Positions 1 to 64,000 of a stretch of 64,000 nt of DNA are shown here, one piece after another; positions within the stretch are counted from its first letter, which is position 1, and each line of letters opens with the position of its first letter. A program made the translations under genes and the position numbers. Origin of the DNA: a virus; the IMG/VR virus record IMGVR_UViG_3300012964_000003, positions 1 through 64,000 of that record; one strand, given 5' to 3'. The notes beneath the pieces are model-generated. The model worked only from the letters and a program-made list of their open reading frames with translations, searched no databases and was not told the DNA's origin.

Positions 1-582
1 CTTGACTGCCTCTATGGGGAACAGTCTTGCAGCACCATATCCGGTCTTGTTCAGCATCTTGGCAGTCCGTTGTGCGTCCATCTTGTACATGCGCAGATTC
101 AGACAGTTGCCCTCTTCATCAAAGATGGGCACCGTATAGCGTTTGGAGACGCGGTCATACCCGACTCGGAATGTCTCGATGGTCTCTTGGGTCAAACCGC
201 GATGCTGCATCAGGTCCTTCAACAATGTTGGTGCCCGCAAGAGCTGTTGATGCAGCTCTTCGACCTCCTTGGGAGAGATGAACTCTGGCTTCTCCTTGCG
301 GGAGGAAGGTTTGCCTCCCGGTGTACCACCGTTGACAATCTTATCAACGGCGTCTTTGGCAATGGGGAATGGTACATTGTTGACACGCTTGTAGAACTCA
401 TACGCATCGCCACCTTCTTCACAGGTGAAGCATCGCCATTTGCCGGATTCAAGATTTACCGACATTGACTTGTGCTTCTCTTGCCCGCCTGAATGAAACG
501 GACAATTGACGGCTACTTCGTTGGCATCGTTGGGTCGCAACGATTTGAAGTAGCCAGCGTAGAGACTACGAAAGTCCCCCAT
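1..582 (-). CDS. DNA primase N-terminal region with a CHC2 zinc finger, DnaG-like; partial, 3' end lies beyond the window start
   Basis: Hand translation of the minus strand from ATG at 580-582 gives MGDFRSLYAGYFKSLRPNDANEVAVNCPFHSGGQEKHKSMSVNLESGKWRCFTCEEGGDAYEF... with no stop before position 1. CPFH...EK..S..V......W.CF.C is the classic CHC2 primase zinc-binding signature. Absent from the ORF track because it runs off the edge. Confidence 0.75.
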   Translation of the reverse strand, partial: MGDFRSLYAGYFKSLRPNDANEVAVNCPFHSGGQEKHKSMSVNLESGKWRCFTCEEGGDAYEFYKRVNNVPFPIAKDAVDKIVNGGTPGGKPSSRKEKPEFISPKEVEELHQQLLRAPTLLKDLMQHRGLTQETIETFRVGYDRVSKRYTVPIFDEEGNCLNLRMYKMDAQRTAKMLNKTGYGAARLFPIEAVK

Positions 583-609
583 TGCCCGGCCTTCTCCTCT
601 GAAGTCTTG

Positions 610-1083
610 TTACTTGGGCAGAGGCAGGCCTTGACTCACGGGCTTGGGTTTCTTAGCTGTAGCAGCAGGTGCTTCTGCTGATGCAGCTGTAGGCTCCGCC
701 GATTCGGGTGTGATGTAGTTGAGAATCTTGGCGCGCGGCTCACCTTGGTAGTTCTCGAGCTTGGTAGTTGCCTGAAGCTCAAGACCCATGATGTCTGCGC
801 CCTCGATGTTACAGTCTCCGTGGTCATCCAATCCGACCGCCTGGAGGAACTGCTTGATGCGCCAAAGTGCCTTGTCGCTGCCAAACACGAGATTCTCCCA
901 GACCTTTCGGCCTTCGTACTCACCCTCTGTGACAGTGAGAACGAGCGCAATCATGTCGTTCCCACCGGAAGAGATGGTGTCGTTGGCGTCCTCAACGATG
1001 AACTTGTACCGCCCTCGTGGAAGAGGTGGGCCGAAGTCGCGCGGAGTTGAATCGATGTCATCTAGCGATGGTACATATGGCAT
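610..1083 (-). CDS. phage protein, DUF669-like (commonly paired with AAA_24 ATPases in phage recombination/replication modules)
   Basis: 157-aa ORF with RBS GAAGGGAG upstream. Acidic, with an Ala/Pro-rich C-terminal tail. Family assignment is from memory of the DUF669 plus AAA_24 gene pairing, not from a search. Confidence 0.45.
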   Translation of the reverse strand: MPYVPSLDDIDSTPRDFGPPLPRGRYKFIVEDANDTISSGGNDMIALVLTVTEGEYEGRKVWENLVFGSDKALWRIKQFLQAVGLDDHGDCNIEGADIMGLELQATTKLENYQGEPRAKILNYITPESAEPTAASAEAPAATAKKPKPVSQGLPLPK

Positions 1084-1096
1084 GAATAGCTCCCTT

Positions 1097-2107
1097 CTAG
1101 CGAACGCGGTCGGGTTGCTGACTCTGCAGGTCTTTCATGAGTGCATCGATGTTGAAGAGCGGCAATGGCGCGCCGCCACCGCCAAAGTTCATCCAGGTGC
1201 CAGGAAAGTTCCCCTGCCATCTGCCTGCCAAGGTGGCCAAGACGTCTACTCGCCGAGATTCTAGGGACCTGGCACTGACAGTGCGTGCCAAGACGCGGTT
1301 CTGAAAGGCTTCCGCCTCTGCAACAACCTTCTTGGAGTTGGCCTCACCCTCAGCCAGCGTTATCTGCTTGAGCTTGGTCTGCTGGGCTATCTCAACGTCG
1401 CGCTTGGCTATCTCCAGCTGCTGCGTCTTCTGGGCCTTCTGCTCCAGCAAAGTGCGGAACTCTGGCTGGAAGTCCACATTGGAGATGACAATTGAGAAGA
1501 CCTCGAGATAGCGGTCCACGACTGGGCGCTGATTGAGCACATCCAATGCCTTGGTGCGGATGTCCTCACGCTTGGTGACGATGTCGGCAGCGACGTATTG
1601 CGGAATGACAGCCTTAAGTACCTGAACTGTCTCGGGTGTGAGTATCTTCTGCTCCAATGCGTCGCGTCCACCAACCTCCTGCCAGATGACATTCACCTTC
1701 TCTGGGAGGGGCCGGTAGGTTATCTGCAGCTTCACGAACACATCCTGCACATCACTTGAGGCTGCAGCGTTACCCTTGCCCATCTCAATTGGGACGGTGT
1801 GGCGCTGCACGTCATAGTCGTTGACGGATTCCACCAACGGGATGACCACCGACATGCCTTCTCCTAGCACACGCTGTTCTACACCGCGTGTTTGCGAGAA
1901 GACGACGCCTCGGTGGCCACCTGGGATGACCACAACGGCCATGACGAGAATGAACGAGACAATCAGGGTGCTGATGCTTATCAGGACCCAGCGCCCCATT
2001 CCCGGTTGAGCCCTACCTGTCTTCGGGTCGATGCGTCTCAAGACTTGGCTGACCGGGTACGCCACACAAAGAACGATGAATAGGGACTTCAGCAAGAAGA
2101 TAGCCAT
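1097..2107 (-). CDS. SPFH/band-7 (prohibitin/HflC-like) membrane protein
   Basis: N-terminal hydrophobic segment (MAIFLLKSLFIVLCVAYPV) followed by a PHB-like core (VIPGGHRGVVFS...GVEQRVLGEGMSVVIPLVESV) and a long coiled-coil C-terminus. Start trimmed to the MAIF Met, which lies 2 nt after the stop of the upstream gene. Confidence 0.7.
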   Translation of the reverse strand: MAIFLLKSLFIVLCVAYPVSQVLRRIDPKTGRAQPGMGRWVLISISTLIVSFILVMAVVVIPGGHRGVVFSQTRGVEQRVLGEGMSVVIPLVESVNDYDVQRHTVPIEMGKGNAAASSDVQDVFVKLQITYRPLPEKVNVIWQEVGGRDALEQKILTPETVQVLKAVIPQYVAADIVTKREDIRTKALDVLNQRPVVDRYLEVFSIVISNVDFQPEFRTLLEQKAQKTQQLEIAKRDVEIAQQTKLKQITLAEGEANSKKVVAEAEAFQNRVLARTVSARSLESRRVDVLATLAGRWQGNFPGTWMNFGGGGAPLPLFNIDALMKDLQSQQPDRVR

Positions 2108-2109
2108 GG

Positions 2110-2400
2110 CTAGGTTCCGCTGCCCGGATTCATCACCATTGGCATCAGGTCCACGAGAACCGTTGCACCGATGTTCTGACAAACGAACTGTTTCTCGCGG
2201 CTGGGCTCAAAGCTCATAGCCGCCGCGACCTCAGCCTCCGAGCGAGCAAACAGAATCTTGGCTTCGCTAACCTTGCCCGTCTTGAGGTCCACAGTTGCTG
2301 CCGCGTAGAACTGGTATGGCGTTGCCATGTTGTCCTCCTGTAGTTGCTGTTCAGCCTTCTTCTTGATACCTTGCGCCCATTTCTGAGGGCCAGTCATCAC
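2110..2400 (-). CDS. hypothetical protein, 96 aa, GTG start overlapping the stop of the upstream vWA gene
   Basis: ORF track. Its GTG start overlaps the upstream stop as GTGA. No recognisable motif. Confidence 0.4.
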   Translation of the reverse strand: MMTGPQKWAQGIKKKAEQQLQEDNMATPYQFYAAATVDLKTGKVSEAKILFARSEAEVAAAMSFEPSREKQFVCQNIGATVLVDLMPMVMNPGSGT

Positions 2401-3059
2401 GAGTCATCGTCCTTGACCACGCCGTCGTCATCTACAAGGTCACCATTGGAGAACAATTGGGCACCCACGACTCGTTCGCTTTGACTGCGATAGTTGGACA
2501 CGGCCTGCGAAGCGTAGGCCAGTGTGCCAACAAGGCTTTGGGCGGTGCCTGTTCCCCGAACAGTGTGCGTCGCGAAGGCATCACGCTGGCTCCAAGCCTC
2601 GGGGGCAACTCCGAGGTACATGACCTCAATCCCGCCGGAACGCGCCTTCTCTACCGTCGCTCGCATGGCTTCGTAACTCTTGCACTCACGAGAGGCATTC
2701 TCCTCGCCATCTGTCATGACGACCAAAATCGTCTTGCCATAAGTGTCGACATACTTGGCCAGTTGGCCAAGTGACTTGAGTGTTGCGTCGTACAAGGCCG
2801 TGCTGTCCCCGTCAGGCATAATGTCCTGACTGCCAGGTGCAGTGAAGTTTGCCACGGGAACTTCCTCTAGCCACTCAGTGTGCGTGCCTGGGCTGTCGAA
2901 CGTTGCGAATGTGACAAGGCACTCACCAGGTTGCTTGGCCTGGTCCTCAAAGAACTTGGCCAAAGAGGTCAGTGTCTCTGTCCAGCGACGGGCCATGCTT
3001 GCGCTCTTGTCAAGCAAGAAGTAGATGAGCGTGGCCTCTGGCTTGTTCTGGGGCATCAA
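2397..3059 (-). CDS. von Willebrand factor type A (vWA) domain protein
   Basis: MIDAS-like DxSxS motif (LLDKSASM) and VVMTDGEEN, typical of a vWA fold. Confidence 0.7.
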   Translation of the reverse strand: MMPQNKPEATLIYFLLDKSASMARRWTETLTSLAKFFEDQAKQPGECLVTFATFDSPGTHTEWLEEVPVANFTAPGSQDIMPDGDSTALYDATLKSLGQLAKYVDTYGKTILVVMTDGEENASRECKSYEAMRATVEKARSGGIEVMYLGVAPEAWSQRDAFATHTVRGTGTAQSLVGTLAYASQAVSNYRSQSERVVGAQLFSNGDLVDDDGVVKDDDS

Positions 3060-3787
3060 GCTTCCTCTCTCTCTTGCTTCTTCTTGAGTTCGTTGATGAT
3101 GTAGGGAATCGTGGGCTTCTGGACAACCGTACCAAGTGTACCAATACGCTCTCGAGCGATGTACTTACCCATCGGCTGCACGAGCAACATTCGCACCAGC
3201 TCGTTGTCGTCCTCTGGGTCCGTCTCTGTGTAGAGATACCCAAGGACGTCCATGATGCCAGGCAGAATGACCCCGAACTTGCCTTGAACCAACGGTCGAT
3301 AACTAACCTTCTTGGTGATGTCGTCCTTCACAACATCCACGAGCGCGGTCATGACCACATGCATGGGCAGATTGCGGAACCGCCGCAGAATGCGATTCAT
3401 GCGAACGAAAGACTTGCCCCACCCTTGTTGGTCAAGTACGTCAGGGTCAAGCGTGTCAGGTTTGCGCGCGAAGTTCTCTATCAAGAGGGCCTCATTGCAC
3501 AGATATTGAACCTCGCTGATGGAGTCAATGACAAGTGTCTCAAACCCGGTCCACCCTTTCGTTCCCGCCTGAAGATGGTCTAGTATCTCTTCAACGTCCG
3601 CCCAGCATTCTGCCTTTGCCACCGGAATCTGGCGATTCCGAATGGTCATGGTGCCACCCTCAACATCAACAAACAGAGGATTGGGTGCGGTCGCCGCAAG
3701 GTACGTCTTGCCAGCCCCCGGCTCGCCATAGACGAGAGCCTTGAGATACTTGGGTGTCTGGTCAAGGCGCTGAATCATTACAGTCAT
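3056..3787 (-). CDS. RecA-fold ATPase, AAA_24/Sak4-like
   Basis: Walker A motif YGEPGAGKT near the N-terminus and Walker B-like LVIDSISE. Size and placement next to a DUF669-like gene fit phage AAA_24 ATPases. Confidence 0.7.
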   Translation of the reverse strand: MTVMIQRLDQTPKYLKALVYGEPGAGKTYLAATAPNPLFVDVEGGTMTIRNRQIPVAKAECWADVEEILDHLQAGTKGWTGFETLVIDSISEVQYLCNEALLIENFARKPDTLDPDVLDQQGWGKSFVRMNRILRRFRNLPMHVVMTALVDVVKDDITKKVSYRPLVQGKFGVILPGIMDVLGYLYTETDPEDDNELVRMLLVQPMGKYIARERIGTLGTVVQKPTIPYIINELKKKQEREEA

Positions 3788-3839
3788 GCGTCACCCCCTT
3801 TCTGATACGACATCAACCAGCACTAGAAAGCCTTATCCA

Positions 3840-4178
3840 TCAGAGCCTCTTGCCTCCATGGCGGTACTCTCGCCCTTCGTTGTACCACATCTTCTGGCGA
3901 ATTGCGGCACTGAGGTCAATCTCATAGACGCCGCACATGTCTGCTATGCGAATGACTGCATCAGCCAGCTCTATTGGGATGCCACATGGCTTTCCGCTGG
4001 CATCGAACGTGACCATGGTCGGATGGTTACCCTCACGATAGGCCTCAAGAGCTTCACTCAACTCGCTGTGAATCAGGGCTATGATGTCCCCGTAACTTCG
4101 AAGCTCATCATGCCATCCGTGCTCGCTGGCACAACGAAAGGAGTCACGAATGAGTTGGTCAATGGTTATGTGGCCCAT
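3840..4178 (-). CDS. MazG-like nucleoside triphosphate pyrophosphohydrolase
   Basis: 112 aa, all-alpha. IALIHSELSEALEAYRE is typical of phage MazG / NTP-PPase. Confidence 0.6.
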   Translation of the reverse strand: MGHITIDQLIRDSFRCASEHGWHDELRSYGDIIALIHSELSEALEAYREGNHPTMVTFDASGKPCGIPIELADAVIRIADMCGVYEIDLSAAIRQKMWYNEGREYRHGGKRL

Positions 4179-4181
4179 TGC

Positions 4182-4556
4182 TCATCCCTTTTCGATGACA
4201 GAGAAACCAGCCGTTGCACGTATGGTTCGCGCGATGTAGTTGTGTTCGCGCGCGTGCCATATGAGAATGGAGACTTGAGGGCTGCGCCGCAGCGCCGCGA
4301 GCGCAGCCAGGACATTCAGAACAACAGACCCGGTGAGGACAAGAAAGTCGTGGGACTGAAACTCCTGCATGTTCTCGTCGAACATTCGTGCCAGCCGGTC
4401 TGTTTCAAAGACATTGACAGACCCCTCGGTCAAGAAGCGGAACGCCTCGTCGGGGTCGAGAGACGTGTATTCCAATGCGGGAGACAAGTTGTGCCCGGCA
4501 TAGTTGACAACCCAAAGACGGGCAGGGTTAGGCATTAGTGCTTCTCCTGGTGCCAC
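4182..4556 (-). CDS. hypothetical protein
   Basis: 124-aa ORF in the operon context. No motif recognised. Confidence 0.4.
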   Translation of the reverse strand: MAPGEALMPNPARLWVVNYAGHNLSPALEYTSLDPDEAFRFLTEGSVNVFETDRLARMFDENMQEFQSHDFLVLTGSVVLNVLAALAALRRSPQVSILIWHAREHNYIARTIRATAGFSVIEKG

Positions 4557-5014
4557 CGGTTGTAGGCTTCTTTTAGTGTGGGCCAGTAGCGACGAAGACT
4601 TGTCGGGCTATCTTGCTTGAAGACACCCCAACGCCCATCCCAGGTTTTCTTGACCTCCAGACGCTCTTCTGTACAACGGTCGAGCCATTCATACAGCTCA
4701 ACAGCTTCTTCAACCTTGCGGGACGTGATAGTGCGGGCCAGTGGATTGTGGTCGTTGTACTCAACTAGTATTGGGAGGCCAGAAGCTCGTAGAAGTGAGT
4801 AGACAGGACCACCCTGCCATTCATGTTCGTCAATGGACTCAATGGACCCTGCCATGATGTTCGCTGCCACACTGGGCACCCGTAGGGCACGCAAGAACAC
4901 CCATCCATTCTGCATATGGTGAGGCTTGAGGATGCGATGACGCTGTTGTCTTGGTTTGTTTAGGCGCTTTGCCCTGGCCACGGCTGGGTGTGGATGGGGT
5001 TGTTTCTTCTTCAT
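4535..5014 (-). CDS. hypothetical protein with a basic N-terminus
   Basis: Start trimmed to MKKKQPH, which has RBS GGAAGAGAGGGG. The longer track ORF overlaps the upstream nuclease gene. Confidence 0.45.
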   Translation of the reverse strand: MKKKQPHPHPAVARAKRLNKPRQQRHRILKPHHMQNGWVFLRALRVPSVAANIMAGSIESIDEHEWQGGPVYSLLRASGLPILVEYNDHNPLARTITSRKVEEAVELYEWLDRCTEERLEVKKTWDGRWGVFKQDSPTSLRRYWPTLKEAYNRWHQEKH

Positions 5015-6144
5015 GCTGCCGTACCCCTCTCTTCCGGTCGGGTGAACTGACTGTCGATGATGTAGGAGCAATCGTCGCCATCATAGGTGGCCCGGCACAG
5101 GTCCTTGTACGGACACTTCCACTCGCAGTCGCGCGAGACCGAACGATAGATGCGCTGCCGGTTGACCGCCAGGCGCATGTCTAGCAGTTCGTCGTACATC
5201 TGCAGGCCAGTGTTGGCCAGCTCAGTCTGGCTGCGATAGGTCTTGTGACGGTGGATGAAGCGGTCTGGCTGACTGCCTAGCCAATCCATGAATTCGGCAT
5301 ACTCTGGTAGTGGCATGTCCGTTTGCTCGTCATACACAGGAATGCCGTGTGTACGGGCCATTGCCTCCCATGCTGCAAGGTCTGTCACCTGGCCCCGGTC
5401 GATGCTCATCTTGCCCAGGGGATTCTTCTTGGAGACACCGACCGGTTCTTTGGGACGCGATACAGCCTTGATGAGTGTGTTGTAGTAGATGCCCGCAACT
5501 TCTTCCTCGCGTGTTTGCTGAACCGCCCAGGCGTAGCGGGTTATCTGGTCATCCATGTCGAGGGCAAACTCAGAGATTACCGAGGCTGCCGTCTTGTTCT
5601 CCCAGACCCAAAGCCGCCCATCGTTAGTCCGAACAAGCATGTCTATCTTGGCAGTGAAGATGCCGCGTGTTGCTCGACCGTCTGGCCGTAGAACCGGTAC
5701 CCGTAAGATGTGCTCCGTGGCAAGAACTTGGAAGTCATCGTGTTGGGCTGCGTAATCGCAGTAACGGTCCAGCATTGCCCCGCCAAGCGCCATATGTTCA
5801 TTCCAGGCCTGAAGGTAGTCGTCGTCCTTCAGTTCCTCAGGCACTCGCTTGAGTTGCCTGAGCATCGAGACTTGGAAGGCTTGCTGGGTGGCATCAAGTC
5901 GCTCATCACAGAGAAGGTCGGCGGCAGGCCCAACCGCCCAACCATAGAAGGCCTCTAGCCCTGCATGGATGGCCGTACCAAAGCTGAGGCGCATGTCCTC
6001 ACGCAAGGGACGCAGGCCAAGAACCACAGAGAAATACCAACGCAGCCGACAATCTCGGAAAGTTGATGCATCGGTGTAGGAGGTTCGGTGTCGGCGATGA
6101 GCCATGCGACCGTCCTTTCTTGTCTTGGTTGATTCCCGTGCCAA
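5011..6144 (-). CDS. PD-(D/E)xK nuclease, Cas4/RecB-like exonuclease with a C-terminal Cys cluster
   Basis: Motifs YTDASTFRDCRLRWYF, IDMLVR...WVWENKT (D..ExK), QITRYAWA, and a C-terminal CEWKCPYKDLC (Fe-S-type cysteines). The true start may be the internal Met near 6105. Confidence 0.7.
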   Translation of the reverse strand: MARESTKTRKDGRMAHRRHRTSYTDASTFRDCRLRWYFSVVLGLRPLREDMRLSFGTAIHAGLEAFYGWAVGPAADLLCDERLDATQQAFQVSMLRQLKRVPEELKDDDYLQAWNEHMALGGAMLDRYCDYAAQHDDFQVLATEHILRVPVLRPDGRATRGIFTAKIDMLVRTNDGRLWVWENKTAASVISEFALDMDDQITRYAWAVQQTREEEVAGIYYNTLIKAVSRPKEPVGVSKKNPLGKMSIDRGQVTDLAAWEAMARTHGIPVYDEQTDMPLPEYAEFMDWLGSQPDRFIHRHKTYRSQTELANTGLQMYDELLDMRLAVNRQRIYRSVSRDCEWKCPYKDLCRATYDGDDCSYIIDSQFTRPEERGTAA

Positions 6145-6272
6145 GTTTGCGGTGCTTGGTTTGGACTTTCAGCCGAAGACCCAGGACGGTCAGAATGACC
6201 CCAAGAGAATGACCCCAAGAGATTCGACCCGCGCTGCCAAGGACAAGTATCGCTCAGAGAAACCGAAAAAGC

Positions 6273-6339
6273 GCCCTGTGATGACAGGGTAAAGTCGAAT
6301 CCGCTGGTAACATTTACCCTGTCTTCACAGGGTAAAGTC
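6273..6339 (-). terminator. two tandem copies of the palindromic element CCCTGT-N4-ACAGGG-TAAAGTC; candidate intrinsic terminators and/or operator
   Basis: On the minus strand each forms a 6-bp hairpin followed by a U-rich run (copy 1: CGCUUUUUCGGUUU). A third, related copy lies at 22268-22288 and shares an AACCGAAAA(A/C)GC box. Confidence 0.4.
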
Positions 6340-6350
6340 TAAGGGCGTGG

Positions 6351-6587
6351 TTAAGCGAGCCGCTCGCGGCGTTTGTCAAACTCTACGAGCAGCTGTTCAG
6401 ATGTTGTATGCTCCATGTCAGCCGTTGAGCCATATGGCTCTGCCTTGCGGTCTGGCAAATGGACCAGTCCCATTCCACTCAGGTGCCCATAGTCCTCACC
6501 TGTCTTGATGAAGGACTTGGCCTCTAAGTAGGACGGGAAGGCCTCTACAAAGGAGACGTGATACGAGTCATAGACCGCATACCACAT
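6351..6587 (-). CDS. hypothetical protein
   Basis: 78-aa ORF, followed by two terminator-like palindromes. Confidence 0.45.
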   Translation of the reverse strand: MWYAVYDSYHVSFVEAFPSYLEAKSFIKTGEDYGHLSGMGLVHLPDRKAEPYGSTADMEHTTSEQLLVEFDKRRERLA

Positions 6588-6593
6588 GCGCTG

Positions 6594-8021
6594 TCACTCC
6601 TTCATCCGTCGCCTGAACAGTTCAACGACTTCTTGTAGCGGGTCACCTTGGGCCACTGCAATGCCTTGTGCGCGCAAACGGTTGACCTCCATGACGTCCT
6701 CGTCAATTGTACCTTCAGCTATGAGGGGAACAATCGTGACGGGACCGGACACCCCAGGGCGATGAGCACGCTTCCAGCCTTGCTCGTTCTCCGAGGGGAC
6801 ATAGGACAGGTCCAAGAAGACAACCACCGTGGCCCGCTGGAGGTTCAGGGCTGTGCCGGCTGCGCCTATCGTGGCAAGCAACACAGAAGGACCCCCCGTC
6901 ATGAAGTCCTCTTCAGCCGAAACGCGCCGTCTATCAGCCTCTTCGCCGGTTATGACATGCGTTGGCAACTTCTCCTCCTGCAGATATTGCTGTGCCAGAT
7001 ATGTGGACTCGGTCCACTTGCTGAATACCAAGACCGATTCCCCATTGGCCAAGTGGTCTTTGCAGAGACCTGCCAATGCTTGGAGCTTGGTGCTTCTGGC
7101 TCTTGCCTCTGGATTGAGAACCTGAAGGCCAATGGCCATCCGTTGCAACTTCTGCATTTGGGCTATCACGACACTAGCGGACACCAACTTGTCCTCTATG
7201 ACTGTTGCCATGAGCTGCTCCATCTGGCGATAGTTGGCCTCTTCTTCAGGACTCAGCTCGACATACAGTGGCTCGAAGATGAGTGGCGGCAGTTCTGGCA
7301 GATAGTCCTTGGCCAGTCGGCGAAGGAACATGGGGCCGAGGGTGTCAACAACGGACAGACCCGGTTTCTCACCCAAGATAAGTCGGTGGCCCCACTCATC
7401 GAAGCCTACGTTGCAGTAGGTCTCGACAAATCGCCAGTAGGACGTAAATACTCGTGGCTCTACAAACCGTAGTTGGCTCCACAGGTCAGGAACACCCTTG
7501 CGCATTGGTGTGCCGGTCAATGCCCACCTGTATGGTGCTCTCAAGAGATGTATGAGCTGTGACTTCTGGCTCTTGCGATTGCTCAGATGCTGGGCCGATT
7601 CGTCTGCAATGATGGCATCAAAATGCATCCGTCGGAACCCAGCCCGTATCAGGACCTCTACTACGCGCGGGCGAGACTCGTATCGTTCGACTTCCTTGCG
7701 GAAGAAGTTCGCGGCCAATGGCAAAAGTTGATGGCTCATCAGCACAACGTTCACTGATGGCTCAAGTAGTGCTTCAACTGCCATAGGAATGGCATCTATG
7801 ATGGCAACCGAAGCCTCTGGCCACCAAAGGCCACATTCCTTGAGCCAGTTCCGGCGCGCGTAACCAGGACACAGAACAAGGATGTGTTCTGTGCCCAGTT
7901 CCTTGGCTGCGACAAGAGCCTGAGCCGTCTTCCCTAGCCCCATCTCATCGCCCAGAAGGACCGTCTGATATTGCTTCAGATGCGCCACTCCAGCCTTCTG
8001 GTAAGACCGCAATTCTAGCAT
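6594..8021 (-). CDS. SNF2-family helicase (DEAD-like helicase N domain plus helicase C domain)
   Basis: Motif I LLGDEMGLGKT, DExx-type IIADESAQHL and a C-terminal helicase domain. Start trimmed to MLELRSYQ, which has RBS AAAGGAGGTG. Confidence 0.75.
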   Translation of the reverse strand: MLELRSYQKAGVAHLKQYQTVLLGDEMGLGKTAQALVAAKELGTEHILVLCPGYARRNWLKECGLWWPEASVAIIDAIPMAVEALLEPSVNVVLMSHQLLPLAANFFRKEVERYESRPRVVEVLIRAGFRRMHFDAIIADESAQHLSNRKSQKSQLIHLLRAPYRWALTGTPMRKGVPDLWSQLRFVEPRVFTSYWRFVETYCNVGFDEWGHRLILGEKPGLSVVDTLGPMFLRRLAKDYLPELPPLIFEPLYVELSPEEEANYRQMEQLMATVIEDKLVSASVVIAQMQKLQRMAIGLQVLNPEARARSTKLQALAGLCKDHLANGESVLVFSKWTESTYLAQQYLQEEKLPTHVITGEEADRRRVSAEEDFMTGGPSVLLATIGAAGTALNLQRATVVVFLDLSYVPSENEQGWKRAHRPGVSGPVTIVPLIAEGTIDEDVMEVNRLRAQGIAVAQGDPLQEVVELFRRRMKE

Positions 8022-8324
8022 TCTGACACCTCCTTTTGTCTCTCGGCGTTCCCCCAATGGAATGCATTGATGGGGTCATGTTGCGTTATGGTTTTGATGG
8101 TGTTCGCGCAGGCTAGGGGGTATTGCCGTCGACAACTGTTTCCGAAGTCGAAATCATCGCTTGGCTGTCACTGGCAACAAGCATCGCCTATCTGGGTCTG
8201 ACTCGACGACAGATTGCATCCGATGAGTCGGAACAATGGGGTTTCGAAGACCGATAACCGGTGGACACCCACCGCTTACCGGAATATTTTCCCCCCCAGG
8301 GGGGTCGCTAAGGCCCCATGTTTT

Positions 8325-8375
8325 TCTATCGTTATGGGAACGTACAATACGTTTTCGTAACGATAGAAAAACATG
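8325..8375 (-). terminator. nested perfect palindrome with 14-nt arms, TTTTTCTATCGTTA ... TAACGATAGAAAAA, containing an inner AACGTA/TACGTT palindrome; candidate bidirectional intrinsic terminator or protein-binding site in a ~500-bp non-coding gap
   Basis: Read directly. The arms include U/A runs on both sides. Lies 170 nt downstream of the 8552..8923 gene and upstream of the helicase operon. Confidence 0.4.
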
Positions 8376-8551
8376 ACCCCAAGAGCACACCCATGTAGAG
8401 AGGCAGGTAAACGGGTAAACGGTTGTACCAGCGGTTCTAGAATTCGGAAAATCGCCAGAATACCCCGTGGGGAATAATGTCATGACGGCCAAATCGGAGT
8501 CCAGTATCGCCATGACACTGGACTCCGATTTCTGGCCTGTTTCACTGGTCC

Positions 8552-8923
8552 CTACGCGGCCTTGTCGATGGGTGTCTGTCGCTTGGGCAGAGTCACGTTG
8601 TGACCCGCCAAGACTGTCTTGAATGTCTCACGCGACAGCTGCTTCACGGCAGGCCTGAGAGCCGCGTTGTACTCCTTCACGATGGCCTTGGCCACGTCGC
8701 GGTCCAACCCCAACTTGATGAAGGTCTTGATGGCCGCGATGGTGGGGAACTCCGGAACCGTATCCAGCCATGTCTCCACCTTGTCCAGATGGGCTCTGAG
8801 GTTGTACGGAAACCGGCCCCTGCGCCGTCCATCGTAGATGTCCGGGTTAGGCTTCTCCTGCTCCTTGGCGGGCGGAGTCTTCCCGGCCACGATGTCTCGT
8901 GCCTTACCCTTTGCGGTTGGCAT
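8552..8923 (-). CDS. hypothetical protein
   Basis: 123-aa ORF, basic, helix-rich. Confidence 0.5.
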   Translation of the reverse strand: MPTAKGKARDIVAGKTPPAKEQEKPNPDIYDGRRRGRFPYNLRAHLDKVETWLDTVPEFPTIAAIKTFIKLGLDRDVAKAIVKEYNAALRPAVKQLSRETFKTVLAGHNVTLPKRQTPIDKAA

Positions 8924-8938
8924 TGGTTGTCCTCTCTC

Positions 8939-9385
8939 TTAGACGTTGGCAGACACTTTCTGTTGTTCCCCTGGTAGAACCTCCTTCACTCCTACGATTC
9001 TGGCGTACGCTGTCAGTGCCTTGTTCTGTCCCCTGGTTGCCTCTAGGGCTGCATTCAGGTCAACATCGTAGGCCTGACTGAGCTGCCAGAACCGATTCCA
9101 GAAGGCAAGAGAATGGTACTCCTGTTGAAGAACGAGATGGGCCAGGGCGTGCATCAGAGCAATACGTTGCCCCATCTCGTCTGTGCCGGCACGCATCACG
9201 ATGATTGCGCCACCAGCACCAACAGAGGCAGAGCTGTCTGCGCGACCCTTGGCCTGACGAAAGGTCTTCCAGACCAATTCTGGCAGCAGGTCAGGTTGCG
9301 TTGAGTCAACTATTACCTGCTCCTCTTTGCAGACATCTTGCACAATCTGGTTGGCCCAATGAGGTGGAACGACTGTGCTGTCCAT
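8939..9385 (-). CDS. hypothetical protein
   Basis: 148-aa ORF. Contains MHALAHLV, which is not a canonical HExxH. Confidence 0.45.
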   Translation of the reverse strand: MDSTVVPPHWANQIVQDVCKEEQVIVDSTQPDLLPELVWKTFRQAKGRADSSASVGAGGAIIVMRAGTDEMGQRIALMHALAHLVLQQEYHSLAFWNRFWQLSQAYDVDLNAALEATRGQNKALTAYARIVGVKEVLPGEQQKVSANV

Positions 9386-9396
9386 GTTCCCTCCTT

Positions 9397-9768
9397 CTAT
9401 GCTGCTTGCTTCTTCTTGGGGGCAATCCGCACCACAAAGTAGGCGCGGTGACAGGCCAGACCCTGAACGACATGCTTGCCGTCCGCCGCTGGCTCCTTCG
9501 AGCTGTACTTATCGTACAGCTCTGGGCGGTTCTCTCGGAACAGACGCTCGTTGAAGTCGAAGTAGTCCGAGCTGATGTGGGTGGCATCCACAATGCGCGC
9601 TTGCCCTTCAAGATGGACGCGCTTTCGGTCACCCACGAACTTGGCCAGCTCATCGTAGAGCGCCCTGCGCTCTTTGTCCAGTGCGTCAATCTCGGCCTTG
9701 CACTGGTTGTAACGAGCGAACTTGGTTGCTGCTTGGCTGTTGTTCATGGCTCCTCCTTTGACTACCAT
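9397..9768 (-). CDS. hypothetical protein
   Basis: ORF track. Confidence 0.4.
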   Translation of the reverse strand: MVVKGGAMNNSQAATKFARYNQCKAEIDALDKERRALYDELAKFVGDRKRVHLEGQARIVDATHISSDYFDFNERLFRENRPELYDKYSSKEPAADGKHVVQGLACHRAYFVVRIAPKKKQAA

Positions 9769-10196
9769 TCCTGTACCAGCCCATCGGGTAGGACTATGCG
9801 TACTGGCTTGCCAACCTTGACCGCATAGCGAACTGTGGCCCAGGTACCGCTGCCACGCTTAATGTTCTTCTCGCTGTCGGGGACGGCAATGAGAACATCC
9901 GTGACATCAACAATCTCGTGGTTGCGCTGAAGGTACGGCAAAGGTGCCAGCATGATGTCGCCGAAGGTGAAAGCTCTTGCCTTCGCGTCTTCCGGCGGAT
10001 GCACAACAACCTTGTACCCCGCCAGGGCGGCAATGACACCTGCCTCTTCATCAGCCCCGATACAATCCCCGTGATGGAACTCCTTGCCGCCCAGCAGGCA
10101 GAGCAAGCTCTCCACCCGCTCGCGTTGGGCGTCGGTCATCCCCTTGTGTGTGCCTGTGAATCCGATGTTCACCTCAGTCCACCTTCTTCCGGCCAT
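9762..10196 (-). CDS. Rossmann-like protein, possibly in the DprA/Smf-LOG (SLOG) superfamily
   Basis: Start trimmed to MAGRRW. The pattern IGFTGTHKGMT...EFHHGDCIGAD...VVVHP is reminiscent of SLOG/DUF2493-type phage proteins. This assignment is tentative. Confidence 0.35.
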   Translation of the reverse strand: MAGRRWTEVNIGFTGTHKGMTDAQRERVESLLCLLGGKEFHHGDCIGADEEAGVIAALAGYKVVVHPPEDAKARAFTFGDIMLAPLPYLQRNHEIVDVTDVLIAVPDSEKNIKRGSGTWATVRYAVKVGKPVRIVLPDGLVQEW

Positions 10197-10563
10197 AGGC
10201 CCGAAGTTGCTCAAAAGCTGCCTCGTCCAGAAGCACAGGGTTCTCCTGCACAACCGGAATGCCAGCTTTACCTAGCCAGTAGTAGACCATGCCGGGAGAC
10301 ATCCCGAGCAGGATGCTCGCTCCGTGCACAGTCATGGGGAACTGGTGGAGCCTCTTGTGCCCAGAAGCACCCTTGACGGTTGTGGTCTTTCCACAAAGTG
10401 AACACACTTCATGGTCAAGGTGCGCATAAGTCCATGTTCCGCCCGGATACCCTGTTTGACCGCATCTTGGGCAAGCGACCTTACCCGAGTGGCCAGGTGT
10501 TGGTGGCCAGCCATATGAGCGCCGCCGAATGTGCAACTCCTTAGCCGTCGGCTCTCTACTCAT
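10174..10563 (-). CDS. zinc-ribbon plus helix-turn-helix DNA-binding protein, excisionase/MerR-like HTH
   Basis: CPRCG...CSLCG zinc ribbon, followed by MTVHGASILLGMSPGMVYYWLGKAGIPVV, an excisionase-type HTH. Confidence 0.5.
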   Translation of the reverse strand: MSREPTAKELHIRRRSYGWPPTPGHSGKVACPRCGQTGYPGGTWTYAHLDHEVCSLCGKTTTVKGASGHKRLHQFPMTVHGASILLGMSPGMVYYWLGKAGIPVVQENPVLLDEAAFEQLRAYGRKKVD

Positions 10564-11006
10564 GGCTGTCCTCTTTTCTTTGGCTTGTAGGCATCGCCCG
10601 CCGGAGCAATCGTCACTCGTCCCTCTGTTGCCTTAGCGCGCATGTAGCGAAGTGGAACGTCCAAGTACCGGTTGTACAGGGTCATAACCATTCTTGCGAA
10701 CTCTGGCCCATGACCCGCTGGGCTGCTTCCCAGACGGCAGTGGATGATGTGGTGCGCCATCTCGTGAATGACGATGCGTGGTTTCATGGAGTACTCGCCA
10801 AAGCGAATTCTTCCAACAAACTCGCACCAAGCTCCCGAGCTGTGCCGGCGAAAACGTACCCTTGGGGCCGTGACATCCCAGTCCTTGGCAATAGCCTCGA
10901 CCAATGCGACAACTTCATCACGAGTCATACTGCGGTTACCCGTCTCGTGCGTGAACAGTGACGCATACTCCCAGTCGTAGACTCGTCTTCTCTGTGAATC
11001 TCTCAT
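10560..11006 (-). CDS. HExxH zinc-metallopeptidase-like protein
   Basis: VIHEMAHHIIH motif. Start moved to MRDSQRRR, which has RBS AGGGAAGGAG. The track's upstream Met is the AUG inside the CUGAUGAGG core of hammerhead-like unit A. Confidence 0.55.
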   Translation of the reverse strand: MRDSQRRRVYDWEYASLFTHETGNRSMTRDEVVALVEAIAKDWDVTAPRVRFRRHSSGAWCEFVGRIRFGEYSMKPRIVIHEMAHHIIHCRLGSSPAGHGPEFARMVMTLYNRYLDVPLRYMRAKATEGRVTIAPAGDAYKPKKRGQP

Positions 11007-11018
11007 GGTTGCTCCTTC

Positions 11019-11092
11019 CCTCAGCTGCCTCATCAGTTCCAGAGAGCTGACCTCTGCAAGACCGAACCCTTGCGGGGGTTCGGTTTCGGCCT
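11019..11092 (-). ncRNA. hammerhead-ribozyme-like element, type II topology, unit A
   Basis: Minus strand reads GGCC-GAAA, then stem III CCGAACCC/GGGUUCGG, then GUC, then stem I with loop GUCAGCU, then CUGAUGA, then GGCAGCUGAGG. The loop UCAGCU pairs with the flank AGCUGA. It is preceded by a 10-bp GC hairpin after the ParB stop. Confidence 0.55.
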
Positions 11093-11131
11093 AAGTGGGG
11101 GCCGCGCGCATCTCGCGGCCCCCACACCCAA

Positions 11132-11971
11132 CTACACCGGCTCAGGATATGGCTCGGGGTTGGCTCCGCCGGGCCGGTAGTGCACGACGTCCATGGCGTA
11201 GCCTTTGCGGAAGGCATTCCAGCACTTGATGGCATACGCCATCATGACGTAGCCGTCGTTGGCCTCGTACTCTGCGCGAGCTGCGTTGGCCGTCAGCACC
11301 CGCCTAAAGGTGGCCGCTGGCGACTTAGGACCACTACCTCCTGTCTCCACAGAGACCCAAAAGGCTTCGGCGTCATCAGGTGATATGCTGTGGAACAAGT
11401 GGTCCGCCAGTGCGAACCAAGTGGCGCTCATGCCATGGAGAAGATGCTCTAGCCGTGCCGCTCTACGAGCAACACGGTCAACCTCCTCCTGGTGCTTGAC
11501 GTAGTAGTCCCACAGCTCCCACTGGGTAAATGGCCTGCTGCGGTGACCCAGCTTCACGCCACGCAGACCGACTTCCCAACAGGCGAACAGCCGCGTGCTT
11601 GAAGCCACAAGAGTGGCATAGTGCACGCCTCGAATCTGCAAGGCGTCCCCGAAGGTTCGCTTCATGCCGGTGTCCATGATGAGCTGGGTATCCGGGTCTA
11701 CGTTGCGAACTACAACACCCCAGACAGAGACGCCAGCCTGGAGAATGGCCATATAGCGATGCTGGCCGTCCAAAATGACGCCATCTGGGGCATGACGGTA
11801 TGGAGACCCATCATTCATCCAATGACCCGCCTTCATGTCGCGTGCCAGAGCGGCTACCCGCTCAACGCGAATGTGGCGGTTGCGCTCATTGAGCTGAAGT
11901 CGAGCCGCCGCCGTCTCCGGCGTGATAAGCTCCAAGTCTATCTGAAGCGCCGGACGCTTTGGTACTGCCAT
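11132..11971 (-). CDS. ParB-like nuclease domain protein
   Basis: N-terminal ParB/Srx motifs: ELITPETAAARLQLNERNRHIRVERVAALARDMKAGHW and VILDGQHR. Confidence 0.75.
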   Translation of the reverse strand: MAVPKRPALQIDLELITPETAAARLQLNERNRHIRVERVAALARDMKAGHWMNDGSPYRHAPDGVILDGQHRYMAILQAGVSVWGVVVRNVDPDTQLIMDTGMKRTFGDALQIRGVHYATLVASSTRLFACWEVGLRGVKLGHRSRPFTQWELWDYYVKHQEEVDRVARRAARLEHLLHGMSATWFALADHLFHSISPDDAEAFWVSVETGGSGPKSPAATFRRVLTANAARAEYEANDGYVMMAYAIKCWNAFRKGYAMDVVHYRPGGANPEPYPEPV

Positions 11972-11980
11972 GAGTTCCTC

Positions 11981-12214
11981 CTATGTGATTTCTGAGTCTT
12001 CCAGTGGCCCATCGGTTACAGGCATGCGCTTACCTGCCTCCTTGTAGGCATTCTGCAATTTACGCCGGACCTTGAGCCACTTCTTGCGTGCTTCCTGCGC
12101 CTCCTTTCGGGCACTTCCTGCTGCCTCTCGTGTCTCCTTTTCGACCTTGATGGCTGCAGAGTAGGCATCTCGAGCATCCTTCTCTGCAGATGACAGTCGC
12201 TCTAGAGAGGCCAT
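11981..12214 (-). CDS. small coiled-coil protein, about 77 aa
   Basis: Start MASLERL, translationally coupled (TGATG) to the upstream small peptide. The longer track ORF has a low-complexity GC-type N-terminus. Confidence 0.45.
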   Translation of the reverse strand: MASLERLSSAEKDARDAYSAAIKVEKETREAAGSARKEAQEARKKWLKVRRKLQNAYKEAGKRMPVTDGPLEDSEIT

Positions 12215-12327
12215 CAGGCTCTCCGCTTGATGCGAGGAAGTGGCTTCAAGAAGGCCACAAGAAGGCACACCGCTCCTATGGTGCCAATCACCGCAGAGAG
12301 CGCACCCATCACTGCCACTATTGGCAT
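12211..12327 (-). CDS. 38-aa hydrophobic peptide, MPIVAVMGALSAVIGTIGAVCLLVAFLKPLPRIKRRA
   Basis: Hand-found. RBS AAGGAG sits 5 nt upstream of the ATG. One predicted TM helix. Its stop overlaps the next start as TGATG. Too short for the ORF track. Confidence 0.35.
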
Positions 12328-12341
12328 AGCATCTCCTTTCT

Positions 12342-12407
12342 TCTAGAGACCTCATCAGCTGGCGTATCACGCCAGGACGCGGACGGAAGTCCGCGTTTCG
12401 GTCTAGA
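12342..12407 (-). ncRNA. hammerhead-ribozyme-like element, type II, with a complete stem II, unit B
   Basis: Minus strand reads UCUAGACC-GAAA, then III CGCGGAC/GUCCGCG with loop UUCC, then GUC, then I CUGGCG/CGCCAG with loop UGAUA, then CUGAUGA, then GGUCUCUAGA. The flanks pair as GGUC/GACC plus UAGA/UCUA, so stem II is about 8 bp with a bulge. Confidence 0.6.
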
Positions 12408-12471
12408 CTATGCTCCAAACAAGGCTCGGATGCTGACGATGTGCTGCCTGGGGGGCCACGTCCAGGTCGCC

Positions 12472-12687
12472 TCATCGGATTTTCCTGAGCGTGATTTCCC
12501 ACTCCGCATCGGCGCGTTCTGGGTGAAACCATCCCCCATCGAGCGTGTTCCCGATGAGAACCGTGAGGTGCTGCACCTCATCGCCGTAGGTATTCGGTGG
12601 GCCACCAAGCACGGCAGCACCACCGAAAGCGTCCACCAGCAGCGGCGTTAGCCTGCGGGCCATCCTGCACGCCTCGCTCATGTCTGT
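12472..12687 (-). CDS. hypothetical protein
   Basis: ORF track, with the start trimmed to an internal Met. Confidence 0.4.
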   Translation of the reverse strand, partial: TDMSEACRMARRLTPLLVDAFGGAAVLGGPPNTYGDEVQHLTVLIGNTLDGGWFHPERADAEWEITLRKIR

Positions 12688-12715
12688 CATCCGGCACCCC
12701 ACTCCCACCAACCTC

Positions 12716-13048
12716 CTAGGGCCATGGGTGCACCTCCCTGTTCTCGTCCAGAAGAATATGGCGTGCTCTGCTTACCGCCAGACGACGTTGCTCTACGCCT
12801 CCAGGTTCGAGTGGCAAGTCCCAGGCATTCAGCATGTCTTGCAGAGCCATCACGACCTGTTGGTGTCGCTCTTGTCGCGGAGTCAGTGGACGCAGAATGG
12901 GCGTGCCAATCCAGCGAAGATGACCGCGCTCGCTCGAGAGCCTCAGTGCAATCTCCGTGGCATCGCGAGGATTGTCAGCCATCACTGTGATTGTGGTGCT
13001 CCAGCTGAACTCCTCAAAACCAACGGGGACCATGTACTTGTTCTTCAC
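12716..13048 (-). CDS. hypothetical protein
   Basis: 110-aa ORF with an upstream RBS-like sequence. Confidence 0.45.
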   Translation of the reverse strand: MKNKYMVPVGFEEFSWSTTITVMADNPRDATEIALRLSSERGHLRWIGTPILRPLTPRQERHQQVVMALQDMLNAWDLPLEPGGVEQRRLAVSRARHILLDENREVHPWP

Positions 13049-13485
13049 TTGCCCCTCCCCTCGCGTTCTGCCGCAACCTCTCTGGCGACAATGACTCGAT
13101 ATTGTCCCACTAGCTTGATGACCTTCTTTCTCTCCAATGGAAACAGTGGAGCTCGTCCTTCTGGACAGGAGAAGTCAAGGCCACGCACTGTCCCAAAGAC
13201 CCGACATGTGAATGGGCGGTCCTCGTATATGGAGCAGCCGTGGGGGGTCTTGAAGACACAAGCGTATAGCATCTCTCCATGGTCCCGAACCACCTGGGCA
13301 GGAATCACCGTTCCTGCAATGGTGCCTTGAGTTAGGAATGTGCAAGTCTTGTGCTTGAGATGCTTGAGATGCCGTTTAGCCCGCCGCCATTCACTTGGGC
13401 TGAATGGAGTTGGGCCGCAGCATTTGTCGCAGTTCTGCTTGCAGGGGACGGAAGGGCATTGCGCGTACAGGTCTTCCAACTCCAT
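13045..13485 (-). CDS. YkgJ-family zinc/iron-chelating Cys-rich protein
   Basis: Start MELEDL with RBS AAAGGAGGTG. CKQNCDKCCGPTPFS matches the CxxxCxxCC motif of YkgJ-type proteins. Confidence 0.55.
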   Translation of the reverse strand: MELEDLYAQCPSVPCKQNCDKCCGPTPFSPSEWRRAKRHLKHLKHKTCTFLTQGTIAGTVIPAQVVRDHGEMLYACVFKTPHGCSIYEDRPFTCRVFGTVRGLDFSCPEGRAPLFPLERKKVIKLVGQYRVIVAREVAAEREGRGK

Positions 13486-13498
13486 CTGGCACCTCCTT

Positions 13499-13562
13499 TC
13501 TGGCGGCCTCATCGGTGTCCGCATCACGGACAGACGCCAGGCTTGCGCCCGGCGTTTCGGCC
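13499..13562 (-). ncRNA. hammerhead-ribozyme-like element, type II, variant core CCGAUGA, unit C
   Basis: The stop codon UAG abuts GCC-GAAA. Stem III is 8 bp with a GCAA tetraloop, then GUC. Stem I is UGUCCG/CGGACA with loop UGAUG. The core has C in place of U4, which may mean reduced activity or inactivity. Flanks pair as GGCC/GGCC. Confidence 0.45.
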
Positions 13563-13756
13563 TATGCCACGCGGTCGATGTGGAATCGAAAGAGAGCACC
13601 GTCCTTCATGGACATGAAGAACTTCGCATTCTCTCTGCCGCCCGATTCCGGACGAGCCTGGTTTCCTTCGATGCCGGTGATGATGGCTCCTCGCTCACCA
13701 AACTTGGTGCCGAGAAGTGAAACCACCTCCTGTGCCATCTGCATAGCGGTGAACGC
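13562..13756 (-). CDS. small hypothetical protein
   Basis: Probable GTG start after AGGAGG. Confidence 0.35.
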   Translation of the reverse strand, partial: AFTAMQMAQEVVSLLGTKFGERGAIITGIEGNQARPESGGRENAKFFMSMKDGALFRFHIDRVA

Positions 13757-13873
13757 CACCGTTATCACCTCCTCTCCATAGGGGTGGACCGCTGCCGCCC
13801 TGTACAGGTGGTGAGGCTGCCACCCGGCGCGACCTCGCGGTCGCACACGGACGACAGCGGCCCATGCTAAGCC

Positions 13874-14089
13874 TCACCTATAGGGCGGAGAATTGTTCTC
13901 GCAGAAGGCTGCCAGTTCTGCTGGCGACTCACCGTCGTCACCCACCTCAACACACCACGGCTTCAGGTCTTCACCGCACAGAGGACAAGAGCCAGTGAAC
14001 TTACTGTCACTGGCACAACCACACTCCGGACAGCGCCACTCTGAAGCGCTACAGGGGACCTTGCTCGGGCAAGGAACGGGTGCGTCCAT
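13874..14089 (-). CDS. Cys-rich zinc-ribbon protein, 71 aa
   Basis: CPECGC and CPLCGE pairs. Confidence 0.45.
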   Translation of the reverse strand: MDAPVPCPSKVPCSASEWRCPECGCASDSKFTGSCPLCGEDLKPWCVEVGDDGESPAELAAFCENNSPPYR

Positions 14090-14092
14090 GGT

Positions 14093-14782
14093 TCACGCCT
14101 CCATCTCTGCACACTTTGGGCCCATGCCGCGATGGATACTAGCTGGCACGGTAAGCTTGCGCCCACACCGCCAGCAGTTGCCGCTCTCGAGGGCATAGGC
14201 GTACCCGAACTTGCCAGGGTCCTCGTCCGAGAGAAGAACATTCAGCGCTTGGATGTATGATTGCATCTCAGGCGTGTTGAACCGTCGCCAGACCTTGACC
14301 TGGTCGCCGAACACGAACGCAAAGGATGCGTAGTTGACCTCGTTGTCCGGGCCGAACAGATACTGAGCCTGCTGGGTTCCCTTGGGGAAGTCGCCCCAGT
14401 GCACCCGCTTGACACGGAGCGTGATGTGGCTGCCGTCAGCCGCCACTACGGTGTAGGTCCCGTCACGCAGCTTGGGCATGACTGGCTCCAGTGCGGGCGG
14501 TAGCTCCTCGACCTTGTGAGTCTCGCGGAGCACCTCCGCACGCATGCAGTTGAGAACGCCCTTGGCCTGGGCTGCGCTGAGACCGGGATTGTTCGTGCGC
14601 AGCACCGCTGCCTTCATGTCCAGCATGAACTCAAAGTCGCCGGTGTAGTTGGCCGCGAACAACTCCGCAGCCGTTTGTAGGTCAGGGCTGTTCTCAATCT
14701 CTTCCGACGTAAACCGGTGGTCTGGGTTGGCTAGGATGAACTTGCGCACCTGGTCAACCGAGTCAGTCAAGAATGCCAACAT
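14093..14782 (-). CDS. hypothetical protein with a C-terminal zinc-ribbon motif resembling DUF6011 of actinobacteriophages
   Basis: C-terminal CWRCGRKLTVPASIHRGMGPKCA. RBS AAGGAGAGGAG. The DUF6011 comparison is from memory. Confidence 0.5.
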   Translation of the reverse strand: MLAFLTDSVDQVRKFILANPDHRFTSEEIENSPDLQTAAELFAANYTGDFEFMLDMKAAVLRTNNPGLSAAQAKGVLNCMRAEVLRETHKVEELPPALEPVMPKLRDGTYTVVAADGSHITLRVKRVHWGDFPKGTQQAQYLFGPDNEVNYASFAFVFGDQVKVWRRFNTPEMQSYIQALNVLLSDEDPGKFGYAYALESGNCWRCGRKLTVPASIHRGMGPKCAEMEA

Positions 14783-14800
14783 GGTTGCTCCTCTCCTTAT

Positions 14801-14866
14801 CGGCCTGCCTCTTCAGGTGTGAGCGGCCACCTCAACACGACGCGGAGCAGGTGCTCCGCGTTTCGG
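14801..14866 (-). ncRNA. hammerhead-ribozyme-like element, type II, core CUGAAGA, unit D
   Basis: UAA abuts CC-GAAA. III is CGCGGAGC/GCUCCGCG with loop ACCU, then GUC. Stem I loop GUGGCCG pairs with flank GGCC. Position N7 is A, which a hammerhead tolerates. Confidence 0.55.
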
Positions 14867-15087
14867 TTATCGATAGAATGGCTTGATATCTACCTCGAAC
14901 TCCGTGCCATCGAGGTCGATGAGGAACTCTGCACCGATGCGTCGGCCAACGATTTCCTCACGTAATGGCCGAACCGTTCCCACAAGCACAAACCGGCCAA
15001 GCAAAAGACGCACTTTCTTCATCCTAAAGGCGAGTTCCTCAGCTATCGCCAAGGCTACCGCCATGTCGTCTTTAGGCATGGCCATCC
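14867..15087 (-). CDS. hypothetical protein
   Basis: Start trimmed to MAMPKDDM, which follows AGGAAGGAGAGG. Confidence 0.4.
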
Positions 15088-15488
15088 TCTCCTTCCTGAG
15101 CTTGATTCTCCTCAGCCCAGTCCCAGATGAGCTTCTGGAGGTCTTCCTCTGTAGCCCATGCACGTGGCGACCAGCCCAACAGAACTACGTAGGTCAGGTC
15201 GTCCGTGCACATGTAGGGCTGGTTGGTGTCCTCGTCCCAACCGCACTTGTATGGTGGTCCCTGAGGCACCGGCACACTTGGGTCTCCTGCCGTCTGGTCG
15301 GCAATGGCATCGTCGCCACAGAGAGGACACTGACCCAGAACATCCTCGCTGGGCCCAATGGGGAACCAGCCACCCAGCTCGCCCTCGAACCGCAGGCCAT
15401 ACTTGGTGCGACAGGTGGGGCATGTGACCTCGCAGATGTCAACGCCCATGTAGCCGGTGGTCATGCCGGGTGGGTAGTTGCTAGGCAT
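15072..15488 (-). CDS. Cys-rich zinc-ribbon hypothetical protein
   Basis: Start MPSNYPP after GGAGAAGGTG. CPTC and CPLCG pairs. Confidence 0.45.
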   Translation of the reverse strand: MPSNYPPGMTTGYMGVDICEVTCPTCRTKYGLRFEGELGGWFPIGPSEDVLGQCPLCGDDAIADQTAGDPSVPVPQGPPYKCGWDEDTNQPYMCTDDLTYVVLLGWSPRAWATEEDLQKLIWDWAEENQAQEGEDGHA

Positions 15489-15804
15489 CAAGGTCACCTT
15501 CTCCGCCGAAGTCCACGCTGACCAGGTCACAGACCTGGTCGCCCTCCACCCAGAATCTACCCAGTTCAGAACCTGTGCTGGGCTCATGCTCTTCTTCCGG
15601 GTCGGCCTGGTTGTTGTAGGACCGGAACATCATTGCTGTGTGACGGGCGAACGCATGCCTGCTGTCCACGACGTCCATAATGAAGCGGTCCTCTTCCTGC
15701 AGATAGACGACGTTGACCGCCGCCATGGGTTTGCCATCGATGAACAAGTGGAATGCTCCGTTGGCTCCATCGACAGGCGCAAACTCAACAACGTGTCTGG
15801 CCAT
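15481..15804 (-). CDS. hypothetical protein
   Basis: Start MARHVVEF after AAGGAGGG. The track's longer ORF begins at a GUG inside stem I of the upstream element. Confidence 0.5.
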   Translation of the reverse strand: MARHVVEFAPVDGANGAFHLFIDGKPMAAVNVVYLQEEDRFIMDVVDSRHAFARHTAMMFRSYNNQADPEEEHEPSTGSELGRFWVEGDQVCDLVSVDFGGEGDLDA

Positions 15805-15819
15805 GACTCCCTCCTTGTA

Positions 15820-15888
15820 GTTGACCTGCCTCATCAGCTGCGCGACGGTCGCTCGCACAGAACCCTACCTTGCGGTAGGGTTTCGGCT
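15820..15888 (-). ncRNA. hammerhead-ribozyme-like element, type II, unit E
   Basis: UGA abuts GCC-GAAA. III is CCCUACC/GGUAGGG with loop GCAA, then GUU. Stem I is 8 bp with loop GCGACCG, then CUGAUGA, then GGCAGGUCAAC. Loop GACC pairs with flank GGUC. Confidence 0.6.
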
Positions 15889-16781
15889 CAGATGTGACAA
15901 TCCACCACCGTGATGACTGTGTCTGGGGGCAAAGAGTCGTACAGCTCTTGGACCGCATGATTCCAAGAATCCTGCTCGACCTCGTTGGTGGAGATACCCC
16001 ACCAACCCATGTCTCCACGGGCTACCCACTTGCCGTCCCTGACGATGGCATAGGGAACTCCGGCGTGCTCAATGGCAGCCGCAACGAATGCCTCACGGCC
16101 ACGCAAATAGGTGTCTGGCGTCTCATCCCAGGACAAAGGGAGCTTGTCCTTGAACGTTGCCTTGTCAAGAGCCTGAACTGCCTCTTGGCCCCCGTACACC
16201 TTGCGTGCAAACTCGACGTTGCTGTTCTCTCCCCTGACCTCTTCCCAAGACTGATACTCAGACAGGTCAAGGTGCCCGAGCACCTGCTCCAGCAAGTCGA
16301 AGTAGCTATTGGCCTTGCGAGCTGCTTCATTGCGCATGGCCTTGAAGTCGATATCCTTCGCCTTGAGCACATCGGCTGTGCCTGGGGAGGCCTCGTTGCC
16401 GAATACTCCCGGAACACCAAGGTGGCCATCAGCCCCTGGCTTCAACATGAAGAAGCCCATCCAGCGCCCGCCCACCTCGTACCAGTCCCACTTGCTATCC
16501 GGGTTGTAGGTCTTGTAGTACCGAATAGTCTTGCCCCAGAGGGCGTCCACAATGCTGGGACCGGGACCTGTGTCTCCATGACCGTTCCAGTCATCGAGAT
16601 GGCGAAGGAGGCCCTCGAGAGAATGCTGAGTGCTCTCTTCCTTGTTGTAGTACTCAGTCATTCTCTGAAGCTCTTCCTCGTCCATGTCGACGGGGTACGG
16701 GTCAACCTCTGTGTTCTCGTTGTAGGGAGCCAGCTGCTCTTCCACATTGCCTCCTATAACAACTACCGGAAAGTGACTCAT
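15888..16781 (-). CDS. hypothetical protein, 297 aa
   Basis: Long ORF, acidic, no motif recognised. Confidence 0.55.
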   Translation of the reverse strand: MSHFPVVVIGGNVEEQLAPYNENTEVDPYPVDMDEEELQRMTEYYNKEESTQHSLEGLLRHLDDWNGHGDTGPGPSIVDALWGKTIRYYKTYNPDSKWDWYEVGGRWMGFFMLKPGADGHLGVPGVFGNEASPGTADVLKAKDIDFKAMRNEAARKANSYFDLLEQVLGHLDLSEYQSWEEVRGENSNVEFARKVYGGQEAVQALDKATFKDKLPLSWDETPDTYLRGREAFVAAAIEHAGVPYAIVRDGKWVARGDMGWWGISTNEVEQDSWNHAVQELYDSLPPDTVITVVDCHI

Positions 16782-16797
16782 GCCAGTCTCCTTTCTT

Positions 16798-16887
16798 GTT
16801 TGACCTGCCTCATCAGTCTGTGGTTGGTCAGGCCACAGAGACGCCCTCAGCCGCGCTGATGGTCCCGCAGCTGGGGGCGTTTCGGCT
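16798..16887 (-). ncRNA. hammerhead-ribozyme-like element, type II, unit F
   Basis: UAA abuts GCC-GAAA. III has a 5-bp closing stem plus an extended hairpin, then GUC. Stem I is UCUGUGG/CCACAGA with loop CCUGACCAA. Loop UGACC pairs with flank GGUCA. Confidence 0.55.
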
Positions 16888-17372
16888 TACGGTTCTCCGA
16901 AGGGCACAGTCCTGCCCCGAACCGCCAGGTCACGGCGTGCCTTGTTCGGGTTGAAGCTCTTGTGAGTCCAGTCTGGCGGACGCTGGCGTGCTCGGTTCCA
17001 GTAGTTGAACGACTTGCCCCAGCGGTTTGGCCCCTCTTCTGGATCTGGAACAATCCAATATCGCACGATGCGCATGCTAGCGTTCGTGAACTTGTGGCCG
17101 TCGCTGGTGAAGTAGTCTCCCTTGACCTCAACAACGGCGAGAACCTGAGGATAGTTGACGTACTCCAGACAGAGATAGACCGTGCCGCAAGCATTGAGAC
17201 CAAGACAGAGACCGCGAACATTCTCGTGCCGCCACACCCCAGGCTTCCAGGGTGAATGGTCGTACATGCTCACGATGGCACCGGTGTCTCGGTCGACCCT
17301 CAATGCCTTCCAAAGATAGCGAGTGCCTGTGTGCTTGCATCTTTGGGTTTCATCATACCGTCGCTTTGTCAT
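16887..17372 (-). CDS. hypothetical protein
   Basis: Start MTKRRYDE after GAGAGGAGGAAG. The track Met at 17465 is the AUG created by a GAAAUG core variant. Confidence 0.5.
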   Translation of the reverse strand: MTKRRYDETQRCKHTGTRYLWKALRVDRDTGAIVSMYDHSPWKPGVWRHENVRGLCLGLNACGTVYLCLEYVNYPQVLAVVEVKGDYFTSDGHKFTNASMRIVRYWIVPDPEEGPNRWGKSFNYWNRARQRPPDWTHKSFNPNKARRDLAVRGRTVPFGEP

Positions 17373-17383
17373 GCTTCCTCCTC

Positions 17384-17470
17384 TCTTTGGCAGCCTCATC
17401 AGACCCGCCATGCCAAGGCGGGTGATGCGCCCGCACCCCAGTCGGGGTTCGGAGCACGGGCGCATTTCGG
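17384..17470 (-). ncRNA. hammerhead-ribozyme-like element, type II, GAAAU variant, unit G
   Basis: UAG overlaps CC-GAAAU. III is an 8-bp closing stem with internal elaboration, then AUC. Stem I is ACCCGCC/GGCGGGU with loop UUGGCAU. Loop UUGGCA pairs with flank UGCCAA (6 bp). Confidence 0.5.
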
Positions 17471-17674
17471 CTAGTCGGCGTCAACCCACTCCATGGTGGT
17501 CGCCAGCAAGTGGTTGTAGTCACCGCTGGTGGCCTCCTTGAGATAGGCGTCTTGCTCTTCATTGGAGACGCCAGCACGATGCATGGCCTGCGTTACTCGG
17601 GCCAAGATGGCGAAGGCGTTACCGTCCTCGCCAACCAGGTCGACGTGTACCTCTGGGTGCCTGATGTCGGCCAT
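17471..17674 (-). CDS. hypothetical protein, 67 aa
   Basis: ORF track. Confidence 0.45.
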   Translation of the reverse strand: MADIRHPEVHVDLVGEDGNAFAILARVTQAMHRAGVSNEEQDAYLKEATSGDYNHLLATTMEWVDAD

Positions 17675-17677
17675 CGG

Positions 17678-18100
17678 TTACCCCTCCTCGTCTGGCAGAA
17701 TATGGTAGGTGATGTCCGGCTCGTCTTCCTCGCCCCAAGCCGGATGGTCCCAGCCCATGCAGAGCAGGTGACGGTTGTAGTTCTTGCTGTGCGCCTTGCG
17801 GTAGGTGTCCTCCGCCGCGTTGGCGCTTTCCGCCTCCACGTGCTCCAGGACCGTCACCTTGCCGCCCTCTTTGGGCGTGGTGCAGATGGCGAACTTGTAG
17901 GTGACGTTCTCTGGCGTGTCACCCAGCACGCGCTTGACGTAGCCGCGCCTGGTCCAGCCGGGCATGCCTTGGGCGTCGTCGAAGAACACCTTGGTGCCCA
18001 GCGCCTGTGGGTGGCATCCGAAGCCAGTCTTGGCATCGACGACGGAGCCATCCTCAAGCTCGACCCGCTTGCCCTCCAGATTGATGTCCTCGATGCTCAT
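17678..18100 (-). CDS. hypothetical protein, 140 aa
   Basis: ORF track. RBS AAAGGAG. Confidence 0.5.
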   Translation of the reverse strand: MSIEDINLEGKRVELEDGSVVDAKTGFGCHPQALGTKVFFDDAQGMPGWTRRGYVKRVLGDTPENVTYKFAICTTPKEGGKVTVLEHVEAESANAAEDTYRKAHSKNYNRHLLCMGWDHPAWGEEDEPDITYHILPDEEG

Positions 18101-18113
18101 TGCATTCTCCTTT

Positions 18114-18193
18114 CACACAGCCTGCCTCATCAGCGGTGGGGTGGCTGGCTCCCACCGGACTCCGCCCGCACATGGCGAGCGGAGTTTCGGCTG
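18114..18193 (-). ncRNA. hammerhead-ribozyme-like element, type II, unit H
   Basis: UAA, then CAGCC-GAAA. III is 10 bp, CUCCGCUCGC/GCGGGCGGAG, then GUC. Stem I is CGGUGGG/CCCACCG with loop AGCCAGCCAC. Loop CAGCC pairs with flank GGCUG. Confidence 0.55.
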
Positions 18194-19087
18194 TTACGCC
18201 ACGTCCTCTTCGGAATAGGCGAACCCTGTGATGACCATGCTCTGGAACTCGCCGTCGGGTGCAGTTGCCGGAGTTACGGCATACCCCTGCTTGAGCAAGA
18301 AGCGATACAGGTGCGCAGCGCGTTCTGCCGTGACCGTCTTGGCTCCGTCCCTGACTGCCTTGTCCCGCGCATGATAGGCATCCCAGTCCTCGTCCTCTCC
18401 GCGCTCAGGCGACGTGAAGGCGATGTCGCCCGCGACAACGATGACCCGACGAACAGGCTTGTTCTCCTGCGACACCGTGATGGCGTCCCGACGGAGAGCG
18501 AATCTGTCGCGCACACGCCGAACCTCGGTGCCCGGAAACTCCTTGACAATCTGGGCTGCCACATGCTTGGCCTGAAGAGTCTCGCCCGTGAGGGGATGAT
18601 TCGGCATCCCCTTGGCACGCTCGGCTGCAGCCTTCTTCGCTTCACGCTCAGCGACACGGTCACGGCGATACTCTAGCCGCGCATTGAGCAGCTCTGGACC
18701 GAAGTTGGCGACCAACTTCTCGTACAGCTCCAAGGCCGCCACATGCATGACCTCACTTTCTGAGTTGCGCCCGATGGATGTCGACTTGTGCCCAGAGTAG
18801 TTGAACACAAGACGGTCCAGCTGCTCTTCCACGAACACAGCCGCGCCATACATGGCGTCCTTGCCCCGCTCAGCATAGACCTCGACGTACTTGAGCATGC
18901 TGCCGAACAAACTGACCATCTCTTGCTCAGCGATGAGGTCGAGCAGATAGTCGACCGTCCAGCTATCAGCAGCATTGGCGTCCATGGCCTTGTCGACCTT
19001 GCCGCGCAAGTCCACCGCCCTGGAGGCATGCTCCTCCCTTGCCCTGGCGATGCTACCCTTGCTCATCTCATACAACGAAATATGCAT
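18194..19087 (-). CDS. hypothetical protein, 297 aa
   Basis: Long ORF. RBS AAAAGGAGAA. Confidence 0.55.
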   Translation of the reverse strand: MHISLYEMSKGSIARAREEHASRAVDLRGKVDKAMDANAADSWTVDYLLDLIAEQEMVSLFGSMLKYVEVYAERGKDAMYGAAVFVEEQLDRLVFNYSGHKSTSIGRNSESEVMHVAALELYEKLVANFGPELLNARLEYRRDRVAEREAKKAAAERAKGMPNHPLTGETLQAKHVAAQIVKEFPGTEVRRVRDRFALRRDAITVSQENKPVRRVIVVAGDIAFTSPERGEDEDWDAYHARDKAVRDGAKTVTAERAAHLYRFLLKQGYAVTPATAPDGEFQSMVITGFAYSEEDVA

Positions 19088-19104
19088 GGCGTTCTCCTTT
19101 TCTT

Positions 19105-19173
19105 GTGGCCTGCCTCATTCAGCTGCGGGCGGCCAGCCCCACAGGACCGGGCGGTGCCGCCCGGTTTCGGCTT
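19105..19173 (-). ncRNA. hammerhead-ribozyme-like element, type II, core with one inserted A (CUGAAUGA), unit I
   Basis: III is CCGGGCG/CGCCCGG with loop GCAC, then GUC. Stem I is 7 bp with loop GCUGGCCG. Loop UGGCC pairs with flank GGCCA. The core insertion may make this copy inactive. Confidence 0.4.
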
Positions 19174-19403
19174 GTTGTCCAGACGTCTTGTTGCCACCTA
19201 CGCTACGCTGCTCTTTGCCGACTTTCGCTCGCTGGCCTACTACTTCTTGCGATGTTCAGCCAGGTCGTCGCGGTGGGAAGTCTTATAGCCGCCCACGCTG
19301 TGCTGCCTTTTGCTGACTCTGGACAATCTAGTAGTTGCTGACGGTCGCCCGTTCGTACGCTCCCCGGCTATGCCGGACGTGTCCCTCGACAGACCGTCAG
19401 CAA

Positions 19404-19736
19404 TCAGCTGTGATGAGCTGCGTCTGGGTTCTTCTCGTAGGCCTCATCGACAGCCTGCTTCAGCCGCTGCCCGAAGTAGTCGGCTCCCCGATAGGAGTCG
19501 TTCGGCTTGTCCGGGTCAATGACCAGGATGTCGCTAGTGCTGAGGTCATCTCCCAAAGGGACGATGCCCAGCAGCTCTCCCTTCTCCGGCTCTGCCTCAT
19601 ACCCACCGCGCGAGTAGCCGGTGGTGGTGTAGCGGAAGCGCGCGACCATGTATGGCCGCCCACCAACGCCATTGCGGTGGTAGTGCAAGTGAAGAATCTC
19701 GAGCTCATCAACAGCATCGAACTTCGGTTTGCCCAT
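19404..19736 (-). CDS. hypothetical protein, 110 aa
   Basis: RBS AGGAGGTG. Confidence 0.5.
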   Translation of the reverse strand: MGKPKFDAVDELEILHLHYHRNGVGGRPYMVARFRYTTTGYSRGGYEAEPEKGELLGIVPLGDDLSTSDILVIDPDKPNDSYRGADYFGQRLKQAVDEAYEKNPDAAHHS

Positions 19737-19749
19737 GATGCACCTCCTG

Positions 19750-19816
19750 GTTGACCTGCCTCATCAGCCGCATGGCGGTCGCCCATGCAGGACCTGGCCG
19801 CGTGGGCCAGGTTTCG
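19750..19816 (-). ncRNA. hammerhead-ribozyme-like element, type II, unit J
   Basis: UAG abuts CC-GAAA. III is CCUGGCC/GGCCAGG, then GUC. Stem I is 8 bp with loop GCGACCG. Flank GGCAGGUCAAC. Confidence 0.6.
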
Positions 19817-19817
19817 G

Positions 19818-20097
19818 CTACGCCTCGGCCAACTCGTCCACGCGTGTGTGGAAGTCATGCCAGGCAGCCGTCTCGTCTGCGAAGTAGTGCCCCCAGCACA
19901 AGCCACCGGTGGCAGAGATGCGCCACGTGGCGTATTGCTGGTAGTGGTTGGGCATGTACCCCAACACAACGCCATCTGTGATTGGTCTCGCGCTCAGTCG
20001 AGACAACGATGATGGCCTTGGGCGTGATGCCCTCCCGCTTCATCTCCTTGTCTACAGAGATGGCGGTGTCGCGCACACGCTCGGTCTCTCTCATGAC
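19818..20097 (-). pseudogene. gene whose coding signal switches reading frame; frameshift, sequencing indel or programmed shift
   Basis: Frame A starts after AGAGGGAGG with MRETERVRDTAISVDKEMKREGITPKAIIVVSTERE and then degrades into Arg/Cys-rich junk. Frame B reads ...RPITDGVVLGYMPNHYQQYATWRISATGGLCWGHYFADETAAWHDFHTRVDELAEA and ends exactly at the next element's GAAA box. Confidence 0.35.
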
Positions 20098-20109
20098 GTG
20101 CCTCCCTCT

Positions 20110-20178
20110 GTTGACCTGCCTCATCAGCACATGGGCGGTCACCCCACGCGGACCCCAGCCTGCGCTGGGGTTTCGGCT
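20110..20178 (-). ncRNA. hammerhead-ribozyme-like element, type II, unit K
   Basis: UGA abuts GCC-GAAA. III is CCCCAGC/GCUGGGG with loop GCAG, then GUC. Stem I is 8 bp with loop GUGACCG pairing flank GGUCA. Core CUGAUGA. Confidence 0.6.
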
Positions 20179-20411
20179 CATACAGGCTTGAATTCCGGGC
20201 AGTTGGCAGGAGAGATTCCTGACCACAGACACTCGGGATGCGTGCCGCCACACACGACCTCATAGTCGGGCATGTCGCCATCTGCATAGTGGGGGCACAC
20301 CTCACATGCCGCCTGGCAGAACTCACACCCAAATGGCCCTGCGGCTGTTCCGCCTGTGTGGTCATTGGCACAGTCATCGATGCACGTTAACGGCCACCTC
20401 TCGTCAGCCAT
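20178..20411 (-). CDS. Cys-rich hypothetical protein, 77 aa
   Basis: Multiple CxxC pairs. Confidence 0.45.
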   Translation of the reverse strand: MADERWPLTCIDDCANDHTGGTAAGPFGCEFCQAACEVCPHYADGDMPDYEVVCGGTHPECLWSGISPANCPEFKPV

Positions 20412-20442
20412 CTTGCACCTCCCTTCTGCTCAAGTTCCCTCC

Positions 20443-20739
20443 CTACAGCTCGCGCAGCTTCATGCCGCGCTCAGCGGCGCACACTGGGCAGAACGCGGCT
20501 GTGGCATGCGAGTTGTGGATGCGACGCTCGTCAGCGCGCGTGGCGCCGTTGATGATGCGCGCAACCTCCCATGGTATGCCTGCCTGCCCTACCGCTGCCA
20601 TGAGCTTGGAACCGTTGCCTGAGCGGTGGCGCGCTACGCGTGCCTCCACGTCGCTGGCCCAGCCCACGTAGTGGCGCGCGTGGGCCAGCGGGTGGTGCAG
20701 GTGGATGATGTAAACTGAGCCTTGCACATCTGTGGCCAT
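20443..20739 (-). CDS. GIY-YIG nuclease domain protein
   Basis: SVYIIHL...HYVGWASDVEARVARHRSG follows the GIY-YIG pattern with a conserved Arg/His/Gly. Confidence 0.6.
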   Translation of the reverse strand: MATDVQGSVYIIHLHHPLAHARHYVGWASDVEARVARHRSGNGSKLMAAVGQAGIPWEVARIINGATRADERRIHNSHATAAFCPVCAAERGMKLREL

Positions 20740-20822
20740 GGGTGCCTCCTACCCTTGGTCTGTCTTACCGGGTCCGGTAAAGCCAAGGAAGCCATCACCG
20801 AGCGGTGGTGGCTCCCCTGGGC

Positions 20823-21053
20823 CTACAGGATGCGAAGCGCGAACTCCTGCGCGGCGCTGTGCAGCGAACGCTCATAGTGGCCGTTGGCACAGCCACAAGC
20901 GTCGCTGTCGAAAAGGTCGCCCTGCGCTGCCTGCACCATCGGGTGGCGCGGCGCGACCCAGGTCACGTGCTCATTGTTCACGGGCACGTACGCCAGCACA
21001 ACCACGTGGTCGCCGGTGGCGGCTGGCTTGGCGTCTATCAGGATGGCTTTCAT
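20823..21053 (-). CDS. hypothetical protein
   Basis: Start MKAILIDAKP after AAGGAGAGAG. Confidence 0.45.
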   Translation of the reverse strand: MKAILIDAKPAATGDHVVVLAYVPVNNEHVTWVAPRHPMVQAAQGDLFDSDACGCANGHYERSLHSAAQEFALRIL

Positions 21054-21067
21054 GGCTCTCTCCTTGT

Positions 21068-21138
21068 GGTGACCTGCCTCTTCAGACCGCACCCGGTCAA
21101 CGGTGCGGTGACCCCGCGTTAGCGGGGTTTCGGCTTGG
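21068..21138 (-). ncRNA. hammerhead-ribozyme-like element, type II, core CUGAAGA, unit L
   Basis: UAG, then CCAAGCC-GAAA. III is CCCCGC/GCGGGG, then GUC. Stem I is 8 bp with loop GUUGACCG pairing flank GGUCA. Confidence 0.55.
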
Positions 21139-21399
21139 CTAGCTCAGGGTGATGACCTCATCATCGGCGGGCACCACGATGGGGCCCTCGGGGCTGTCAA
21201 GGTCATAGAACCGACCTGAGGTCCCTGGGGTACGGCGCACCCCACCAACGGGGATGAAGCTGTCGGCACGGCGATACCAGGCCAAACGGTCAGCGGAGAA
21301 CCAGTCCTTCACGTTCAGGTTCTGCCGCATGAGCTGAACGGCTGGCCCGCCTGCCGAGCCCTCCCAAAGCTGCCTGGCGGTGATGGCTGCGGGATTCAT
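21139..21399 (-). CDS. hypothetical protein, 86 aa; first gene of the leftward operon
   Basis: RBS AAGGAGAA. Confidence 0.45.
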   Translation of the reverse strand: MNPAAITARQLWEGSAGGPAVQLMRQNLNVKDWFSADRLAWYRRADSFIPVGGVRRTPGTSGRFYDLDSPEGPIVVPADDEVITLS

Positions 21400-21412
21400 G
21401 GCGTTCTCCTTG

Positions 21413-21590
21413 TGCTCAGCTGCCTCATCGGTGCCCGCTTGCTGAAGGCGGGCAGACGCGCGCGTTGGTCAACTCGCTCCTGGTTGTCTGGGTTGGTGGT
21501 GCGGCAACCTTTGCTGACGTGGCCTGGTCGCTATGCCAGGGTCTTCAGCGCCAGAGCGTAGAGCGTTGTCCGTGACGCGCGTTTCGGCTT
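21413..21590 (-). ncRNA. hammerhead-ribozyme-like element, type II, with a ~110-nt insertion inside stem III and variant core CCGAUGA, unit M; the promoter-proximal copy
   Basis: AGCC-GAAA, then III closing stem CGCGCGU/ACGCGCG enclosing a multi-hairpin insert, then GUC. Stem I is UGCCCGC/GCGGGCA with loop CUUCAGCAA pairing flank GCUGAG. Confidence 0.4.
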
Positions 21591-22267
21591 AATGTTCAAC
21601 CCAGAGCCTTGCGCTCGCCCTTGTGGTGGGGTCATGGCGTCCTTGTCGGCTCATGCGTGGGTTGCTCTCGCTCTGCGTGCGCATCTGGCGCGCGCCTGTG
21701 TTCTGGCCTGGCTACAGCTCTTCAAACGTGGCGTGCCTGGGGTGGGGCTACCCGCCCATGTGTGGCTTCCTGTGCTAGCGGCGCGCTGGGCGTGCGTGGT
21801 GCTGATGCCGCAGCGCGCTGGGCCTGCCGTGGTGACCCGGTGTGGGGTGTGGCCATGAAGAACTGGTTGACGCGCGAACGCGCGCGAGGCGCGCGGCGCG
21901 TGGCCGGTCAGAACACTCATTCAGCAACTCAGAGTTGGCGGGCCTTGGGGTGGTTGAACCTGAGGCGATGCTGTTCCCCGCAACGCGGGGGCGTTGGGCC
22001 GATGGGCCGCGTGTGAGCAGCGGCGCTCCTGCCTCAGGCCTGACGGTGGCGCGCGGGCGGTACCGGCCCCATGGGGGACCTCACAGACAACGCTGGCGCG
22101 CGCGCGGTGAACGACGGGCCACAACCCTGTTCGTGCCTCAACCCCCGAGCCTTGCGACGCCCGGACCGGGTTGGCCGGTGCCGGTGGGGAGAGCTATGGG
22201 AAGGCGCGATGGTCCTAAGAGCATTATCCCCGTTTTCAACCCAAAAGTAAACCGAAAACGCAAAAGA

Positions 22268-22288
22268 CCTGTCAAAACAGGGCAAATC
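22268..22288 (-). terminator. third copy of the CCTGT-N4-ACAGGG element with a long U-rich tail on the minus strand, in the central control region
   Basis: Minus strand reads CCCUGUUUUGACAGG, then UCUUUUGCGUUUUCGGUUUACUUUUGG. Confidence 0.4.
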
Positions 22289-22602
22289 GTGATGACGGGA
22301 ACGGCGCTCCCCCTGGCGTTGGTTCTTTCTCTTAGGCTCATTTTCAGGAGAGAGAAGAGAGAGGGTTAGGGATAAAGGCAAGGTTGCAGCGGGGGTCTGG
22401 TTGGGCCGGTGGTCAAGTGGGCTTACATGAGCTCTCCGTGGCCAGGTGGGCGTGATTTGGGGGTTGGGGGTGCTTGGTGAATGGGGGTGCCAAGTGGTGG
22501 GTGTTGGGGCTGGTAGCGTGGGCGAAATCCCCCACGGCCTTGTTGGCTCACTTGGTAAAGCCCAAAATCAGGCACGGCTATGTGTTGTTGGCTTGTTGGG
22601 GG

Positions 22603-22868
22603 TAGGGCACTTGACCAACGCACCACATTGCTCAGGCATCAACGCGGTCGCGGCTGCCGTCACCCTGGAACGTGAGCTACTCGCTGAGCTTTACCCCAGC
22701 GCCAACCAAGGCATCAAGTATGACTTGGCCGTTGCGGGAACCAAGCCCACTGACCCGGCGCGCAACCCCCACTACCGAAAGCTGTATGACGACTACCAGC
22801 GCAGCATTGCTGAGGTGGTCGTTCAAACCACCAACCGGCTGCGCGTTCTGATGGCCGAACAGGAATAG
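22603..22868 (+). CDS. possible small protein of about 85 aa, with an alternative start; uncertain
   Basis: The C-terminal half of track ORF 22446..22868 looks protein-like (LERELLAELYPSANQGIKYDLAVAGTKPTDPARNPHYRKLYDDYQRSIAEVVVQTTNRLRVLMAEQE). Its N-terminal half is G-tract sequence. A TTG start after GGGGGTAGGG is possible. Confidence 0.25.
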
Positions 22869-22871
22869 GCC

Positions 22872-23422
22872 ATCTACCAGGGCAAACGAAAAGGCCTGGT
22901 AAATGGGCCATTGTAACCACTTGTAAGGCCATGCAGCAAGAACCAAAAGGCCTGGTAGATTGGCTGTTTTGCGTTTCCGGTCCCTTTCCCTGTGAAAACG
23001 CGAAAGGCCTGGTAGATTGGTTGCAGGCCCATTTTTGCTGGGCTTTGTAAAGCCTTACAATGGGCCATCTACCAGCGCGAATAGAATAGGGGGTTCTACC
23101 AGGGCGAACGTGCAACCAATCTACCAGGGCGAATGCGTTGGGGCGTTAGGCGCGTTCACGAAAAGGCCTGGTAGATGGGTCAAGCGAAAGGCCTGGTAGA
23201 GTGGGGTGTTTTATTAGGCCTGGTAGATGGGCCATTGTAAGCGCGTTTGGGGGCTAGCATCAAACCACCAATAACCAATCTACCAGGGCAAATCGTGTTT
23301 CTGGCCCGCTTCCCTGCGTAAAACCATTGCCCCTGGTAGACTGGCTATGGGGCCATTTTTGCGAGGCTTTACAGCGCTTTACAATGGGCCATTTACCAGG
23401 GCGAACGGAAAGCGCTGGTAGA
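22872..23422. repeat. array of about 14 copies of a 12-bp motif GGCCTGGTAGAT (8 forward, 6 reverse), plus 4 copies of a composite site joined to TGGGCCATTGTAA; iteron-like protein-binding array
   Basis: Read directly. Forward copies near 22893, 22949, 23006, 23165, 23190, 23217, 23329, 23411. Reverse copies near 22872, 23067, 23094, 23119, 23278, 23391. Spacing is irregular and orientation mixed. Confidence 0.8.
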
Positions 23423-23685
23423 TTGGTTGTTGGGCGTAAAGGCTGTTCGAGGCGCGCGGCTGTGGGCTATGGCGCCAGGCCCAAGGCGGGGGCGAGCGCA
23501 GGCAGGGGGAGGCCATGGGCGAGCGCCACGCCGGCAGGCACGAGCGCCACGGTTCCCGCAAACGTTTGCTCCGTTTGCGAGAAAAATTCGTGCTTTACGT
23601 TGCACGAGCGCGGAGTTGCTCCACAGTTTCTGCACAAAACTAAAAGTACACCTGCCACCCACCACATCAAGTGAGGTGATAGTCC

Positions 23686-24294
23686 GTGGCCCTCGACAAA
23701 CCTGGCTCTCGCAAATCCTCACCCCTCAATGCGCCCCTAGTGGGTCAGTTCTCGGCCAAGGCAGCCGACGACATCGCCCGACGCACTCTGGGTGCCATTC
23801 CCAAGAGCGGTGCAGACCCTGCCTGGGCAGAACGCGAACGCAAGGCATTGAGGCATGACCTGGCTGGCGGCCCCATGAGTGCCCCATTCTCGTTTGTGAC
23901 ACTGCTCCGCGACCGTCTAGCTGAGATTCCTCGTGACGCACCCGAGGAAGACAAGCGCACCTACGCCCAGCACCTCGTCGACATGACAATCGCAGCGGCC
24001 ATCTTGGGTGACATCCATGCTCGCAAGCTGTGCTTCGAGTACATCGAGGGGCTGCCCAAGAAGACCATTGAGACCACTGTGGAGGTGAACATCCACGAAG
24101 TCTCCGAAAGCGAACTCGACCGAGAAATCCGCGTCCTGTACGAGAGACTTGAAGCAACTCCGGAAGGTCAGCGAGCCTTGGCAGCGGCAAAGCTCCCGGC
24201 CAGAACAGGGCGGAAAGCGCCGGTCGGACCACAGCAAGCACAGAGAGGACAAGGAGGTCGTCACGGCAAGCCTGACACCCCCTCCGTCAGCTGA
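23686..24294 (+). CDS. putative terminase small subunit
   Basis: 202-aa ORF immediately upstream of TerL and immediately downstream of the repeat array. The assignment rests on position and size only. Confidence 0.45.
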   Translation: MALDKPGSRKSSPLNAPLVGQFSAKAADDIARRTLGAIPKSGADPAWAERERKALRHDLAGGPMSAPFSFVTLLRDRLAEIPRDAPEEDKRTYAQHLVDMTIAAAILGDIHARKLCFEYIEGLPKKTIETTVEVNIHEVSESELDREIRVLYERLEATPEGQRALAAAKLPARTGRKAPVGPQQAQRGQGGRHGKPDTPSVS

Positions 24295-24358
24295 CGACCC
24301 GCTAGAACAGAAGCGCCAGCTAGTTCTGCTCCTCCGGGAGAAGGCTCGCCGAGAGGCC

Positions 24359-25792
24359 ATGTGGCCTCATTGGACACCCAACAAGTCACAGGTGCCGTTT
24401 GTCTCCTCACCGGTGAAGTTCCGGTGCTTCAATGGTGGCTTCGGAGCTGGCAAGACGTTTGGCGGTGCACAGGAGGCCTGGGCTGCCTGTCGGGCATTCC
24501 CGGGCAGCCTTGGCCTCATTGTTGCGCCAACGTACCCAGAGCTGCGTGACTACACACAGCGGACGTTCTTCTCCCAGCTGACCCTTCCAGATGGTGCACC
24601 TTGTGATGCCGACAATATCACCAAGCATCCGCTCGTGGAGAACTTCAACAAGTCTGAGCAGACGCTGAAGCTGGTCAATGGCTGTGAGATATTCTTCCGC
24701 TCTGCAGACAAGCCCAGCAGCCTCGTAGGGAGCACGGTAGACTGGTTCTGGCTTGATGAGCCCGCCTCCTGTGCGGCAGTCACGTGGAAGTATCTCCAAG
24801 GTCGGCTCCGGGGAAAGGTCGGTCCACGCAGGGGCTGGTGTACCGGCACCCCCAAAGGATTCAACTGGGTGTACCGGGAGTTTGCCGAACGCCCCCGCAA
24901 GGACCATGCCCTCTTCACGGCATCAACCATGGACAACGCCGAGAATCTGCCACCGGACTACATCGCCGCGATGCTTGAGTCGTACACAGGCGTCTTCGCA
25001 AGGGGGAACATCTATGGCGAGTTTGTTGGCTTTGAAGGACAGGTCTACGAGTTTTCTCGAAGTGTGCATGTCCTGCCTTCAGACTGGCAACCCGCCCCCG
25101 ATGTGCCTGTGGACCGCGTGGCAGACTTCGGTACCAACGCCCCAACTGTGTGGCTCTGGGTGCAGGAGATTGCTGGTACCGTCTACATCTTCGACGAGCT
25201 TGAGGTCCGGCGACAGCCAGTATCAACCATTGCCCAGGAGGTTCTCAGCCGATGGTTAGGCCTGCTCCATGGGCAGGACTTTGGAGACATCGCCGGTGCA
25301 CAGCACGACTCCAACCTACAGAGCTTCATAAGCAACTACGCGCGCGAGGGCATTCGCATCCGCACACGGTTCGGCGGAGCTATCAAGGCCGGCATTGAGG
25401 TTGTGACGCGGTTTCTCAACCCCTCTGCAACCATCGATGGTGCCCTGCGGCCCCGGCTCCTTGTGCATCCCCGGTGTGCCCGTCTGATTGCTGCCTTTGA
25501 GACGTATCACTGGCCAGAGGACAAGGATGGCAATCCGGTGGGCGACGAGCCAGAGAAGGATGGCGTAAGCGACCATAGCATGGATGCCGTGAGGTACTGG
25601 TTTGTGAATCGGCATCCGGAGCAATTCCGGCGTATTCCTATCTTCTCGGCACCGGTTGCCGGTCAGCGGTCCTATCAGCAGGGTGCACCCTCCATCACAC
25701 AACGAGCCAACCCGTTGCTTCCGCCCTCTGAGGTGGAGCGCATGGGGATTGTGGGAGCTGCAACCCAGCTCAGGCGAGCGTATCCAAACTAG
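24359..25792 (+). CDS. terL: terminase large subunit
   Basis: Walker A FRCFNGGFGAGKT, Walker B-like VDWFWLDEPA, and a C-terminal nuclease region with DHSMDAVRY. The start is uncertain; the track ORF begins at 24149. Confidence 0.85.
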   Translation: MWPHWTPNKSQVPFVSSPVKFRCFNGGFGAGKTFGGAQEAWAACRAFPGSLGLIVAPTYPELRDYTQRTFFSQLTLPDGAPCDADNITKHPLVENFNKSEQTLKLVNGCEIFFRSADKPSSLVGSTVDWFWLDEPASCAAVTWKYLQGRLRGKVGPRRGWCTGTPKGFNWVYREFAERPRKDHALFTASTMDNAENLPPDYIAAMLESYTGVFARGNIYGEFVGFEGQVYEFSRSVHVLPSDWQPAPDVPVDRVADFGTNAPTVWLWVQEIAGTVYIFDELEVRRQPVSTIAQEVLSRWLGLLHGQDFGDIAGAQHDSNLQSFISNYAREGIRIRTRFGGAIKAGIEVVTRFLNPSATIDGALRPRLLVHPRCARLIAAFETYHWPEDKDGNPVGDEPEKDGVSDHSMDAVRYWFVNRHPEQFRRIPIFSAPVAGQRSYQQGAPSITQRANPLLPPSEVERMGIVGAATQLRRAYPN

Positions 25793-25909
25793 GAGGTGGA
25801 TGTCGTGTCATTTGATGTTGTGGAAATCATCTTGCTCGCGGTCATTCTGGCAATTCTCATCTTCAGACGGTAAGGAGATGACCGCCTGTCCTGGCGAAGG
25901 GGAAGGTGG

Positions 25910-26437
25910 ATGAACGGAGAGACGGACGAGGAGCTCGGTGGCTGGACCGTGGACACTCTGAAGGAGTACGTGGACCAGCGTCTGGCCGACAACAGAGAGA
26001 CCATCGACAAGAATGAGGCATTCAATGCCGAGCGGTTTGCGGCCTCTCGGAAAGCGGTTGACACTGCTTTCGAGGCAGCAAAGGAGGCGGTTCTCAAGTC
26101 GGAAGCATCGGTCGAGAAGCGGTCGGATGCGGTGTACGTCACCCTCATCAAGCTCCAGGAGTCTCTCGCAGCGGTCATGCCTCGCGTTGAAGCAGAGCAA
26201 CGGTTCAAGGCTCTGAACGATTCCAAGACCGAGCTCAAGGATATCACCACTACTCTTGCGAGTCGCCGAGAGCACGATGCCCTTGTAGAGAAGATGAACG
26301 CTTTCGAGACACGACTTACGACTACCGAGGGCATCCACAAGGGCTCGGACATCACAATGGGCAAAATCTATGGCGCCATTGCTGCCTCAGTAGGACTCAT
26401 CTCCATATTCATCTTCTTGCACGACAAGTTTTCCTGA
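25910..26437 (+). CDS. hypothetical coiled-coil protein with a C-terminal transmembrane segment
   Basis: 175 aa. C-terminus IYGAIAASVGLISIFIFL. Confidence 0.5.
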   Translation: MNGETDEELGGWTVDTLKEYVDQRLADNRETIDKNEAFNAERFAASRKAVDTAFEAAKEAVLKSEASVEKRSDAVYVTLIKLQESLAAVMPRVEAEQRFKALNDSKTELKDITTTLASRREHDALVEKMNAFETRLTTTEGIHKGSDITMGKIYGAIAASVGLISIFIFLHDKFS

Positions 26438-26523
26438 GAGGGGTGAAACTGGGTGGACCTCAAAACCCTCCTCGTCATTCTTGTGGTGGTCGTCGTTGTG
26501 ATTGTCCTCCTCAGACGATAGCA

Positions 26524-26706
26524 ATGGCAATGGCGACAGAGGCCTGGCAGAACGTCCGTGTGTATCTGCACAACGACGTTGTCTGTCCAGGGTGTGGTGA
26601 CCCAAACTGCCATGTGCTTGTGAGACGACGCCAGTCAACTCCGCCAGACACCCTTGAGTGTCCGCGTTGTGTGTTGCGTAGGTTGCACCCAGAGGAGTAC
26701 AGCTAA
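26524..26706 (+). CDS. small zinc-ribbon protein
   Basis: Internal Met of track ORF 26443..26706. CPGCG...CPRC. Confidence 0.35.
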   Translation: MAMATEAWQNVRVYLHNDVVCPGCGDPNCHVLVRRRQSTPPDTLECPRCVLRRLHPEEYS

Positions 26707-28280
26707 TGCCAAAGTTGCGAGACCGCATAGCTCGTCTGCTTCTCGCCAATACGCCTTCGCCTGTGGAGAAGCCATCAGAAGATGACAAGGCTGCCCAAGA
26801 AGCGGGGAGCTATGTCTCGCCATGGTTTGGCAAGGTTGATATGCGCATTGGCACATACAACCGCGACCGCATCCCGCAGAGCACCTATGACCTGATGGAA
26901 TGCGACCCCATCATCGCCCTCGCGCTTGAGATTCGGACGCTGGCGCTAGTGGGGATAGACTGGTCGGTCAATGGGCCCAACCCGCGCGTCAATAAGTACA
27001 TACAGGCTGTCCTAGAACCCATCATGCCAACCATCATTCGCAACTGTGCCCACCGGGGAGCCGCGCGTGGTTGTGCCCCTGTGGAGCTGGTCTGGGAGAG
27101 CGCCCCCTCCGTCATCTCCTACATGCCCACAAGTGGGCGGCCAGCGACCAGTACCGCGCCCTCCCCGGTGACCGTCAACATGGCGGATGAGATTCCGGGT
27201 AGTGCGGAAGACCAGCCCGCTACAGACAGAGGCCCCGGCACCCCGACAATCAAGCCCAGTGAGATTACGGAGACCGTCACGGGCTATCGCATTGCCAAGT
27301 TCAAGCCTCTGTCGCTGACACAGGTGTACGAGATACTGATGGACGGCAACGAGAACTTTGCCGGCTTCCGGTGTGTCACCCCCAACGTCGACCTGCGAGT
27401 TGAGGAGGGCAGTTGTTTCCTCTTCACGCACAATCCTTGGCCCTCTCTCTCACCGTTCTATGGTCAGGGGGACTTCAGGCGCGTGTATGATGCCTGGTAT
27501 CGTAAGCAGTTCCTTGATGACTGCTACCTCAACTATCTGCAGCGGTTCGCCACGCCGACCACCATCGTGACCTATCCGGAGGGGGCAACGGCTGACGGCA
27601 CCAACAACAAGGACGTGGCGGACAGCATCGCTCTCCAGCTGACTAAGGGTGGCGCGGCCACATGCACGCTCCCGGCAGCTTTGTCAGACGAACCACAGTG
27701 GTCTGTAGACTTCAAAGAACCCCAGAACGCCAGGAAGCTCTACGATGATGCTCTCAACTTCTACAATCAGCAGATGCTCCGAGGAATGCTCATCGGTGAC
27801 AAGATGGTCACCTCAGTCGGGGCAGTGGGTAGCTATGCACTGTCCCAAACACACTTCGATGTCTTCATTCTGGCAGTACAGGGCCTACTGGCTGAGATAC
27901 TCAATTCAATCAACAAGCAGCTGGTACCATTGATTGTACGCTACACTTTCGGACCAGACGAGCCCTCTCCTATGGTTGAGTCTCCAGGTGTCTCTGACCA
28001 CAACCGTGAGGTTCTGGAGCAACTGCTTGTTCCGGCCCTCCGTTCGGGCAGCATGCACATTGATGTCTCCTCGGTGGCTGACAGGCTTGGTCTGCCGATT
28101 GTCTCGGCCACCGAGCGGCCAATGCGTAGCAATGTGGTGGTCAACCAGCCCACCAATCCCTCTCAGGGAACACAGCCCATGAATGCGGAGGAGCAGGCTC
28201 GTGCTGCTCTAGTCCAGCTTGCCGAGGCAGCTCAGGCACTGCGCTTGACCTTGGCTGGTGAGACGGATGCCTTGGACTGA
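26706..28280 (+). CDS. portal protein (putative)
   Basis: 524 aa, located between TerL and the MuF-like head-morphogenesis gene. Assignment is by size and synteny. Confidence 0.6.
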   Translation: MPKLRDRIARLLLANTPSPVEKPSEDDKAAQEAGSYVSPWFGKVDMRIGTYNRDRIPQSTYDLMECDPIIALALEIRTLALVGIDWSVNGPNPRVNKYIQAVLEPIMPTIIRNCAHRGAARGCAPVELVWESAPSVISYMPTSGRPATSTAPSPVTVNMADEIPGSAEDQPATDRGPGTPTIKPSEITETVTGYRIAKFKPLSLTQVYEILMDGNENFAGFRCVTPNVDLRVEEGSCFLFTHNPWPSLSPFYGQGDFRRVYDAWYRKQFLDDCYLNYLQRFATPTTIVTYPEGATADGTNNKDVADSIALQLTKGGAATCTLPAALSDEPQWSVDFKEPQNARKLYDDALNFYNQQMLRGMLIGDKMVTSVGAVGSYALSQTHFDVFILAVQGLLAEILNSINKQLVPLIVRYTFGPDEPSPMVESPGVSDHNREVLEQLLVPALRSGSMHIDVSSVADRLGLPIVSATERPMRSNVVVNQPTNPSQGTQPMNAEEQARAALVQLAEAAQALRLTLAGETDALD

Positions 28281-29319
28281 AGGGGACGTTGACAAGCACA
28301 TCAAGGGGCTCTCCCCAGAGCAGAAGGCCGTCTGGGTGAAGGTTGCCAACCATGTTCTCAAGGACTGTCTGGCTCGCAACGGGACAGACTGCGAGGGCAA
28401 GGCAATTCGCATCGCCAATAGCACGGCTAAGAGCCATATACAAGGCGAGGCACTGAAGGCAGCCGAGGAGATTCTTCTGCAGGCAGACATGCTTGGGTAC
28501 TGGCGCGCGCCAACGCCCAAGGAGATTGTCTATGGCGACCTGGACCGGGTGCGCAGCGAGTTTGACCGAGCCGAGGTCATGATGACAGAAGCTGGCGCAC
28601 CGCTCGTGAAGCGAATAGTCAAAGAGGTCATGGCACAGGCGTTGGCGATGGTCAAGGCTGACAATGTGCGCGGATTGACAACTCTTACCGCACCACACAC
28701 AGGCGCTCTTGCTGCTGCGTTTCGTAAGCAGGGAGCGAGAGTTGTGGAGATGGGGCGGCAGCAGGTTCTGCAGGCGCGCAAGCGATGGCAGGGGAGAGCC
28801 TTCGCGATGCCTCGCAAGCGGCCACTGCCAGGTCTTTCGGCCCTCGGTGGGGCATTGGATGCTCGGTTTGACATTGATGCCGAGCGGGTTGGCGCAGACA
28901 TTGTCAATGCAGCCCGGACCTCTGCCATGAGTCTGGAGGCATGGTGGGACCGGTTTGGCGGAACACAGGTTCGGCAGGTCACATTCAAGACGCTGGAGGA
29001 ACAGGCACGGATAGCGGGTCTGAGGTCATTGACAGCGGTTGCCGTGGCTCAGGGGCGACAGGCCTACGGGTATGGACGATTCATTGCGATTGAAGAGGTC
29101 ATGGATGACATTGCTTATGTCATCTCCTCTGCAATTCTAGACCACAACACATGTGACTGGTGTCGCGCTCAAGATGGCCGAGAGTTCCCTCCCGAGGCAG
29201 CGTTGCAGATACCATGGGCTGAGTGCGAGGGACAGCAGTGGGGTAACACCTGTCGCTGTGGAGCGATAGTTGTCTTCAAGACAGAATGGGCCAGTAAGCC
29301 ACTAGGAGGAGAAGAATGA
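28258..29319 (+). CDS. head morphogenesis protein, Phage_Mu_F / SPP1 gp7-like
   Basis: C-terminal ILDHNTCDWCRAQDGREF matches the MuF D..TC..C...G signature. Confidence 0.7.
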   Translation: MRRMPWTEGDVDKHIKGLSPEQKAVWVKVANHVLKDCLARNGTDCEGKAIRIANSTAKSHIQGEALKAAEEILLQADMLGYWRAPTPKEIVYGDLDRVRSEFDRAEVMMTEAGAPLVKRIVKEVMAQALAMVKADNVRGLTTLTAPHTGALAAAFRKQGARVVEMGRQQVLQARKRWQGRAFAMPRKRPLPGLSALGGALDARFDIDAERVGADIVNAARTSAMSLEAWWDRFGGTQVRQVTFKTLEEQARIAGLRSLTAVAVAQGRQAYGYGRFIAIEEVMDDIAYVISSAILDHNTCDWCRAQDGREFPPEAALQIPWAECEGQQWGNTCRCGAIVVFKTEWASKPLGGEE

Positions 29320-29753
29320 CGACCATCAAGTGTCCGAAGTGTCACGGAAGAGGAAAGCTCTTTGGTCGTACGTGCACAACCTGCAAGGGCGAGGGGGAGT
29401 TGACGTCTCCCCCGAAGGACCTGGATGGAGTGGTGCTGCCCGAGGCTGTTCCTCCGATGGGCACGACGGCCGAAGCTGCGCCAATAATGAAAGACATCAT
29501 CAGACAGGCCAGGGAGCAGCTCGCAGACCCGGTGGGAGCCGAGAAAGAACTCATCGTGGCAGCCGCCATCAAGCTCGTCACCTCTCGCGATGACCCATAT
29601 CGCCATGAGGAATGGTGGCGGGCGGACCACTTGTGGTGCTTCTTCTGTGGAGCCAACATCGAGTTCGGTAACGAACACGCTGAGACCTGCCCTGCAGCAG
29701 CATTAGACCGTGCCGTTGGCGCGCTCTGGAGTACTGCCGGTATCACTGCATGA
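29316..29753 (+). CDS. zinc-finger protein with DnaJ-type CxxCxGxG repeats
   Basis: CPKCHGRGKLFGRTCTTCKGEG. Confidence 0.45.
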   Translation: MTTIKCPKCHGRGKLFGRTCTTCKGEGELTSPPKDLDGVVLPEAVPPMGTTAEAAPIMKDIIRQAREQLADPVGAEKELIVAAAIKLVTSRDDPYRHEEWWRADHLWCFFCGANIEFGNEHAETCPAAALDRAVGALWSTAGITA

Positions 29754-29768
29754 AAGGAGGGTTGTTGC

Positions 29769-31176
29769 TATGAAGGAAAACCAACCGCTATATCTGGTGG
29801 GTCTGCCACTCGTTGGCAATCCCACTCCGGAATTGGTTGCGGTCTTCCCAGTTGGCGTCTGGGAGACGGACAAGTATGGCAAGGTGGACCTGTCACGCAG
29901 ACGTTGCGACCAGATAATCGCCAACTTCAGCAATGACGTCATGCACAGACAGGTGCTTGTGGACCGCAACCACGAGTTCAAGGAGTCTGCGGGTTGGGTT
30001 CAGCGTCTGGGATACGGCACATACATCCTGGATGGCAAGACGATGGCTGCTGTTGTAGCCCAGATTGAATGGACGCCACTGGGTGAGCAGCTGCTAGGAG
30101 ACAAGTCCTATCGGTATGTCTCTGCTGCAATTGGCGACTACACCGACCCGGTCAGCAAGAAGGCATATCACAATGTGCTCAAGGCTATCTCGCTCACCAA
30201 TGTGCCGGTGATGCCTATTCCCCCCATCGGAGACGTCTCCGTTTCCGAGGAGGGCCAGGAGCAGCCAATCCTGGAAGAGGAAGAGATGCCTATGCCGGTC
30301 TTGCTCTCTGAGTTGTTCGGGATGGAGCCTCCCGAAGAAGGCGAGGAGGAGCCATCCGAAGACCCTCCCGCAGAGGAACCTCCGGCTGAAGAGCCGGTGG
30401 AGATGGCCACGACCAAGAAGGAGGCCGATGGGGAGCACCCTGCGAGTGATTACGCCTATGTTCCAGATGCAAGCGAGCCGAGCACCTGGAAGCTCCGCAT
30501 CGACGACGCCGGGCACGTTGGGGGCGCAATTGCCGCTCTCGGCAAGGGGTACCGGGGGAACAAGGCTCAGATTCCTTCAGCCGACCTAGGAGCGGTCAAG
30601 CGAAAGGTAATCGCTGCGTGGAAGAAGTTCCACCCGGATGAGGACGCGGAGAAGTGTCCTCTCAAGATGTGTAAGGAAGAGGACGAGGAATTGGACTCAG
30701 AACAGGAAGGAGGGACCAGTATGCCAACCGAGGATGAGGTGAAGTTGGCAGAGGAGAAGAAGCTGGCGGAGGAGAAGCTGGCCGAGACGCAGAAGCAGCT
30801 TGAGGAGGCCACTGCAGAGGTTGCCACCTACAAGGCTCGAGAGTTGCAGGCGCACATGGCCAGTCTCGCCTACGACCAGCCCACGCTCGACAAGGTCAAG
30901 AAGCTCTGTCTGGCCGAGTCGGCGGTCGAGGTGCAGTTTGCTGAGGGTGGGCCGAAGCTCACACTCGCGGATGCAATTCTCGACATCCTCGAGAATGCCA
31001 AGCCTGTCCACGTCGACACCCAGACAGCTCCGAAGCCACCGGATGCTCCCGGTGAGCAGGCGAAGGAGCTGAATGATACCCAGGAGCAGATTGCTCACTC
31101 ACTGGGCATCGACCGTGACCCCGAGCTGATGGAGGACTACCGCAAGCGGGTGCTCGCTGAGACGCCTGCTGCATAG
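29769..31176 (+). CDS. putative prohead protease/scaffold protein, Mu gpI-like N-domain plus acidic linker plus coiled-coil
   Basis: Start MKENQPLY after GGAGGG. N-domain followed by an EEPPAEEP acidic linker and KLAEEKKLAEEKLAETQKQLEE coiled coil. The Mu-I similarity is tentative. Confidence 0.45.
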
Positions 31177-31205
31177 CCTCACTCTACACAGGAAGGAGGA
31201 CCAAC

Positions 31206-31640
31206 ATGGCCGTCACTGCTGTTCCGCTCACTGCGGACAGGGACATGACCTATCGCGGCGCGATGCATTACACCGGCGCGAAGGCCAAGGCGAACACCGC
31301 CATCTTCGCCGGTAGTCTGGTCAGCCGAGATGCCTCCGGGTACATCTGCCCGGCTACCGATGCCACTGGCTACACGTTCGCCGGTATCTGTCGGACCCAT
31401 GTCAACGCGGTCAACGACGGGACGCACCCCACTGTGGAGCTGATTCAGGACGGCGACCACCTGTTGCCGTTCAACAGCAGCACCATCACAGAAGGAAGCG
31501 CGTCCGTTGCCTGCTACGTTGCCGATGACAACTCGGTGGACGTGGCGGGTGAGACCGCAAACGACCTGCAGTGCGGCGTGCTTGTCGAGTATGTGGACAG
31601 CACGCATGGTTTCGTTCGTATCGACGGCTACGCCAAGTAG
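31206..31640 (+). CDS. head-associated protein, possibly a DUF2190-type decoration protein
   Basis: 144 aa directly upstream of the major capsid gene. Assignment is by position in a Mu-like head module. Confidence 0.35.
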   Translation: MAVTAVPLTADRDMTYRGAMHYTGAKAKANTAIFAGSLVSRDASGYICPATDATGYTFAGICRTHVNAVNDGTHPTVELIQDGDHLLPFNSSTITEGSASVACYVADDNSVDVAGETANDLQCGVLVEYVDSTHGFVRIDGYAK

Positions 31641-31669
31641 CCCTAGTTGACACAAGGAGGTGACATGAC

Positions 31670-32617
31670 ATGCCAGTGTTTGGGACTTCAATGATTCAGG
31701 ACGCGGACATTCTGAAGGGGGTGTTCGAGGGCTTCCGCGCGCTGTACGACAAGCAGTTCGCGCTTGCTCCTCCCTTCAACTTCGCGCCCTATGTCGTTGA
31801 CGTTCCGGCCACAACCTACCTCATGAACTATGACTGGCTGACGGACATCCCGGCGATGAAGCCATGGGTTGGTAACAAGAAACTGCGTGACTCCATCTCG
31901 GCGCATGTGTACACCGTCAAGTCCATCATGTATGAGGCCACGCTTGTGGTCGAGAAGCGCGACATCGAGACCGACCAGCTTGGCATCTACACTCCGCAGG
32001 TTGCCATGCTGTCAGAGGAAGCCAAGAACCATCGGCTTCGTCTCTTCGCGGAGTGCATGGAGGCCAATGCGAATACCTTCGATGGCGTGGGGCTGTTCAG
32101 CACGGCCCACCCGAAGGACCGCACGGACCCCGCAGGCGCAAGCACCTACTCCAACTGGGGTAGTGGTGCGCTGAGCCTTACTGCTCTGCAGACGGCCCGC
32201 ACCCAGATGCGCAAGCTGACGGATGCGGAGGGACGACTTCTGGGCATCATGCCGGACACCCTCATGGTGCCGGTGGACCTGGAGGACCTGGCCAATCGGT
32301 TGGTCTACACAACCGGCCCCAACCAGTCGTTCCCTGGGTCGGCCATCAACGACATCAACCCCATCCAGAGATGGGGCATGGGCGTTGTGACCAACCCGTA
32401 TCTCTCTGATGCCAACAACTGGTATCTCATCGATACGGGCAAGCCCATCAAGCCGTACATCTACCAGCACCGCGTGGACCCGCACTTGGTCCCGCTCATC
32501 GACCCCAGCTCGGAGCCGGTGTTCATGCGGAACCAGTTCCTCTACTCTGTGGAGGCGGACTACACGTTCGTGCCTGGTTTCCCGCAGGTTATCTACGGGT
32601 CCATCGTCGCCACATAG
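31670..32617 (+). CDS. major capsid protein, Mu gpT-like
   Basis: 315 aa in the canonical position after the protease/scaffold gene. Overall resemblance to Mu-like major head subunits. Followed by hairpins. Confidence 0.65.
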   Translation: MPVFGTSMIQDADILKGVFEGFRALYDKQFALAPPFNFAPYVVDVPATTYLMNYDWLTDIPAMKPWVGNKKLRDSISAHVYTVKSIMYEATLVVEKRDIETDQLGIYTPQVAMLSEEAKNHRLRLFAECMEANANTFDGVGLFSTAHPKDRTDPAGASTYSNWGSGALSLTALQTARTQMRKLTDAEGRLLGIMPDTLMVPVDLEDLANRLVYTTGPNQSFPGSAINDINPIQRWGMGVVTNPYLSDANNWYLIDTGKPIKPYIYQHRVDPHLVPLIDPSSEPVFMRNQFLYSVEADYTFVPGFPQVIYGSIVAT

Positions 32618-32632
32618 GCCCGTGCCTCAGGA

Positions 32633-32660
32633 CAGACGCTGGTGGCGCTACCAGCGTTCT
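32633..32660 (+). terminator. putative terminator hairpins after the major capsid gene
   Basis: ACGCTGGT-GGCGCT-ACCAGCGT followed by TCTCGT, and a second hairpin GGTCTG-N6-CAGACC. Confidence 0.3.
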
Positions 32661-32738
32661 CGTCCCGAGATTCGTGTTCGGAGGGTCTGGGCGCTCAGAC
32701 CTTGCGAAGACAAATAACGGGCGAGGGGAGGGTTACTC

Positions 32739-33107
32739 ATGGGAGTGGTAGTAGACAGCAAGAAGACGAACCCGTATGGAACCACATCGGCCTACGTTAC
32801 CGTTCCGGGGTCTACTGTCAACACGGTTCTTGGCGGTGATGACAGTCTGTCCATCACGCTGAAGAACACGGCAGGAACAGGAACCATCAACTGGAAGGTA
32901 ATCGCCACGAACGATGACCTTGCCCCTGGCGTAGACATCAACCCAGCTGTTCACGCTACAGTCGAGGTCAAGGCTGAGGCAACCTTGGCATCTGGGGCGG
33001 CCACTGGGTACGAGGAGGATGTTACGGGGTACAGGCACTATGCAGTGCAGGCCAAGGACAGCACCGGCCCGGCAACGGTGGTCGCAAACCTTCTGGTGAA
33101 GGGGTGA
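32739..33107 (+). CDS. hypothetical structural protein
   Basis: 122-aa ORF. Confidence 0.45.
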   Translation: MGVVVDSKKTNPYGTTSAYVTVPGSTVNTVLGGDDSLSITLKNTAGTGTINWKVIATNDDLAPGVDINPAVHATVEVKAEATLASGAATGYEEDVTGYRHYAVQAKDSTGPATVVANLLVKG

Positions 33108-33274
33108 TACGATGACTGACTCCAGGGCTGAAGCAACCCCGACCGCAACGTTGCGCGCGGTCATCAAGCGTGCAGACGGACGAGTGGAAGACCTGGGAAT
33201 CGTCGCTAGCACCGGCTCTATCAAGCGGAATCGTTGGCGTGCCGCATGGCGACGCCTGGTGAGGAGGTAACAAC

Positions 33275-33643
33275 ATGGGAACTATATTCACAGACGCAGG
33301 AGAGGGATTCATTGCCGACCTCGTCGATGGCGGCAGCAGCAAGCCAGCGAACTACTACATCGGTTGGGGAACCGGAAGCACGCCGGCAGCCAAGGGCGAC
33401 GCTGTCATTGAGGGCGAATCGCCTCATGAGAGTCGTGCTAGTGCCACCTTGTCTCAGCCCAGCGCCGACACTAATCGCTTTGTCGGTACCATCCAGTGTG
33501 CCACGTCTGGCAAGACGATTGCGAATGCGGGTGTGCTGACGGCATCCGCCAACGGCGCGCTCGTCATCCATGGCGACTTCACTGGCATCGCACTCAACGT
33601 CGGTGACAGCATCCAGTTCACCTATGAACTGACCTACAGCTAG
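33275..33643 (+). CDS. hypothetical structural protein
   Basis: 122-aa ORF. Confidence 0.45.
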   Translation: MGTIFTDAGEGFIADLVDGGSSKPANYYIGWGTGSTPAAKGDAVIEGESPHESRASATLSQPSADTNRFVGTIQCATSGKTIANAGVLTASANGALVIHGDFTGIALNVGDSIQFTYELTYS

Positions 33644-33760
33644 TAGGCTGCCATATCTTCGCTATACGTAAGTGGTGCTTCCAAGTATTGGTGTACGACT
33701 TCTGGTACATCCGAAACTTGGGAAACCATCAACTGCGGTTCATAGGGGAGTAAGGGTGCC

Positions 33761-34054
33761 ATGGCAACACTCAACGTCAAAACTGAATATGGCGCTCACG
33801 GGGATGGGGTTACTGATGATACCGACCACATCAATTCGGCCATAGCGGCAGCGGCATCGGGCGATGTCATCTACTTCCCTGAGGGCACTTACCCAGCTTC
33901 AGCCGGTGTCACGTGCGTGACCGGCAGGAGCTTTCTTGGTGACGGACCTGACAAGTCATGGATTAAGGGTGGATTACGATGGCAGGCCCATGTCAATCTA
34001 ACTGACATTGCTATTGGCACTGATACACAGGGAACGGCAGAGGCCACCCCATAA
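33761..34054 (+). CDS. short protein carrying the N-terminal pectate-lyase-fold motif (YGAHGDGVTDDTDHINSAIAAAASGDVIYFPEGTY); possibly a fragment
   Basis: This motif normally opens beta-helix glycosidases or tailspikes of several hundred aa. Here the ORF stops after 97 aa. Confidence 0.4.
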   Translation: MATLNVKTEYGAHGDGVTDDTDHINSAIAAAASGDVIYFPEGTYPASAGVTCVTGRSFLGDGPDKSWIKGGLRWQAHVNLTDIAIGTDTQGTAEATP

Positions 34055-34148
34055 GTACCATTGGTCAACTTGACAACCTCGGTGGGTGCTGTTGCGGTGC
34101 GGAACGTATTCCCCTTGAACTGAGGCCCTTGGTCAGCATTGGTGACCC

Positions 34149-34505
34149 ATGCGCTTCACCGACAATGTGTTTGTAACGACCTCCGGGACCAACATCGGTC
34201 TCTATGACGACTCAACCAAAGTTGAGACCAACTCAATTACTAATCCTGGGTACTCAAAGGTGCCACGGGCATTAACATATCCTGTCCCTAGTCGGCCCTA
34301 CGCTAAGAATGCCAGCATCACCGCTGTTGACTTCTTTGGAGGAACGGTCTTCATCAATACAACAGATTCTGCGGCTGATGTGGATGCCACTGGATATCTC
34401 GACCTTGATGGCGTGGCACTAGGGACGGTTCCTGTGCCTGCTAACGATTCTGTTGTTGCCCTGAAGGATTACGGGCCAGGCATGCTGCTTACCCTAGCTG
34501 GATAG
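34149..34505 (+). CDS. hypothetical protein, possibly the continuation of a disrupted beta-helix gene
   Basis: 118 aa, in a different frame from the upstream 97-aa ORF. Confidence 0.35.
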   Translation: MRFTDNVFVTTSGTNIGLYDDSTKVETNSITNPGYSKVPRALTYPVPSRPYAKNASITAVDFFGGTVFINTTDSAADVDATGYLDLDGVALGTVPVPANDSVVALKDYGPGMLLTLAG

Positions 34506-34585
34506 AGGGTGAAGGCTGATGACAACATACGGATTTCCTCGTATTGCGTCTTATCTTCCATAGAGTCTCGTAACAGGAGGGCACC

Positions 34586-36574
34586 GTGGCATTCAAGGAC
34601 AAGGGTGGCTTGCCGAATCTGATATCCTGGTTACCTGACCCGCATACAGCGGCCACTGCCTCGATAGCCAAGTTCGATGCCATCATCTTGCCATTCGACC
34701 ACTCAGACCACATTGCCTCCATTCGGGCGCTGAATCCAGACATCGGCGTTCTCACTTACGAGAACGCCGCGAACAAGTACTACAACTATCAAGAAGGCCC
34801 TGATGGCGACAATGCCGCATTCGTCAAGTGCTCGATGCAGTGGGTCTTCACCCAAGCTGGGTCTACTCTGGCATCAACTTGTGCTTCCGGTGATGCATCA
34901 CTCTCGGTTACTGCCGTTGATGCAGACAAGTTCGTCGTGGGTGACCTCATTGTTTGCGACGAGGAACTGATGCGCGTGACTGGCAAGAGTGATGGTACAC
35001 CGGGCACTCTCAATGTCACACGAGCAGTTGCAGCTTCGGGTACATGGCATTCTGCCACGGGACATACCAGTGGAGTTCGCATTGCCGCTGCAGGTATCTA
35101 TGGCAGCAACTCCACGAAGATACTCATGAACATCACATCGGGTTGTCCAACAGTGGACCTGGGCGGAGGGTATGGTGCTGAAGACTACGCCACCTACTAT
35201 GCCCGTGTCTCGAACCAAGACCTGAGCTATGGTGGAGAGACCTGGGATGGGTCCATGATTGATGTTGCCAACGGTGAACTTGCCCTTGGTAGCAATCGCA
35301 CCTATGACCCTAACAACTCGAACAGTGCGGCTGCCTCTGCCACTTGGAACGCCATGTGGACGGATGGCATTGCTGACTACACCGGCCAATTCAGGGCGCT
35401 TACCGGTGACGATGTCATTCTCACGGGCAACAATGCCGAGACCAACTACTCGTTGCTCAATGGCAACTACTGGGAGGGATTTCCCTCTTCCGATGGTAGT
35501 TGGGACCAGGTTTGGACCTGGTACAACATGATAATGGGGTACCAGCCCGAGGGCAACTATCTTGAATGGATGGCGAACTGTGCAACTGGCGCTACCAATA
35601 TGACGCACATGGAGGTCTATGAAACCACAGGGCTACCACCTACAGGCTGGCCCACCGACCCGGCTCCCACGTATCGCAAGATGCGGTTCGGGCTAGGCAC
35701 AACCCTCCTGGAAGATGGCTACTTTGCCTACTCGTATTCCAATGCTGCAGTCCATGCTCACGGTGGTGGCATCCAATGGTTTGACGAGTATGACAATGCG
35801 GGGTCTGCTCGGGGATACCTGGGACGTGGTATTGGTTCAGCTTACTACGCTTTGCCTGCAATTCCTGCCTCAGCCAACATGATTGACGGGGGTCATGGCG
35901 ACTTTGATGCTCAGCATGACTTCGACCAATGGTCAACGGTTGTAGGTGGAGGCGCATCTGGCTCATGGAGTTGGGACAACACACAGGGGTATGGTTCAGC
36001 AACCGGCTGCATGAAGGCCAACATCACCAATGCACCAGGTGATATCAACTACGTAAGTAGCCACTACCATGCCTCTGGGGGATTTACATCGGGGCAACCG
36101 TACACCATCCAGTTTGCAGCTAAGGCATCCGCAGAGAACAAGATGCGGGTCTACATCGCAGGGGCAGGTGCTGGTTCTCCATACATGAAGTGGTCGACCA
36201 AGGCATCGGTTCGTCTTGGCACAGACTGGAAGGAATATGAACTGTCCGGGGTATCGAACAGCACTGATGCAACCGGGTATGTCAACTTCATGTGCGGGTC
36301 CGCAACAGGACAGGTCTGGATAGACGACGTCAGGGTTCTGCCTGGTAGACGCGATGTATGGCGTCGTGACTTCGACAATGGTGTCGTTCTTGTCAATCCA
36401 GGAGACCAGCCAAAGACGGTGAGTCTTGGCGGTGTCTATCGCAAGATACAAGGAACCCAGGACCCAGTTGCGAACGATGGATTTCTGTACTCCTCGGTGA
36501 CCATTCCAGCTGTGGACGCCTGCATTCTGCTCAATCCCGGACCAAGCATGATGGTTGTCCATCCGCCCGGATAG
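34586..36574 (+). CDS. large secreted-type protein with carbohydrate-binding-module-like C-terminal region; putative glycan-binding or glycan-degrading virion protein
   Basis: 662 aa. The C-terminal VNFMCGSATGQVWIDDVRV resembles CBM4/9-type modules. Confidence 0.45.
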   Translation: MAFKDKGGLPNLISWLPDPHTAATASIAKFDAIILPFDHSDHIASIRALNPDIGVLTYENAANKYYNYQEGPDGDNAAFVKCSMQWVFTQAGSTLASTCASGDASLSVTAVDADKFVVGDLIVCDEELMRVTGKSDGTPGTLNVTRAVAASGTWHSATGHTSGVRIAAAGIYGSNSTKILMNITSGCPTVDLGGGYGAEDYATYYARVSNQDLSYGGETWDGSMIDVANGELALGSNRTYDPNNSNSAAASATWNAMWTDGIADYTGQFRALTGDDVILTGNNAETNYSLLNGNYWEGFPSSDGSWDQVWTWYNMIMGYQPEGNYLEWMANCATGATNMTHMEVYETTGLPPTGWPTDPAPTYRKMRFGLGTTLLEDGYFAYSYSNAAVHAHGGGIQWFDEYDNAGSARGYLGRGIGSAYYALPAIPASANMIDGGHGDFDAQHDFDQWSTVVGGGASGSWSWDNTQGYGSATGCMKANITNAPGDINYVSSHYHASGGFTSGQPYTIQFAAKASAENKMRVYIAGAGAGSPYMKWSTKASVRLGTDWKEYELSGVSNSTDATGYVNFMCGSATGQVWIDDVRVLPGRRDVWRRDFDNGVVLVNPGDQPKTVSLGGVYRKIQGTQDPVANDGFLYSSVTIPAVDACILLNPGPSMMVVHPPG

Positions 36575-36589
36575 AACTGAGGCCAGGGC

Positions 36590-38860
36590 ATGGCTGATGA
36601 CCATAGACACCCAACCGCAAACGGTAGTGCCAGTTCCTGGACAGCCTCTGGCGCTACATCGGCCTGGCAATGCGTCGATGATGAAACACCCAATGACGAC
36701 ACCGACACTATCTATCCGACTGTCAATGGTCAGCAGGCACTGTTCGCTTTCTCAGCTTTCGGAATTCCTGCTGGAGCCGTTGTCAGTAGTCTGGATGTAA
36801 CGTACCGGCACAAGAAGACAGGTAGCTCAGCTGCCAATATACATTCAGTTCTAAAGGTTGGCGATACCGTCTACCACAGCACAGATGGCGGCGTCAACCC
36901 AACTAATGGGGTCTGGAACGACCGTACCTATCAATACACAACCAATCCGAAAAGTGCAACTGCCTGGACGGCAGATGACATCAATGGGTCTGGTACCAAT
37001 GCCCTTCAGGAGTTCGGTGTTGACACGACAGACATAACTCCGCGTGTCTACTGCACACAGGTGTTTGCTACCGTCAACTACACAGCAGAGACTCAAACAC
37101 CTGTTAGCGGGTCTGTAACAGCGACTGGCGCTCCCTCTGTGAGCAAGATTGATGCGGTGGTTCTGCCCGGTGTTGCTGCTAGTGCAGGGGCTTTGACCAC
37201 CAAATTCGCGAATCTGTGGACCGTGGGCATTACGGCTGTGGCAGACGCCTATGGCCAAGCGGTCAAGACTGGCAACCAGGTTCTTGGGCAAGTCACGGGG
37301 TTTGTCGCTGCAAGTGTAACCCGTATCTCGGCATTGAATCTTCCGACTGTGTCTGGATATGGCACATCCGTGGTGGGCAAGACCGTCGGTCTGGTTCGCT
37401 CAGCTGCCGCCTTGGGAGTTGCAACAGCTAGCAAGACTAGAACTCTTGTTCAAGTTGTCACCGCCACGGGTTCTGCTCTGCTTACACGGGCCATATCTCT
37501 GGTGCAGGGGCCTGTCTCGGTGAGTGTTGGGGCTGGTCTGGCGAGACTCGTCGGGTTGGTCCACTCCGTGATTGCGACAGCGAATTCTCTTGGCCAGCAA
37601 CTCAAAACCAAGTATGTGACGGGGTCTGTCACCGCTGTGGCAGCAACTACCTTGACAACTTTGACAAGTCTGATTCGTTCTCTGGTCGCCACAGCAACGG
37701 CAATAGGACAACAGGTCAAGGGTCGGTTTGTTACAGGGTCTGTTGTTGCTAACGTTGTTGCGACCGTCGGTCGTATGGCCTCGTTGACGGGGTCTCCGGT
37801 CTATGCCATGGCTAACGCCACTCTTGCAAAGCTGGTCGGCTTGATTCGGTCGATTTCTGCAACGGCAGCGGCCATCGGTCAGCAAATCAAGGGCCAGTTC
37901 ATAACCGGGTCTGTGACTGCGGTTGCGAGTGCGAGTCTGAGTCGAATAATGAGTCTGATTGTTCCGGCTGCCACTGCTGTCGCAACACCAACTCGCAGCC
38001 TTTTCATTGCTCTATTGAAGACCCTGGATGCAATAGCAACTGCAACAGGTTCTCAACTCAAGAGCGGCACCAACGCTGTGGAGGGAGCGGCTACAGCAGT
38101 TGCTACTGCCACGGTTACCAGGGCAATTAGCGTTGTGCATCTGTTGACTGCGGTTGCAACGGCAATGCTTGCCCGGCTGATAAGTCTCTTCCAAACACTG
38201 GGAGCCATAGGAACCGCAACCGTTCAGGCAATCAAGGTCAAGACGGTTCAAGGGACGGCTACATGTCTGGCGATACTCAATGGTGTTCGCGCCATCGGCC
38301 TCATCAGACCAGCCAGCGCCTCTGCCTTTGTCCTGCTTGTCAAGACACTGAGTTTGACTCGCTCTGCAACGGCAAGCATCACTATTCTGGCCCAAAAGAC
38401 GATAGCCTTCATCAAGGTCATAACTAGTACCAGCCAGGCGGTTAGTTACAGAATGGCCTCTCTGGTCAGGTCTGCTACGGCAACTGGAGGTGCGACCCTA
38501 CTCAGGCTGATAGCCCAGACTCAGTCGATTCTAGTCAGCATTGTGGCAACGTGCGAAAGAGAGTTCACATCAGGCATCAGGCTTGTGGTTGGAACCGTCA
38601 CTGCGATAGTCTTGCCCACGCTGCAACGTGCACTGAGTCTGACCTGGCATCTTGATGTTCTGGGGTCCGTTTCTGGCCTCATACAACGTCTGAAATCAAG
38701 CGTCCATGCCATGGTTGTTGTAACGGCTTCAGCCGGGTCGACATTGTTCAAACGATTTCTGTCCACGATTCTTCCAAGCCTCACAGGGGACTTGGCAGGA
38801 ACCGATGACCTATCAGGAAACATGAACGGAGACCAAAGGCTGTCTGGAGAGCAGGGGTAA
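36590..38860 (+). CDS. large tandem-repeat protein, about 180-aa N-domain followed by at least 12 repeats of about 38 aa
   Basis: The unit L(V/I)GLIRS..ATA.AIGQQ(V/I)KG(R/Q)F(V/I)TGSV.AVA... recurs throughout. The period at DNA level is about 114 nt. Confidence 0.55.
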   Translation: MADDHRHPTANGSASSWTASGATSAWQCVDDETPNDDTDTIYPTVNGQQALFAFSAFGIPAGAVVSSLDVTYRHKKTGSSAANIHSVLKVGDTVYHSTDGGVNPTNGVWNDRTYQYTTNPKSATAWTADDINGSGTNALQEFGVDTTDITPRVYCTQVFATVNYTAETQTPVSGSVTATGAPSVSKIDAVVLPGVAASAGALTTKFANLWTVGITAVADAYGQAVKTGNQVLGQVTGFVAASVTRISALNLPTVSGYGTSVVGKTVGLVRSAAALGVATASKTRTLVQVVTATGSALLTRAISLVQGPVSVSVGAGLARLVGLVHSVIATANSLGQQLKTKYVTGSVTAVAATTLTTLTSLIRSLVATATAIGQQVKGRFVTGSVVANVVATVGRMASLTGSPVYAMANATLAKLVGLIRSISATAAAIGQQIKGQFITGSVTAVASASLSRIMSLIVPAATAVATPTRSLFIALLKTLDAIATATGSQLKSGTNAVEGAATAVATATVTRAISVVHLLTAVATAMLARLISLFQTLGAIGTATVQAIKVKTVQGTATCLAILNGVRAIGLIRPASASAFVLLVKTLSLTRSATASITILAQKTIAFIKVITSTSQAVSYRMASLVRSATATGGATLLRLIAQTQSILVSIVATCEREFTSGIRLVVGTVTAIVLPTLQRALSLTWHLDVLGSVSGLIQRLKSSVHAMVVVTASAGSTLFKRFLSTILPSLTGDLAGTDDLSGNMNGDQRLSGEQG

Positions 38861-38862
38861 CG

Positions 38863-39657
38863 ATGATAACCCTGAATGTAGCTTCAACCAAGACATTGAC
38901 CTACCATCCGGAGGTCAACGGCGTTGCCATCACTGAGGCTCTTCCTTCTCCTCCAACGGTCGAGATTCTGGATGGCAACCTTGCTCCGGTAACACTCGGG
39001 CACACGCCCGCCTGGGATGGGGTGGACGGATATTTCTTGACCATTGACCCTGTCGAGGTTCCAGTTGAGAAGGCTGGCGAGATATGGCAGGTGACATGGA
39101 CCTGGGTCAAGGACGGCGCAACTCTGTCCGACACAGACTATGTGGCCGTTACAGTTGGCGAGACGGGCCTCTATGGGACTGTTGCGGGTGTGCAGGAGTA
39201 CTTCCCGCTGCGAGTCATCCATTTTGCCCCAACGTCCCAGCCGTTCACTTCTCGACAGGTGGCTGTGGCCCTCATCCAGCACTCTCGCATCGTCAACATG
39301 AAGTTGGTGGCTGCTGAATATGAGGTTCCTGTCACAACTGACAATCCTGACGCCTATGGAATCATCACCGACATTGTGCAGAAGTTGGTCGCCTCAGATG
39401 TCATGCAGCGCATAGACCTGACACGCTCAGAGTCACCCGTTGTGGTGGCTACAGCTGGTACATGGCGTAAGCAAGCCGAGCAGACTCTTGAAGACATTCT
39501 CAACGGTGACCTTGTGTTGCCGGGCACTACGCGCGCGGGCGCGTACAAGGTCTCAATTCCTGGAGTCATCACGGCTCCAGCGGCTATAGATGTGAGCGTT
39601 AGAACCCAGGACTTCATCACCTACCGTGGCGGCTATTCTCCAGAGGTGACGTCATGA
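38863..39657 (+). CDS. hypothetical structural protein
   Basis: 264-aa ORF. Confidence 0.5.
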   Translation: MITLNVASTKTLTYHPEVNGVAITEALPSPPTVEILDGNLAPVTLGHTPAWDGVDGYFLTIDPVEVPVEKAGEIWQVTWTWVKDGATLSDTDYVAVTVGETGLYGTVAGVQEYFPLRVIHFAPTSQPFTSRQVAVALIQHSRIVNMKLVAAEYEVPVTTDNPDAYGIITDIVQKLVASDVMQRIDLTRSESPVVVATAGTWRKQAEQTLEDILNGDLVLPGTTRAGAYKVSIPGVITAPAAIDVSVRTQDFITYRGGYSPEVTS

Positions 39658-40595
39658 CAGAGGAACACATCACAGGAGGAGAAGGGTTCTATGGTTCTTA
39701 CATGCCACCTCGCAATGTCAAGAGTCTCTTCCCACCGAACGAGACATATGGTAGTGAATATGTCATCAGGACGTTCGCCAATTGGCGAGACCCCATTTGC
39801 GCCGTCATTCCCACTGAGTTGAACTTGGAGCGGTCTTGGATTGAGCCAGCTGAGCGAGAGGTGCCTCTTCCGGCTGTTCTGTCTTGGCCACCGCATTGCG
39901 ACATGGCATACGCCCAGTTCAAGAAGGCCATTCCTTCTTGTGCTCCGTTTGTCTATGCTGTGGCCATGACCTCTGGGAATCAGAACAAAGCACCTCTAGC
40001 ATCACGGCGTGGTACTGTAGTTGTGCCGTTCTATGCTCCAAATGGTCAGACAGACTGGAAGGCCATGGCCGAGGGCTTGAAGGACCTCGAACCACCGGTG
40101 AGAGTCTGTCTCCATGACCATGACCTGAAGGAGAATCGTCACCAGTTCTTTGAGGGATACCAGGTCATTTCGCCTGGTCCCGTCAAGGAGAAGGAGTATC
40201 TGTTTCGGTTGGCAAACCTCTTCAGGGAGGTTCGATGGGTTGCCAGCAACCGGTTCAGCAGCATAGCTCTCTATGCATTGATGGGGGGCGCTTCCTACTT
40301 CAACTATGGCCCTGCACCGATTGTTGATGAGCACAATCGGTCCGAGGAGGGGTTGGCCAAAGAACAAGAACTGTACAGCATGTTCGTCAAGCGCGAGATT
40401 GCCTCGGTTGACCTTCATGAATGGGCATTCGATGTGCTGGGTGGTCCGAGGTTTAGGCCTCCTCAGGAACTACATCGCGTTCTTGAAGAGTGCGAGAACA
40501 TGGCAGTCGAGCGATTCTCGCACTACGTACGCAAGGGATTTATCAATCGTCTCAGACTGACTCGTCGTGAATACCCGAGGATGGTGATGGCATGA
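39654..40595 (+). CDS. hypothetical protein
   Basis: 313-aa ORF. Confidence 0.5.
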   Translation: MTEEHITGGEGFYGSYMPPRNVKSLFPPNETYGSEYVIRTFANWRDPICAVIPTELNLERSWIEPAEREVPLPAVLSWPPHCDMAYAQFKKAIPSCAPFVYAVAMTSGNQNKAPLASRRGTVVVPFYAPNGQTDWKAMAEGLKDLEPPVRVCLHDHDLKENRHQFFEGYQVISPGPVKEKEYLFRLANLFREVRWVASNRFSSIALYALMGGASYFNYGPAPIVDEHNRSEEGLAKEQELYSMFVKREIASVDLHEWAFDVLGGPRFRPPQELHRVLEECENMAVERFSHYVRKGFINRLRLTRREYPRMVMA

Positions 40596-41158
40596 GTCCT
40601 TATGCCACCATCGGCATTGAAGTGATGGGAGTCGAGCAGGTTCGTCTTGCAATCAACCGTCTAGTCAGAGAGCTGACTGACCTGAGAGGAATCTGGCCTG
40701 CCTTCCACATGGCCTTTCTGGAGGTCGAGCGACAGCAGTTTTCCACTGAGGGTGGTACAGGCGCTCATGGTCATTGGCCTGAGCTAACACAGAACTATCA
40801 TGCATGGAAAATGCGACACTATCCTGGAATGCCAATTCTGCAGCGAGAACAGCGACTCATGAATTCCTTGACAGCCGAGATTGCACCAGGGCACATCTTT
40901 GAGATGTTCCCAAACATGATGGTGACAGGCACAGAAGTGACGGACAAGACAGGCCGTGGGTATGCGGGATATCATCAAATGGGAACTCCCAGAATGGTTC
41001 CGCGTCCTCCTGTTGATATCTCTGAGTCCTCAGCGGGTCACTACTTCGGCATTGCCACTTTCTACGCTGCTCGTCGGCTTGAATTGGTCTACAACGGCGT
41101 GGCATCAGAGGCTCCTGCTGCCGCACAGATTCCTGGCTGGCTTTCGGGGGTGATGTAG
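40592..41158 (+). CDS. putative head-tail joining or tail-completion protein
   Basis: 188 aa upstream of the major tail gene. Assignment is by position only. Confidence 0.35.
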   Translation: MSPYATIGIEVMGVEQVRLAINRLVRELTDLRGIWPAFHMAFLEVERQQFSTEGGTGAHGHWPELTQNYHAWKMRHYPGMPILQREQRLMNSLTAEIAPGHIFEMFPNMMVTGTEVTDKTGRGYAGYHQMGTPRMVPRPPVDISESSAGHYFGIATFYAARRLELVYNGVASEAPAAAQIPGWLSGVM

Positions 41159-41656
41159 ATGCTGTATGCGCCAGCCACGTTGCGACAGACCTGTATGGCC
41201 TTGCTGGGGTCTTGGAATGCCGATGAGACTGTCTGGACAGAGCATCCAGATTTTGCCACCCTATGTACTACAGTAGGCGGCCATCTGGGGGTTGCTCTGG
41301 ACCCGCTGATTGGCGTCTACAAGGTTGAAGAGCCATTCTCTGGCGGCCAGTATCCCTATGGCTGGGTGACGCCGGTTGCGGGGTCAGTGCTTGATGTAAC
41401 GGCTCATGCAGCGGCTTTGCAGCCAGAGGCATGGGTTCTCATCCAAGACCAATCAGCGGACAAGTCTTTGCTTGATGCCCGTTTGGAGGCGTATTGCTGC
41501 GCTCTCCTAAATCGATTCCGCTTGGTCGAGACCCTGCCAGGCCAATTAGTACGAATCACAGGATTCGACTTCTCGCCGCCGCTGCCTATGCGGCCAAGAG
41601 GATTTGATGGTCGTTGCGGAGTCAAGGTACAGATGTTGGTTCGCGAACCGGCATAG
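41159..41656 (+). CDS. hypothetical protein, possibly a tail terminator
   Basis: 165 aa upstream of the major tail gene. Confidence 0.35.
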   Translation: MLYAPATLRQTCMALLGSWNADETVWTEHPDFATLCTTVGGHLGVALDPLIGVYKVEEPFSGGQYPYGWVTPVAGSVLDVTAHAAALQPEAWVLIQDQSADKSLLDARLEAYCCALLNRFRLVETLPGQLVRITGFDFSPPLPMRPRGFDGRCGVKVQMLVREPA

Positions 41657-41690
41657 GGCCAGTCGCGAGTGATAAAAGGAGGAGGAAGAG

Positions 41691-42527
41691 ATGCCAGAGT
41701 ACTTCGCAATTGGCCCCATTGACTACTTCAAGATTGGTGACTATGGGGCCACCGAGGGCAATTGTCTGGATGTAGGTGACTTCCAGCGCGTCGAACTGGC
41801 GGTCAGCTCGTCGTCTACAGACGCCGTCGACAAGTACGGAATCGCCCACAATGCCGCCGTCTACGACCTGAAGTGGACCATGAAAGTCACCGGCACCGAG
41901 ATGCAGATTGAGACGCTCGCTAAGGCCTGGGGCGGCACCGTCGATGCATCCGGAAACCTGCTCATGGGTCTGAGCAAGGTTGGGCCAGTTGGCTTCCACA
42001 CCGTCTACTCAGCAGGTTGGCAGGCTGACGGGAGCAAGCAGAAGATAACGGCCCACAAGTGCTATATCACCCCGAACACCACGGTCGGTGTGGACAAGAG
42101 TGCCCAGCACACCTACGAGTTGGATATCACTCTCATGGCCGACACCACCAAGCCTGCAGGCGAAGAGTTCTTCAACATGAAGGCTTGGTCTGTGGATGGA
42201 ACGGCACCTGCGGTCACTGGCGTGATTCCCGCTAACCATGCTACGGGTGTGCCTAAGGGCGTCGGTACCACCGTCCAGTGGGCATTTGACAGCGCCATCC
42301 AGGCCGCAGACATGGACGACCAGCACTTTCTCGTGGTGGATGACAGCGGAGTTGCCAAGGCTGGAACGCTCTCTCTTGGCAGCGATGACGCAGTCGTCAC
42401 GTTTACCCCGACGGCAGCCTGGTCGCCCACAACGCAGTATCACTGCGCGGTGATTCGTGGCGTCAGAGACCTTGGCAACCTGAAGTTGGCAGCCAACTAT
42501 CTGTCGGAGTTCACAACTGGCGCATAG
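41691..42527 (+). CDS. major tail protein with a C-terminal Ig-like domain
   Basis: 278 aa preceding the chaperone and tape-measure genes. The C-terminus (VTGVIPANHATGVPKGVGTTVQWAFDS...) is Big_2/Ig-like. Confidence 0.6.
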   Translation: MPEYFAIGPIDYFKIGDYGATEGNCLDVGDFQRVELAVSSSSTDAVDKYGIAHNAAVYDLKWTMKVTGTEMQIETLAKAWGGTVDASGNLLMGLSKVGPVGFHTVYSAGWQADGSKQKITAHKCYITPNTTVGVDKSAQHTYELDITLMADTTKPAGEEFFNMKAWSVDGTAPAVTGVIPANHATGVPKGVGTTVQWAFDSAIQAADMDDQHFLVVDDSGVAKAGTLSLGSDDAVVTFTPTAAWSPTTQYHCAVIRGVRDLGNLKLAANYLSEFTTGA

Positions 42528-42602
42528 CCTCGTCGCTGAGGTGAATGACCTGTTGGCCGGGGAGAGCGACCCTCCCCGGCCAGCTCAAAGGGGGCGCTCC
42601 CT

Positions 42603-43178
42603 GTGAAGACAAAGACCGTGAAGGTTCTCAAAGAAGGCAATGAGGCCACTGAACTTGTGCGCACGCCCTCTCTCGGCTTCTTCGCTGAGCTGGAGGACAA
42701 GTGGGGCACCGATGACCTCAACCAATGGTTGTTCAGCAAGTGTCCAATGACGGCTAGTCGTCTGAAGGATGTACTTCCTGCCCTTCTCCGAGACACAGCT
42801 GGAGACGAGGAGGAATGGGGCTCTCAGTCCTTCATCATGTCTGAGCTGGAAGCCTACCAGGATTCCATCTTCACTGTCTGCTGGGATGCCCTGTCCAAGA
42901 AGGCCCGTGAGGGTATCGAGGATGCCTGGAAGAAGATGGAGAAGGCCATCGAGGAGGGCGACACCATTCCCGGAGTCATCAGGCTTGTGCTTGGTGGGGC
43001 GCAGGAATTGCTCCTTCAGGAGTACATGAAGGATGACGAGGCCAACTTCATCAAGGCCGTCAAGGAAGTTGCAAAGGCGCTGCCCAAACAACTTCTGGAG
43101 CGGGTTGAGGTCGCCAGACTCAAGGAGAAGTCCCGCCCCCCGGCTCTGCTGAAAGACGAACCTACAGAGACCTCGTAG
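42603..43178 (+). CDS. tail assembly chaperone
   Basis: 191 aa, acidic, between the major tail and tape-measure genes. Confidence 0.6.
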   Translation: MKTKTVKVLKEGNEATELVRTPSLGFFAELEDKWGTDDLNQWLFSKCPMTASRLKDVLPALLRDTAGDEEEWGSQSFIMSELEAYQDSIFTVCWDALSKKAREGIEDAWKKMEKAIEEGDTIPGVIRLVLGGAQELLLQEYMKDDEANFIKAVKEVAKALPKQLLERVEVARLKEKSRPPALLKDEPTETS

Positions 43179-43316
43179 CGGACCTTTCTGTCTTCTTCTG
43201 GAAGAGTGTGGGGGTCTCGTACAAAGAGGTTCTGCGAATGAGTCCTGCTCAGGCAGAGCAACGTGCTGATGAAGTCGTAGACGCCCTGAGTCGTACTCGC
43301 CGAGAAGAGAGATAGG
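43131..43316 (+). other. candidate programmed-frameshift extension of the tail assembly chaperone (+1 frame)
   Basis: A run of six C's (CGCCCCCCGG) near the 3' end of the chaperone ORF. The +1 frame stays open for about 58 codons (…ADLSVFFWKSVGVSYKEVLRMSPAQAEQRADEVVDALSRTRREER) and stops 2 nt before the tape-measure ATG. Confidence 0.4.
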
Positions 43317-43318
43317 GA

Positions 43319-46225
43319 ATGCCAGACGCAGAATCAGACATTCTAGTCAGATTCTTAGGCGACCCAACTGGGGCCATTGCTGCCGCACAGAGCGTGCAGA
43401 CGACGGTTGAGACCAGCAGTCATGCACTACGCGCGCACGCAGCAGAATTGCGGGCTGCCTCCATAGCCTACATGCGCCTGGGGTCTGTCTTCCAGCAAGT
43501 GGGTCAGATGATGACCCGCTTCATCACTCTGCCCGTCGTTGCTGGCGGTGTTGCCTCTGTCAAGATGGCCATGGACTTTGATACCGCGATGCGCAAGATT
43601 CGCGGTCTTGTTGGTGCGTCGACGGAGGACATGAAGTACTACAGAAAGGCCATTCTTGACCTTGCGCCAGCTGTGGCTGTTGGGCCAACTGACTTGGCGA
43701 AAGCTCTCTACTTCATCACTTCAGTTGGCTTCAAGGGCAAGCAGGCAATGGACGTCCTTGAGATTTCTGCCAAGGACTCTGCAGCCGGTCTCGGCGAAGT
43801 TATGACCGTTGCCAATGCACTCACTAGCGCCATGGTTGCTTATGGCCGTGGCACAATGAGTGCGGCTCAAGCCTCTGACATCCTCATCGCCACCGTCACC
43901 AAGGGCAAGATGCAACCTGAGTTGCTGGCCCAGGCGCTTGGTCGTGTTCTGTCTGTTGCGCACAATACGGGCATGACCTTTGCAGACCTTGGCGCCTCAA
44001 TGGCTGCCATGTCTCGCGTTGGCCTCAAGCCATTTGAGGCTGCCACTGCCTTGCGTGGAATACTCATGACGATGCTAAAGCCATCTAAGCAGACGGCTGA
44101 TGCGTTGGCATCTGTGGGTCTGAACACCAAGGAGTGGCTGAAGGTCCTCAAGGAAGAAGGGGCACTGGTAGCTTACCAGATGCTGCTTGATAAGACCAAA
44201 GACCATCGCGAGATTCTTGCCAAGATAATCGGGAACACACGAGCATACAATGGCTTCCTCACCATCATGGGTGGCAAGCTCTCTGACACCAGAGAGATAT
44301 TTGATGACGTCAATCATGCCGTGGGTCGTACTTCGGATGCCTTCAAGGCTGCTCAGGGACCCGAGTTCAAGTTTCGGCAGGGACTCGTCGAACTTCAGAA
44401 GACAGCCATCATCATTGGCAACGACCTTATGCCAACAGTTCTGGACCTGATGAAGCAGCTTCAGAAGTTGGCACACTGGTTTGCTACACTAGACGACGAA
44501 AGCAGAAAGTCAATTGAACGCATGCTCGGAATCGCTGCCGTAATCGGTCCGGCACTGACTCTCTTGGGCATTGTCCTAAGAATAGTTGGCGCCTGGAAGA
44601 CTATTCAGATGGCCAAGATAATGAGCATCCTCGCGAAGGGTGGGGGTGCCGCAGAGGTTGCCGGTGGGGGTGCCGCTGCTGCCGGTGCAGGCGCTGCAGA
44701 AGCAGCAGCAGCGGGAGGGGCGGCAGGCGTCGGCGGTACCGCAGCCATCAAGGTTCTGATGACCAGGATGTTTCTTGGCTTGCCGGCAGCAGCCATCGCC
44801 AAAGCTGCAGCTATTGGCGCTAGCATCGGTATCGTCTGGTACATCCAGTCACAGCGTGTCAAGCCATCTATTGCCCCAGGTGGCGTGGTTGCTCGGCCAA
44901 AGTACCCTAGTGGAAGAGAGGGGCCGTCTCAGGCACCGGGAGAGACAGCAGGACCACCAGGCATAGGACCGGTGACTGTTCCGGTACCAGGACCGCCTGG
45001 ACAGACTTGGCGGGAAACGGCAGTTGGTCTGGAACTACTTCGCAGACTGACGCACGCCCACAATGTAGCAGCACGGGCCAACACAGGGCATCGCAAGGCG
45101 TCGCTTGAGTTGGCAGATGCCCAGAAGAACTACAACTGGGCCGTCAAGACATTTGGTAAGGATGCCCCTCAGGCAGATTACTGGCATTACAAGCTCATCG
45201 CTGCACAGAAGAAAGAACGAGAGGCGCACGAGAGGGCCGGTCGAGCCGCAATGGTCTTGGGTTCTCGGACTCGAGATGCGGGCATCGCAGCTTCTATAGC
45301 TTCTCAGCACATCATGGGGGCAAAGAAGGAGACTGACAAGTTCCGGGAGGCTATGAAGAACACCCCCAAGGAGTTTCGGGTTCATGTCTCAACTCCTGGG
45401 GCCGACAAGTCTCTCAATATCTTGAAGCAGTTGGGTGCGGCGCTGGGCGAGATTGGCTGGATGCCGTCTGCCGCCTCTGTGGCAGCCCATCAGGGCAGAA
45501 CCCCATCACGCGCTGCTACTTCAACGGCTACAACGGGCGAGGCAGACGTCTATGGCACGGTTGGCCCTGACAAGCCAATTGGTGACATCGGGGATGTGCC
45601 TATTGGCAAGTTGCTGGCGGGTGCGTTGTTGGCAAAGTCAATGGTGGGCGTCACCCCCTATGTCTGGGGCGGGTCTTCCACTGGTGGCACCGACTGCTCT
45701 GGCCTTGTGGTTCAGATTCTCAATGCCATGGGGCTGAATCCTAATGGTCGGTTCATAGCTCGTGACGTTGCAGGCCTTTTCCCAGGTGGGCAAGGAATCA
45801 TCACAATTGGAACCCTGGGTAGTCCAGCCCACCACACAGGCATTGCCATTCTGGGCCATTGGTTTGAGGCAGCGCACTCTGGAACGATGGTTCGTGGTCC
45901 CGGAACGGCTCGGAGTGATTGGGACAACTACTATCATGCAGCACGGGCTGGGGCCATTATCACCGGACCACGTTTGGTGTTGGCCGGTGAGGGCAAATAC
46001 GATGAAGCATTCATTCCTCTGCCGCCTGACTGGGAACAAGGTGGTCTTGGCAGCGGGCGGACCGTTCACATCCACATCGAGTCACTGACGCTGCCTGGTG
46101 TTCAGGATTCTGCCCAATTCGTAGCAGACATGGATGCCATGGCAGAAACAGAATCGGTTGGCGTTAGCGAGACTTCTCGTGCTAGCAATCGATACCGACA
46201 GCTGAAGGGATACCGGGAGCGGTAG
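43319..46225 (+). CDS. tape measure protein with a C-terminal NlpC/P60 peptidase domain
   Basis: 968 aa, alpha-helical with Gly/Ala-rich stretches. C-terminal GVTPYVWGGSSTGGTDCSGLVVQILN is an NlpC/P60 Cys motif. Confidence 0.8.
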   Translation: MPDAESDILVRFLGDPTGAIAAAQSVQTTVETSSHALRAHAAELRAASIAYMRLGSVFQQVGQMMTRFITLPVVAGGVASVKMAMDFDTAMRKIRGLVGASTEDMKYYRKAILDLAPAVAVGPTDLAKALYFITSVGFKGKQAMDVLEISAKDSAAGLGEVMTVANALTSAMVAYGRGTMSAAQASDILIATVTKGKMQPELLAQALGRVLSVAHNTGMTFADLGASMAAMSRVGLKPFEAATALRGILMTMLKPSKQTADALASVGLNTKEWLKVLKEEGALVAYQMLLDKTKDHREILAKIIGNTRAYNGFLTIMGGKLSDTREIFDDVNHAVGRTSDAFKAAQGPEFKFRQGLVELQKTAIIIGNDLMPTVLDLMKQLQKLAHWFATLDDESRKSIERMLGIAAVIGPALTLLGIVLRIVGAWKTIQMAKIMSILAKGGGAAEVAGGGAAAAGAGAAEAAAAGGAAGVGGTAAIKVLMTRMFLGLPAAAIAKAAAIGASIGIVWYIQSQRVKPSIAPGGVVARPKYPSGREGPSQAPGETAGPPGIGPVTVPVPGPPGQTWRETAVGLELLRRLTHAHNVAARANTGHRKASLELADAQKNYNWAVKTFGKDAPQADYWHYKLIAAQKKEREAHERAGRAAMVLGSRTRDAGIAASIASQHIMGAKKETDKFREAMKNTPKEFRVHVSTPGADKSLNILKQLGAALGEIGWMPSAASVAAHQGRTPSRAATSTATTGEADVYGTVGPDKPIGDIGDVPIGKLLAGALLAKSMVGVTPYVWGGSSTGGTDCSGLVVQILNAMGLNPNGRFIARDVAGLFPGGQGIITIGTLGSPAHHTGIAILGHWFEAAHSGTMVRGPGTARSDWDNYYHAARAGAIITGPRLVLAGEGKYDEAFIPLPPDWEQGGLGSGRTVHIHIESLTLPGVQDSAQFVADMDAMAETESVGVSETSRASNRYRQLKGYRER

Positions 46226-49207
46226 ATGGGCAAGTACGACTTCTTGACTGACTACACAGCGCAGATTTCTTCAGACACAGGCTTCTTCGACTGCAACAAC
46301 GTCGGCTATGCCATGGGCGGGCCTCTGTGGCGAGACATCTATGGCATGTCGGCTGGCTTGCGCGGTCTGAGTGATGCCGACAGGCACCATTGTCTGACGA
46401 TGCTTGATGCTGTTGGTGTGGGGTGGGAGCGGGTTGGAGCCATCTGGCAGGAGATAGACGAGGATGTCCCCGGTCCCCCGTTTGAATATGACCCAAATAA
46501 TGTTCTTACCAAGTCTGGTAGTCAATTCTCTGTCTCTGGAATGCCAACAGAGACATCCTACTTCCAGTACGACATGGGTGAAGATGGCTCCATCAACGGT
46601 ATCAGTATGGATTTCGCCATTCGTCGCGACACAGAGCTAACACAGAGCGGCCCGGTCATCTCAATTCGGGCGACATCGGGCATTCCTAGCGAGGATGGAG
46701 CAATCAACATTGCCCTGGCGGGTGCTTACGATTACACAGACCCAAAACTCAAGCTATGGGTGACTGGTGGCGGACCCACGCAGTACTGGGAAGATGCCAC
46801 TTGGGGTGTGGAGTACTATATCACGTTACACAGAGATGCGGACGCTGATTCGGTCACAGTGTTTGTCTATTCAGATGTCGCCAGAACGAACTTGCTAGCA
46901 ACACTGGTGGCGACTGGCGCCTATGGACACAGTTATCAGTATGTGCAACCCTTGGTGGCTGGCGCAGACCTGGAGATGGAGGCACACACACACTTCGATG
47001 TCATCGCAAGCTATCGCGACTGGACGGCCTTTGACACTTGTGTGAATGACGTTCTGAACTATGACCAAGAGCCCATCATTCACCTTGGAACCTATGCACC
47101 CTGGGCAAATGGTCAGCCTGCGGGGTCTGGGTGGTGGGTTCCTACCGGTGCCCCTTACTGGAAGCAATGGGTCTCTGATGTTGTCGCGCATTGCGACACT
47201 ACATGGCCGGGTAAGGTCAAGTACTACGAGATGTGGAACGAACCTAACTGGACCAACTTCTGGTGGAACGTCACTCTGGATGCCACGGGTTGGCCTGCCA
47301 ACACAGGCGAATTTGTCTCTGGCTATTGTGACCTTCTGATTGAGGGGTACGCTGGCGTAAAGCAAACTAACCCTTCTGGGCAGGTACTTGCCTTTGTTGT
47401 TGACCGCTGCGATGAAGGTTTCCTGATGGACTGCTATACCTATCTGTCAGGGAAACCGGGATATGAGGCATCCGGTCATTTCTTCGACTATGTCTGTGTC
47501 CATCCATACTGTGACAACCGTGCTCCGGACAACAACACAACTGACTACATCTGGGACAGCATTTTCAACGGCACGTCCACAGCAGCCGTTATCAACCGAA
47601 ACTTTGCCGGCATGCCCAACATGCGCCAAATCATGGTTGACCGTGGTGATAGCACTAAGCACATGATGATTACTGAGTTTGGATGGCGCAGCTCACCTTA
47701 CTTTGTGGGTGACACCGAATATGTAGGAGAGACGCTTCAGGCCCAGTACTTGGCCAGGGCCTATGACATTGCGCGAACCTGGACTTGGCTGGACTGCATG
47801 ATGTGGTATGGCTTTATGAATGTCCCATCGGAGGGAGACCCATCAGAAGAGCCGTACTCACTCATCCATTACGATTGGACTCCGAAACCGGCATATGCAG
47901 CCTACAACTTCGCTTCTCAAGGCGGCAGCATTGTCTCTATCATGGACCGAGAGAATGGCCAGGGTGTAGAGATTGCTCCGCCGACCATTGTGCCTGTTAC
48001 TACTGGGTCTATTCGAACAGAGGGTACTCGCCGCGTACGCACAAAGTACGACAATTCGACTGTGACCATCCCCATCTACATCGAGACCTTCTCTGGGCCG
48101 CTGATGGTCGACCTGATTGCCGACCTCATTGCCGCGACCAAGACGGATTTCGACTTCATCTTCAAGCCAGATGGTGGAAGTCAAGCTCTGACCTATCAGG
48201 GTCTTGCCTTCTCACCCGACCTGCCCCCATTCAACTGGCAGACTTGGGTGACAACAGAGGGATTCTGCGGTCTTGAGATTCCTCTGGACTTCGAAATCTA
48301 TCCCTTTGGTCTTGATACCGTTGTCGACTGGACAGAAGGATGGAGCGGTGCGCAACCTGAGACACACCACGTTCTCGATATTCCGGGTGATACTGATGCC
48401 CTCAGCGTCCTGACTCTTCGCCCTGGCTCTTCGGAATATGCCAACATCTTTGCCATCGGACGGCGAAGAGAGTACTCTCCCAACTTTGAGGGTGTGATTG
48501 ACCTTGGTAGTGCGGGGTCAGGAACCTATGATGCTGGTTCTTTGGGAGGCTACTTCCTTGAGGTTCCAGTTAGCTATTCCTCAGGCGGACCAACTTACCA
48601 GCAGCTTCTTTCCTTTGATTTGCCGATTGCTGACTACAGAGGCAGCTATAGGGTCTTTTCACGATGCCGAGCAGACTTGGTTGATGGTCGGTCGCTCAGC
48701 CTTCAGACACCGGCAAGTCTTGCAGAATACTCGGCTCCGATGGGTCTCAAGGGAGACGATGTCTGGAATTGGCTCGACCTTGGCGCCATCACAATTCCAG
48801 AGGTACTTGTTCCTGAGTGGCAGACAGACTACGACTTCAAGTTGAGCGTCTGGGTAGAGGGTGGAGCAAGTTCGGGACAGGTTGACTTCGATTTCATCGT
48901 CGTTCTACCAACAGACGGCGGAATAGCCTTCTTGGACACAGGATACGGCAGCAATGCTTCTGGGGCGCTTCTAGTGGACAGCATGTCGCGCATACCAGGA
49001 GTGTATCTAAGCAACAATCCTCCGGTTGTGACATTTGATGAGCCGGCAATTGTTGCGCACCCATTCTGGCCTATTCTCTTGTCTCCAGAAGGTAACAACA
49101 TTGTCACAATCACTATCTGGAGACCGGCAATTGGCAGCGAAGATGACCAGGTTCGTGCAGGAAAGTTTGGGCGTAGCCATCGGCCAAGGTATCTGTATGC
49201 ACGATGA
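46226..49207 (+). CDS. tail protein carrying a GH5-type glycoside hydrolase domain
   Basis: 993 aa. YYEMWNEPNW (the NEP acid/base motif) and MMITEFGW (the ITEFG nucleophile motif) are hallmarks of GH5. Confidence 0.6.
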   Translation: MGKYDFLTDYTAQISSDTGFFDCNNVGYAMGGPLWRDIYGMSAGLRGLSDADRHHCLTMLDAVGVGWERVGAIWQEIDEDVPGPPFEYDPNNVLTKSGSQFSVSGMPTETSYFQYDMGEDGSINGISMDFAIRRDTELTQSGPVISIRATSGIPSEDGAINIALAGAYDYTDPKLKLWVTGGGPTQYWEDATWGVEYYITLHRDADADSVTVFVYSDVARTNLLATLVATGAYGHSYQYVQPLVAGADLEMEAHTHFDVIASYRDWTAFDTCVNDVLNYDQEPIIHLGTYAPWANGQPAGSGWWVPTGAPYWKQWVSDVVAHCDTTWPGKVKYYEMWNEPNWTNFWWNVTLDATGWPANTGEFVSGYCDLLIEGYAGVKQTNPSGQVLAFVVDRCDEGFLMDCYTYLSGKPGYEASGHFFDYVCVHPYCDNRAPDNNTTDYIWDSIFNGTSTAAVINRNFAGMPNMRQIMVDRGDSTKHMMITEFGWRSSPYFVGDTEYVGETLQAQYLARAYDIARTWTWLDCMMWYGFMNVPSEGDPSEEPYSLIHYDWTPKPAYAAYNFASQGGSIVSIMDRENGQGVEIAPPTIVPVTTGSIRTEGTRRVRTKYDNSTVTIPIYIETFSGPLMVDLIADLIAATKTDFDFIFKPDGGSQALTYQGLAFSPDLPPFNWQTWVTTEGFCGLEIPLDFEIYPFGLDTVVDWTEGWSGAQPETHHVLDIPGDTDALSVLTLRPGSSEYANIFAIGRRREYSPNFEGVIDLGSAGSGTYDAGSLGGYFLEVPVSYSSGGPTYQQLLSFDLPIADYRGSYRVFSRCRADLVDGRSLSLQTPASLAEYSAPMGLKGDDVWNWLDLGAITIPEVLVPEWQTDYDFKLSVWVEGGASSGQVDFDFIVVLPTDGGIAFLDTGYGSNASGALLVDSMSRIPGVYLSNNPPVVTFDEPAIVAHPFWPILLSPEGNNIVTITIWRPAIGSEDDQVRAGKFGRSHRPRYLYAR

Positions 49208-51510
49208 ACGCTGACCTCCAAGTAGTTGCTCATGACAGATTGGGACGTGAGCACGACATCACTCAGCGCATAGAAGGTTTGAGATTCTCCGGGGGCAGCC
49301 CCGGAGGTTGCGCCGACTGTTCCTTTGCCTGCAAAGCACCTCTAGACCGAGACCCACTCACCTGGGCTAAGGTCTTCAATCGTGTTGACATCTACGACGT
49401 CAAGACAATGGATTGCATTCGGTCCTACAACATTCGGGAGCCCGTCCCGTCTGTGTCGGACGATGAGATGCTCTCTGTCACCGCAGTCGGTCCTCTGCAT
49501 GATGTTGGCGTTCGTCACCGAATCCGCAAAACCTACAAGGACTCGGACACCCAGAACGCCAAGATTGCCCCTGGACCAACCACAAATGCGATGGCACAGG
49601 AGAAGTTCAACATCTCCAACGACAACCGAATCATGATGCAGATTCAGGATGGCACCGTCTACAAGGTGGGTGACAAGGGGTGGGTTCGCTGGGCGCTAGC
49701 TGGTGGAAACAATATCAAGCGTCTGAAGTTCAGCGGACACTCAAACTTTGGCCCCCAGATGAAGGCATACGTCAACACGTCTGCTGATAGGACGTTGTTT
49801 ACAACTTCTGCCACCGGAGACCACAACTTCTCCTATGACTCCCTTGACCCATTCTTCAGTGATGGCTTTGACACCGGTGGTTTGGAGATTGAATGGGCAA
49901 TCGTCAGTGGTGACTGGAATGTCTATGACTACAAACTTGTGGTATCCGGAGTCCCAGGAACCATCATCGACCAGTACGAGCCTGAATTGGCCGACTACTC
50001 GGTCTCCGTTGCCGTGTCAGGGTGCAATTGGGCTTCTGGCTTTGCTGGTCTAGTTGGTCGGCAGATTGATGCCGACAATCGGTACGAGACATTCCAAGAT
50101 GATGGGGCCGTCTCTCTGTTCAAGAGGGTCTCTGGAGCTCCAACCCAACTCGGTGCCAGCTACACTCACACGCCTGTAGCCAATGAAGTTGTCACTCTCT
50201 ACATGAAGGGTGACCAAATCAGCGTTCAGCTGAATGGGACAACCATCATCGGTCCGGTAACTGACACGGCGTTTGCCTCAGCCGGTGTAGGTGGTCTCCG
50301 TGGCGGCTATGACGCCACATTTGATGACTTCAAGATGACCTACACCAGTTCCATTCTCGACTGTGAGCATATCAACTTCTACTTCTACACTCAGACGCAG
50401 CATACAGGCGACAACACCTATCTCATGTATGTGCAGTTCGACAGCATCGTTCTGTATGGCTTTGATGGCGAAGCCTATCCCTATGCCCTGATGCTGGACA
50501 TCTTGAATGCCGCATCCGGGGAAGTCTCAGCTGACACCAGTCAGGTTCAGGTAATCGGAGCAAGTACGGCATACGCATTCCCCACCTTTGATGTTCCCGA
50601 ACCAACAACCATGGCTGAAGTTCAGGAGAGAGCCAACGCTGTTACCAGGTGGGACTATGGGTTTGATGGTCTGCGACGCCTCTACTATCGTCCTTCTTCT
50701 TGGTATTCCTCAGTCATGTACACATGCTATCTGTCGCTGGGAGCCACCTACACACCAGCTCCTACCGCAGACGGTCTGTTCAGTGATGTGCATGTCAAGT
50801 ACAATCCGGCAAGCTCAGTGGCCTGGTACAAGGATGCTGTCTACTTTGACCTTCACTCTGATTGTAAGGAACTCGACGCGGCAGGGTTGATTGCCGAGGA
50901 CCTCATCACAATAGAAAGCACATCACCGACAGATGCTTCTGCTGCCGCCGCCTACAACAATGCAGACAGCACGGGCGACAAGGTGGGCGGAACCCTGACA
51001 CTCAAGGCAGGCCAGGTTTTCAGAGGGAAGGGGCCTGTCGTCAATGGACTGATACCGTTGGCCCCCATCGACCCATGGCTTTTGAAAGAGGGGCACAGCA
51101 TTCGAATTGTGGATAGCCCGCTAGACGACACCTTCGGTCCCATTACGAACGCCAGGATTGTCCAACGAATCAACTTCGCTGAATGGAACGACGAAGAACA
51201 GGAGATGGTTCTAACTCTGGATGCTGCGGACCTTCGGACTCTTGAAGGTTGGACAGAACGCATGACTCTACGTCTCGAACCGCATCCGGCACGTCCTGCG
51301 GTCAGCAATCTCATCTGGTGTAGGTATCTAAAGCGCAAAGAGACCCGAGGCCAGCATCGCATCTGTCTGCGGCGTGCGGTCTCCAAGTACTGGAGAACCT
51401 GGTACCATCAGAAGCGATGGCGATGGATTACAGTGGCCGCTTACAACAAATGGGTGAAGCGCAAGCGCAAATGGGAGGCCAAGAATCCAGGCAAGACCTA
51501 CCCCTACTAA
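49204..51510 (+). CDS. tail fiber or baseplate protein (putative)
   Basis: 768 aa following the GH5 tail protein. Confidence 0.5.
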   Translation: MNADLQVVAHDRLGREHDITQRIEGLRFSGGSPGGCADCSFACKAPLDRDPLTWAKVFNRVDIYDVKTMDCIRSYNIREPVPSVSDDEMLSVTAVGPLHDVGVRHRIRKTYKDSDTQNAKIAPGPTTNAMAQEKFNISNDNRIMMQIQDGTVYKVGDKGWVRWALAGGNNIKRLKFSGHSNFGPQMKAYVNTSADRTLFTTSATGDHNFSYDSLDPFFSDGFDTGGLEIEWAIVSGDWNVYDYKLVVSGVPGTIIDQYEPELADYSVSVAVSGCNWASGFAGLVGRQIDADNRYETFQDDGAVSLFKRVSGAPTQLGASYTHTPVANEVVTLYMKGDQISVQLNGTTIIGPVTDTAFASAGVGGLRGGYDATFDDFKMTYTSSILDCEHINFYFYTQTQHTGDNTYLMYVQFDSIVLYGFDGEAYPYALMLDILNAASGEVSADTSQVQVIGASTAYAFPTFDVPEPTTMAEVQERANAVTRWDYGFDGLRRLYYRPSSWYSSVMYTCYLSLGATYTPAPTADGLFSDVHVKYNPASSVAWYKDAVYFDLHSDCKELDAAGLIAEDLITIESTSPTDASAAAAYNNADSTGDKVGGTLTLKAGQVFRGKGPVVNGLIPLAPIDPWLLKEGHSIRIVDSPLDDTFGPITNARIVQRINFAEWNDEEQEMVLTLDAADLRTLEGWTERMTLRLEPHPARPAVSNLIWCRYLKRKETRGQHRICLRRAVSKYWRTWYHQKRWRWITVAAYNKWVKRKRKWEAKNPGKTYPY

Positions 51511-51524
51511 GGAGGTCGCGCACA

Positions 51525-52679
51525 ATGAAGAATCCTCTTGGAACTGGGCCGTGTACACCTGGCTCTGGCCACCGGTGGAGGCTCCACAAGAACATCTCCT
51601 GCTTTGGCGGTTCAGCTGAGTGCCAGGGTGTTGCCGGTCCATATCCTGACACATGCACCATGAATCAGGACGGCCCCTACTACTTCGCCACCTGGCATAC
51701 AGCTTCAAACAAGTATGTGCCGCCTGAATTGAACCGTCTGAAGTTCGGAGACAAGCTCATCTTCCGCTACAAGGGCAGGTCCTGCATCGCCCTCTACGCC
51801 GACTACGGCCCCAATGAGCGCACAGGCCGATACCTGGACTTGGGCCAGAATGTGGCTAACTATCTCGGCTTGCCTGGCGTGGGCGATGTAGAGTGGGACT
51901 TTGTGGCGGATGGCGACCGGCTCTTGCCGGAAATCCCAAACCCGACTCAGGCCGACCTATTTGTTCAGCTCATGAAGATGGAAGTCGGAGACCCTTACGA
52001 CTGGGGCGGTGTGGCCAGCCCAGACGAGAGCGCGGACGAGCCGAATCCTGATTGCTCGGGCTTGGGAGTGGGCGCGTTGCGGTATGCGGGGGTTGACCTG
52101 CTGAAGCTCACAGGTGCCAATCGCCCCACGGCAGAGGTCTTCTACCACGCCCGTAGAGCCGTTCTCAAGGAGCCACAGCGAGTTGGCGACTATGCGGTCT
52201 TGCTCAACAGCAGTGGGCGGGCACATCACATCGTCTGGTACATCGGCAATCGTCAGTGGACTGAAGCGCCACGAACAGGTACCACGGTCCGCTATCTTGA
52301 CAGCGCGGAGGTTCACAAGAGAGGATTCATCGTGTGTAAGGCTCCATGGGACCTGGGCCTCTTGACTGGAGCAGCACCACCTATGGTTGTTTGCCGAGTG
52401 GGACCCGTGACTGCTCGATTTGGTCGGTTCTCTTGGCGCAACATTCTGTGGCAGGCCAAACAAGGCCAGAAACTGGCCAATGCTCCTGTGTGGGGTGCCA
52501 AGGTCAGACGCAAGTATGTGCGCATGTGGGGCATTCTGCCTCTCTACTACTACACCGTCTATGGCTGGGGGCAGGCCTCTCTTGCTCGCTCCTATGGTGC
52601 AGCTGTGAATGGCTGGAAGGCTGCCGACATGTGGGACAAGATGCAGGCCAAGAACCTAGTTCGGCTGGTCGAGGTGTAG
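51525..52679 (+). CDS. endolysin with an RlpA-like double-psi beta-barrel domain plus an NlpC/P60 domain
   Basis: Start MKNPLGTGP after AAGGAGG. N-domain YFATWHTA...KGRSCIALYADYGPN. C-domain NPDCSGLGVGALRYAGV. Followed by a holin-like gene. Confidence 0.6.
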   Translation: MKNPLGTGPCTPGSGHRWRLHKNISCFGGSAECQGVAGPYPDTCTMNQDGPYYFATWHTASNKYVPPELNRLKFGDKLIFRYKGRSCIALYADYGPNERTGRYLDLGQNVANYLGLPGVGDVEWDFVADGDRLLPEIPNPTQADLFVQLMKMEVGDPYDWGGVASPDESADEPNPDCSGLGVGALRYAGVDLLKLTGANRPTAEVFYHARRAVLKEPQRVGDYAVLLNSSGRAHHIVWYIGNRQWTEAPRTGTTVRYLDSAEVHKRGFIVCKAPWDLGLLTGAAPPMVVCRVGPVTARFGRFSWRNILWQAKQGQKLANAPVWGAKVRRKYVRMWGILPLYYYTVYGWGQASLARSYGAAVNGWKAADMWDKMQAKNLVRLVEV

Positions 52680-52689
52680 GAAGGAGGGA

Positions 52690-52944
52690 ATGATGAGTGC
52701 CTATCTCAAAGACGCCATTGAGCGAGTGCTGGCCACATTTGTGGTTGCCATGATGGGTGTTCTCACGGTTGCAGCTCTTCCATGGCTCAAGGAACAACTG
52801 GAACTGATAGCCAAGGGCCAATTCACATGGAAGATGCTACTCGCCACCGCCATTGTGGCCGGAGCCATTGCCGCCTGGGATGTTGTCAAGGTCTGGTTGG
52901 CTCGGTACATTGGCAACAAGAACTCGGCAAGTCTTTTGAAGTGA
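52690..52944 (+). CDS. holin (putative)
   Basis: 84 aa, two predicted TM helices, immediately after the endolysin. Confidence 0.55.
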   Translation: MMSAYLKDAIERVLATFVVAMMGVLTVAALPWLKEQLELIAKGQFTWKMLLATAIVAGAIAAWDVVKVWLARYIGNKNSASLLK

Positions 52945-52997
52945 CGTCTTTTGAAGTGACCCACAGCCGGACCGCCATCCGGCACCTCTCTGCCGCG

Positions 52998-53033
52998 AGC
53001 GCCCCGCCCCCAGGTGGGGCGCTGTTTCTATAT
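52998..53033 (+). terminator. intrinsic terminator between convergent holin and methyltransferase genes
   Basis: AGCGCCCC-N10-GGGGCGCT followed by GTTTCTATAT. The stop of the minus-strand gene overlaps the U-tract. Confidence 0.5.
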
Positions 53034-53561
53034 GGGCTTGTTACTTGCTACATTGAGGCTGAACTTGTGGGTTGACCAGTCCTTCAGTGTATGGTCAACT
53101 TCATATGGGTCGTAGCGCCGGATGTTCACAAACCCGGCTGTAGTCATCAGATGCTTCATATAGGCAAAGTCAAAGATGCCGTGATGATGGTTGTGCTCGT
53201 CATCGCGTCCGTCTTCAAACCCGCCAACAAGAGGGTCAATGATGATTTGCTGCCACCACGCCTCGCCCCTCATTGCTGCATCAAGATACTTGCGTGCCAA
53301 GTATGAGAAGTCGGGCACTGAGAGTCGGCACAAACCTCCGGGCATCAGGATGCCGAGCCAGTGCTTGAGAGTTGGAATCTGGTCCGCACGTGGTATATGC
53401 TCGAACACATGGCAGGCGTATATCTCCTGTACGGTGTTGGATTCGGCGATGGCCCCCAGATTTCTGATGTCGCAGATGATGACACGAGGGTCGTCCGAGA
53501 CAAGGTCTATGTTGGTGTAGTCCTCGAGAATCTTCTTGCCGCATCCCAGATGGAGCCTCAT
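53028..53561 (-). CDS. class I SAM-dependent methyltransferase
   Basis: MRLHLGCGKKILEDYTNIDL (motif I) and a downstream acidic motif. Confidence 0.6.
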   Translation of the reverse strand: MRLHLGCGKKILEDYTNIDLVSDDPRVIICDIRNLGAIAESNTVQEIYACHVFEHIPRADQIPTLKHWLGILMPGGLCRLSVPDFSYLARKYLDAAMRGEAWWQQIIIDPLVGGFEDGRDDEHNHHHGIFDFAYMKHLMTTAGFVNIRRYDPYEVDHTLKDWSTHKFSLNVASNKPI

Positions 53562-54169
53562 CGCGAGGTGAGTCTCTCATAGACCTTCTTGCTAAGTTCG
53601 TCCTGAAACACACGGTCTATGTGAACGTCGTCTTCGTCTAGCATGAGGTCCATCGGAGATACAACCCTCACTCCTTGTGCCTGTAGCGCCTGTATGAAGG
53701 CTTCGCGCGCCCGCGCTCGCTCCCAGTGTGCGCCTTCTGTCCATCGTGTGCCGTCTGCAGACACAGGTGGCGGGGCCAGTGCCCACACATCGTATCCAAA
53801 GTCTCGCTCAATCTCTTCTATCACCCTGGCATAGTTCAAAGCCGAAGCCCATGCATGATAGATGGGGTCGTGTAGCGAGAGGTGAGATTCTTTGACGATG
53901 TGTGCTCGGCAGTCAATCTCTCCATAGGAAAGCAGAACGGTTGACCCTGTTGGAACGGTTGCAAGCGCCCTAAAGAGCCATTTTCGGCCACCAGATTTGG
54001 AGTCAGGATTGACCAGCCCATAGGCAGTAGGAGACCGCTTGGCACTGTCAGTTGTCCAGATGGCTCGGAACTGACCGCGCTCTTGCCACTCTCCCGGCTT
54101 CAAGTCTGTGAAGAATTGGGCATGGCTATCGCCAATGACGTATATCATCGGACAAGGTCCTTCATCCAC
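53558..54169 (-). CDS. SGNH/GDSL-type hydrolase
   Basis: N-terminal IYVIGDSHAQFF (GDS motif). Confidence 0.55.
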   Translation of the reverse strand: MDEGPCPMIYVIGDSHAQFFTDLKPGEWQERGQFRAIWTTDSAKRSPTAYGLVNPDSKSGGRKWLFRALATVPTGSTVLLSYGEIDCRAHIVKESHLSLHDPIYHAWASALNYARVIEEIERDFGYDVWALAPPPVSADGTRWTEGAHWERARAREAFIQALQAQGVRVVSPMDLMLDEDDVHIDRVFQDELSKKVYERLTSR

Positions 54170-55107
54170 CTAACCGTCCGCTCAATTCCTTGGGCCAGAG
54201 GAACAGTGGAGGCGTGCTGTAAGTCGCGTTGGGCCTTGGTCACGTCCACTTCCTTGTGCAGAGTCGTTCGCGGTTCTGCATCCTTGTAAAGGACCCCCAG
54301 CGATACATCATCGATGCCCACTGAAGCGAGAATCAGGTCCGAGAGTTCCTTCATGGTTACTCGCTCAGTGCCTGCTATGTTGTAGACCTCTCCCGGGATG
54401 AAGTTGTCCGTGATGTTGGCCAACGTACGAACGGTGTCCTCGACGTAGCTGTGAGTTCGTGAATGGCCGAGATAGACCGTGTATGGGATGCCCTTGAGGG
54501 CGTGATGGATGAATCTGGGTACAGCCCCCCGATAAGGATGGTAGACCTCACCTGGGCCGTAGGTGTTGAACAGACGAACTCGAACAGTTGATGTATCGCT
54601 GTTGAGCGCCTGAAGTTCGTTAACCCATTTGGTGATGGCATACTCATTCAGGTGGTGTATGGCGTGAGTCTCTGGCACTGTCTCAACCATGGTTCCGGCC
54701 CAGTCGCCATAGACCTCAGAGGAGGAGAAGATGACGACTTGGCTGGCGTATTGACCGGCAACTGAGAGAACATTCCGTGTACCAACCACATTGGTGCGCC
54801 AAAGATTCTCATAGTACATCTCTCCGTTGTGCCGGCCGAACTCTGCTGCCAGATGGTAGACGGTCTCTGGACAGGACCATCTGAATAGTCTCTCAACTTG
54901 TCGGTACTCGCCAACGTCACAGCGATGCATGTGCAGATGGTTGAGAAGGTCGGAGGCGAACACATCGTGTCCGCGCCCGCTCAACTCTCTCAGCAGGTGC
55001 TGGCCAATGTGTCCCGCTGCGCCAGTCACAAGAATTCGGGAGGGCCGCATAGTGCGCATCTCACTCATTCCGCCCCCAATCTCTCTCCTCATTTGCCCGC
55101 CAACCAC
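54145..55107 (-). CDS. NAD-dependent epimerase/dehydratase
   Basis: ILVTGAAGHIGQHLL (GxxGxxG) and YAITK (the YxxxK catalytic pair). Confidence 0.75.
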   Translation of the reverse strand: MVGGQMRREIGGGMSEMRTMRPSRILVTGAAGHIGQHLLRELSGRGHDVFASDLLNHLHMHRCDVGEYRQVERLFRWSCPETVYHLAAEFGRHNGEMYYENLWRTNVVGTRNVLSVAGQYASQVVIFSSSEVYGDWAGTMVETVPETHAIHHLNEYAITKWVNELQALNSDTSTVRVRLFNTYGPGEVYHPYRGAVPRFIHHALKGIPYTVYLGHSRTHSYVEDTVRTLANITDNFIPGEVYNIAGTERVTMKELSDLILASVGIDDVSLGVLYKDAEPRTTLHKEVDVTKAQRDLQHASTVPLAQGIERTVRWMKDLVR

Positions 55108-55825
55108 CTACGTTTGCTTTCTGCCAGAAGATGCCTTCATTCTGCTTACCTTGCTGGCCAGGACGGTTATAGTGGTACTGGTGAAGAACTGTTGCGTCTA
55201 GCCAACACACCGGCACCTGATGTACGGCCAAGCGCCGTATCCAGTCGTTGTCCTCCCAGGCCACGCCCATCCTGAAGTCCTCATCAAAACCGCCCATCTC
55301 CACATAGAGGGCCTTGGGCATGACGGCCCACCAGTGGAATGGGCGCGGGTTGTAGTCGGGATGCGCGTACCAGGCGTCTTCACCTTCCGCTGAGGCTGCC
55401 CTGTCATGGAAGGTCATGTTCTGCAAGATGGCATTGATGTAGTTGGGACTGCGAGGATTCAGGGCATTGATAAGCATCTGTGTCTCGTGAGAGACCGAGT
55501 AGGCTCTCGCGATTGCGTAGTCGGGCGTGCCATCTGGCAGCTTGAGATTCGGTGAGATGGGCAGACATTCTGGGTTGCTGAGAATGATGGTGTCGCCTTC
55601 AGCAGCACGGACACCGACATTGAAGGGTACACACGGATTGGACCCTGGCCGGTTGATTGTGATGCACTTGATGTTGAGTTCAGGCAAGTCTTGCAGTGCT
55701 GGTGGTTTGCTTGACTTGTCATCAACGATGATGAACTCACCCTCAAATCCGAGATTGTCATATGCCCAGAGCGTGTTGGTCAGAACTTCTGGTCGATTGA
55801 AGTAGGGCATGATGACCGACATCAT
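55061..55825 (-). CDS. glycosyltransferase family 2
   Basis: VIMPYFNRPEVL and IIVDDKS motifs. Confidence 0.6.
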   Translation of the reverse strand: MMSVIMPYFNRPEVLTNTLWAYDNLGFEGEFIIVDDKSSKPPALQDLPELNIKCITINRPGSNPCVPFNVGVRAAEGDTIILSNPECLPISPNLKLPDGTPDYAIARAYSVSHETQMLINALNPRSPNYINAILQNMTFHDRAASAEGEDAWYAHPDYNPRPFHWWAVMPKALYVEMGGFDEDFRMGVAWEDNDWIRRLAVHQVPVCWLDATVLHQYHYNRPGQQGKQNEGIFWQKANVGGWRANEERDWGRNE

Positions 55826-57195
55826 TTGGTGCCACCCATTCCCATATCAAAGTCTCCGAGAGCGGGCAAGAATTCGACCTTCTCAAACCCAACCTCTTCC
55901 ATCAATACTTCAAGCGTATCTGGGCTATAGGTTGAAAGATGTGCATCCCACATGTGCATCTGCCCGCCCATGTAATTGAGCTGCAGGTCCTCCCAGGTCT
56001 TGCACTTCACCCAGTTGGCAATGTTGGGAAGATGAAGTTCCAGGGTCCCGCCAGGCCGTAGGACACGATAGAACTCGCCCAGAACCAATTTGACCTTCCG
56101 CCAAGGTACATGTTCAAGGAAGTGGCTGCTGTACAGCATGTCCCACTCACCCTCTTCCATTGGCAATGGTTCTTTGACCACGTCATGAACAATCTCGATG
56201 TCAGGAAGGTCCTGAACATCTAGATGAACAAATCCCGGTAGCGGTAGAACTCCAGCTCCAATCTCGAGAGCCTTCTTGTCGTAGGGTTGCCAGTAGATTG
56301 GCATGCCGGGTCGCCCCTCCACCAAAGAAGGACCCGGCGTCTCAATCTTGAAAGGCCTCTTCTTGCCGAGGTACTCGTCATAATAGCGCCTGAACAGAAT
56401 CATGTTGGCATTGAACCATAGGCGCTTGCGTTTGGTATACTCGGATGTTGAAGTGCCGTAGCATCCATCGTCATGACCAAGATGGCGAGCTTCCTTGTCG
56501 GGGATGTAGGCATTGTGTAGACCCGCGACCTCTGCGCGCGCGCCATAGTCTGAGTCCTCACCGCCATACCATCGATAGTCTTCACTGAAGAATCCCAGGA
56601 AGTCAGTAGTTCTGCGTGGCAGAACCCAGACTCCGGCGATGTTGCCCGGACACTTTATCTCAATCTTCACGCCATCAAGCGTGACGGTCTCATAGCGACG
56701 ACCTTCAGCGTTGACTGAGCACATTGCGATGTCAGGCACAGAGAGGACGCGCATACAATCCGCCAGCCATCCTTCAGGCAGCCACAAGTCCGGGTCCAGC
56801 ATGACAATTGGGTCGCCGGATGAGAGCATGAGAACTTGGTTTCGGGCAGGAGCCACTCCCAGATTACGCGGATTCCGGAGTACCCAAGCGCCAACACCCT
56901 CACACCACTCCTTCACTCGGTCATCCGTGGACCCATTGTCGATAACCACCCATTCCCAAGGCCATTCTCTGAACTCAGGAGTGACTTCCTGAAGTCGTTT
57001 GAGTGTCTCAAGCAGAAGTTCATACCGGTCATGAACGATGACAGCAAGGGTTGCTAGAGCAGGCTTCTCGTCTGGTTCATAGTGACACTTGCTGTCATAG
57101 CTCATGTGGCCTATCTTCAATCGTGCGAGACGCTTCTTGTACTCCAGGTCAGGAGTGCCGGGAGGTGCTATCAGAACGGCTTCATCAGACAGCAT
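55822..57195 (-). CDS. bifunctional glycosyltransferase family 2 plus methyltransferase-domain protein
   Basis: N-half VIVHDRYELL...WVVIDNGSTDD (GT2). C-half GAGVLPLPGFVHLDV...LRPGGTLELHLPN (methyltransferase fold). Confidence 0.55.
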   Translation of the reverse strand: MLSDEAVLIAPPGTPDLEYKKRLARLKIGHMSYDSKCHYEPDEKPALATLAVIVHDRYELLLETLKRLQEVTPEFREWPWEWVVIDNGSTDDRVKEWCEGVGAWVLRNPRNLGVAPARNQVLMLSSGDPIVMLDPDLWLPEGWLADCMRVLSVPDIAMCSVNAEGRRYETVTLDGVKIEIKCPGNIAGVWVLPRRTTDFLGFFSEDYRWYGGEDSDYGARAEVAGLHNAYIPDKEARHLGHDDGCYGTSTSEYTKRKRLWFNANMILFRRYYDEYLGKKRPFKIETPGPSLVEGRPGMPIYWQPYDKKALEIGAGVLPLPGFVHLDVQDLPDIEIVHDVVKEPLPMEEGEWDMLYSSHFLEHVPWRKVKLVLGEFYRVLRPGGTLELHLPNIANWVKCKTWEDLQLNYMGGQMHMWDAHLSTYSPDTLEVLMEEVGFEKVEFLPALGDFDMGMGGTK

Positions 57196-57955
57196 TCATG
57201 CCTCCATCCAGTTTCGTCTGCCACTTTGCCATGAGGCGCTGGAAGTTGGCCTGGTAGTATCGAGCGGGATTCTGGTCTGGGTCCTTTTGGCATTCCTTGA
57301 TGGTCATGCTGTGGTAATGCATAAGAACAGCCTTCGGTTCGTAGATGATGCGCTGGCCAGTCTCGCGCACCTTCATGCAGAAGTCAATGTCCTCAAAGTT
57401 GGCCTGCATGTATCCATCATCCATCCCACCCACCCGATTCCAGACGGTGCGGTTAGTCAACATGCAGGCACCAGTCACGGCTGGCACCTCCATAGTTTGG
57501 CTAGCTTCGTCGATACGAGCCGGTAAGTGCATGTATCGGTGGTAGGGCAGCCAGTCCTTCTCTCTCTTCTGCCAATAGACCCCAGCGTGTTGCAGTTTGC
57601 CATTAGGCAGAACGAGCCTAGCTCCAACAATACCAACGCCCTTGGTAAAAGACCCTCGAAGAGCATCGAGCCATCCCTCTTGGGGGATGCAGTCGTTGTT
57701 AAGAAGACACACCGACCCGTATCGTGCGTACCCAACTCCGATGTTGCACCCAGTGGCGAACCCCTCATTGCGTACTTGGGGATACAGAGCTACATCATCC
57801 TGTTCCTTGAGCCATTCCAAGCTGCCGTCTGTGGAGTGATTGTCTACGACTACTATCTGGTAGTCTGTGGTATGCTTGCGAATGGCCTCGATGCATTGCT
57901 GGGTGTACGGAAGACCATTGAATGTCAGGATGACAATAGAGACACCGAAGGTCAT
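57185..57955 (-). CDS. glycosyltransferase family 2
   Basis: VSIVILTFNGLPYT and IVVVDNHSTDGS motifs. Confidence 0.7.
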   Translation of the reverse strand: MTFGVSIVILTFNGLPYTQQCIEAIRKHTTDYQIVVVDNHSTDGSLEWLKEQDDVALYPQVRNEGFATGCNIGVGYARYGSVCLLNNDCIPQEGWLDALRGSFTKGVGIVGARLVLPNGKLQHAGVYWQKREKDWLPYHRYMHLPARIDEASQTMEVPAVTGACMLTNRTVWNRVGGMDDGYMQANFEDIDFCMKVRETGQRIIYEPKAVLMHYHSMTIKECQKDPDQNPARYYQANFQRLMAKWQTKLDGGMNAV

Positions 57956-58505
57956 TTGTGCCTCAACTCCTCGATACCGTGCACAACGTCACTTTGTGAG
58001 GCCAGATAGTCAGCCTCTATCAACAAGTGGGCGTATAGACCGGCTGTCTCGAAAGTTCTGAATGGAGTCACTCCCCACCAGCTCATGTGATTCTCAACCG
58101 CCACGGCAGCCAGCTCCCAAACCTCTAACCAGGCCCCTTCATGTCCACCCATAAGTAGGTCTAAGAAGCTACGCATCTTGTGCGCTGCTAAGGCTGGATG
58201 GTCTGGCGTTGTCGTCTGCCAGTCTGGCATCCCCTTGAAGGTGTCATGGCAGACAGCCGCAAGTAAGAGCGTGTCCTTCTGCAGTGGATTCAGAGCATGC
58301 AAACGAGACAGATGCATGCTGATACGGGCCACTAAGAGTGTGTGTTCGACAAGAGTCTCGCCTGCGTGGTACTTGCCGGAGAAACTGGCTGGCGCCCTCC
58401 AGAACTCTTTGGGTGTGTCGGCTACCAAGAAGGCTTCCAGTTGTCCACGCAGACTTGGGTTTGAGATACCGACATCTGAGAGCCGGTTCAAGTCATCGCT
58501 CATGC
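57952..58505 (-). CDS. HD-domain phosphohydrolase
   Basis: Start MSDDLNRL after GAGGAGGAGAAGG. KYHAGETLVEHTL and AAVCHDTFK give an H...HD pattern. Confidence 0.55.
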
Positions 58506-58682
58506 CTTCTCCTCCTCGATACACTCGTCCACTGTCATCTGTCCGGATTCTTGCTTCATCAGTCCTCTCAACTGCATGCTGCGACACTTACCTGCAGCAT
58601 TGATGTGGACAACACCGTTCTTGCGACAACCTTGTGGCCGGTAGTGAAGACAGTGTACAACATCACAGTGCAAGTTCAGCAT
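58500..58682 (-). CDS. small Cys-rich protein, 60 aa, translationally coupled to the HD gene
   Basis: Its stop overlaps the HD start as ATGA. Confidence 0.35.
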   Translation of the reverse strand: MLNLHCDVVHCLHYRPQGCRKNGVVHINAAGKCRSMQLRGLMKQESGQMTVDECIEEEKA

Positions 58683-59193
58683 TCAAAGCCTCCTTGACCT
58701 TATTGGCGACATCTTCATCATTCTCAATGAGCCAGGCGATGGCATGGGCTTCCGCATCGAGAAAGTGTTCTGCCCGAGGACGAGGATTGAAACCGATGTA
58801 CCCCTTCTTGATAAGTTGATATGCGGTGCGCATTTGTGTTGGATGTCGCAGGATGACAGGAACACCGTGAAAGAGAAATAGATGCTGACAGAATCCTGCA
58901 AGTCTGACAGAATCAAGCAGTTCTGTGTTGAGTGCACGACCAGGATGCAAGACCGGTCGAACGTCCTCAACTATCACCGTAAGGTCCTTGTCCTTCAACA
59001 AGTCGGCCAAGTAGAACAGCATGACTCTGAGGTCTGCAGGACACAGCTCCTTACCCAGTACTGGGCAGGGCCTGTTCTCTAGATGCAGAGACAGGCCGGT
59101 CAACTTGCCGGGGTCCAACGCCAACAGTGCCTTCGAAGAGCGCGAGTTGCAGACTTGTTCCTGCAGGTCCGAGACGCTGCTCTCTTGGTTCAT
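58663..59193 (-). CDS. RuvC-like Holliday-junction resolvase (putative)
   Basis: ALLALDPGKLTGLSL (first catalytic Asp), TVIVEDV (Glu) and FLDAEAHAIAW (C-terminal D/H motif). The start is uncertain. The ORF overlaps the DnaE 3' end. Confidence 0.45.
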   Translation of the reverse strand: MNQESSVSDLQEQVCNSRSSKALLALDPGKLTGLSLHLENRPCPVLGKELCPADLRVMLFYLADLLKDKDLTVIVEDVRPVLHPGRALNTELLDSVRLAGFCQHLFLFHGVPVILRHPTQMRTAYQLIKKGYIGFNPRPRAEHFLDAEAHAIAWLIENDEDVANKVKEALNAELAL

Positions 59194-62116
59194 GTTTGGC
59201 TGACCAGTTGATGATTGATTTGACGCGCACACGGCGGAACCCCTCCTCCTTGATTCCTCTGACAAGATAGAGGTCGCCTTCCTCAAACCCCTCCCAGATG
59301 ATGCCTTTCACGCGTGGATACATCATTCGGTCAACCTTGCAGTGAATCATGCCAGTGTCGTCTTCCAGAAGAACATTTACCCACTGGTCAAGGTCAGGTC
59401 GGTAGGTCGGTTTGTCGCCCCAGTTCTTTGAATAGGCCAACTCATTCAGACTTCGAAGGTTGCGCTCCTTCACGAGTCCAACAATGGAGACCACGTGCTG
59501 GTGTCCATAGTCCAATTCGCCTATCTTGTGAGTGGCTGGACTGCTGTTTAGTCGGTCTGTGAAAGACTGCAACCCCATGAAGTCAGCCGTATCTTCTGTC
59601 TGGTCAAATGCCCCCGCCTTATTTAGCAACCCTCTGAGGCTGGGCGTAATACGAGGATTTGGGCTTTCTAAAGTCGTTGCCGCCTTCTCGCCAATACCCT
59701 TGAGAGACAGGAAGCCAGCTCTAAGTGCACCATCTTCAATTGTCCATTCTGCCCTTGACTTTCCCACCCTTACTGGCAGAATCTCGATGCCGGTGCGCAT
59801 ACATTCCCTGATTAGACCAACGTCACGTGGGTCTTGGACCAGGTTTGCCCAGTAGAACTCCAACGGATGATGAACCTTCAGCCACATGCACCAGTAGGCA
59901 AGAATGGCGTAGGACACGGAATGAGACCGGTTGAATGCCCATGAACCAAACGTACAGACGTTGTCCCAGATTGCCTTGGCTGTCTCCTCCGGCACTCCTT
60001 GTGATGTGGCACCCTTGACGAACTTGTTCCAGAAGCGATTGAACGCCTCAACGCCCTCCTTTTTGGAGATGTTCATTCGAATGAGAGCTGTGTCTTCCCA
60101 GGACATCAGCCCCACCTCACGCATAGTACGCATCACCTGTTCTTGGTAGAGCACTTGACCACGTGTATTTGCTGTGATTGCGTCTAGTGTAGGATGGACA
60201 GGCTCACTGTTCCCCGCCACATACTTTGTGGTAGCGCCACAATGAAGTGGTCCTGGACGAGACAGGGCATTGATGTCGATGAGTTGTTCGAAGTTCTGAA
60301 CATCCAACTGACGCGTCACCGACTGGGTAGACCCACCTTCCCATTGGAAGATGCCCTTGAACAGACCTTCGTTGAACCCAGCAAACACTTCTGGGTCGCT
60401 CAGGGGAAGCGCATAGAGGTCATAGATGCTCATGCCCAGCCGTTCTATGCAGCGATGAACAACTGACAGCGTTGAGATTCCCAGCACATCAATCTTCAGC
60501 ATGCCCAATGCTGCAGCATCCTTGTGGTTGATGCAGACTTGACCTTCTCTCAGGATGCTGGTGTAGTTGACGAGTGGCTCATTGCAAACAACCATGCCTG
60601 CTGCATGAACTGTCAGGCCTCGAATCTGCCCTTCAATTGCCGCTGCCCGTTTGAGCACCGGATACTCTTCCACTACTGCCTTGGCAGCCGGGAACTCTGC
60701 AAGGGTATCTTCGATGGTAAAGCTCGCTCGAGAATCACCACCGGACCGGAAGATGAGCACATTCTTGATGCGCGAGACCTTGTACCCTGGTATCTTCTCG
60801 ATTCGGGCGATATCATCAAGTGCATTCTTGCCTTTGAATGTGACATATGCGGACAGATTGGCCACACAGTCATGCCCAAATCGTTCACGCATGTATTGCT
60901 TGACCCGTTCACGGTACCGGTCTTCAAAGTCGACATCTACATCAGGCGGGTCTTCTCGGGTGATGTCGATGAATCTCTCAAATAGCAGGTCGTACTTCAT
61001 GGGGTCTACTTCTGTGATGCCCATCAGATAGCAGACCAAAGACCCTGCGGCGGAACCTCTTGCGGGGCCAACCAGGATATTGTTGTGCTTAGCCCAGTTG
61101 ATGATGTCGGCCACAATGAGAAAGTAGTCAACATACCCCTTCTTGACGATGAGGTCGTATTCGTACACTACACGGTCTCGATAGGCATCTGCATCTGAAT
61201 TACCTGCGATGTCGCGATTGACCCATCCTTCATTGATGAGTTGTCTCATGAGCGCCTGTCTCTCATCGTCAGATGCGTCTGAGAATCTCAGTTCTGGAGC
61301 CATGTCAAGACGCACATTACACCGAGCGGCAACCCCTTCTGTTGCCAGGATGGCTTCTGTCCAGTCATGATATGGATGATTCTTGGCAAACCACAGCGAC
61401 AACTCTTCTTCTGTTGACTGATGCATAGGTTGGAAGGAACCAAGGTTGGCCAATGGTATGTTTTGCCTGATTGCAACCAGAGTTCCTTGCATCTCTTCAT
61501 CTTCTGGCCGAGGATAGTGAACATCACCTGTGGCCAACAATGGCAAACCAAGGTCTTGCGAGAAACGGAGCATGGCCTTGTTGACGGTGCGGCTATCTTC
61601 TAGACTGAATGGCTGCACTTCTAGAAACAGCCTGTCCTTGAAGATGGACTGCAGACCAATCAGGATGTTCTTGGCTCGTTCTTGCTGGTCGTTTCTGATG
61701 AGGGTCGGTACAAGGCCATAGAGGCAGCCGGTCATGGCAATGAGACCCTCCGAGTGGTCTCCAAGGTCCTCCAGGTCAATGGTTGGACGATAGTAGAAGT
61801 GACCTTCTTGGTTAGCCAGAGTCATCAGGCTAGTGAGATTTCTGTACCCCTGATTGTCCATGGCTAGCAGTGTCATGTGCCCCTTACGGCGTTCATTGTT
61901 GGCAACTGACTCTACACAGTAGGCCTCGCAGCCGAAAATAGGCTTGATGTCCGCAGCACTGCATGCCTTGTTGAATCTGACGTGGCCACATATGTTGCCA
62001 TGGTCAGTAAGAGCAATGGCAGACTGACCAAGGTCCTTGGCTCTTGCTGCTATCTGTTCCGGTGTGCCAAAGCCATCAAGAAACGAGAATGTGCTGTGTA
62101 CGTGTAGATGAATCAT
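59051..62116 (-). CDS. dnaE: DNA polymerase III alpha subunit (DnaE-type), phage-encoded
   Basis: 1021 aa. N-terminal PHP domain MIHLHVHSTFSFLDGFGTPEQIA, polymerase core, and a C-terminal QLALF beta-clamp-binding-type motif. Confidence 0.9.
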   Translation of the reverse strand: MIHLHVHSTFSFLDGFGTPEQIAARAKDLGQSAIALTDHGNICGHVRFNKACSAADIKPIFGCEAYCVESVANNERRKGHMTLLAMDNQGYRNLTSLMTLANQEGHFYYRPTIDLEDLGDHSEGLIAMTGCLYGLVPTLIRNDQQERAKNILIGLQSIFKDRLFLEVQPFSLEDSRTVNKAMLRFSQDLGLPLLATGDVHYPRPEDEEMQGTLVAIRQNIPLANLGSFQPMHQSTEEELSLWFAKNHPYHDWTEAILATEGVAARCNVRLDMAPELRFSDASDDERQALMRQLINEGWVNRDIAGNSDADAYRDRVVYEYDLIVKKGYVDYFLIVADIINWAKHNNILVGPARGSAAGSLVCYLMGITEVDPMKYDLLFERFIDITREDPPDVDVDFEDRYRERVKQYMRERFGHDCVANLSAYVTFKGKNALDDIARIEKIPGYKVSRIKNVLIFRSGGDSRASFTIEDTLAEFPAAKAVVEEYPVLKRAAAIEGQIRGLTVHAAGMVVCNEPLVNYTSILREGQVCINHKDAAALGMLKIDVLGISTLSVVHRCIERLGMSIYDLYALPLSDPEVFAGFNEGLFKGIFQWEGGSTQSVTRQLDVQNFEQLIDINALSRPGPLHCGATTKYVAGNSEPVHPTLDAITANTRGQVLYQEQVMRTMREVGLMSWEDTALIRMNISKKEGVEAFNRFWNKFVKGATSQGVPEETAKAIWDNVCTFGSWAFNRSHSVSYAILAYWCMWLKVHHPLEFYWANLVQDPRDVGLIRECMRTGIEILPVRVGKSRAEWTIEDGALRAGFLSLKGIGEKAATTLESPNPRITPSLRGLLNKAGAFDQTEDTADFMGLQSFTDRLNSSPATHKIGELDYGHQHVVSIVGLVKERNLRSLNELAYSKNWGDKPTYRPDLDQWVNVLLEDDTGMIHCKVDRMMYPRVKGIIWEGFEEGDLYLVRGIKEEGFRRVRVKSIINWSAKHEPREQRLGPAGTSLQLALFEGTVGVGPRQVDRPVSASREQALPSTG

Positions 62117-62364
62117 TGGTCGTACTTGCTTCGATGAGGATGCTTGCGCTTTGGTTTGCGCCCCGGTCGATGCTTACGAGCCTTCATCTCGTCTATGTAG
62201 GCATCCTCATAGATGCGTGGTCTGCCACGCCCACGATTCTCCTTGGTTCCAGAGTCACCATCGATAAGACCCATTGCTACCTTACGATGATAGTAGCAAG
62301 GTTGTTCAGGTTCACATTCTGGGCATCCTGGATGCGACTGAACTGAGTCTGTGTCAGAGGTCAC
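62113..62364 (-). CDS. small basic protein, 83 aa
   Basis: Its stop overlaps the dnaE ATG as ATGA. Contains GRGRPR. Confidence 0.4.
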   Translation of the reverse strand: MTSDTDSVQSHPGCPECEPEQPCYYHRKVAMGLIDGDSGTKENRGRGRPRIYEDAYIDEMKARKHRPGRKPKRKHPHRSKYDQ

Positions 62365-62570
62365 TTCTTGCGCCCCTTAGGCAGACGTTTGGCGATTCCC
62401 GTTCCCTTTTGCTTGCCGAACTTCTTGCCAGACCGTTTCTTGTGCTTTGAGTACTTCTTTGTTGGGTTGCGCCCTGGTGCTCCGACTGCGAAAGATGTGT
62501 CGTCCCATAGGCGAAACTTGTGTGTTTGGGTGTGACGCCCACCACCGTGCGATGCCCAGCGTATCCTCAC
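62361..62570 (-). CDS. small highly basic protein, 69 aa; uncertain
   Basis: ORF track. Lys-rich. Confidence 0.3.
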   Translation of the reverse strand: MRIRWASHGGGRHTQTHKFRLWDDTSFAVGAPGRNPTKKYSKHKKRSGKKFGKQKGTGIAKRLPKGRKK

Positions 62571-62595
62571 TGCAGGGTTCTCCGTTGGGGGCAGG

Positions 62596-62875
62596 TCATG
62601 GCTTCACCCTGCCCCCACTAGCGACTTGAGATGCCTTCCATTCATCATCGAACCTAGTGCTCCCGTGGTCGAACCACGCTTCCCAGCAGTGCCAGCAGCA
62701 GTCCGAGTCGTCATCCGAACACAGCTGACGAAGCTCCGACATGGTCAGGTCGAGGTCGGCTGGGCATAGACCCGCAGCAGCAAGCTTCTCTGCCGCATCA
62801 CTTGCCGTTTTGGGGCGAAGTTCCTTGCGCATCCGGGCATCCAGTTCCTCGTTCGTCGCCTCACTCATGGCTTCT
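62596..62875 (-). CDS. small Cys/Trp-rich protein, about 93 aa
   Basis: Start MSEATNEEL after GAGAGGCGAGAAG. Its N-terminus is paralogous to the next gene upstream. Confidence 0.4.
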
Positions 62876-63226
62876 CGCCTCTCTGGCGGCTTGGAGAACG
62901 CGCTGCACGCATTCGGGCTTCGGCTCAGGCCAGCCGCACGTCTCCTTGCCGTCCGGCCCCTTGAGATGCTTGCAGACGTTGCCGCCGGTGAACTCAGGGT
63001 CCGGGCCGGGGTCATAGGCACCCACCTCGAACGCGGGGCAAGCCCCGCGCGCAGCTCTGTCCGCCAGCCAGTCCCTATCAGCCTCCGCTTCTCGCAGGCG
63101 GGTTGTGAGGTCACGGCGTTCAAGCTGGGCGCAGAACTCATCGTCGCCATCGCACCGGGGGGAATACTCGTCGCAGTCATCGCACAGTTCCGGTAGTTTC
63201 AGCTCCTCGTTCGTGTCCGCGCTCAT
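62861..63226 (-). CDS. small Cys-rich protein, 121 aa
   Basis: N-terminus MSADTNEEL. Confidence 0.45.
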   Translation of the reverse strand: MSADTNEELKLPELCDDCDEYSPRCDGDDEFCAQLERRDLTTRLREAEADRDWLADRAARGACPAFEVGAYDPGPDPEFTGGNVCKHLKGPDGKETCGWPEPKPECVQRVLQAAREARSHE

Positions 63227-63420
63227 CGCTCCTCCTCGTGGTATCTCCGGTCAGCCTCATCGGCCAGGATTCCCTCACGGCAAGCGTCGAGGTCGAATCC
63301 GGCGGGGCAGATGGCAGTCACCGGGCCGCACGGAACCTCCTCCTTCTCCGGCACTTCCTCCCCGCACTCCCGACACACGAGATAGACCTTGGGGCAGTCC
63401 TCGGCGTGGGGGCAGGTCAT
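63223..63420 (-). CDS. small Cys-rich protein, 65 aa
   Basis: Four Cys pairs. Confidence 0.4.
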   Translation of the reverse strand: MTCPHAEDCPKVYLVCRECGEEVPEKEEVPCGPVTAICPAGFDLDACREGILADEADRRYHEEER

Positions 63421-63683
63421 GGGGTGTCACCGTGAGCCCAGGCGAGCCAGTCGCCATCCAGCGGTGCCGTTCGACCTATCTCTCGGCACGCTGCTCCGGC
63501 ATCTGCGAGCCTAACGGCATCGAGGACTTCCGCCAGCCGCTCACACGCCTGCTTCTCGGCTGCCAGGGCGGTAGTCAGCACCTCCACGTCCGCGAACGCC
63601 TTGAGCACGATGCGCCGCGTGGTGAGGGGGAGCTTCATCAGGGCGCGGCGGTCCATGTCGGTGGGGACGGTTCGGTCGCTCAT
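63417..63683 (-). CDS. hypothetical protein, 88 aa
   Basis: ORF track. Coupled to its neighbours. Confidence 0.45.
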   Translation of the reverse strand: MSDRTVPTDMDRRALMKLPLTTRRIVLKAFADVEVLTTALAAEKQACERLAEVLDAVRLADAGAACREIGRTAPLDGDWLAWAHGDTP

Positions 63684-63889
63684 GACTGCTCAACCTCCAT
63701 CTCCCAGCGGATGCGTTTCTTTGACCAGAAGTTGAAGACGTAGCGGCTCCCATCCGCCCGGTTGACCGCCAGCCAGATTCGGTCATCGTCCATCCGCTCG
63801 ATGTGGACGCTCACAGCCGCGAGAAACACGTCGTCGAGCCCGTCTTCGTCACAGTCGATTCGGTCCTTCACGACGGAAGCCTCATCCAT
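63680..63889 (-). CDS. hypothetical protein
   Basis: Start trimmed to MDEASVV. Confidence 0.4.
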   Translation of the reverse strand: MDEASVVKDRIDCDEDGLDDVFLAAVSVHIERMDDDRIWLAVNRADGSRYVFNFWSKKRIRWEMEVEQS

Positions 63890-64000
63890 GCGTCGAGTGC
63901 CAATATGCAGACCCCGAGGAGTCCAAGGCACAGGGCCTCGCCGTAGCGATGCTCGAAGGCGAAGAGGAGACCGAATCCCCAGATGATCCCAGCGGCGACT
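63868..64000 (-). CDS. membrane protein, partial; 5' end lies beyond the window end
   Basis: Hand translation gives ...VAAGIIWGFGLLFAFEHRYGEALCLGLLGVCILALDAWMRLPS with a stop at 63868-63870. Hydrophobic. Not in the ORF track because it is edge-truncated. Confidence 0.35.
   Translation of the reverse strand, partial: VAAGIIWGFGLLFAFEHRYGEALCLGLLGVCILALDAWMRLPS

Follow-up and report, generated by a model that had tools for sequence, protein, structure and literature searches.

An uncultured phage carries, within the 64-kb stretch of its record IMGVR_UViG_3300012964_000003 that was analysed here (the window), 13 type II hammerhead ribozymes, all of them on the minus strand between positions 21588 and 11021, which, judging from their sequence and arrangement, probably cleave the leftward transcript that contains them into separate messages. 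The elements are supported as members of the pseudoknot subclass of type II hammerheads, with stems I and III closed and stem II open, and as occupants of the space that separates a stop codon from the following ribosome-binding site, because they are recognized by a curated Rfam model, covary in their helices and contain strand-specific G-U pairs; an earlier note on this DNA, made from the sequence alone, had reached the same topology by inspection.

Detection and structure of the ribozymes

All 13 elements that the earlier note had listed are present on the minus strand (Table 1). That note had proposed a scan with the Rfam type II model, as well as a covariance model built from the 13 copies. 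With the Rfam model (RF02276, Hammerhead_II, gathering score 37 bits), eight copies score above the gathering score, two fall less than 2 bits short of it, and three are divergent, one of which (HH3) gives no match at E <= 10. Our own covariance model, R1, was built from six copies instead of 13 and was run with filters off over both strands of the 64 kb; it recovers 12 of the 13 copies at E <= 1.4e-4 and HH13 as two weak halves, has no other significant match in the rest of the window, and finds nothing in unrelated phage-like loci totalling 950 kb.

Table 1. The ribozyme array and the gene string that it divides. Pseudoknot: strand after stem II/loop I. Fold: z of copies whose minimum-free-energy fold is noted as a three-way junction.
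Feature	Position	Strand	Predicted cleavage	Next gene start	Core; triplet	Pseudoknot	Upstream side	Helices	Rfam (bits)	R1 (bits)	Fold (z)
Leftward co-oriented genes, split by ribozymes (gene calls and Pfam, source contig)	1132..21399	-
HH13, probable divergent type II (curated by eye, sequence-checked; least certain copy)	21416..21588	-	21455/21454	21399 (first gene)	CCGAUGA (U4C); GUC	GCUGA/UCAGC	GCC-GAAA; lies in leader before first gene	stem II GCC/GGC; stem I 7 bp; stem III A+CGCGCG/CGCGCG+U, 115-nt loop (insertion of ~110 nt, folding at -46.9 kcal/mol, z -2.4)	22.1 (3' part only)	11.9 + 9.2 (two halves)
HH12	21070..21134	-	21110/21109	21053	CUGAAGA (N7=A); GUC	GGUCA/UGACC, 5 bp			43.5	64.1 (seed)	-3.2
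HH11	20112..20177	-	20151/20150	20094	canonical; GUC	GGUCA/UGACC	UGA immediately abuts GCC strand of stem II	two G-U pairs in stem I	50.0 (E 2.7e-07)
HH10	19753..19818	-	19791/19790	19736	canonical; GUC	GGUC/GACC, 4 bp	UAG overlaps stem II		44.3	89.7 (seed)
HH9	19106..19171	-	19145/19144	19087	CUGAAUGA ('A6a'-type insertion of one nucleotide); GUC	GGCCA/UGGCC	stop 232 nt away		41.4
HH8	18118..18191	-	18158/18157	18100	canonical; GUC	GGCUG/CAGCC		stem III 11 bp	36.4	45.6 (non-seed)
HH7	17387..17471	-	17424/17423	17372	canonical; AUC	UGCCAA/UUGGCA, 6 bp	UAG overlaps stem II	stem III extended, with inner hairpin	40.6	28.9	-3.2
HH6	16801..16886	-	16840/16839	16781	canonical; GUC	GGUCA/UGACC	UAA abuts GCC	stem III extended by 28-nt structured insert	39.1	48.4
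HH5	15823..15887	-	15861/15860	15804	canonical; GUU	GGUC/GACC	UGA abuts GCC		38.5		-3.6
HH4	14801..14867	-	14839/14838	14782	CUGAAGA; GUC	GGCC(G)/(U)GGCC	UAA overlaps stem II	stem II just 2 bp (ACC/GGC); bulged U in stem I	35.4	69.8 (seed)
HH3	13505..13562	-	13533/13532	13485	CCGAUGA (U4C); GUC	absent	UAG abuts stem II	stem II 4 bp (GGCC/GGCC); stem I 6 bp, loop UGAUG	none	31.2 (E 4.4e-05)	-3.7
HH2	12342..12407	-	12376/12375	12327 (37 codons)	canonical; GUC	absent	stop 65 nt away	stem II long, bulged (UCUAGACC/GGUCUcUAGA); stem I 6 bp, loop UGAUA	24	32.4	-3.85
HH1 (last copy)	11021..11090	-	11060/11059	11006	canonical; GUC	AGCUGA/UCAGCU, 6 bp	12-bp G+C hairpin ahead, after ParB-like gene	one G-G mismatch in stem I	43.7	40.5 (non-seed)

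Each copy combines a stem II that is typically 3 bp long (GCC/GGC), a stem I hairpin of 6-8 bp, and a G+C-rich stem III hairpin with a computed folding energy of -13 to -28 kcal/mol, and the minimum-free-energy structure is a three-way junction in 8 of the 12 copies folded. The stem sequences have diverged so far that the identity of stem-loop I among the copies averages only 0.52. In the alignment of the copies, 96.2% of the paired cells nevertheless hold a pair, compared with 67% in shuffles and 33-37% when partners are slid, and 19 of the 24 pairs have changed on both sides, a result equalled by none of 500 shuffles. The helices are thus maintained despite stem divergence, as first proposed, and shuffled controls, which the earlier note had named as a possible refutation, do not reproduce their pairing. 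The curated stems contain 234 Watson-Crick, 8 G-U and 2 A-C pairs, with neither A-C pair in stem I or III, and this excess of G-U over A-C identifies the minus-strand RNA as the molecule under selection.

A further helix, overlooked in the earlier note, is formed in 11 of the 13 copies (all except HH2 and HH3) by the 4-6 nt after stem II, which pair with loop I. Four of the five pairs in this pseudoknot covary, and its strands fall into five sequence classes, each complementary to its own loop I. The box previously given as GGCAGGUCAAC or a variant is a conserved box composed of stem II (GGC) and the pseudoknot strand, and has no fixed sequence.

A recount of the cleavage triplets returned the original tally of 11 GUC, one GUU and one AUC. 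The core had been described as invariant except at N7; the two CUGAAGA copies (HH4 and HH12) are as described, but invariance elsewhere does not hold, since two copies carry U4C (HH3 and HH13) and HH9 carries a one-nucleotide insertion of a type also seen once in another locus (L006). The A6a insertion is a natural low-activity variant and loss of the pseudoknot lowered activity more than 100-fold in the example tested (PMC3088659), while a type III hammerhead mutated in its CUGA turn had low activity (PMC9901934). Slower cutting is probable for the copies that have U4C, the inserted A, a GUU or AUC triplet or no pseudoknot, and HH3 is probably slow or inactive.

Placement of the ribozymes among the genes

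The array spans the presumably promoter-proximal 10.6 kb of the leftward arm; depending on where the promoter lies, HH13 may be transcribed whole or in part. Genes 1-24 (21399-10560), which are mostly small and of unknown function, are divided into inter-ribozyme blocks of one to three genes, while genes 25-39 (including SNF2 helicase, PD-(D/E)XK nuclease, AAA_24, VWA and Band_7 products) are tightly packed and ribozyme-free; PHROG and Pfam scans of the string were mostly empty. A ribozyme is present in 12 of the 14 gaps of at least 76 nt between genes of the array region, HH13 occupying the leader before gene 1, and in none of the gaps of 31 nt or less. Strong plain hairpins occur in other gaps of the operon that lack a hammerhead. 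The R1 scan of the 64 kb found no wrong-strand or intragenic copy.

The original placing of the elements on the transcribed strand, after one stop codon and ahead of the next ribosome-binding site, is supported. An adjoining upstream stop codon, claimed for every copy, is found in nine of the 13, where it overlaps the ribozyme or lies no more than 4 nt from it; in the remaining four the stop precedes the ribozyme by 42, 65 or 232 nt, or the upstream gene is unconvincing. The distance from the 3' end of the ribozyme (the pseudoknot strand where there is one, otherwise stem II, as in HH2 and HH3) to the Shine-Dalgarno sequence measures 2-7 nt instead of the approximately 8 nt given earlier, and the predicted post-cleavage leader is 47-58 nt long, up to the start codon, in all 13 copies.

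Relation to known hammerhead clusters

Type II hammerheads, their pseudoknot, and prophage clusters in which multiple ribozymes flank genes were described by Perreault et al. in 2011 (PMC3088659), who found that polycistronic fragments of about 2 kb were cleaved in vitro and that an Agrobacterium triple was also cleaved in E. coli; in vivo cleavage is known for three type II hammerheads of Desulfovibrio (PMC8782182). The earlier note could not place an array so regular, with stop codons abutting the GAAA box, but neither feature is novel. Arrays at least equally dense occur in other phages and prophages, and a Streptomyces chromosome has at least 10 type II hammerheads in 7.3 kb, an array as dense as that of the phage. 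Of 305 other type II hammerheads, 57% have a stop codon 2-5 nt ahead of G12, compared with about 1% when mock points placed 150 nt upstream are examined, so abutment of the GAAA box by a stop codon is common to the family in general. The phage array is a real, large example of an arrangement known from prophages since 2011, whose purpose is unproven.

Cleavage of the leftward transcript and its alternatives

Under the mechanism that we consider likely, each unit would fold into a three-way junction while RNA polymerase passes, the pseudoknot between loop I and its strand would align stems I and II, and the RNA would cut itself after C17 (U17 in HH5), so that the new ends would be a 2',3'-cyclic phosphate and a 5'-OH. 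Since stem II, at 3 bp, alone joins the products, they should separate, and the cut would in effect be irreversible. The stem III hairpin would form the 3' end of the upstream message, 25-48 nt past its stop codon, and the first nucleotide of the downstream message would begin the stem I/pseudoknot structure, so that the operon would be resolved into approximately 13 mRNAs of one to three cistrons, with structured, possibly protected ends, no host nuclease being required. The type II form may have been chosen as the sole hammerhead permutation that would place a closed hairpin at both new ends. The cutting of the polycistronic transcript by self-cleavage, already proposed in the earlier note, matches what was inferred for the prophage hammerhead clusters (PMC3088659). 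The three core-deviant copies and the two without a pseudoknot were counted against the mechanism. A role in unmasking the ribosome-binding site is not supported, because the accessibility of the Shine-Dalgarno sequence, computed by nested folding, is not systematically higher after cleavage. The product of the glmS ribozyme in Bacillus is targeted by RNase J1 through its 5'-OH end, and by this precedent the new 5' ends could be destabilizing unless the terminal hairpin blocks access.

The alternatives to this mechanism are all unlikely, and the least so is that the ribozymes, though real and perhaps able to cut, are selfish or neutral passengers that spread with gene cassettes or by duplication into whichever intergenic gap is free, without benefiting the phage. 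In 80 other loci, homologues of gene 11 are accompanied by no hammerhead, which indicates that gene 11 as such does not need one, and likely weakening changes are present in several phage copies. Recent duplication predicts copies that are alike, as is the case in two other arrays (L081 and L226), where stem-loop I identity is 0.78-0.79; the phage copies, in contrast, have diverged to 0.52 while retaining 96% pairing and a covarying pseudoknot, which requires that every copy has long been under purifying selection. The exact order of stop codon, ribozyme and Shine-Dalgarno sequence, the uniform leader length in all 13 copies and the lack of any wrong-strand or intragenic copy also argue against passengers.

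Slightly less probable is that cleavage is conditional, the ribozymes reading ribosome traffic in order to set the fate of the message, so that not every transcript would be cut. A terminating ribosome, with the stop codon overlapping stem II, would cover the 5' half of stem III as well as GCC-GAAA, and a 30S subunit bound at the Shine-Dalgarno sequence would compete with the pseudoknot, whose strand this sequence adjoins. The integrity of the pseudoknot is critical for speed, and regulated cleavage has been raised as a possibility (PMC3088659); the close approach of the stop codon in nine copies, and in most of the 305 other hammerheads, is consistent with such coupling. Genome economy, or the consensus A that precedes the stem II strand in the Rfam family, explains the tight spacing equally well, however, and four copies do not lie beside a stop codon.

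It is very improbable that the segments lying between one ribozyme and the next are ligated to form circular or spliced RNAs, whether by reversal of the ribozyme reaction or by an RtcB-type ligase of the host. Internal segments would bear the exact ends that such ligases use, and the possibility was raised in PMC3088659, but the products sought in that study were not found, a 3-bp stem II offers little hold for religation, and the phage Pfam hits, from the part of the window's proteins scanned, include no RNA ligase or end-healing enzyme. More improbable still is a role as DNA or plain hairpins (palindromic recombination, terminator, pause or nuclease entry sites), for although each element contains two G+C-rich inverted repeats and strong plain hairpins fill other gaps of the operon, the conserved GAAA, NUH and CUGANGA boxes lack symmetry and are single-stranded, the 13 copies all lie on one strand and show the G-U bias described above, contrary to the strand-blind palindromes that the earlier note had considered, the pseudoknot covaries, no U-tract follows the stems, and a scan for terminator-like structures found 11 where shuffles predict 10.8.

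If self-cleavage of the leftward transcript does occur as proposed, the stability and translation of each mRNA would be uncoupled from those of its neighbours.

Identity and extent of the array

The 13 elements in the intergenic gaps of the leftward arm (Table) are transcribed-strand hammerheads of type II, and each lies between a block of genes and the ribosome-binding site of the next block. All 13 have the type II order of parts, namely the 5' strand of stem II, GAAA, a closed stem III, H17, a closed stem I, CUGANGA and the 3' strand of stem II, and a simple motif search recovered every unit with this common order visible. The complete core (C3 U4 G5 A6 N7 G8 A9, G12 A13 A14, the A15.1-U16.1 pair and an H17 that is not G) is present in 10 copies, with U or A at N7 and C (nine copies) or U (one copy) at H17; all 13 retain G12-A14, A15.1-U16.1 and H17.

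The Rfam type II model, RF02276, matches eight copies at or above its gathering score of 37 bits (38.5-50.0 bits, all on the minus strand) and four more at a permissive threshold (22.1-36.4 bits), leaving one copy without any match; low scores go with long inserts, a missing pseudoknot tail or a variant core. When the members of the Rfam clan are compared, the type II model scores best. A covariance model seeded with six copies of the array and run unfiltered over both strands of the entire window returned 12 copies at E <= 1.4e-4 and nothing further of significance on either strand, the 13th copy (HH13) appearing as two weak halves with an insertion between them, and in 950 kb of other phage-like DNA the same model gave 0 matches at E <= 0.01. 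Because of these scan results the array can be regarded as real, limited to 21588-11021 and strand-specific. No other ribozyme class exceeds the Rfam thresholds in the window or in the comparison arrays. The earlier note had read 13 minus-strand elements of type II topology at these positions from the sequence alone and had proposed scans with the Rfam type II model and with a covariance model built from the array copies; both scans, together with the motif search, bear that reading out.

Coordinates in the window of the 13 hammerheads (HH1-HH13) and of other features in and beside the leftward arm
Feature	Coordinates	Strand	Particulars
HH1	11021-11090	minus	
HH2	12342-12407	minus	no pseudoknot; RF02276 match 12341-12403 (24 bits)
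HH3	13505-13562	minus	no pseudoknot; U4C core
HH4	14801-14867	minus	RF02276 match 14799-14868 (35.4 bits)
HH5	15823-15887	minus	GUU triplet
HH6	16801-16886	minus	
HH7	17387-17471	minus	
HH8	18118-18191	minus	RF02276 match 18116-18192 (36.4 bits)
HH9	19106-19171	minus	one A inserted in core
HH10	19753-19818	minus	
HH11	20112-20177	minus	
HH12	21070-21134	minus	
HH13	21416-21588	minus	leader copy; U4C core at 21431-21425; GAAA box 21585-21582; RF02276 match 21414-21470 (22.1 bits)
Hairpin	11091-11131	minus	perfect 12-bp G+C hairpin between stop of ParB-like gene and HH1; GGGGGCCGCGCG pairs with CGCGCGGCCCCC; -29.9 kcal/mol, z -3.55; no U-tract
Structured gap	13760-13876	minus	15-bp stem around two hairpins; -62.5 kcal/mol, z -3.7; second loop also complementary to UGAGGCU at the 5' edge
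Structured gap	20740-20825	minus	long imperfect hairpin and small hairpin; -39.7 kcal/mol, z -2.65
Spacer	19172-19406	minus	232 nt without ORF, gene 6 to HH9; first part a 12-bp stem closing about 45 nt (-43.9 kcal/mol, z -2.1), remainder unstructured
Gene after HH11	20094 (ATG) to 19855 (stop)	minus	frame pattern shifts within 19818-20094; from about 19985 third-position G+C 0.50, against 0.81 (normal pattern) in +1 frame, which terminates at UAG overlapping HH10
31-codon ORF	21684-21589	minus	terminal UAA abuts HH13
Divergent region between arms	21589-22451; 22869-23685		about 0.8 kb each, no convincing gene; ORFs Arg/Ala-rich, resembling non-coding G+C-rich frames, including a 74-aa plus-strand call at 21634-21858
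Weak promoter-consensus matches	22251-22223; 23263-23234	minus	
Downstream gaps	8022-8551 (530 nt); 6106-6350 (245 nt)	minus	in ribozyme-free downstream part of leftward arm; no called gene

Covariation, pseudoknot and core variants

Plain MAFFT alignments of 13 or 6 copies were inconsistent with the structure, and covariance-model and hand-curated alignments were used instead. In the covariance-model alignment of 12 copies, into which the pseudoknot was entered by hand, standard pairs occupy 96.2% of the cells, compared to 67% after shuffling and 33-37% with slid partners, and changes on both sides of the pair are found in 19 of 24 pairs (stem III 7/8, stem I 8/8, pseudoknot 4/5). None of 500 shuffles reaches the observed value of any of five covariation measures. 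Stem II, in which GCC pairs with GGC, is nearly invariant and is therefore uninformative on covariation either way. The stems of all 13 copies, in the hand-curated alignment, contain 234 Watson-Crick, 8 G-U and 2 A-C pairs, both A-C pairs being confined to stem II, so that stems I and III are free of them; since G-U pairs occur without the mirror-image A-C pairs, the selected molecule is the minus-strand RNA and not a DNA palindrome. Of the outcomes that the earlier note had set against its own reading, two, no advantage over shuffled controls and conservation as DNA palindromes regardless of strand, were not found. The three-way junction is the minimum-free-energy fold in eight of the 12 copies tested.

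The 3' box of the elements, taken at first reading for a fixed sequence ("GGCAGGUCAAC or a variant"), is actually composed of the GGC strand of the 3-bp stem II, in most cases a single A, and a stretch of 4-6 nt complementary to loop I, a pseudoknot strand which that reading overlooked. The pseudoknot is present in 11 of the 13 copies as 4-6 contiguous Watson-Crick pairs and falls into five sequence classes, each matching its own loop: five copies pair GGUC(A) with (U)GACC, two pair GGCCA or GGCCG with UGGCC, two pair (A)GCUGA with UCAGC(U), one pairs GGCUG with CAGCC and one UGCCAA with UUGGCA. A loop I pseudoknot is typical of type II hammerheads and critical for fast cleavage, as shown by Perreault et al. 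2011 (PMC3088659). The adjacent copies HH2 and HH3 have a longer stem II, a 6-bp stem I and a UGAUR loop instead, and the pseudoknot-less form with the longer stem II and UGAUR loop occurs in 0 of 334 other copies.

Three copies deviate in the core, which had been described as invariant except at N7: HH3 and HH13 read CCGAUGA (U4C), and HH9 carries a one-A insertion, CUGAAUGA. On their sequences these three are variant members of the array and predicted ribozymes. The insertion matches the natural variant "A6a", to which PMC3088659 ascribes low activity, and mutants of the CUGA turn were poorly active when a type III hammerhead was subjected to deep mutational scanning (PMC9901934). HH13 also departs from the other copies in its stem III, where an insertion of roughly 110 nt, which folds on its own, makes the closing loop 115 nt long.

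The frequency of U4C was evaluated with a scanner that tolerated one substitution, of whatever kind, among the six fixed CUGANGA positions, applied to 338 structurally valid copies, a sample which is biased to one subfamily and is no proper census. In this sample U4C occurs in 13 copies from at least nine unrelated loci, and every other substitution combined accounts for one. Outside the window U4C recurs in 11 copies. It is carried there by type II hammerheads of unrelated phages and prophages that are well formed in other respects (comparison loci L044, L067, L076, L129, L132 with three copies, L134, L189 with two, L207 and L266), and the U4C core reads CCGAUGA, once CCGACGA. Because U4C recurs and other substitutions are almost absent, it looks like a tolerated or selected variant and not random decay. 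No discussion of U4C was found in the available portion of the text of PMC3088659. An association of U4C with a U-A pair closing stem I was weak (9/13 versus 130/329, p = 0.04) and was dropped.

Placement in the operon and comparison with other loci

The contig belongs to a phage, with terminase, Mu-like portal, protease and capsid genes on the plus strand and a DnaE-type polymerase and glycosyltransferases further along, and it is present in two metagenome assemblies (Logan SRR15532676 and ENA ERZ27227668, 99.995% identical). The gene calls of the source contig place 24 co-oriented genes from 21399 to 10560, and the 13 copies lie within 10.6 kb in the same orientation as these genes. A ribozyme is found in 12 of the 14 gene-to-gene gaps of at least 76 nt and, as HH13, in the leader before gene 1, and gaps of 31 nt or less contain none, so that by this distribution of gaps the ribozymes delimit blocks of 1-3 overlapping or nearly touching genes. 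PHROG and Pfam scans of the flanked genes were nearly empty. Genes 25-39 downstream, which include a SNF2 helicase, a PD-(D/E)XK nuclease, AAA_24, VWA and Band_7, are tightly packed and contain 0 ribozymes.

In nine of the 13 copies the upstream stop codon overlaps the ribozyme or lies within 4 nt of it; the abutment of stop codons that was claimed for the array as a whole holds for these nine and fails in the remaining four. The Shine-Dalgarno sequence begins 2-7 nt past the 3' end of the ribozyme, and the predicted leader left on each downstream message after cleavage is 47-58 nt long, uniform across the array. The upstream message is predicted to end 25-48 nt past the start of the stem II strand, within the stem III hairpin, and these hairpins have energies of -13 to -28 kcal/mol.

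Several other features of the arm are worth recording. Of the array-region gaps that exceed 76 nt, only the two structured ones in the Table, at 13760 and 20740, have no hammerhead; Rfam matches neither of them, and both could be stabilisers or sites of RNase III-type processing. The two downstream gaps, likewise without Rfam match, may be internal promoters or unknown RNAs. The gene after HH11 contains a +1 frame switch, a programmed shift or a mutation, which is present in two independent assemblies. A consensus scan for the promoter of the leftward arm found none near HH13, and its weak matches were no more numerous than in shuffles. The G+C content is 0.586-0.645 over 10001-22000, to which the G+C-rich ribozyme stems and a different origin of these genes may both contribute, as against about 0.51-0.57 in the first 10 kb and beyond 34 kb, and the structural-gene region at 22-34 kb is similarly rich (0.567-0.594).

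Comparison loci with the same subfamily of hammerheads, which is distributed over Bacillota, Actinomycetota, Chloroflexota and others, were fetched from IMG/VR and GTDB genomes as pieces of 8-15 kb, and the true arrays may therefore be larger than the counts obtained from them. These are at least 10-11 copies in 7.3 kb of the Streptomyces sp. BBFR102 chromosome (L235, NZ_CP195757.1; 10 by the covariance model and one more by Rfam), at least 8 in 8 kb of Kineococcus sp. SYSU DK025 (L226), at least 9 in 4.7 kb (L056), at least 8 in 5 kb (L146), at least 6 in 2.2 kb (L127) and at least 6 in 4.4 kb (L081). The units of these arrays follow the order seen in the window, with stop codon, GCC-GAAA, pseudoknot and Shine-Dalgarno sequence.

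The regularity with which stop codons abut the GAAA box, which could not be placed at first reading, was surveyed with a structural scanner in 305 other type II hammerheads, using ORFs of at least 50 codons. A stop codon lies 2-5 nt before G12 in 57% of these copies and within 12 nt in 71%, while mock points 150 nt upstream give about 1% and 4%, respectively, and the regularity is therefore a trait of the family. The window array is not denser than those of Streptomyces sp. BBFR102, Kineococcus sp. or the IMG/VR contigs, and what sets it apart is mainly the mutual divergence of its copies: the identity between copies in stem-loop I is 0.52, compared to 0.78-0.79 in L081 and L226, which, unlike the window, have near-identical stem I and pseudoknot among their own copies.

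Close relatives of the phage itself, in which conservation of the ribozymes at orthologous junctions could be examined, were looked for and not found, and neither was a host. The phage has no nucleotide match among INPHARED phages, its terminase is at most 27% identical to that of any phage record, and its ParB-like gene has no match in IMG/VR. The relatives of gene 11 in IMG/VR and metagenomes are all at most 40% identical, and 0 have hammerheads, nor does the locus of the nearest portal relative (L276, 47% identity). One further locus, L277, is the same phage at 99.995% identity and adds no information.

There is no categorical difference between the window elements and the type II hammerheads of PMC3088659 and RF02276: the core, the three-way junction and the open, very short stem II are common to both, as are the phage or prophage setting and the pseudoknot of 4-6 bp that joins loop I to the nucleotides directly 3' of stem II, and the window adds two U4C copies, two pseudoknot-less copies and one 115-nt stem III loop. 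PMC3088659 describes prophage clusters in Agrobacterium tumefaciens, Azorhizobium caulinodans and Clostridium scindens, the first two corresponding to the alphaproteobacterial cluster that the earlier note had mentioned; it also reports that multi-hammerhead phage transcripts of other species are cleaved in vitro and in E. coli, and proposes that long phage transcripts are processed into gene-length mRNAs. A further cluster is known in Desulfovibrio vulgaris, and cleavage in vivo has been shown for Desulfovibrio (PMC8782182). The window shares with the prophage clusters co-oriented intergenic ribozymes around single genes or short blocks of variable, mostly unknown function; its array is longer than the tested triples or fragments of about 2 kb, and its cleavage is a prediction.

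Predicted processing of the operon

Given the chemistry and topology of hammerheads, each unit would fold co-transcriptionally and cut 3' of C17, or of U17 in HH5. The cut would fall between two closed hairpins, so that the upstream RNA would end in stem III and the downstream RNA would begin at nucleotide 1 with stem I. By the same topological reasoning, types I and III would each give one product with a single-stranded end, and type II alone among the permutations would leave both products with a hairpin, which may explain why it is the form found between cistrons. The cleaved halves would be joined by GCC/GGC only and would be expected to part quickly, making the cut irreversible. Terminal hairpins are a classic protection from 3' exonucleases and from 5'-end-dependent decay. 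The outcome, by analogy with the processing of phage T7 early RNA by RNase III and with RiboJ, would be a host-independent conversion of the operon into short, hairpin-capped mRNAs. No RNA ligase or end-healing enzyme, which would have hinted that the ribozyme ends are put to use, was found among the Pfam hits of the part of the window's proteins that was scanned.

The T7 early transcript is reportedly processed into individual mRNAs by RNase III, in work attributed to Dunn and Studier. The resemblance would be that in both cases a long early polycistronic transcript is cut at intercistronic structures with the new ends in hairpins; T7 RNA is cut by a host protein nuclease on double-stranded stems, whereas the window RNA would be self-cleaving, with 5'-OH and 2',3'-cyclic phosphate at the new ends. 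The likeness is a functional analogy without membership.

Synthetic ribozyme insulators of the RiboJ type, said to have been introduced by Lou et al. 2012, provide a second analogy. RiboJ is a type III hammerhead (from sTRSV) with an added hairpin that frees the ribosome-binding site, and the whole ribozyme stays on the downstream RNA, leaving the upstream RNA without a hairpin. In both systems a hammerhead directly upstream of the ribosome-binding site removes, or in the window would remove, the upstream RNA and leaves a constant, short, structured leader; the window units differ in being type II and in being split by the predicted cleavage into two hairpin-capped halves. The array may function in the manner of an insulator without belonging to the RiboJ design. 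Unmasking of the ribosome-binding site by cleavage was also considered: the modelled unpaired probability of the Shine-Dalgarno sequence shows no systematic difference between the 3' product and the precursor with 100 nt of upstream sequence, and an unmasking role is accordingly not claimed.

Hammerheads have also been described in intergenic or 5' untranslated regions of linear RNA viruses of fungi and plants, in which cleavage gives rise to a subgenomic message and is linked to the translation of the ORF that follows (bioRxiv 10.1101/2024.05.16.594327). These and the window elements both fill a short intergenic region with the cleavage site a few to tens of nt before the next ORF, but the RNA-virus hammerheads are of type I, lack the usual tertiary contacts and belong to eukaryotic viruses, for which the issue is cap-independent initiation, a matter with no bacterial counterpart.

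A more elaborate reading, which is considered improbable, is that the array is a tuned processing programme and not a set of 13 equal cutters. The variants (two U4C cores, one inserted A, GUU and AUC as triplets, a stem II of 2 bp, the loss of the pseudoknot and the 115-nt stem III loop of the leader copy) would then give graded rates, with U4C as a selected "slow" allele, a suggestion which draws on its recurrence in unrelated phages and the near absence of other core substitutions, and with the leader copy as the gate of the operon. If this were true, how abundant each early mRNA is relative to the others, and how long it lasts, would depend on the graded cleavage rates, and HH13 would be a regulated gate for the entire operon.

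Whether or not its units are so tuned, the locus, as an array of self-cleaving elements predicted to divide an operon, is a large and well-preserved further example of a phenomenon known since 2011. Reviews have termed the biological role of bacterial and phage hammerheads an open question (PMC6765202, PMC6155905), and the purpose of phage hammerhead arrays is not made more tractable by a metagenomic contig without a host. The 13-copy array does provide a compact test bed, with fully diverged stems, uniform spacing of stop codons and ribosome-binding sites, and natural variants of the core and of the tertiary contact, and if cloned in a surrogate host it could show whether the ribozymes process an operon independently of the host and place hairpins on both new RNA ends. 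For the family as a whole, the useful points are that a stop codon abuts the ribozyme in most copies, that U4C is the sole recurrent core substitution, and that type II alone would place a hairpin on both products of cleavage.

Follow-up and report, generated by a model that had tools for sequence, protein, structure and literature searches.

Natural hammerhead ribozymes require a tertiary brace for fast cleavage at cellular Mg2+. The extended hammerheads of the Schistosoma and sTRSV types have closed stems I and II that meet in a non-Watson-Crick loop-loop or loop-bulge contact. For the type II hammerheads, a pseudoknot between loop I and the 3' tail is already known; it was published and experimentally tested in 2011 and forms part of the type II consensus (Perreault et al., PLoS Comput Biol, PMC3088659). 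Deletion, mutation, and compensatory rescue showed that this pseudoknot is required for fast cleavage, with disruption lowering kobs 20- to >100-fold and compensation restoring it, and an extra stem II base pair lowers the activity of a pseudoknot-type ribozyme. Stem II was found with as little as 1–2 bp, the pseudoknot tail follows after 1–3 bp, and the pseudoknot comprises at least 4 bp in the majority of type II members, although not in all. The same study described hammerhead clusters flanking prophage genes in Agrobacterium tumefaciens, Azorhizobium caulinodans, and Clostridium scindens, with about three ribozymes each around single genes or short blocks, ardA among them, and these tandem prophage ribozymes cleave both in vitro and in E. 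coli, cutting a polycistronic phage transcript to gene-length pieces. More recently, a pseudoknot hammerhead's crystal structure was reported (Zhan, Wilson, ... Lilley, Liu, 2024, Nat Commun, PMC11300833, PDB 8YDC), in which helix II is wholly replaced and an extra helix IV on helix I provides the loop that pairs in the pseudoknot, giving a pistol-like connectivity.

The locus described here is a good specimen of the known pseudoknotted type II hammerhead array. It lies in a window of 64,000 nucleotides (positions 1 to 64,000 of IMG/VR record IMGVR_UViG_3300012964_000003) from an uncultured phage known from metagenome assemblies only, and it comprises 13 type II hammerhead ribozymes (RF02276) on the minus strand of 11019–21590. 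All 13 are present where an earlier note on this DNA had placed them, and every loop and flank sequence quoted there is correct. The plus strand of the window carries terminase, portal, capsid, and tape-measure genes, and a helicase and an exonuclease are encoded on the minus strand downstream of the array; given these matches, the source is a tailed phage. The array region is its early, leftward operon. This operon (10560..21399, minus strand) consists of ~28 small genes, almost none with a known function, with matches to DUF6011, CxxCxxCC, and, weakly, GIY-YIG. The ribozymes split it into blocks of one to three genes, and no hammerheads were found outside it. Other junctions of the same operon have plain strong hairpins in place of ribozymes. 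Nothing essential differs from the published type II hammerheads, which also lie between phage or prophage genes and often occur several in series, but here there are more copies per operon, pseudoknot and compact forms are mixed, and among the units are three core variants and one with 111 nt inserted into stem III. The contrast with the prophage clusters is likewise one of 13 ribozymes against about three, and of genes nearly all unknown. Among the other contig pieces sampled, the maximum was 9 copies in 8.5 kb, compared with 13 in 10.6 kb of a single operon here.

Each unit is placed between the stop codon of the upstream gene and the Shine-Dalgarno sequence and ATG of the next, with its 5' end at or just past the stop, its 3' end 20–25 nt before the ATG, and an AAGGAG-type Shine-Dalgarno sequence in the intervening space. 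This stop-ribozyme-ribosome-binding-site arrangement is general across viral hammerheads: among 150 others, 84% have a Shine-Dalgarno sequence and start codon within 8–60 nt (16% of random positions), and in 81% an upstream stop lies no more than 25 nt away, most often at 2–3 nt (14% at random).

Eight of the units score above the gathering score of the RF02276 Hammerhead_II covariance model (37 bits), with a range of 38.5–50, four fall below it (H, 36.4; D, 35.4; B, 24.0; the 3' half of M, 22.1 bits), and unit C was not reported by Rfam, yet has the full hammerhead architecture. The sub-threshold units also have the structural features of a type II hammerhead. With the core defined as C3 U4 G5 A6 N7 G8 A9, G12 A13 A14, the A15.1-U16.1 pair, and H17, it is fully intact in 10 of the 13 units, the exceptions being C and M, which carry U4C, and I, which has one extra nucleotide after A6 (CUGAAUGA); 12 units have C at H17 and the remaining one has U. 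In our manual parse, loops close off stems I and III and stem II is open, the 5' and 3' ends leaving through it, and RNAalifold independently returned the type II fold from eight units, with 14 of 19 pairs compensatory. The order of elements is that of the published type II class, namely the 5' strand of stem II, GAAA, the stem III hairpin, the UH site, the stem I hairpin, CUGANGA, and the 3' strand of stem II. All units have G10.1-C11.1 and G10.2-C11.2, and most have a third stem II pair.

Two forms of the ribozyme are present. In 11 of the 13 units, a stem II of 2–3 bp (GCC/GGC), the length shared with the published class, is followed by one unpaired A, and the 7–10 nt loop of a 7–8 bp stem I pairs with the 4–6 nt that come after CUGANGA-GGC-A, likewise in keeping with the published pseudoknot of at least 4 bp right after stem II. 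All coordinates that follow are on the minus strand, and the cleavage sites are predictions. At the promoter-proximal end, unit M (21415..21588; cleavage after C21455; ATG 21399) has no upstream gene, the core CCGAUGA, and the 111-nt stem III insertion, the fold of which is not more stable than that of shuffled sequence (z = -0.93); its pseudoknot joins 21441–21446 to 21415–21420 (UUCAGC/GCUGAG, five Watson-Crick pairs and one G-U). Unit L (21070..21134; cleavage after 21110; ATG 21053) is canonical, with CUGAAGA, and pairs 21095–21099 with 21070–21074 (UGACC/GGUCA), and the same sequences pair in unit K (20112..20177; cleavage after 20151; ATG 20094), canonical and with the top Rfam score of 50 bits, between 20137–20141 and 20112–20116. 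Unit J (19753..19818; cleavage after 19791; ATG 19736), also canonical, pairs 19777–19780 with 19753–19756 (GACC/GGUC). Unit I (19106..19171; cleavage after 19145; ATG 19087) is preceded by a non-coding 5' flank of 231 nt and pairs 19131–19135 with 19106–19110 (UGGCC/GGCCA). Unit H (18118..18191; cleavage after 18158; ATG 18100) is canonical with a 10-nt loop I and pairs 18143–18147 with 18118–18122 (CAGCC/GGCUG). Unit G (17387..17471; cleavage after 17424; ATG 17372) has an AUC triplet, an extended stem III, and a 6-bp pseudoknot between 17411–17416 and 17387–17392 (UUGGCA/UGCCAA), with which an alternative 5-bp stem II competes for two tail nucleotides. Unit F (16801..16886; cleavage after 16840; ATG 16781), canonical with an extended stem III, pairs 16826–16830 with 16801–16805 (UGACC/GGUCA), and unit E (15823..15887; cleavage after 15861; ATG 15804), with a GUU cleavage triplet, pairs 15847–15850 with 15823–15826 (GACC/GGUC). 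Unit D (14801..14867; cleavage after 14839; ATG 14782) has CUGAAGA, a bulged U in stem I, and a pseudoknot of four Watson-Crick pairs and one G-U between 14825–14829 and 14801–14805 (UGGCC/GGCCG). The earlier description of stem II as about 3 bp only suits most pseudoknot units but not this one, in which an A.C mismatch at the third position leaves only 2 bp. Unit A (11021..11090; cleavage after 11060; ATG 11006) has a canonical core, a G.G mismatch in stem I, a non-coding 5' flank of 41 nt that contains a 12-bp GC hairpin, and a 6-bp pseudoknot between 11045–11050 and 11021–11026 (UCAGCU/AGCUGA).

Units B and C lack the loop-flank pairing, as had been noted earlier, their own loop and tail reaching a Watson-Crick helix of only 2 bp. 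Unit C (13505..13562; core CCGAUGA; cleavage after 13533; ATG 13485) has a 17-nt stem I hairpin with the loop UGAUG and the 4-bp GGCC/GGCC stem II that had been described; the 5' GGCC strand overlaps the upstream UAG, contrary to the claim that this flank is unconstrained by coding. Unit B (12342..12407; cleavage after 12376; ATG 12327) has a 17-nt stem I hairpin with the loop UGAUA, and its reported stem II pairing is present but is not a continuous helix, consisting of 5 bp, a 2-nt bulge, and 3 bp (UCUAGACC / GGUCU-CU-AGA). Rather than rebuilding a conventional stem II, as the earlier note held, both units take a stereotyped compact form of a second kind, whose stem II measures 4–5 bp and is not long, and the same form, with its 17-nt stem I hairpin, is common across the family, where it was seen in 39 of the 75 hammerheads lacking a pseudoknot.

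It is clear from our results that loop I and the 3' tail form a pseudoknot after a very short stem II and that both sides co-vary, as the earlier note had proposed. The best Watson-Crick helix between a unit's own loop and own tail is 6 bp in A and G, 5 bp in M, L, K, I, H, and F, and 4 bp in J, E, and D, the last gaining one G-U. The sum of 54 over the 11 pseudoknot units compares with 34.3 +/- 4.6 when tails are permuted among units (0/20,000 reach it), and the signal stays significant once composition is controlled by loop shuffling (30.1 +/- 2.7; 0/20,000). In an unfitted MAFFT alignment, pairing across the six pseudoknot columns is 83%, both sides change in five of the six pairs, and the covariation score is 0.588 against 0.207 +/- 0.05 for shuffled columns (0/500), with slid registers all at or below 0.17. 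The matched changes had been assigned to four sequence classes; the changes hold, and we count five classes, GGUC(A), GGCC, UGCCAA, GGCUG, and AGCUGA. Since several units carry one pseudoknot sequence, the window contains about five independent covariation events, and with a single representative per class the observed sum is reached in 1 of 120 permutations.

The same loop-tail signal recurs outside the array, in two sets of independent hammerheads taken from other viral contigs. The first set comprises 136 non-redundant members from ~120 contigs and has a mean own-tail helix of 3.25, compared with 2.37 +/- 0.065 for permuted tails and 2.22 for a 5'-flank control. The second consists of 61 hammerheads picked by architecture and not by pairing; here, pairing in the pseudoknot columns reaches 78.7% (64.2 +/- 1.5 expected), and double-change cells number 58 against 20.3 +/- 3.7 (0/500). 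The register also agrees with that of the array, the 3' strand mostly beginning 4 nt past CUGANGA.

Given the 8YDC structure, we considered whether the units belong to its type. In both, the pseudoknot helix assumes the structural role of helix II beside helix I, and a conserved A/A juxtaposition that parts stem II from the pseudoknot here recalls, as a resemblance only, the A:A pair capping the pseudoknot helix in 8YDC. However, the units keep 2–3 canonical pairs of stem II, have no helix IV, and use stem I's own loop as the partner, and we therefore rejected this assignment. The catalytic core and the need for parallel stems I and II are shared with the Schistosoma and sTRSV types, from which the units differ in their Watson-Crick pseudoknot and open stem II. 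The earlier view that the pseudoknot functionally replaces a longer helix II is a fair description, as the 3' strand, on leaving the 3-bp stem II, passes a single A and then enters the pseudoknot helix directly.

Taken alone, the complementarity of a single unit may be fortuitous, as a shuffled loop often equals the unit's own with a chance of 0.03–0.3, and the occurrence of GGUC(A) in five units and AGCUGA in two is consistent with duplication. That common descent of duplicated units and a G+C-rich composition account for the whole pattern is nonetheless exceedingly improbable. The joint permutation, shuffle, and slid-register controls refute it, 36 different matched pseudoknot sequences occur in the 136-member set across unrelated contigs, and published compensatory mutagenesis supports the pairing (PMC3088659). 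Units with a common pseudoknot sequence also differ extensively in stems I and III, implying that loop and tail are conserved against drift elsewhere in the unit. It is likewise quite improbable that the units do not cleave, or cleave slowly, and serve instead to stabilize the transcript, to bind RNases or proteins, or to insulate translation. Core changes of the same kind as U4C and the A6 insertion reduce activity in vitro, so that three units would be expected to be weakened, and the plain strong hairpins at other junctions suggest that structure alone may be useful there. Yet in ten units all invariant core nucleotides are unchanged, as is the A15.1-U16.1 pair, and H17 is one of the allowed bases, which argues for selection for catalysis, as the core would otherwise not be maintained; the deviant cores recur in otherwise intact hammerheads of unrelated phages, and cleavage of related prophage arrays has been shown both in vitro and in vivo (PMC3088659).

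A further question is why stem II is so short. The earlier note had attributed this to the upstream gene, whose coding sequence would limit stem II, with the pseudoknot evolving as a replacement and units with free flanks reverting to a normal stem II. The upstream stop does lie 2–7 nt before GAAA in 8 of the 11 pseudoknot units, and pseudoknot-type units are slightly nearer to the stop family-wide (Mann-Whitney p = 0.019), but we consider the proposal unlikely, as A, I, and M keep a 3-bp GCC/GGC stem II behind non-coding flanks (or, for M, no upstream gene), while non-pseudoknot C overlaps a stop codon. In the 136-member set both classes directly follow stop codons and avoid sense codons, the distance difference is small, and stem II in the alternative class is not long but measures 4 bp. 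Because an extra base pair reduces the activity of a pseudoknot-type ribozyme (PMC3088659), the short stem II is probably part of the design and not a restriction.

We therefore favor the reading that type II hammerheads at the gene junctions of the early operon, 11 pseudoknotted and two compact, process its polycistronic transcript, and we regard this as very probable. The pseudoknot would keep stems I and II side by side and thus act as the tertiary brace, B and C representing the other common phage form. Each ribozyme would cut after H17 (GUC, GUU, or AUC) in vivo, turning the transcript into mono- to tricistronic mRNAs, with twelve predicted products from M to A of 345, 959, 360, 646, 987, 734, 584, 979, 1022, 1306, 1157, and 1316 nt. 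Since it is stem II that is open, the stop codon would stay with the upstream product, whose 3' end would be the stem III hairpin carrying a 2',3'-cyclic phosphate. The downstream product would have a 5'-OH end and start with the stem I hairpin, which would remain pseudoknotted to its tail immediately before the ribosome-binding site. Only 2–3 bp of stem II would then join the products, so they should separate immediately and re-ligation would be disfavored; this may also be why the brace lies in cis within the 3' product and not in a long, intermolecular-like stem II.

A more tentative extension, which we think unlikely, is that the array performs graded, host-RNase-independent mRNA processing, in which fast canonical units are combined with deliberately weakened ones (C and M with U4C, I with its extra core nucleotide, and M with its stem III insertion). 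The recurrence of U4C and the A6 insertion in unrelated phages is compatible with selected attenuation without demonstrating it. If this were true, the early mRNAs would owe their stoichiometry and lifetimes to differing cleavage rates, and a stop codon 2–3 nt from GAAA would couple cleavage to upstream translation termination, since stem II and some of stem III would be opened by the ribosome as it terminates.

Rfam matches above the gathering score to the type II hammerhead family (RF02276) numbered eight in the window, every one a minus-strand match within 11019-21135, and a permissive scan added units H (36.4 bits), D (35.4 bits), B (24.0 bits), and the 3' half of M (22.1 bits). Unit C is absent from the Rfam matches and was recognised by direct reading of the minus strand, so that all 13 units listed in the earlier note (A to M) are present on that strand. 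Each unit consists, in order, of the 5' strand of stem II (usually GCC), GAAA, the stem III hairpin, and a U followed by H17, the cleavage site, after which come the stem I hairpin, CUGANGA, the 3' strand of stem II (GGC), and the tail. RNAalifold recovered the type II hammerhead fold unaided from eight compact units, with compensatory changes at 14 of 19 pairs. No further hammerheads or other ribozyme classes were detected outside 11019-21590 in an Rfam search of all 64 kb at E <= 2. A 69-nt hairpin at 19335-19403 was considered as a degenerate hammerhead and left out of the ribozyme count, as it carries CUGACGG and CGAAC instead of the core motifs.

The loop and tail sequences from which a pseudoknot had been proposed proved correct, and the pairing between them is well above chance. 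For each unit, the pairing of loop I with the first 8 nt of that unit's tail was scored by its longest Watson-Crick helix. A and G score 6 bp, the six units M, L, K, I, H, and F score 5 bp, and J, E, and D score 4 bp. The longest such helix in B and C is 2 bp, in agreement with the statement that these two copies lack the pairing. When tails were reassigned among the 11 pseudoknot units, the observed sum of 54 compared with 34.3 +/- 4.6, and when each loop was shuffled with its composition kept, it compared with 30.1 +/- 2.7; none of 20,000 trials reached the observed value in either case, and the signal survives a control for base composition. With a single representative for each of the five sequence classes, the sum was 27 against a mean of 16.0, a value reached by 1 of 120 orderings. 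The fourth test used a MAFFT alignment built without reference to the pseudoknot, in which the six pseudoknot columns are 83% paired, five of the six pairs have changed on both sides (13 cells), and covariation is 0.588 compared with 0.207 +/- 0.05 for column shuffles (0/500 reaching the observed value); registers slid by 1-3 columns all gave 0.17 or less. MAFFT put stem I of L and I out of alignment, and alignment-free tests took the place of a custom covariance model. The four tests agree, and the pseudoknot interpretation is right. The classes do not serve to keep neighbouring ribozymes orthogonal, a reading that is ruled out because the adjacent units L, K, and J share GGUC(A). Unit G (17387-17471) has two mutually exclusive pairings open to its tail UGCCAA: the 6-bp pseudoknot, or a stem II lengthened to 5 bp by the first 2 nt of the tail (GGCUG with CUAGCC, one G-U pair included).

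A diverged orthologous array in which to count independent compensatory events was not found. A megablast search of INPHARED phages for such an array or deposited relatives gave no match, relatives of the 297-aa array gene in IMG/VR and GTDB genomes are only ~30% identical, and the sole other contig with array DNA to compare (L127) is 100% identical. For this reason, unrelated viral hammerheads were used. A pattern scan of IMG/VR for GCCGAAAC-N38-68-CTGATGAGGC matched at least 120 viral contigs, and a simple parser applied to the matches listed gave 150 type II hammerheads, 136 of them non-redundant. Among these 136, the mean helix with the own tail is 3.25 bp compared with 2.37 +/- 0.065 for permuted tails and 2.22 for the equivalent 5' flank control, at least 36 different pseudoknot sequences occur, and the 3' strand of the pseudoknot mostly begins 4 nt past CUGANGA, as it does in the window. 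We also aligned with MAFFT 61 hammerheads picked by architecture only (stem I hairpin of 21-26 nt, stem II of 3 bp or less); their five pseudoknot columns are 78.7% paired (64.2 +/- 1.5 expected), with 58 double-change cells (20.3 +/- 3.7) and a covariation of 0.529 (0.261 +/- 0.023; 0/500). Arrays are found elsewhere, with six Rfam hits in 4.2 kb of one contig (L086), six in another (L019), and nine parsed hammerheads in 8.5 kb of a third (L012), and thus the density of ribozymes in the window is not exceptional; its 13 units are the largest count among the matches listed.

The pseudoknot, the short stem II, both architectures, and the clustering in prophages are already known, having been published in 2011 with the first natural type II hammerheads (Perreault et al., PMC3088659), and the family is in Rfam. 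In that work, trimming or mutating the pseudoknot lowered kobs by 20- to more than 100-fold and compensatory mutation regained activity, stem II was as short as 1-2 bp, and adding 1 bp to stem II or 2 bp to stem I reduced activity. Prophages in which several hammerheads border individual genes or small groups of genes were also described, and such polycistronic RNAs were cleaved in vitro and in E. coli. The pseudoknot interpretation is a rediscovery of the tertiary contact that defines a curated family. A crystal structure of a pseudoknot hammerhead is also available (PDB 8YDC; PMC11300833), for a related but distinct ribozyme whose pseudoknot replaces helix II entirely.

Why stem II is short had been explained by coding sequence in the 5' flank, which would restrict it to about 3 bp and force the pseudoknot to take its place. 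This rationale is weak. Within the array it fits poorly, as three pseudoknot units retain a GCC/GGC stem II although their 5' flanks are non-coding (A lies 41 nt and I 231 nt past the upstream stop, and M has no upstream gene), while unit C, which has no pseudoknot, overlaps the upstream UAG. Two stereotyped architectures occur family-wide. In pseudoknot-type units, stem II measures ~3 bp, loop I 7-10 nt, and the stem I hairpin 22-24 nt; compact-type units, B and C among them, combine a 4-bp stem II with a 17-nt hairpin and form no pseudoknot. Both types sit right after stop codons, seldom entering sense codons, and their distances to the stop differ only slightly (p = 0.019). The short stem II looks rather like part of the pseudoknot design, given these flanks, the two architectures, and the stop distances, and this agrees with the published mutagenesis. 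The structural half of the original phrase, a pseudoknot that stands in for stem II, is reasonable: the 3' strand runs from stem II via one A into the pseudoknot helix, which can be read as helix II carried further, with its second strand given by loop I. The compact form has a stem I hairpin of exactly 17 nt, with 6 bp and a U-N-N-N-R pentaloop (such as UUAGG, UUAUG, or UGAUA), and a 4-bp GGCC/GGCC stem II; it accounts for 39 hammerheads among the matches listed from the sampled viral contigs (L001-L120), nine of them within 8.5 kb of L012.

An ATG with an AAGGAG-type site ahead of it lies 20-25 nt past each ribozyme in the window, and in most units the upstream stop codon lies 2-7 nt ahead of GAAA. 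The same layout is common among the 150 viral hammerheads from the matches listed, where a Shine-Dalgarno sequence and start lie within 8-60 nt in 84% (16% at random positions) and an upstream reading frame stops within 25 nt in 81% (14% at random), most commonly 2-3 nt ahead of GAAA. The family-conserved A (11.4) and G (11.3) at the 5' edge double as the final bases of the upstream stop codon, and stop and ribozyme are fused without a spacer (UAA-GCC, UGA-GCC, UAG-CC) in units M, K, J, H, G, F, E, D, and C.

Cleavage after H17 would divide the early transcript into 12 internal pieces with predicted lengths of 345-1316 nt. Since stem II is the open stem, the upstream product would retain the stop codon and finish with the stem III hairpin, carrying a cyclic phosphate, and the downstream product would start with a 5'-OH followed by the stem I hairpin. 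Both strands of the pseudoknot are on the downstream product, which would consequently remain pseudoknotted immediately ahead of the ribosome-binding site. Just 2-3 bp of stem II would join the products, probably favouring instant release and disfavouring re-ligation. Whatever lies upstream, each gene block would in this way gain a defined 5' end protected by a hairpin, an idea similar to the engineered ribozyme insulators of synthetic biology.

Three units depart from the usual core, C and M having CCGAUGA (U4C) and I having CUGAAUGA. An insertion after A6 gave low activity in PMC3088659, which also cites a U4C variant from a viroid, with weak activity in vitro that is nevertheless sufficient in vivo. 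U4C occurs in otherwise intact hammerheads of unrelated viral contigs (twice in L012, and in L051 and L053), and CUGAAUGA, with its one-nt insertion after A6, in an intact type II hammerhead of L085; a ribosome-binding site follows the variants on these four contigs. These cores may be tolerated or selected attenuated forms and not decay. Unit M, the first ribozyme of the operon, combines U4C with a 111-nt insert in stem III (21456-21580). The minimum free energy fold retains the hammerhead junction, with a stability no greater than that of shuffled sequence. At the end of the insert, CCAGGAG-N5-UUG starts a frame of 15 codons, which passes through stem I and closes at the core UGA, and the insert with this frame may be a coincidence, a regulatory domain, or a disrupted ribozyme. 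It was ruled out as a promoter site by a consensus scan, which found none inside it. As a discovery, the locus adds little, but it remains a useful specimen, with 13 ribozymes in one operon, both architectures, three natural core variants, and a strict order of stop codon, ribozyme, and ribosome-binding site common to most of the 150 phage hammerheads listed. Placed in a construct, the operon would let many natural variants be compared side by side for cleavage rate, stability of the products, and translation downstream.

The window is a tailed-phage genome with terminase, portal, protease, major capsid, and tape-measure genes on the plus strand and, downstream of the array on the minus strand, an SNF2-type helicase and an exonuclease. 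It matches a 70,310-bp metagenome contig (Logan, SRR15532676), and an identical 6.65-kb piece is present in another run. The array lies within an early operon encoding some 28 small proteins, of which hardly any could be annotated. Pfam and PHROGs gave little beyond unknowns; the matches are DUF6011, CxxCxxCC, weak SprT-like and GIY-YIG matches, and three PHROGs of unknown function.

Ribozyme-free junctions and spacers of this operon contain strong plain hairpins on the minus strand. The one at 19335-19403, right after the stop of a 110-aa gene, has a 12-bp stem closing about 45 nt and lies in a 231-nt spacer with a fold z of -2.36. A 12-bp hairpin and a second one lie at 20745-20815, where 83 nt separate a 76-aa from a 98-aa gene. 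Another, of roughly 15 bp at 13770-13865, precedes a 65-aa gene, and a 12-bp GC hairpin is found at 11095-11125, just 5' of unit A. No U tract follows any of these hairpins, which may act as stabilisers or be cut by RNase III. Directly upstream of unit M, ~850 nt at 21600-22450 (64% G+C) have no convincing ORF on either strand and contain short direct repeats, ACGGTGGCGCGCGGGCGGT and GCGGCGCGCTGGGCGTGC, each present twice; the only minus-strand sigma-70-like sites are at 22251-22223 and 23263-23234, and this region could serve as a long leader or encode an unrecognised RNA. The leftward ribozyme operon is separated from the rightward packaging and structural genes by non-coding DNA at 22860-23440, in which the motif CCTGGTAGAT(T/G)GG / CCAATCTACCAGG occurs at least 13 times, in both orientations, with some copies inside larger direct and inverted repeats of 75-79 nt. 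From its arrangement, this array looks like putative iterons or operators, as would be expected of a replication origin or a repressor-binding array.

Follow-up and report, generated by a model that had tools for sequence, protein, structure and literature searches.

A six-gene phage cassette with the predicted equipment for a short methylated glycan, and its candidate virion and host-surface targets

What would a phage build with a run of glycosyltransferase, methyltransferase and nucleotide-sugar genes placed next to its lysis cassette, and which molecule would receive the product? The locus belongs to an uncultured phage of ~70 kb and was analyzed in a 64-kb window (the whole stretch of DNA studied, with about 6-8 kb of the genome beyond it). 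Six genes encoding seven domains lie back to back on the minus strand at 53028-57955. The sequence-only reading had counted seven genes, but there are six open reading frames, the middle GT2 and one methyltransferase domain being parts of a single protein, and the gene calls of the source contigs agree. Its coordinates and domain inventory hold, with three GT2, two methyltransferase and one Epimerase domain identified by Pfam, and the SGNH enzyme by homologues, conserved blocks and an AF2 model. The features of the region are:

51525-52679, plus strand: NlpC/P60 endolysin (Pfam NLPC_P60)
52693-52944, plus strand: holin (PHROG holin; hydropathy 2.25)
52998..53023, no strand: GC-rich hairpin, 11-bp stem with 9 GC pairs (terminator scan and sequence)
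53028..53561, minus strand: small SAM methyltransferase of class I, 177 aa, encoded by the final gene of the operon (Pfam Methyltransf_23)
53558..54148, minus strand: predicted SGNH/GDSL-fold esterase or acyltransferase, 196 aa (sub-cutoff Pfam, homologues, AF2)
54145..55050, minus strand: extended SDR acting on a nucleotide sugar, alternative starts 55059 or 55107 (Pfam Epimerase/GDP_Man_Dehyd)
55061..55825, minus strand: GT2-C, divergent GT-A transferase, 254 aa (Pfam GT2)
55822..57195, minus strand: fusion of a large GT2 and a SAM methyltransferase (GT2-MT), 457 aa (Pfam GT2 and Methyltransf_23)
57185..57955, minus strand: GT2-A, soluble GT-A glycosyltransferase, 256 aa, cassette gene 1 (Pfam Glycos_transf_2)
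57952..58503, minus strand: HD-domain protein, 183 aa (Pfam HD, 28.9 bits; PHROG 5889, a family annotated as unknown function)

The genes are tightly packed, as had been proposed, with overlaps of 11 nt between GT2-A and GT2-MT and of 4 nt at the GT2-MT/GT2-C, SDR/SGNH (ATGA) and SGNH/methyltransferase junctions, and a single 10-nt gap between GT2-C and the SDR. The operon also converges with the holin gene and adjoins the lysis cassette, as described earlier; the 83-nt spacer between the holin and methyltransferase genes holds the strong hairpin at which the operon ends, likely a terminator shared by the two. The operon does not start at 57955: at this opposite end GT2-A is preceded by the HD gene, with a 4-nt overlap, and the HD gene by DnaE. 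No HD homologue was found beside the related cassettes of two metagenomic phage contigs, L003 and L004; the HD protein is part of the same operon but lies outside the conserved cassette. Translational coupling to the HD and DnaE genes implies lytic-cycle expression, and no integrase was found among the genes of the window. None of the six cluster proteins contains a transmembrane segment, and neither the cluster nor the rest of the window yielded a flippase, polyprenyl-phosphate transferase, polymerase or ligase.

All three glycosyltransferases score above the Pfam GT2 cutoff of 23.3 bits. GT2-A (71.4 bits) has LLNNDC as its DXD-type motif and a conserved GGMDxGYxxANFEDxDF block. The fusion protein combines a GT-A domain at about residues 45-285 (57.6 bits; pLDDT 80-93 in the AF2 model) with a methyltransferase domain at about residues 300-457, in its C-terminal third (Methyltransf_23, 39.2 bits). 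Close homologues of the fusion number only 7 among 5.8 billion clusters, and MLDPD and YGGEDSDYG are invariant across this family. GT2-C is divergent: it reaches 28.4 bits, conserves LTNPECLP and GGFDEDFRxGVAWED, and gave no BLAST match (E<10) with the small GT2 found at the same position in bacterial-type loci. In a Foldseek search of the PDB, the best 50 matches of the large GT2 domain were all polypeptide GalNAc-transferases (E 1e-12 to 1e-10). Such enzymes account for a disproportionately large number of PDB structures and have the general GT2/7/27 core in common with the large GT2, which moreover carries DPD where the GT27 motif is DxH; for these reasons the matches are insufficient to establish a protein acceptor. 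In NCBIfam, GT2-A and the large GT2 both come closest to the small-molecule glycosyltransferase MftF, at 85 bits, far under the cutoff of 280.

The enzyme previously called an epimerase is indeed a nucleotide-sugar SDR (Pfam Epimerase/GDP_Man_Dehyd, 127.9 bits; motifs GxxGxxG, SSEVYGD and YAITK), but its closest relatives are UDP-glucuronate decarboxylases/UDP-xylose synthases. It matches Mth373 (PDB 8W3U/9AR1) along the full length, with about 57% of residues identical and E=4e-95, and the next match, human UXS1 (E about 5e-20), has in common with it the decarboxylase-type S-S-E-V-Y-G motif. Because of this identity and motif, decarboxylation of UDP-glucuronate (UDP-xylose synthesis) is the probable activity of the SDR, in preference to plain 4-epimerization. 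Mth373, from Methanothermobacter thermautotrophicus, is a putative UDP-xylose synthase (PMC12820599). The two proteins share GxxGxxG, S-x-E, YAITK and the UDP-xylose-contacting Arg, Asn and Lys, and differ at Tyr73 of Mth373, proposed as a catalytic helper (PMC12820599), which is Phe in our SDR (EFGRH versus EYGRW). The activity of Mth373 was deduced by soaking a crystal with UDP-glucuronate instead of by enzyme assay (PMC12820599), which makes the assignment provisional for both enzymes.

The SGNH protein itself scores 21.3 bits in Pfam, under the cutoff of 27. It has 190 distant homologues, and 28 of the 45 that were aligned match Lipase_GDSL_2; it conserves GDSH, GEIDCR and DxxH, and SGNH carbohydrate esterases/acyltransferases make up all the top PDB matches of its AF2 model (pLDDT 83.8), at the modest level of Foldseek E about 3e-4 and TM about 0.5. 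Homologues, conserved blocks and model together confirm the predicted SGNH fold. The small methyltransferase (Methyltransf_23, 27.5 bits, cutoff 27) has LHLGCG as motif I and is 27% identical to the methyltransferase domain of the fusion. The earlier proposal of short methylated glycan synthesis is borne out by this inventory of three GT-A enzymes, two sugar-type SAM methyltransferases, the SDR and the SGNH enzyme, equipment that appears suited to a short, methylated, possibly O-acetyl-edited glycan.

Five of the six cassette genes occur together in L003 and L004 at about 43-60% identity, so that the cassette is conserved in three phages; no isolated phage carrying it was found. The virion genes of L003 and L004 differ from those of the window; in L003, which carries a capsid of SU10 type and a portal of SPP1 type, the cassette sits directly upstream of the terminase and head genes on the same strand. 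GT2-A has orthologues (43-51%) in both contigs and in bacterial loci L009, L013 and L016 (49-51% in the latter), and the large GT2 is 43-53% identical to its bacterial orthologues. The small methyltransferase is closer to bacterial-type loci L016/L017 (48-55%) than to L003/L004 (35%). GT2-C (44-47%) and the SDR (50-60%) have orthologues in L003/L004, and for neither was a counterpart found in the bacterial loci. An SGNH orthologue (29%) lies 3' of the GT2-MT gene in L004. Since conserved homologues exist for every open reading frame and other contigs carry the same gene set, the cluster is, by these comparisons, more than a chance pattern.

The bacterial loci share the order GT2-A / GT1-or-4 / large GT2 / small GT2 (+ methyltransferase); L009 includes a Wzx-type flippase, and L013 is a Coriobacteriaceae MAG chromosome in which the genes lie beside a polyprenyl synthetase. 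Across Wzx-type loci L009, L013, L016 and L008, the counterparts of GT2-A, the large GT2 and the small methyltransferase share 43-55% identity with ours and keep their relative order. By contrast with the bacterial loci, the window cassette joins a methyltransferase and the large GT2 in one protein and lacks the GT1/4 gene, which L003, L004 and the bacterial loci retain. It further has the unrelated GT2-C in place of the small GT2, an added Mth373-like SDR and SGNH enzyme, and no flippase or membrane component. Sequence comparison thus assigns GT2-A, the large GT2 and the methyltransferase a bacterial surface-glycan ancestry, and because their orthologues reside in flippase-containing or chromosomal loci, their native acceptor was probably a lipid-linked glycan.

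The two leading candidate targets are virion proteins and host surface polysaccharide. We tentatively favor O-glycosylation of phage virion proteins, at rather less than an even chance, with remodeling of the host surface a close rival. In the favored scheme, for which we infer the donor sugars, reaction order and acceptor, the six genes would form a self-contained cytoplasmic glycan-assembly cassette expressed alongside the phage replication genes. The SDR would convert a host UDP-sugar, most likely UDP-glucuronate, to a modified donor, most likely UDP-xylose, and the three soluble GT-A transferases would join about three sugars in sequence. GT2-C probably works with the SDR, since each occurs only alongside the other, and both solely in phage copies. 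The fused methyltransferase domain and the free methyltransferase may O-methylate the sugars, and the SGNH enzyme may add or remove an O-acyl group. The acceptor would most likely be an exposed structural protein such as that of the capsid or tail tube, which would receive its O-linked glycan in the cytoplasm, either ahead of assembly or while it proceeds. The scheme would parallel mycobacteriophages Che8, Corndog and Myrna with a different enzyme set, independently acquired, partly from bacterial surface-glycan loci.

Domain content and catalytic motifs, soluble enzymes without flippase or ligase, the lytic operon, the architectural likeness to the Che8 and Corndog operons and the recurrence of the core, in L003 beside head genes, are consistent with virion glycosylation, as are the polypeptide GalNAc-transferase matches of the large GT2 model and possibly the capsid C-terminus, where YGSIVAT ends in a Thr absent from an 82%-identical relative (YGSLVA). 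Weighing against it are the C-termini of the capsid (IVAT) and tail tube (FTTGA), which do not have the Gly/Asp-Ser ending of all four Che8/Corndog acceptor proteins, the lack of a Ser/Thr-rich tract in any structural protein, the bacterial orthologues of apparently lipid-linked type and the lack of homology to the Che8/Corndog enzymes. Alternatively, and with a possible but lower probability, the phage enzymes may modify polyprenyl-linked cell-wall polysaccharide or teichoic-type intermediates of the host at the inner face of the membrane, borrowing its initiating transferase, flippase and ligase. The infected cell would then display an altered, methylated, possibly xylosylated surface glycan, and superinfection would be blocked or progeny kept off debris. 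The orthologues of GT2-A, the large GT2 and the methyltransferase in bacterial surface-glycan loci with shared gene order fit such remodeling, and the cassette has no GT1/4 gene and may therefore depend on host enzymes. A GHL15 glycoside-hydrolase-like protein encoded among the phage structural genes suggests a glycan receptor, and a host-side acceptor would account for easy spread among phages with unrelated capsids. There is also precedent in TarP, a soluble prophage GT-A enzyme that rewrites wall teichoic acid without a flippase of its own (PMC9650247). However, the known surface-converting modules are carried by temperate phages, with expression from the prophage, whereas the window yielded neither an integrase nor a repressor and has the genes in a lytic operon, coupled to DnaE/HD. 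The cluster also encodes no membrane protein, the bacterial loci offer no counterpart of GT2-C or the SDR, and a full pathway of six genes with its own donor synthesis would far exceed the needs of receptor masking, usually the work of a single enzyme.

DNA glycan hypermodification, a third published possibility that the earlier reading had not raised, is unlikely, and we consider it very improbable here that the GT-A enzymes place one to three sugars on a hydroxylated pyrimidine of phage DNA, blocking restriction and CRISPR nucleases. Pyle et al. (bioRxiv 10.1101/2023.12.21.572611) describe phage GT-A enzymes, relatives of LPS and teichoic-acid transferases, that decorate 5hmC with mono- to trisaccharides, phage DNA with pentosylated cytosines is reported in PMC12838424 and PMC13326640, and our cluster sits in a replication operon beside DnaE and an HD phosphohydrolase of unassigned function. 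Every known pathway, however, requires a maker of the acceptor hydroxyl (a C5-methyltransferase with TET/5mYOX, or a thymidylate-synthase homologue) and usually also a dCTPase and a dNMP kinase, none of which was found among the genes called between about 1.1 and 63.6 kb of the window; sugar O-methyltransferases and SGNH enzymes are not among the cluster components described in the parts consulted of Pyle et al. and PMC13326640. It is improbable, to a lesser degree, that the product is a soluble or lipid-bound methylated oligosaccharide or glycoconjugate that alters host physiology (such as a storage-type polymethylated glycan or a small molecule that has been glycosylated) or that the cassette is carried along as a passenger without a part in the phage cycle. 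The solubility of all enzymes and the sub-cutoff similarity to MftF are compatible with such a product. Three unrelated phages have kept the five-gene set, and purifying selection has preserved its catalytic motifs, which argues instead for a function of benefit to the phage, and we know of no phage precedent for a cytoplasmic product of this kind.

Among known systems, gtrABC and S. aureus TarP are likewise phage-encoded GT-A enzymes that change host surface glycopolymers, and TarP is soluble and relies on host export machinery (PMC9650247). They are single-step systems of temperate phages, the gtr products being membrane proteins, whereas the window encodes six soluble enzymes in a lytic operon, with no lysogeny genes found. 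Chlorovirus PBCV-1 has a cytoplasmic multi-domain GT-methyltransferase, A064R, with two GT domains and a methyltransferase domain, which acts in capsid glycosylation, and makes a methylated, xylose-containing major capsid glycan without host membrane machinery. The likeness, drawn from this general description, is a virus-encoded GT-methyltransferase building a methylated glycan; PBCV-1 differs as a eukaryotic giant virus with N-linked glycans. Our fold search also matched giant-virus 'glycosyltransferase and methyltransferase domain' proteins (Catovirus).

The closest parallels are the experimentally proven mycobacteriophage virion-glycosylation operons, Che8 gp108-110, Corndog gp35-38 and that of Myrna (Freeman et al. 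2023, as cited in PMC11600133, PMC12363180 and PMC12619734). The Che8/Corndog products act on capsid and tail tube, modifying both at their C-termini (PMC11600133; PMC12619734; PMC12363180), and the GT25-like gp110/gp38 is reported as the essential transferase (PMC12363180). No homologue of gp110/gp38 was found here and no sequence homology was detectable between the cluster and the Che8/Corndog enzymes, whose methyltransferases are of the TylF/Methyltransf_24 type as opposed to Methyltransf_11/23 in the window. Our candidate glycosylation cluster adds a nucleotide-sugar SDR and an SGNH enzyme. The hosts of Che8, Corndog and Myrna are actinobacterial, and that of our phage is probably Gram-positive (monoderm). 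In common with these operons, the cluster is a phage-encoded, soluble, multi-GT operon with a sugar-type SAM methyltransferase and implied lytic-cycle expression. Corndog encodes a methyltransferase and three GTs, and Che8 gp108 is a GT2-SAM methyltransferase fusion followed by two more GTs, the same fusion layout as in the 457-aa protein of the window.

The glycan cluster comprises six consecutive minus-strand open reading frames at positions 53028-57955, and the source assemblies, whose genes were called independently, show the same layout. The sequence-only reading had counted seven genes; its domain inventory was right, and what was taken for a seventh gene is a methyltransferase domain that forms one protein with the middle GT2.

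Features of the cluster and its surroundings
59051-62116: DnaE
57952-58503, minus strand: HD-domain phosphohydrolase, PHROG 5889 of unknown function
57185-57955, minus strand: GT2-A, 256 aa, Pfam GT2 71.4 bits
55822-57195, minus strand: GT2-methyltransferase fusion, 457 aa, with an N-terminal GT2 (57.6 bits) and a C-terminal class I SAM methyltransferase (Methyltransf_23, 39.2 bits)
55061-55825, minus strand: GT2-C, 254 aa, a divergent GT2 of 28.4 bits (cutoff 23.3)
54145-55050, minus strand: SDR, 301 aa, an extended SDR, Pfam Epimerase family 127.9 bits
53558-54148, minus strand: SGNH-like protein, 196 aa, Pfam SGNH 21.3 bits, under the threshold of 27
53028-53561, minus strand: small methyltransferase, 177 aa, 27.5 bits (cutoff 27)
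52998-53023: hairpin with an 11-bp stem, 9 GC
52693-52944, plus strand: holin
51525-52679, plus strand: NlpC/P60 endolysin with an unassigned C-terminal region of ~100 aa

In gene order, successive genes overlap by 11 nt and then by 4 nt, are next separated by a 10-nt gap, and overlap by 4 nt at each of the last two junctions. The HD gene, which comes after DnaE, overlaps GT2-A by 4 nt and is translationally coupled to it. This overlap and the upstream position of DnaE indicate that the cluster is the distal end of a replication-gene operon and not a separate unit. Beside the cassette in the two other metagenomic phage contigs that carry its core (L003 and L004) the HD gene has no counterpart. 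Downstream of the cluster, an 83-nt spacer contains the hairpin, beyond which the holin gene is convergent. Maximum 19-residue hydropathy does not exceed 1.5 in any of the six cluster proteins, compared with 2.25 for the holin, and all six are predicted to be soluble cytoplasmic enzymes. The GC content of the cluster (0.54) matches that of its flanks (0.52-0.56), giving no sign of recent acquisition.

All three GT2 proteins score above the gathering cutoff of PF00535, and each has a DXD-type motif that is kept in its orthologues: NND in GT2-A, DPD in the large GT2 (the GT domain of the fusion) and the variant NPE in GT2-C. Sequence searches of the PDB with the three GT2s returned generic GT-A matches only, and no NCBIfam equivalog scored above its cutoff. 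The methyltransferase half of the fusion is unreliable in the AF2 model (pLDDT below 50). For the large GT2 domain, the best 50 PDB structural matches are all polypeptide O-GalNAc transferases, a result that may come simply from the core common to GT2/7/27 and from the large number of such entries in the PDB. The two methyltransferase domains of the cluster are distant paralogues, 27% identical to each other.

The SGNH-like protein, whose own Pfam score is below threshold, shows the block I GDS(H) nucleophile, the block V DxxH and the fold of the SGNH/GDSL superfamily. A full-library HMMER search recovered 190 distant homologues; 28 of the 45 that were aligned pass Lipase_GDSL_2, and GDSH, GEIDCR and DxxH (DDVH in block V) are nearly invariant in the 45. 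The top 50 PDB matches of the AF2 model (pLDDT 83.8) are nearly all SGNH/GDSL-family esterases, lipases and acyltransferases, including a M. smegmatis acyltransferase, acetyl-xylan esterases and sialate O-acetylesterases, with modest Foldseek values (E ~3e-4, TM ~0.5).

By far the best solved relative of the SDR is Mth373 of Methanothermobacter thermautotrophicus (PDB 8W3U/9AR1), at E=4e-95 and ~57% identity over the full length, and the next PDB matches are human UDP-glucuronate decarboxylase UXS1 (E ~5e-20). The motifs TGAAGHIG (GxxGxxG), SSSEVYGD and YAITK (YxxxK) align with Mth373, SSSEVYGD aligns with STSEVYGD of human UXS1, and the UDP-contacting Arg/Asn/Lys are retained. The Glu of the S-S-E-V-Y-G motif is characteristic of decarboxylases and dehydratases, and GalE-type epimerases are not known to have it. 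Together with the similarity to Mth373 and UXS1, this motif makes "epimerase", the term used in the sequence-only reading, a poor description of the enzyme. The second active-site tyrosine of Mth373, Tyr73, is replaced by Phe in the phage SDR (EFGRH vs EYGRW). The assignment of Mth373 as a UDP-xylose synthase comes only from a crystal structure containing UDP-xylose, not from an enzyme assay, and its authors note that the ligand is possibly a radiation product (PMC12820599). That the phage SDR is a UDP-glucuronate decarboxylase making UDP-xylose is, on the similarity and motifs, an evenly balanced proposition. The pathway would yield a glycan of few sugars that carries O-methyl groups at no more than two positions and undergoes O-acyl editing, the donor probably being a pentose, a chemistry that we regard as well supported.

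The window belongs to an uncultured phage genome of ~70-72 kb, and identical proteins are found on contigs of 54,971, 70,310 and 72,295 bp from different samples. Its DNA has no nucleotide match in ~50,700 deposited phage genomes (INPHARED), and the DnaE is at best 38% identical to the DnaEs of Microbacterium phages. The left arm contains replication and recombination genes (SNF2 helicase, PD-(D/E)XK nuclease, AAA_24), where two 297-aa proteins are not paralogues. GC is 0.59-0.645 in part of this early, minus-strand arm (10000-22000), 0.51-0.55 around the tail, lysis, glycan and DnaE genes (46000-62000), and up to 0.61 in the 62-64 kb region. The assemblies ENA k141_5203163 and Logan SRR6436091_6208380, made independently, each break off at ~63.58-63.65 kb, and the stretch ~63580-64000 may represent an end of the genome, a repeat or a site of hypervariability. 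No tRNAs are present in the window, and no integrase or repressor families were found within these 64 kb of the ~70-72-kb genome.

Structural genes comprise a terminase, a Mu-type portal, a Mu gpT-type capsid, a tape measure (43319-46225, plus strand; PhageMin_Tail plus a faint NlpC/P60 match), large tail proteins and a tail tube that bears a C-terminal Big_5 domain. The capsid (31670-32617) is 82% identical to that of a 60.8-kb contig, L040 (GCA_003191745.1 QGNH01000472.1), whereas the tail tubes (41691-42527 in the window) share only 24% identity and different genes separate head from tail, GHL15 in the window and DUF2341/Laminin_G_3 in L040, indicating that head and tail modules are mosaic. 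A 97-aa open reading frame in the head-tail region (33761-34054, plus strand) has a precomputed Pect-lyase_RHGA_epim match. Between the head-tail connector and tail genes lies a 662-aa protein (34586-36574, plus strand) with a precomputed match to GHL15 (glycoside-hydrolase-like 15), and next to it, before the tail genes, a 756-aa protein (36590-38860, plus strand) of 23% Ser+Thr that matches no family. A glycanase carried on the virion and a fibre are possible identities of the two, in which case the host would be expected to have a glycan receptor. No spanin candidate lies downstream of the holin, and the NlpC/P60 lysin and a holin with no room for spanins suggest a monoderm host, which is possibly actinobacterial.

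Comparison with other contigs shows the cassette to be conserved in three uncultured phages that are unrelated to one another, and it can be traced to surface-glycan loci of bacteria. The fusion protein is uncommon, with seven close homologues among 5.8 billion protein clusters, and orthologues of the remaining genes were mapped by tblastn on the contigs of these homologues. Two are phage contigs: L003 encodes ERF, a terminase, an SPP1-type portal and an SU10-type capsid, and L004 encodes Rad52, HNH, an RNA ligase and many small open reading frames. Both carry GT2-A (43-45% identity), the fusion (46-50%), GT2-C (44-47%), the SDR (50-60%) and the small methyltransferase (35%), and L004 additionally has an SGNH-like gene (29%). 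A UDP-GlcNAc 2-epimerase and a GT1/4 transferase are present in L003 and L004, and the window has neither. In L003, the terminase and head genes follow immediately downstream of the cassette and are encoded on its strand. A few genes upstream of the cassette, L003 also encodes a ParB_N and N6/N4 DNA methyltransferase fusion (4666-5883), with no equivalent in the window.

Three of the cassette genes have bacterial counterparts in which gene order is kept. In L013, from a Coriobacteriaceae metagenome-assembled genome, GT2-A (51%) and the large GT2 (53%) are found in a clearly chromosomal setting with SelB, an ABC transporter and a polyprenyl synthetase, and in the bacterial locus L009 relatives of the same two genes occur together with a Wzx-type flippase. 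The bacterial loci L016 and L008 combine relatives with heptose-pathway genes and a methyltransferase (48% in L016, only ~23% in L008). The linked genes there are SIS, HAD and PfkB + cytidylyltransferase of the ADP-heptose pathway and a GT9 heptosyltransferase, suggesting that the ancestral glycan contained heptose. Those bacterial loci contain no counterpart of GT2-C or of the Mth373-like SDR, and the small GT2 at the equivalent bacterial position shows no BLAST similarity to GT2-C. The conserved phage set and the bacterial counterparts of three of its genes give the cassette the appearance of a surface-glycan module acquired from bacteria and re-tooled afterwards. Re-tooling would have fused the methyltransferase, swapped one transferase and added a dedicated donor-sugar enzyme. 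The strict co-occurrence of GT2-C and the SDR suggests that GT2-C uses the SDR product.

Searches of phage collections point to a distinct enzyme set, absent from the ~50,700 deposited phage genomes and with no close relative in IMG/VR. The nucleotide sequence of the cluster has no match among the INPHARED phages, and tblastn with the fusion, the SDR and GT2-A found only remote matches of at most 32% identity. The fusion retrieved nothing from IMG/VR, and its family alignment retrieved only relatives of 24-29%. None of 22 IMG/VR relatives of the DnaE (32-41% identity) has the cassette.

Glycosylation of virion proteins is the leading candidate for the role of the cassette, though somewhat short of an even chance. 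It fits the soluble enzymes, expression from a lytic operon and the lack of export machinery, the position of the L003 cassette adjoining head genes, and the polypeptide O-GalNAc transferase matches of the large GT2. Against it stand the missing homology to the mycobacteriophage enzymes, the lack of a GT25 enzyme of the gp110/gp38 type, and capsid and tail-tube C-termini that do not show the mycobacteriophage acceptor signature. Remodelling of the host envelope is a serious competitor that we consider somewhat less likely. The bacterial ancestry in Wzx-type loci implies that at least two of the transferases natively act on lipid-linked glycans, the soluble prophage GT-A enzyme TarP rewrites wall teichoic acid via host export machinery (PMC9650247), the host could supply the missing GT1/4 gene, and the GHL15 protein of the structural module hints at a glycan receptor. 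However, the converting modules known so far belong to temperate phages and are single-step and often membrane-bound, whereas this cluster is a six-gene pathway in a replication operon, with no lysogeny genes seen in the window. A gtrABC-type serotype conversion module was rejected: GtrA flippase, TM-bearing GtrB and polytopic GtrC are all missing, as the low hydropathy of all six proteins shows. A weak N-terminal PHROG match to GtrB-like proteins occurs in the cluster (E=2.9e-4).

Glycan hypermodification of the phage DNA is very improbable. According to Pyle et al. (bioRxiv 10.1101/2023.12.21.572611), 5hmC is decorated by GT-A enzymes that are akin to LPS and teichoic-acid transferases, and PMC12838424 and PMC13326640 describe pentosylated cytosines in phage DNA. 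The routes known so far, however, all need either a C5-methyltransferase with TET/5mYOX or a thymidylate-synthase homologue, and among the called genes at 1.1-63.6 kb there is no DNA C5-methyltransferase, TET-like dioxygenase or thymidylate-synthase homologue. No dCTPase or dNMP kinase was recognised in the window; the HD phosphohydrolase directly upstream has no assigned specificity. The cluster was rejected as a DNA-glycosylation cluster, with no enzyme in the window that would generate an acceptor hydroxyl. Some other cytoplasmic product has a slim chance of being what the cluster makes, and part of the probability falls to none of these four readings.

Phage-encoded glycosyltransferase clusters are common, and their targets are established in few cases only, namely T-even and TET-linked DNA, host conversion by gtr/TarP, and the virions of three mycobacteriophages. 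A phage with such genes will not greatly surprise a specialist; the concrete and testable leads are the conserved five-gene core, the phage-specific SDR/GT2-C pair and the GT2-methyltransferase fusion. If virion glycosylation is true, it would extend beyond mycobacteriophages, and the six genes would be a compact toolkit for glycan-shielded particles or protein glyco-engineering. If instead the host wall is rewritten during the lytic cycle, this would be an unusual multi-step pathway for a phage with no sign of being temperate. Either way, the SDR and GT2-C are a candidate phage UDP-xylose synthase and xylosyltransferase that can be tested.

The closest functional comparison is with mycobacteriophages Che8, Corndog and Myrna, where the C-termini of capsid and tail-tube proteins are O-glycosylated by phage enzymes (Freeman et al. 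2023, cited through PMC11600133, PMC12363180 and PMC12619734). Che8 gp110 and Corndog gp38, called essential in PMC12363180, match Pfam Glyco_transf_25, whereas no window protein has a Pfam GT25 match. In Pfam terms, Che8 gp108 is a fusion of GT2 and Methyltransf_24/TylF followed by GT2-like and GT25-like enzymes, and the Corndog operon has a TylF-type methyltransferase (gp35) followed by three transferases. BLASTP against Che8 gp108-110 gave a best E of 0.012, and against Che8 gp107-110, capsid and tail tube no homology was found. The Che8 acceptors end in ...NKTGS and ...YSDGS and those of Corndog in ...PLVGS and ...IKGDS, so that all four end in Gly/Asp-Ser, an ending absent from the window capsid (...YGSIVAT) and tail tube (...SEFTTGA). 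The capsid, unlike the tail tube, has a terminal Thr, which is an extra residue relative to the 82%-identical capsid (other relatives end in S, T, V or A) and is a suggestive but weak sign of glycosylation; the tail tubes were too divergent for a comparison of C-termini. A scan of all structural proteins revealed no mucin-like Ser/Thr tracts.

Two defining features, the GT25-like transferase and the Gly/Asp-Ser acceptor ending, are absent, which places the window cluster outside the Che8/Corndog family. In a broader scheme that we regard as unlikely, virion glycosylation would not be peculiar to mycobacteriophages: a different, horizontally mobile cassette, partly captured from the Wzx-dependent surface-glycan loci of the hosts, would give unrelated phages a particle coat of methylated, xylose-containing glycan that in part copies the host surface glycan, the hosts being not mycobacteria and probably anaerobic Gram-positive bacteria. 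Such a cassette would combine a large GT2 of ppGalNAc-T-like core, joined to a methyltransferase, with two more GT2s, an SDR resembling UDP-xylose synthase, an SGNH enzyme and another methyltransferase. The methyltransferases also differ, being of the Methyltransf_24/TylF type in the mycobacteriophages and Methyltransf_23/11 in the window fusion. The combination of a GT2 with a sugar O-methyltransferase, fused or adjacent, is common to the Che8/Corndog operons and the window, and the cluster, while not a member of that family, appears to work like the known phage glycosylation operons.
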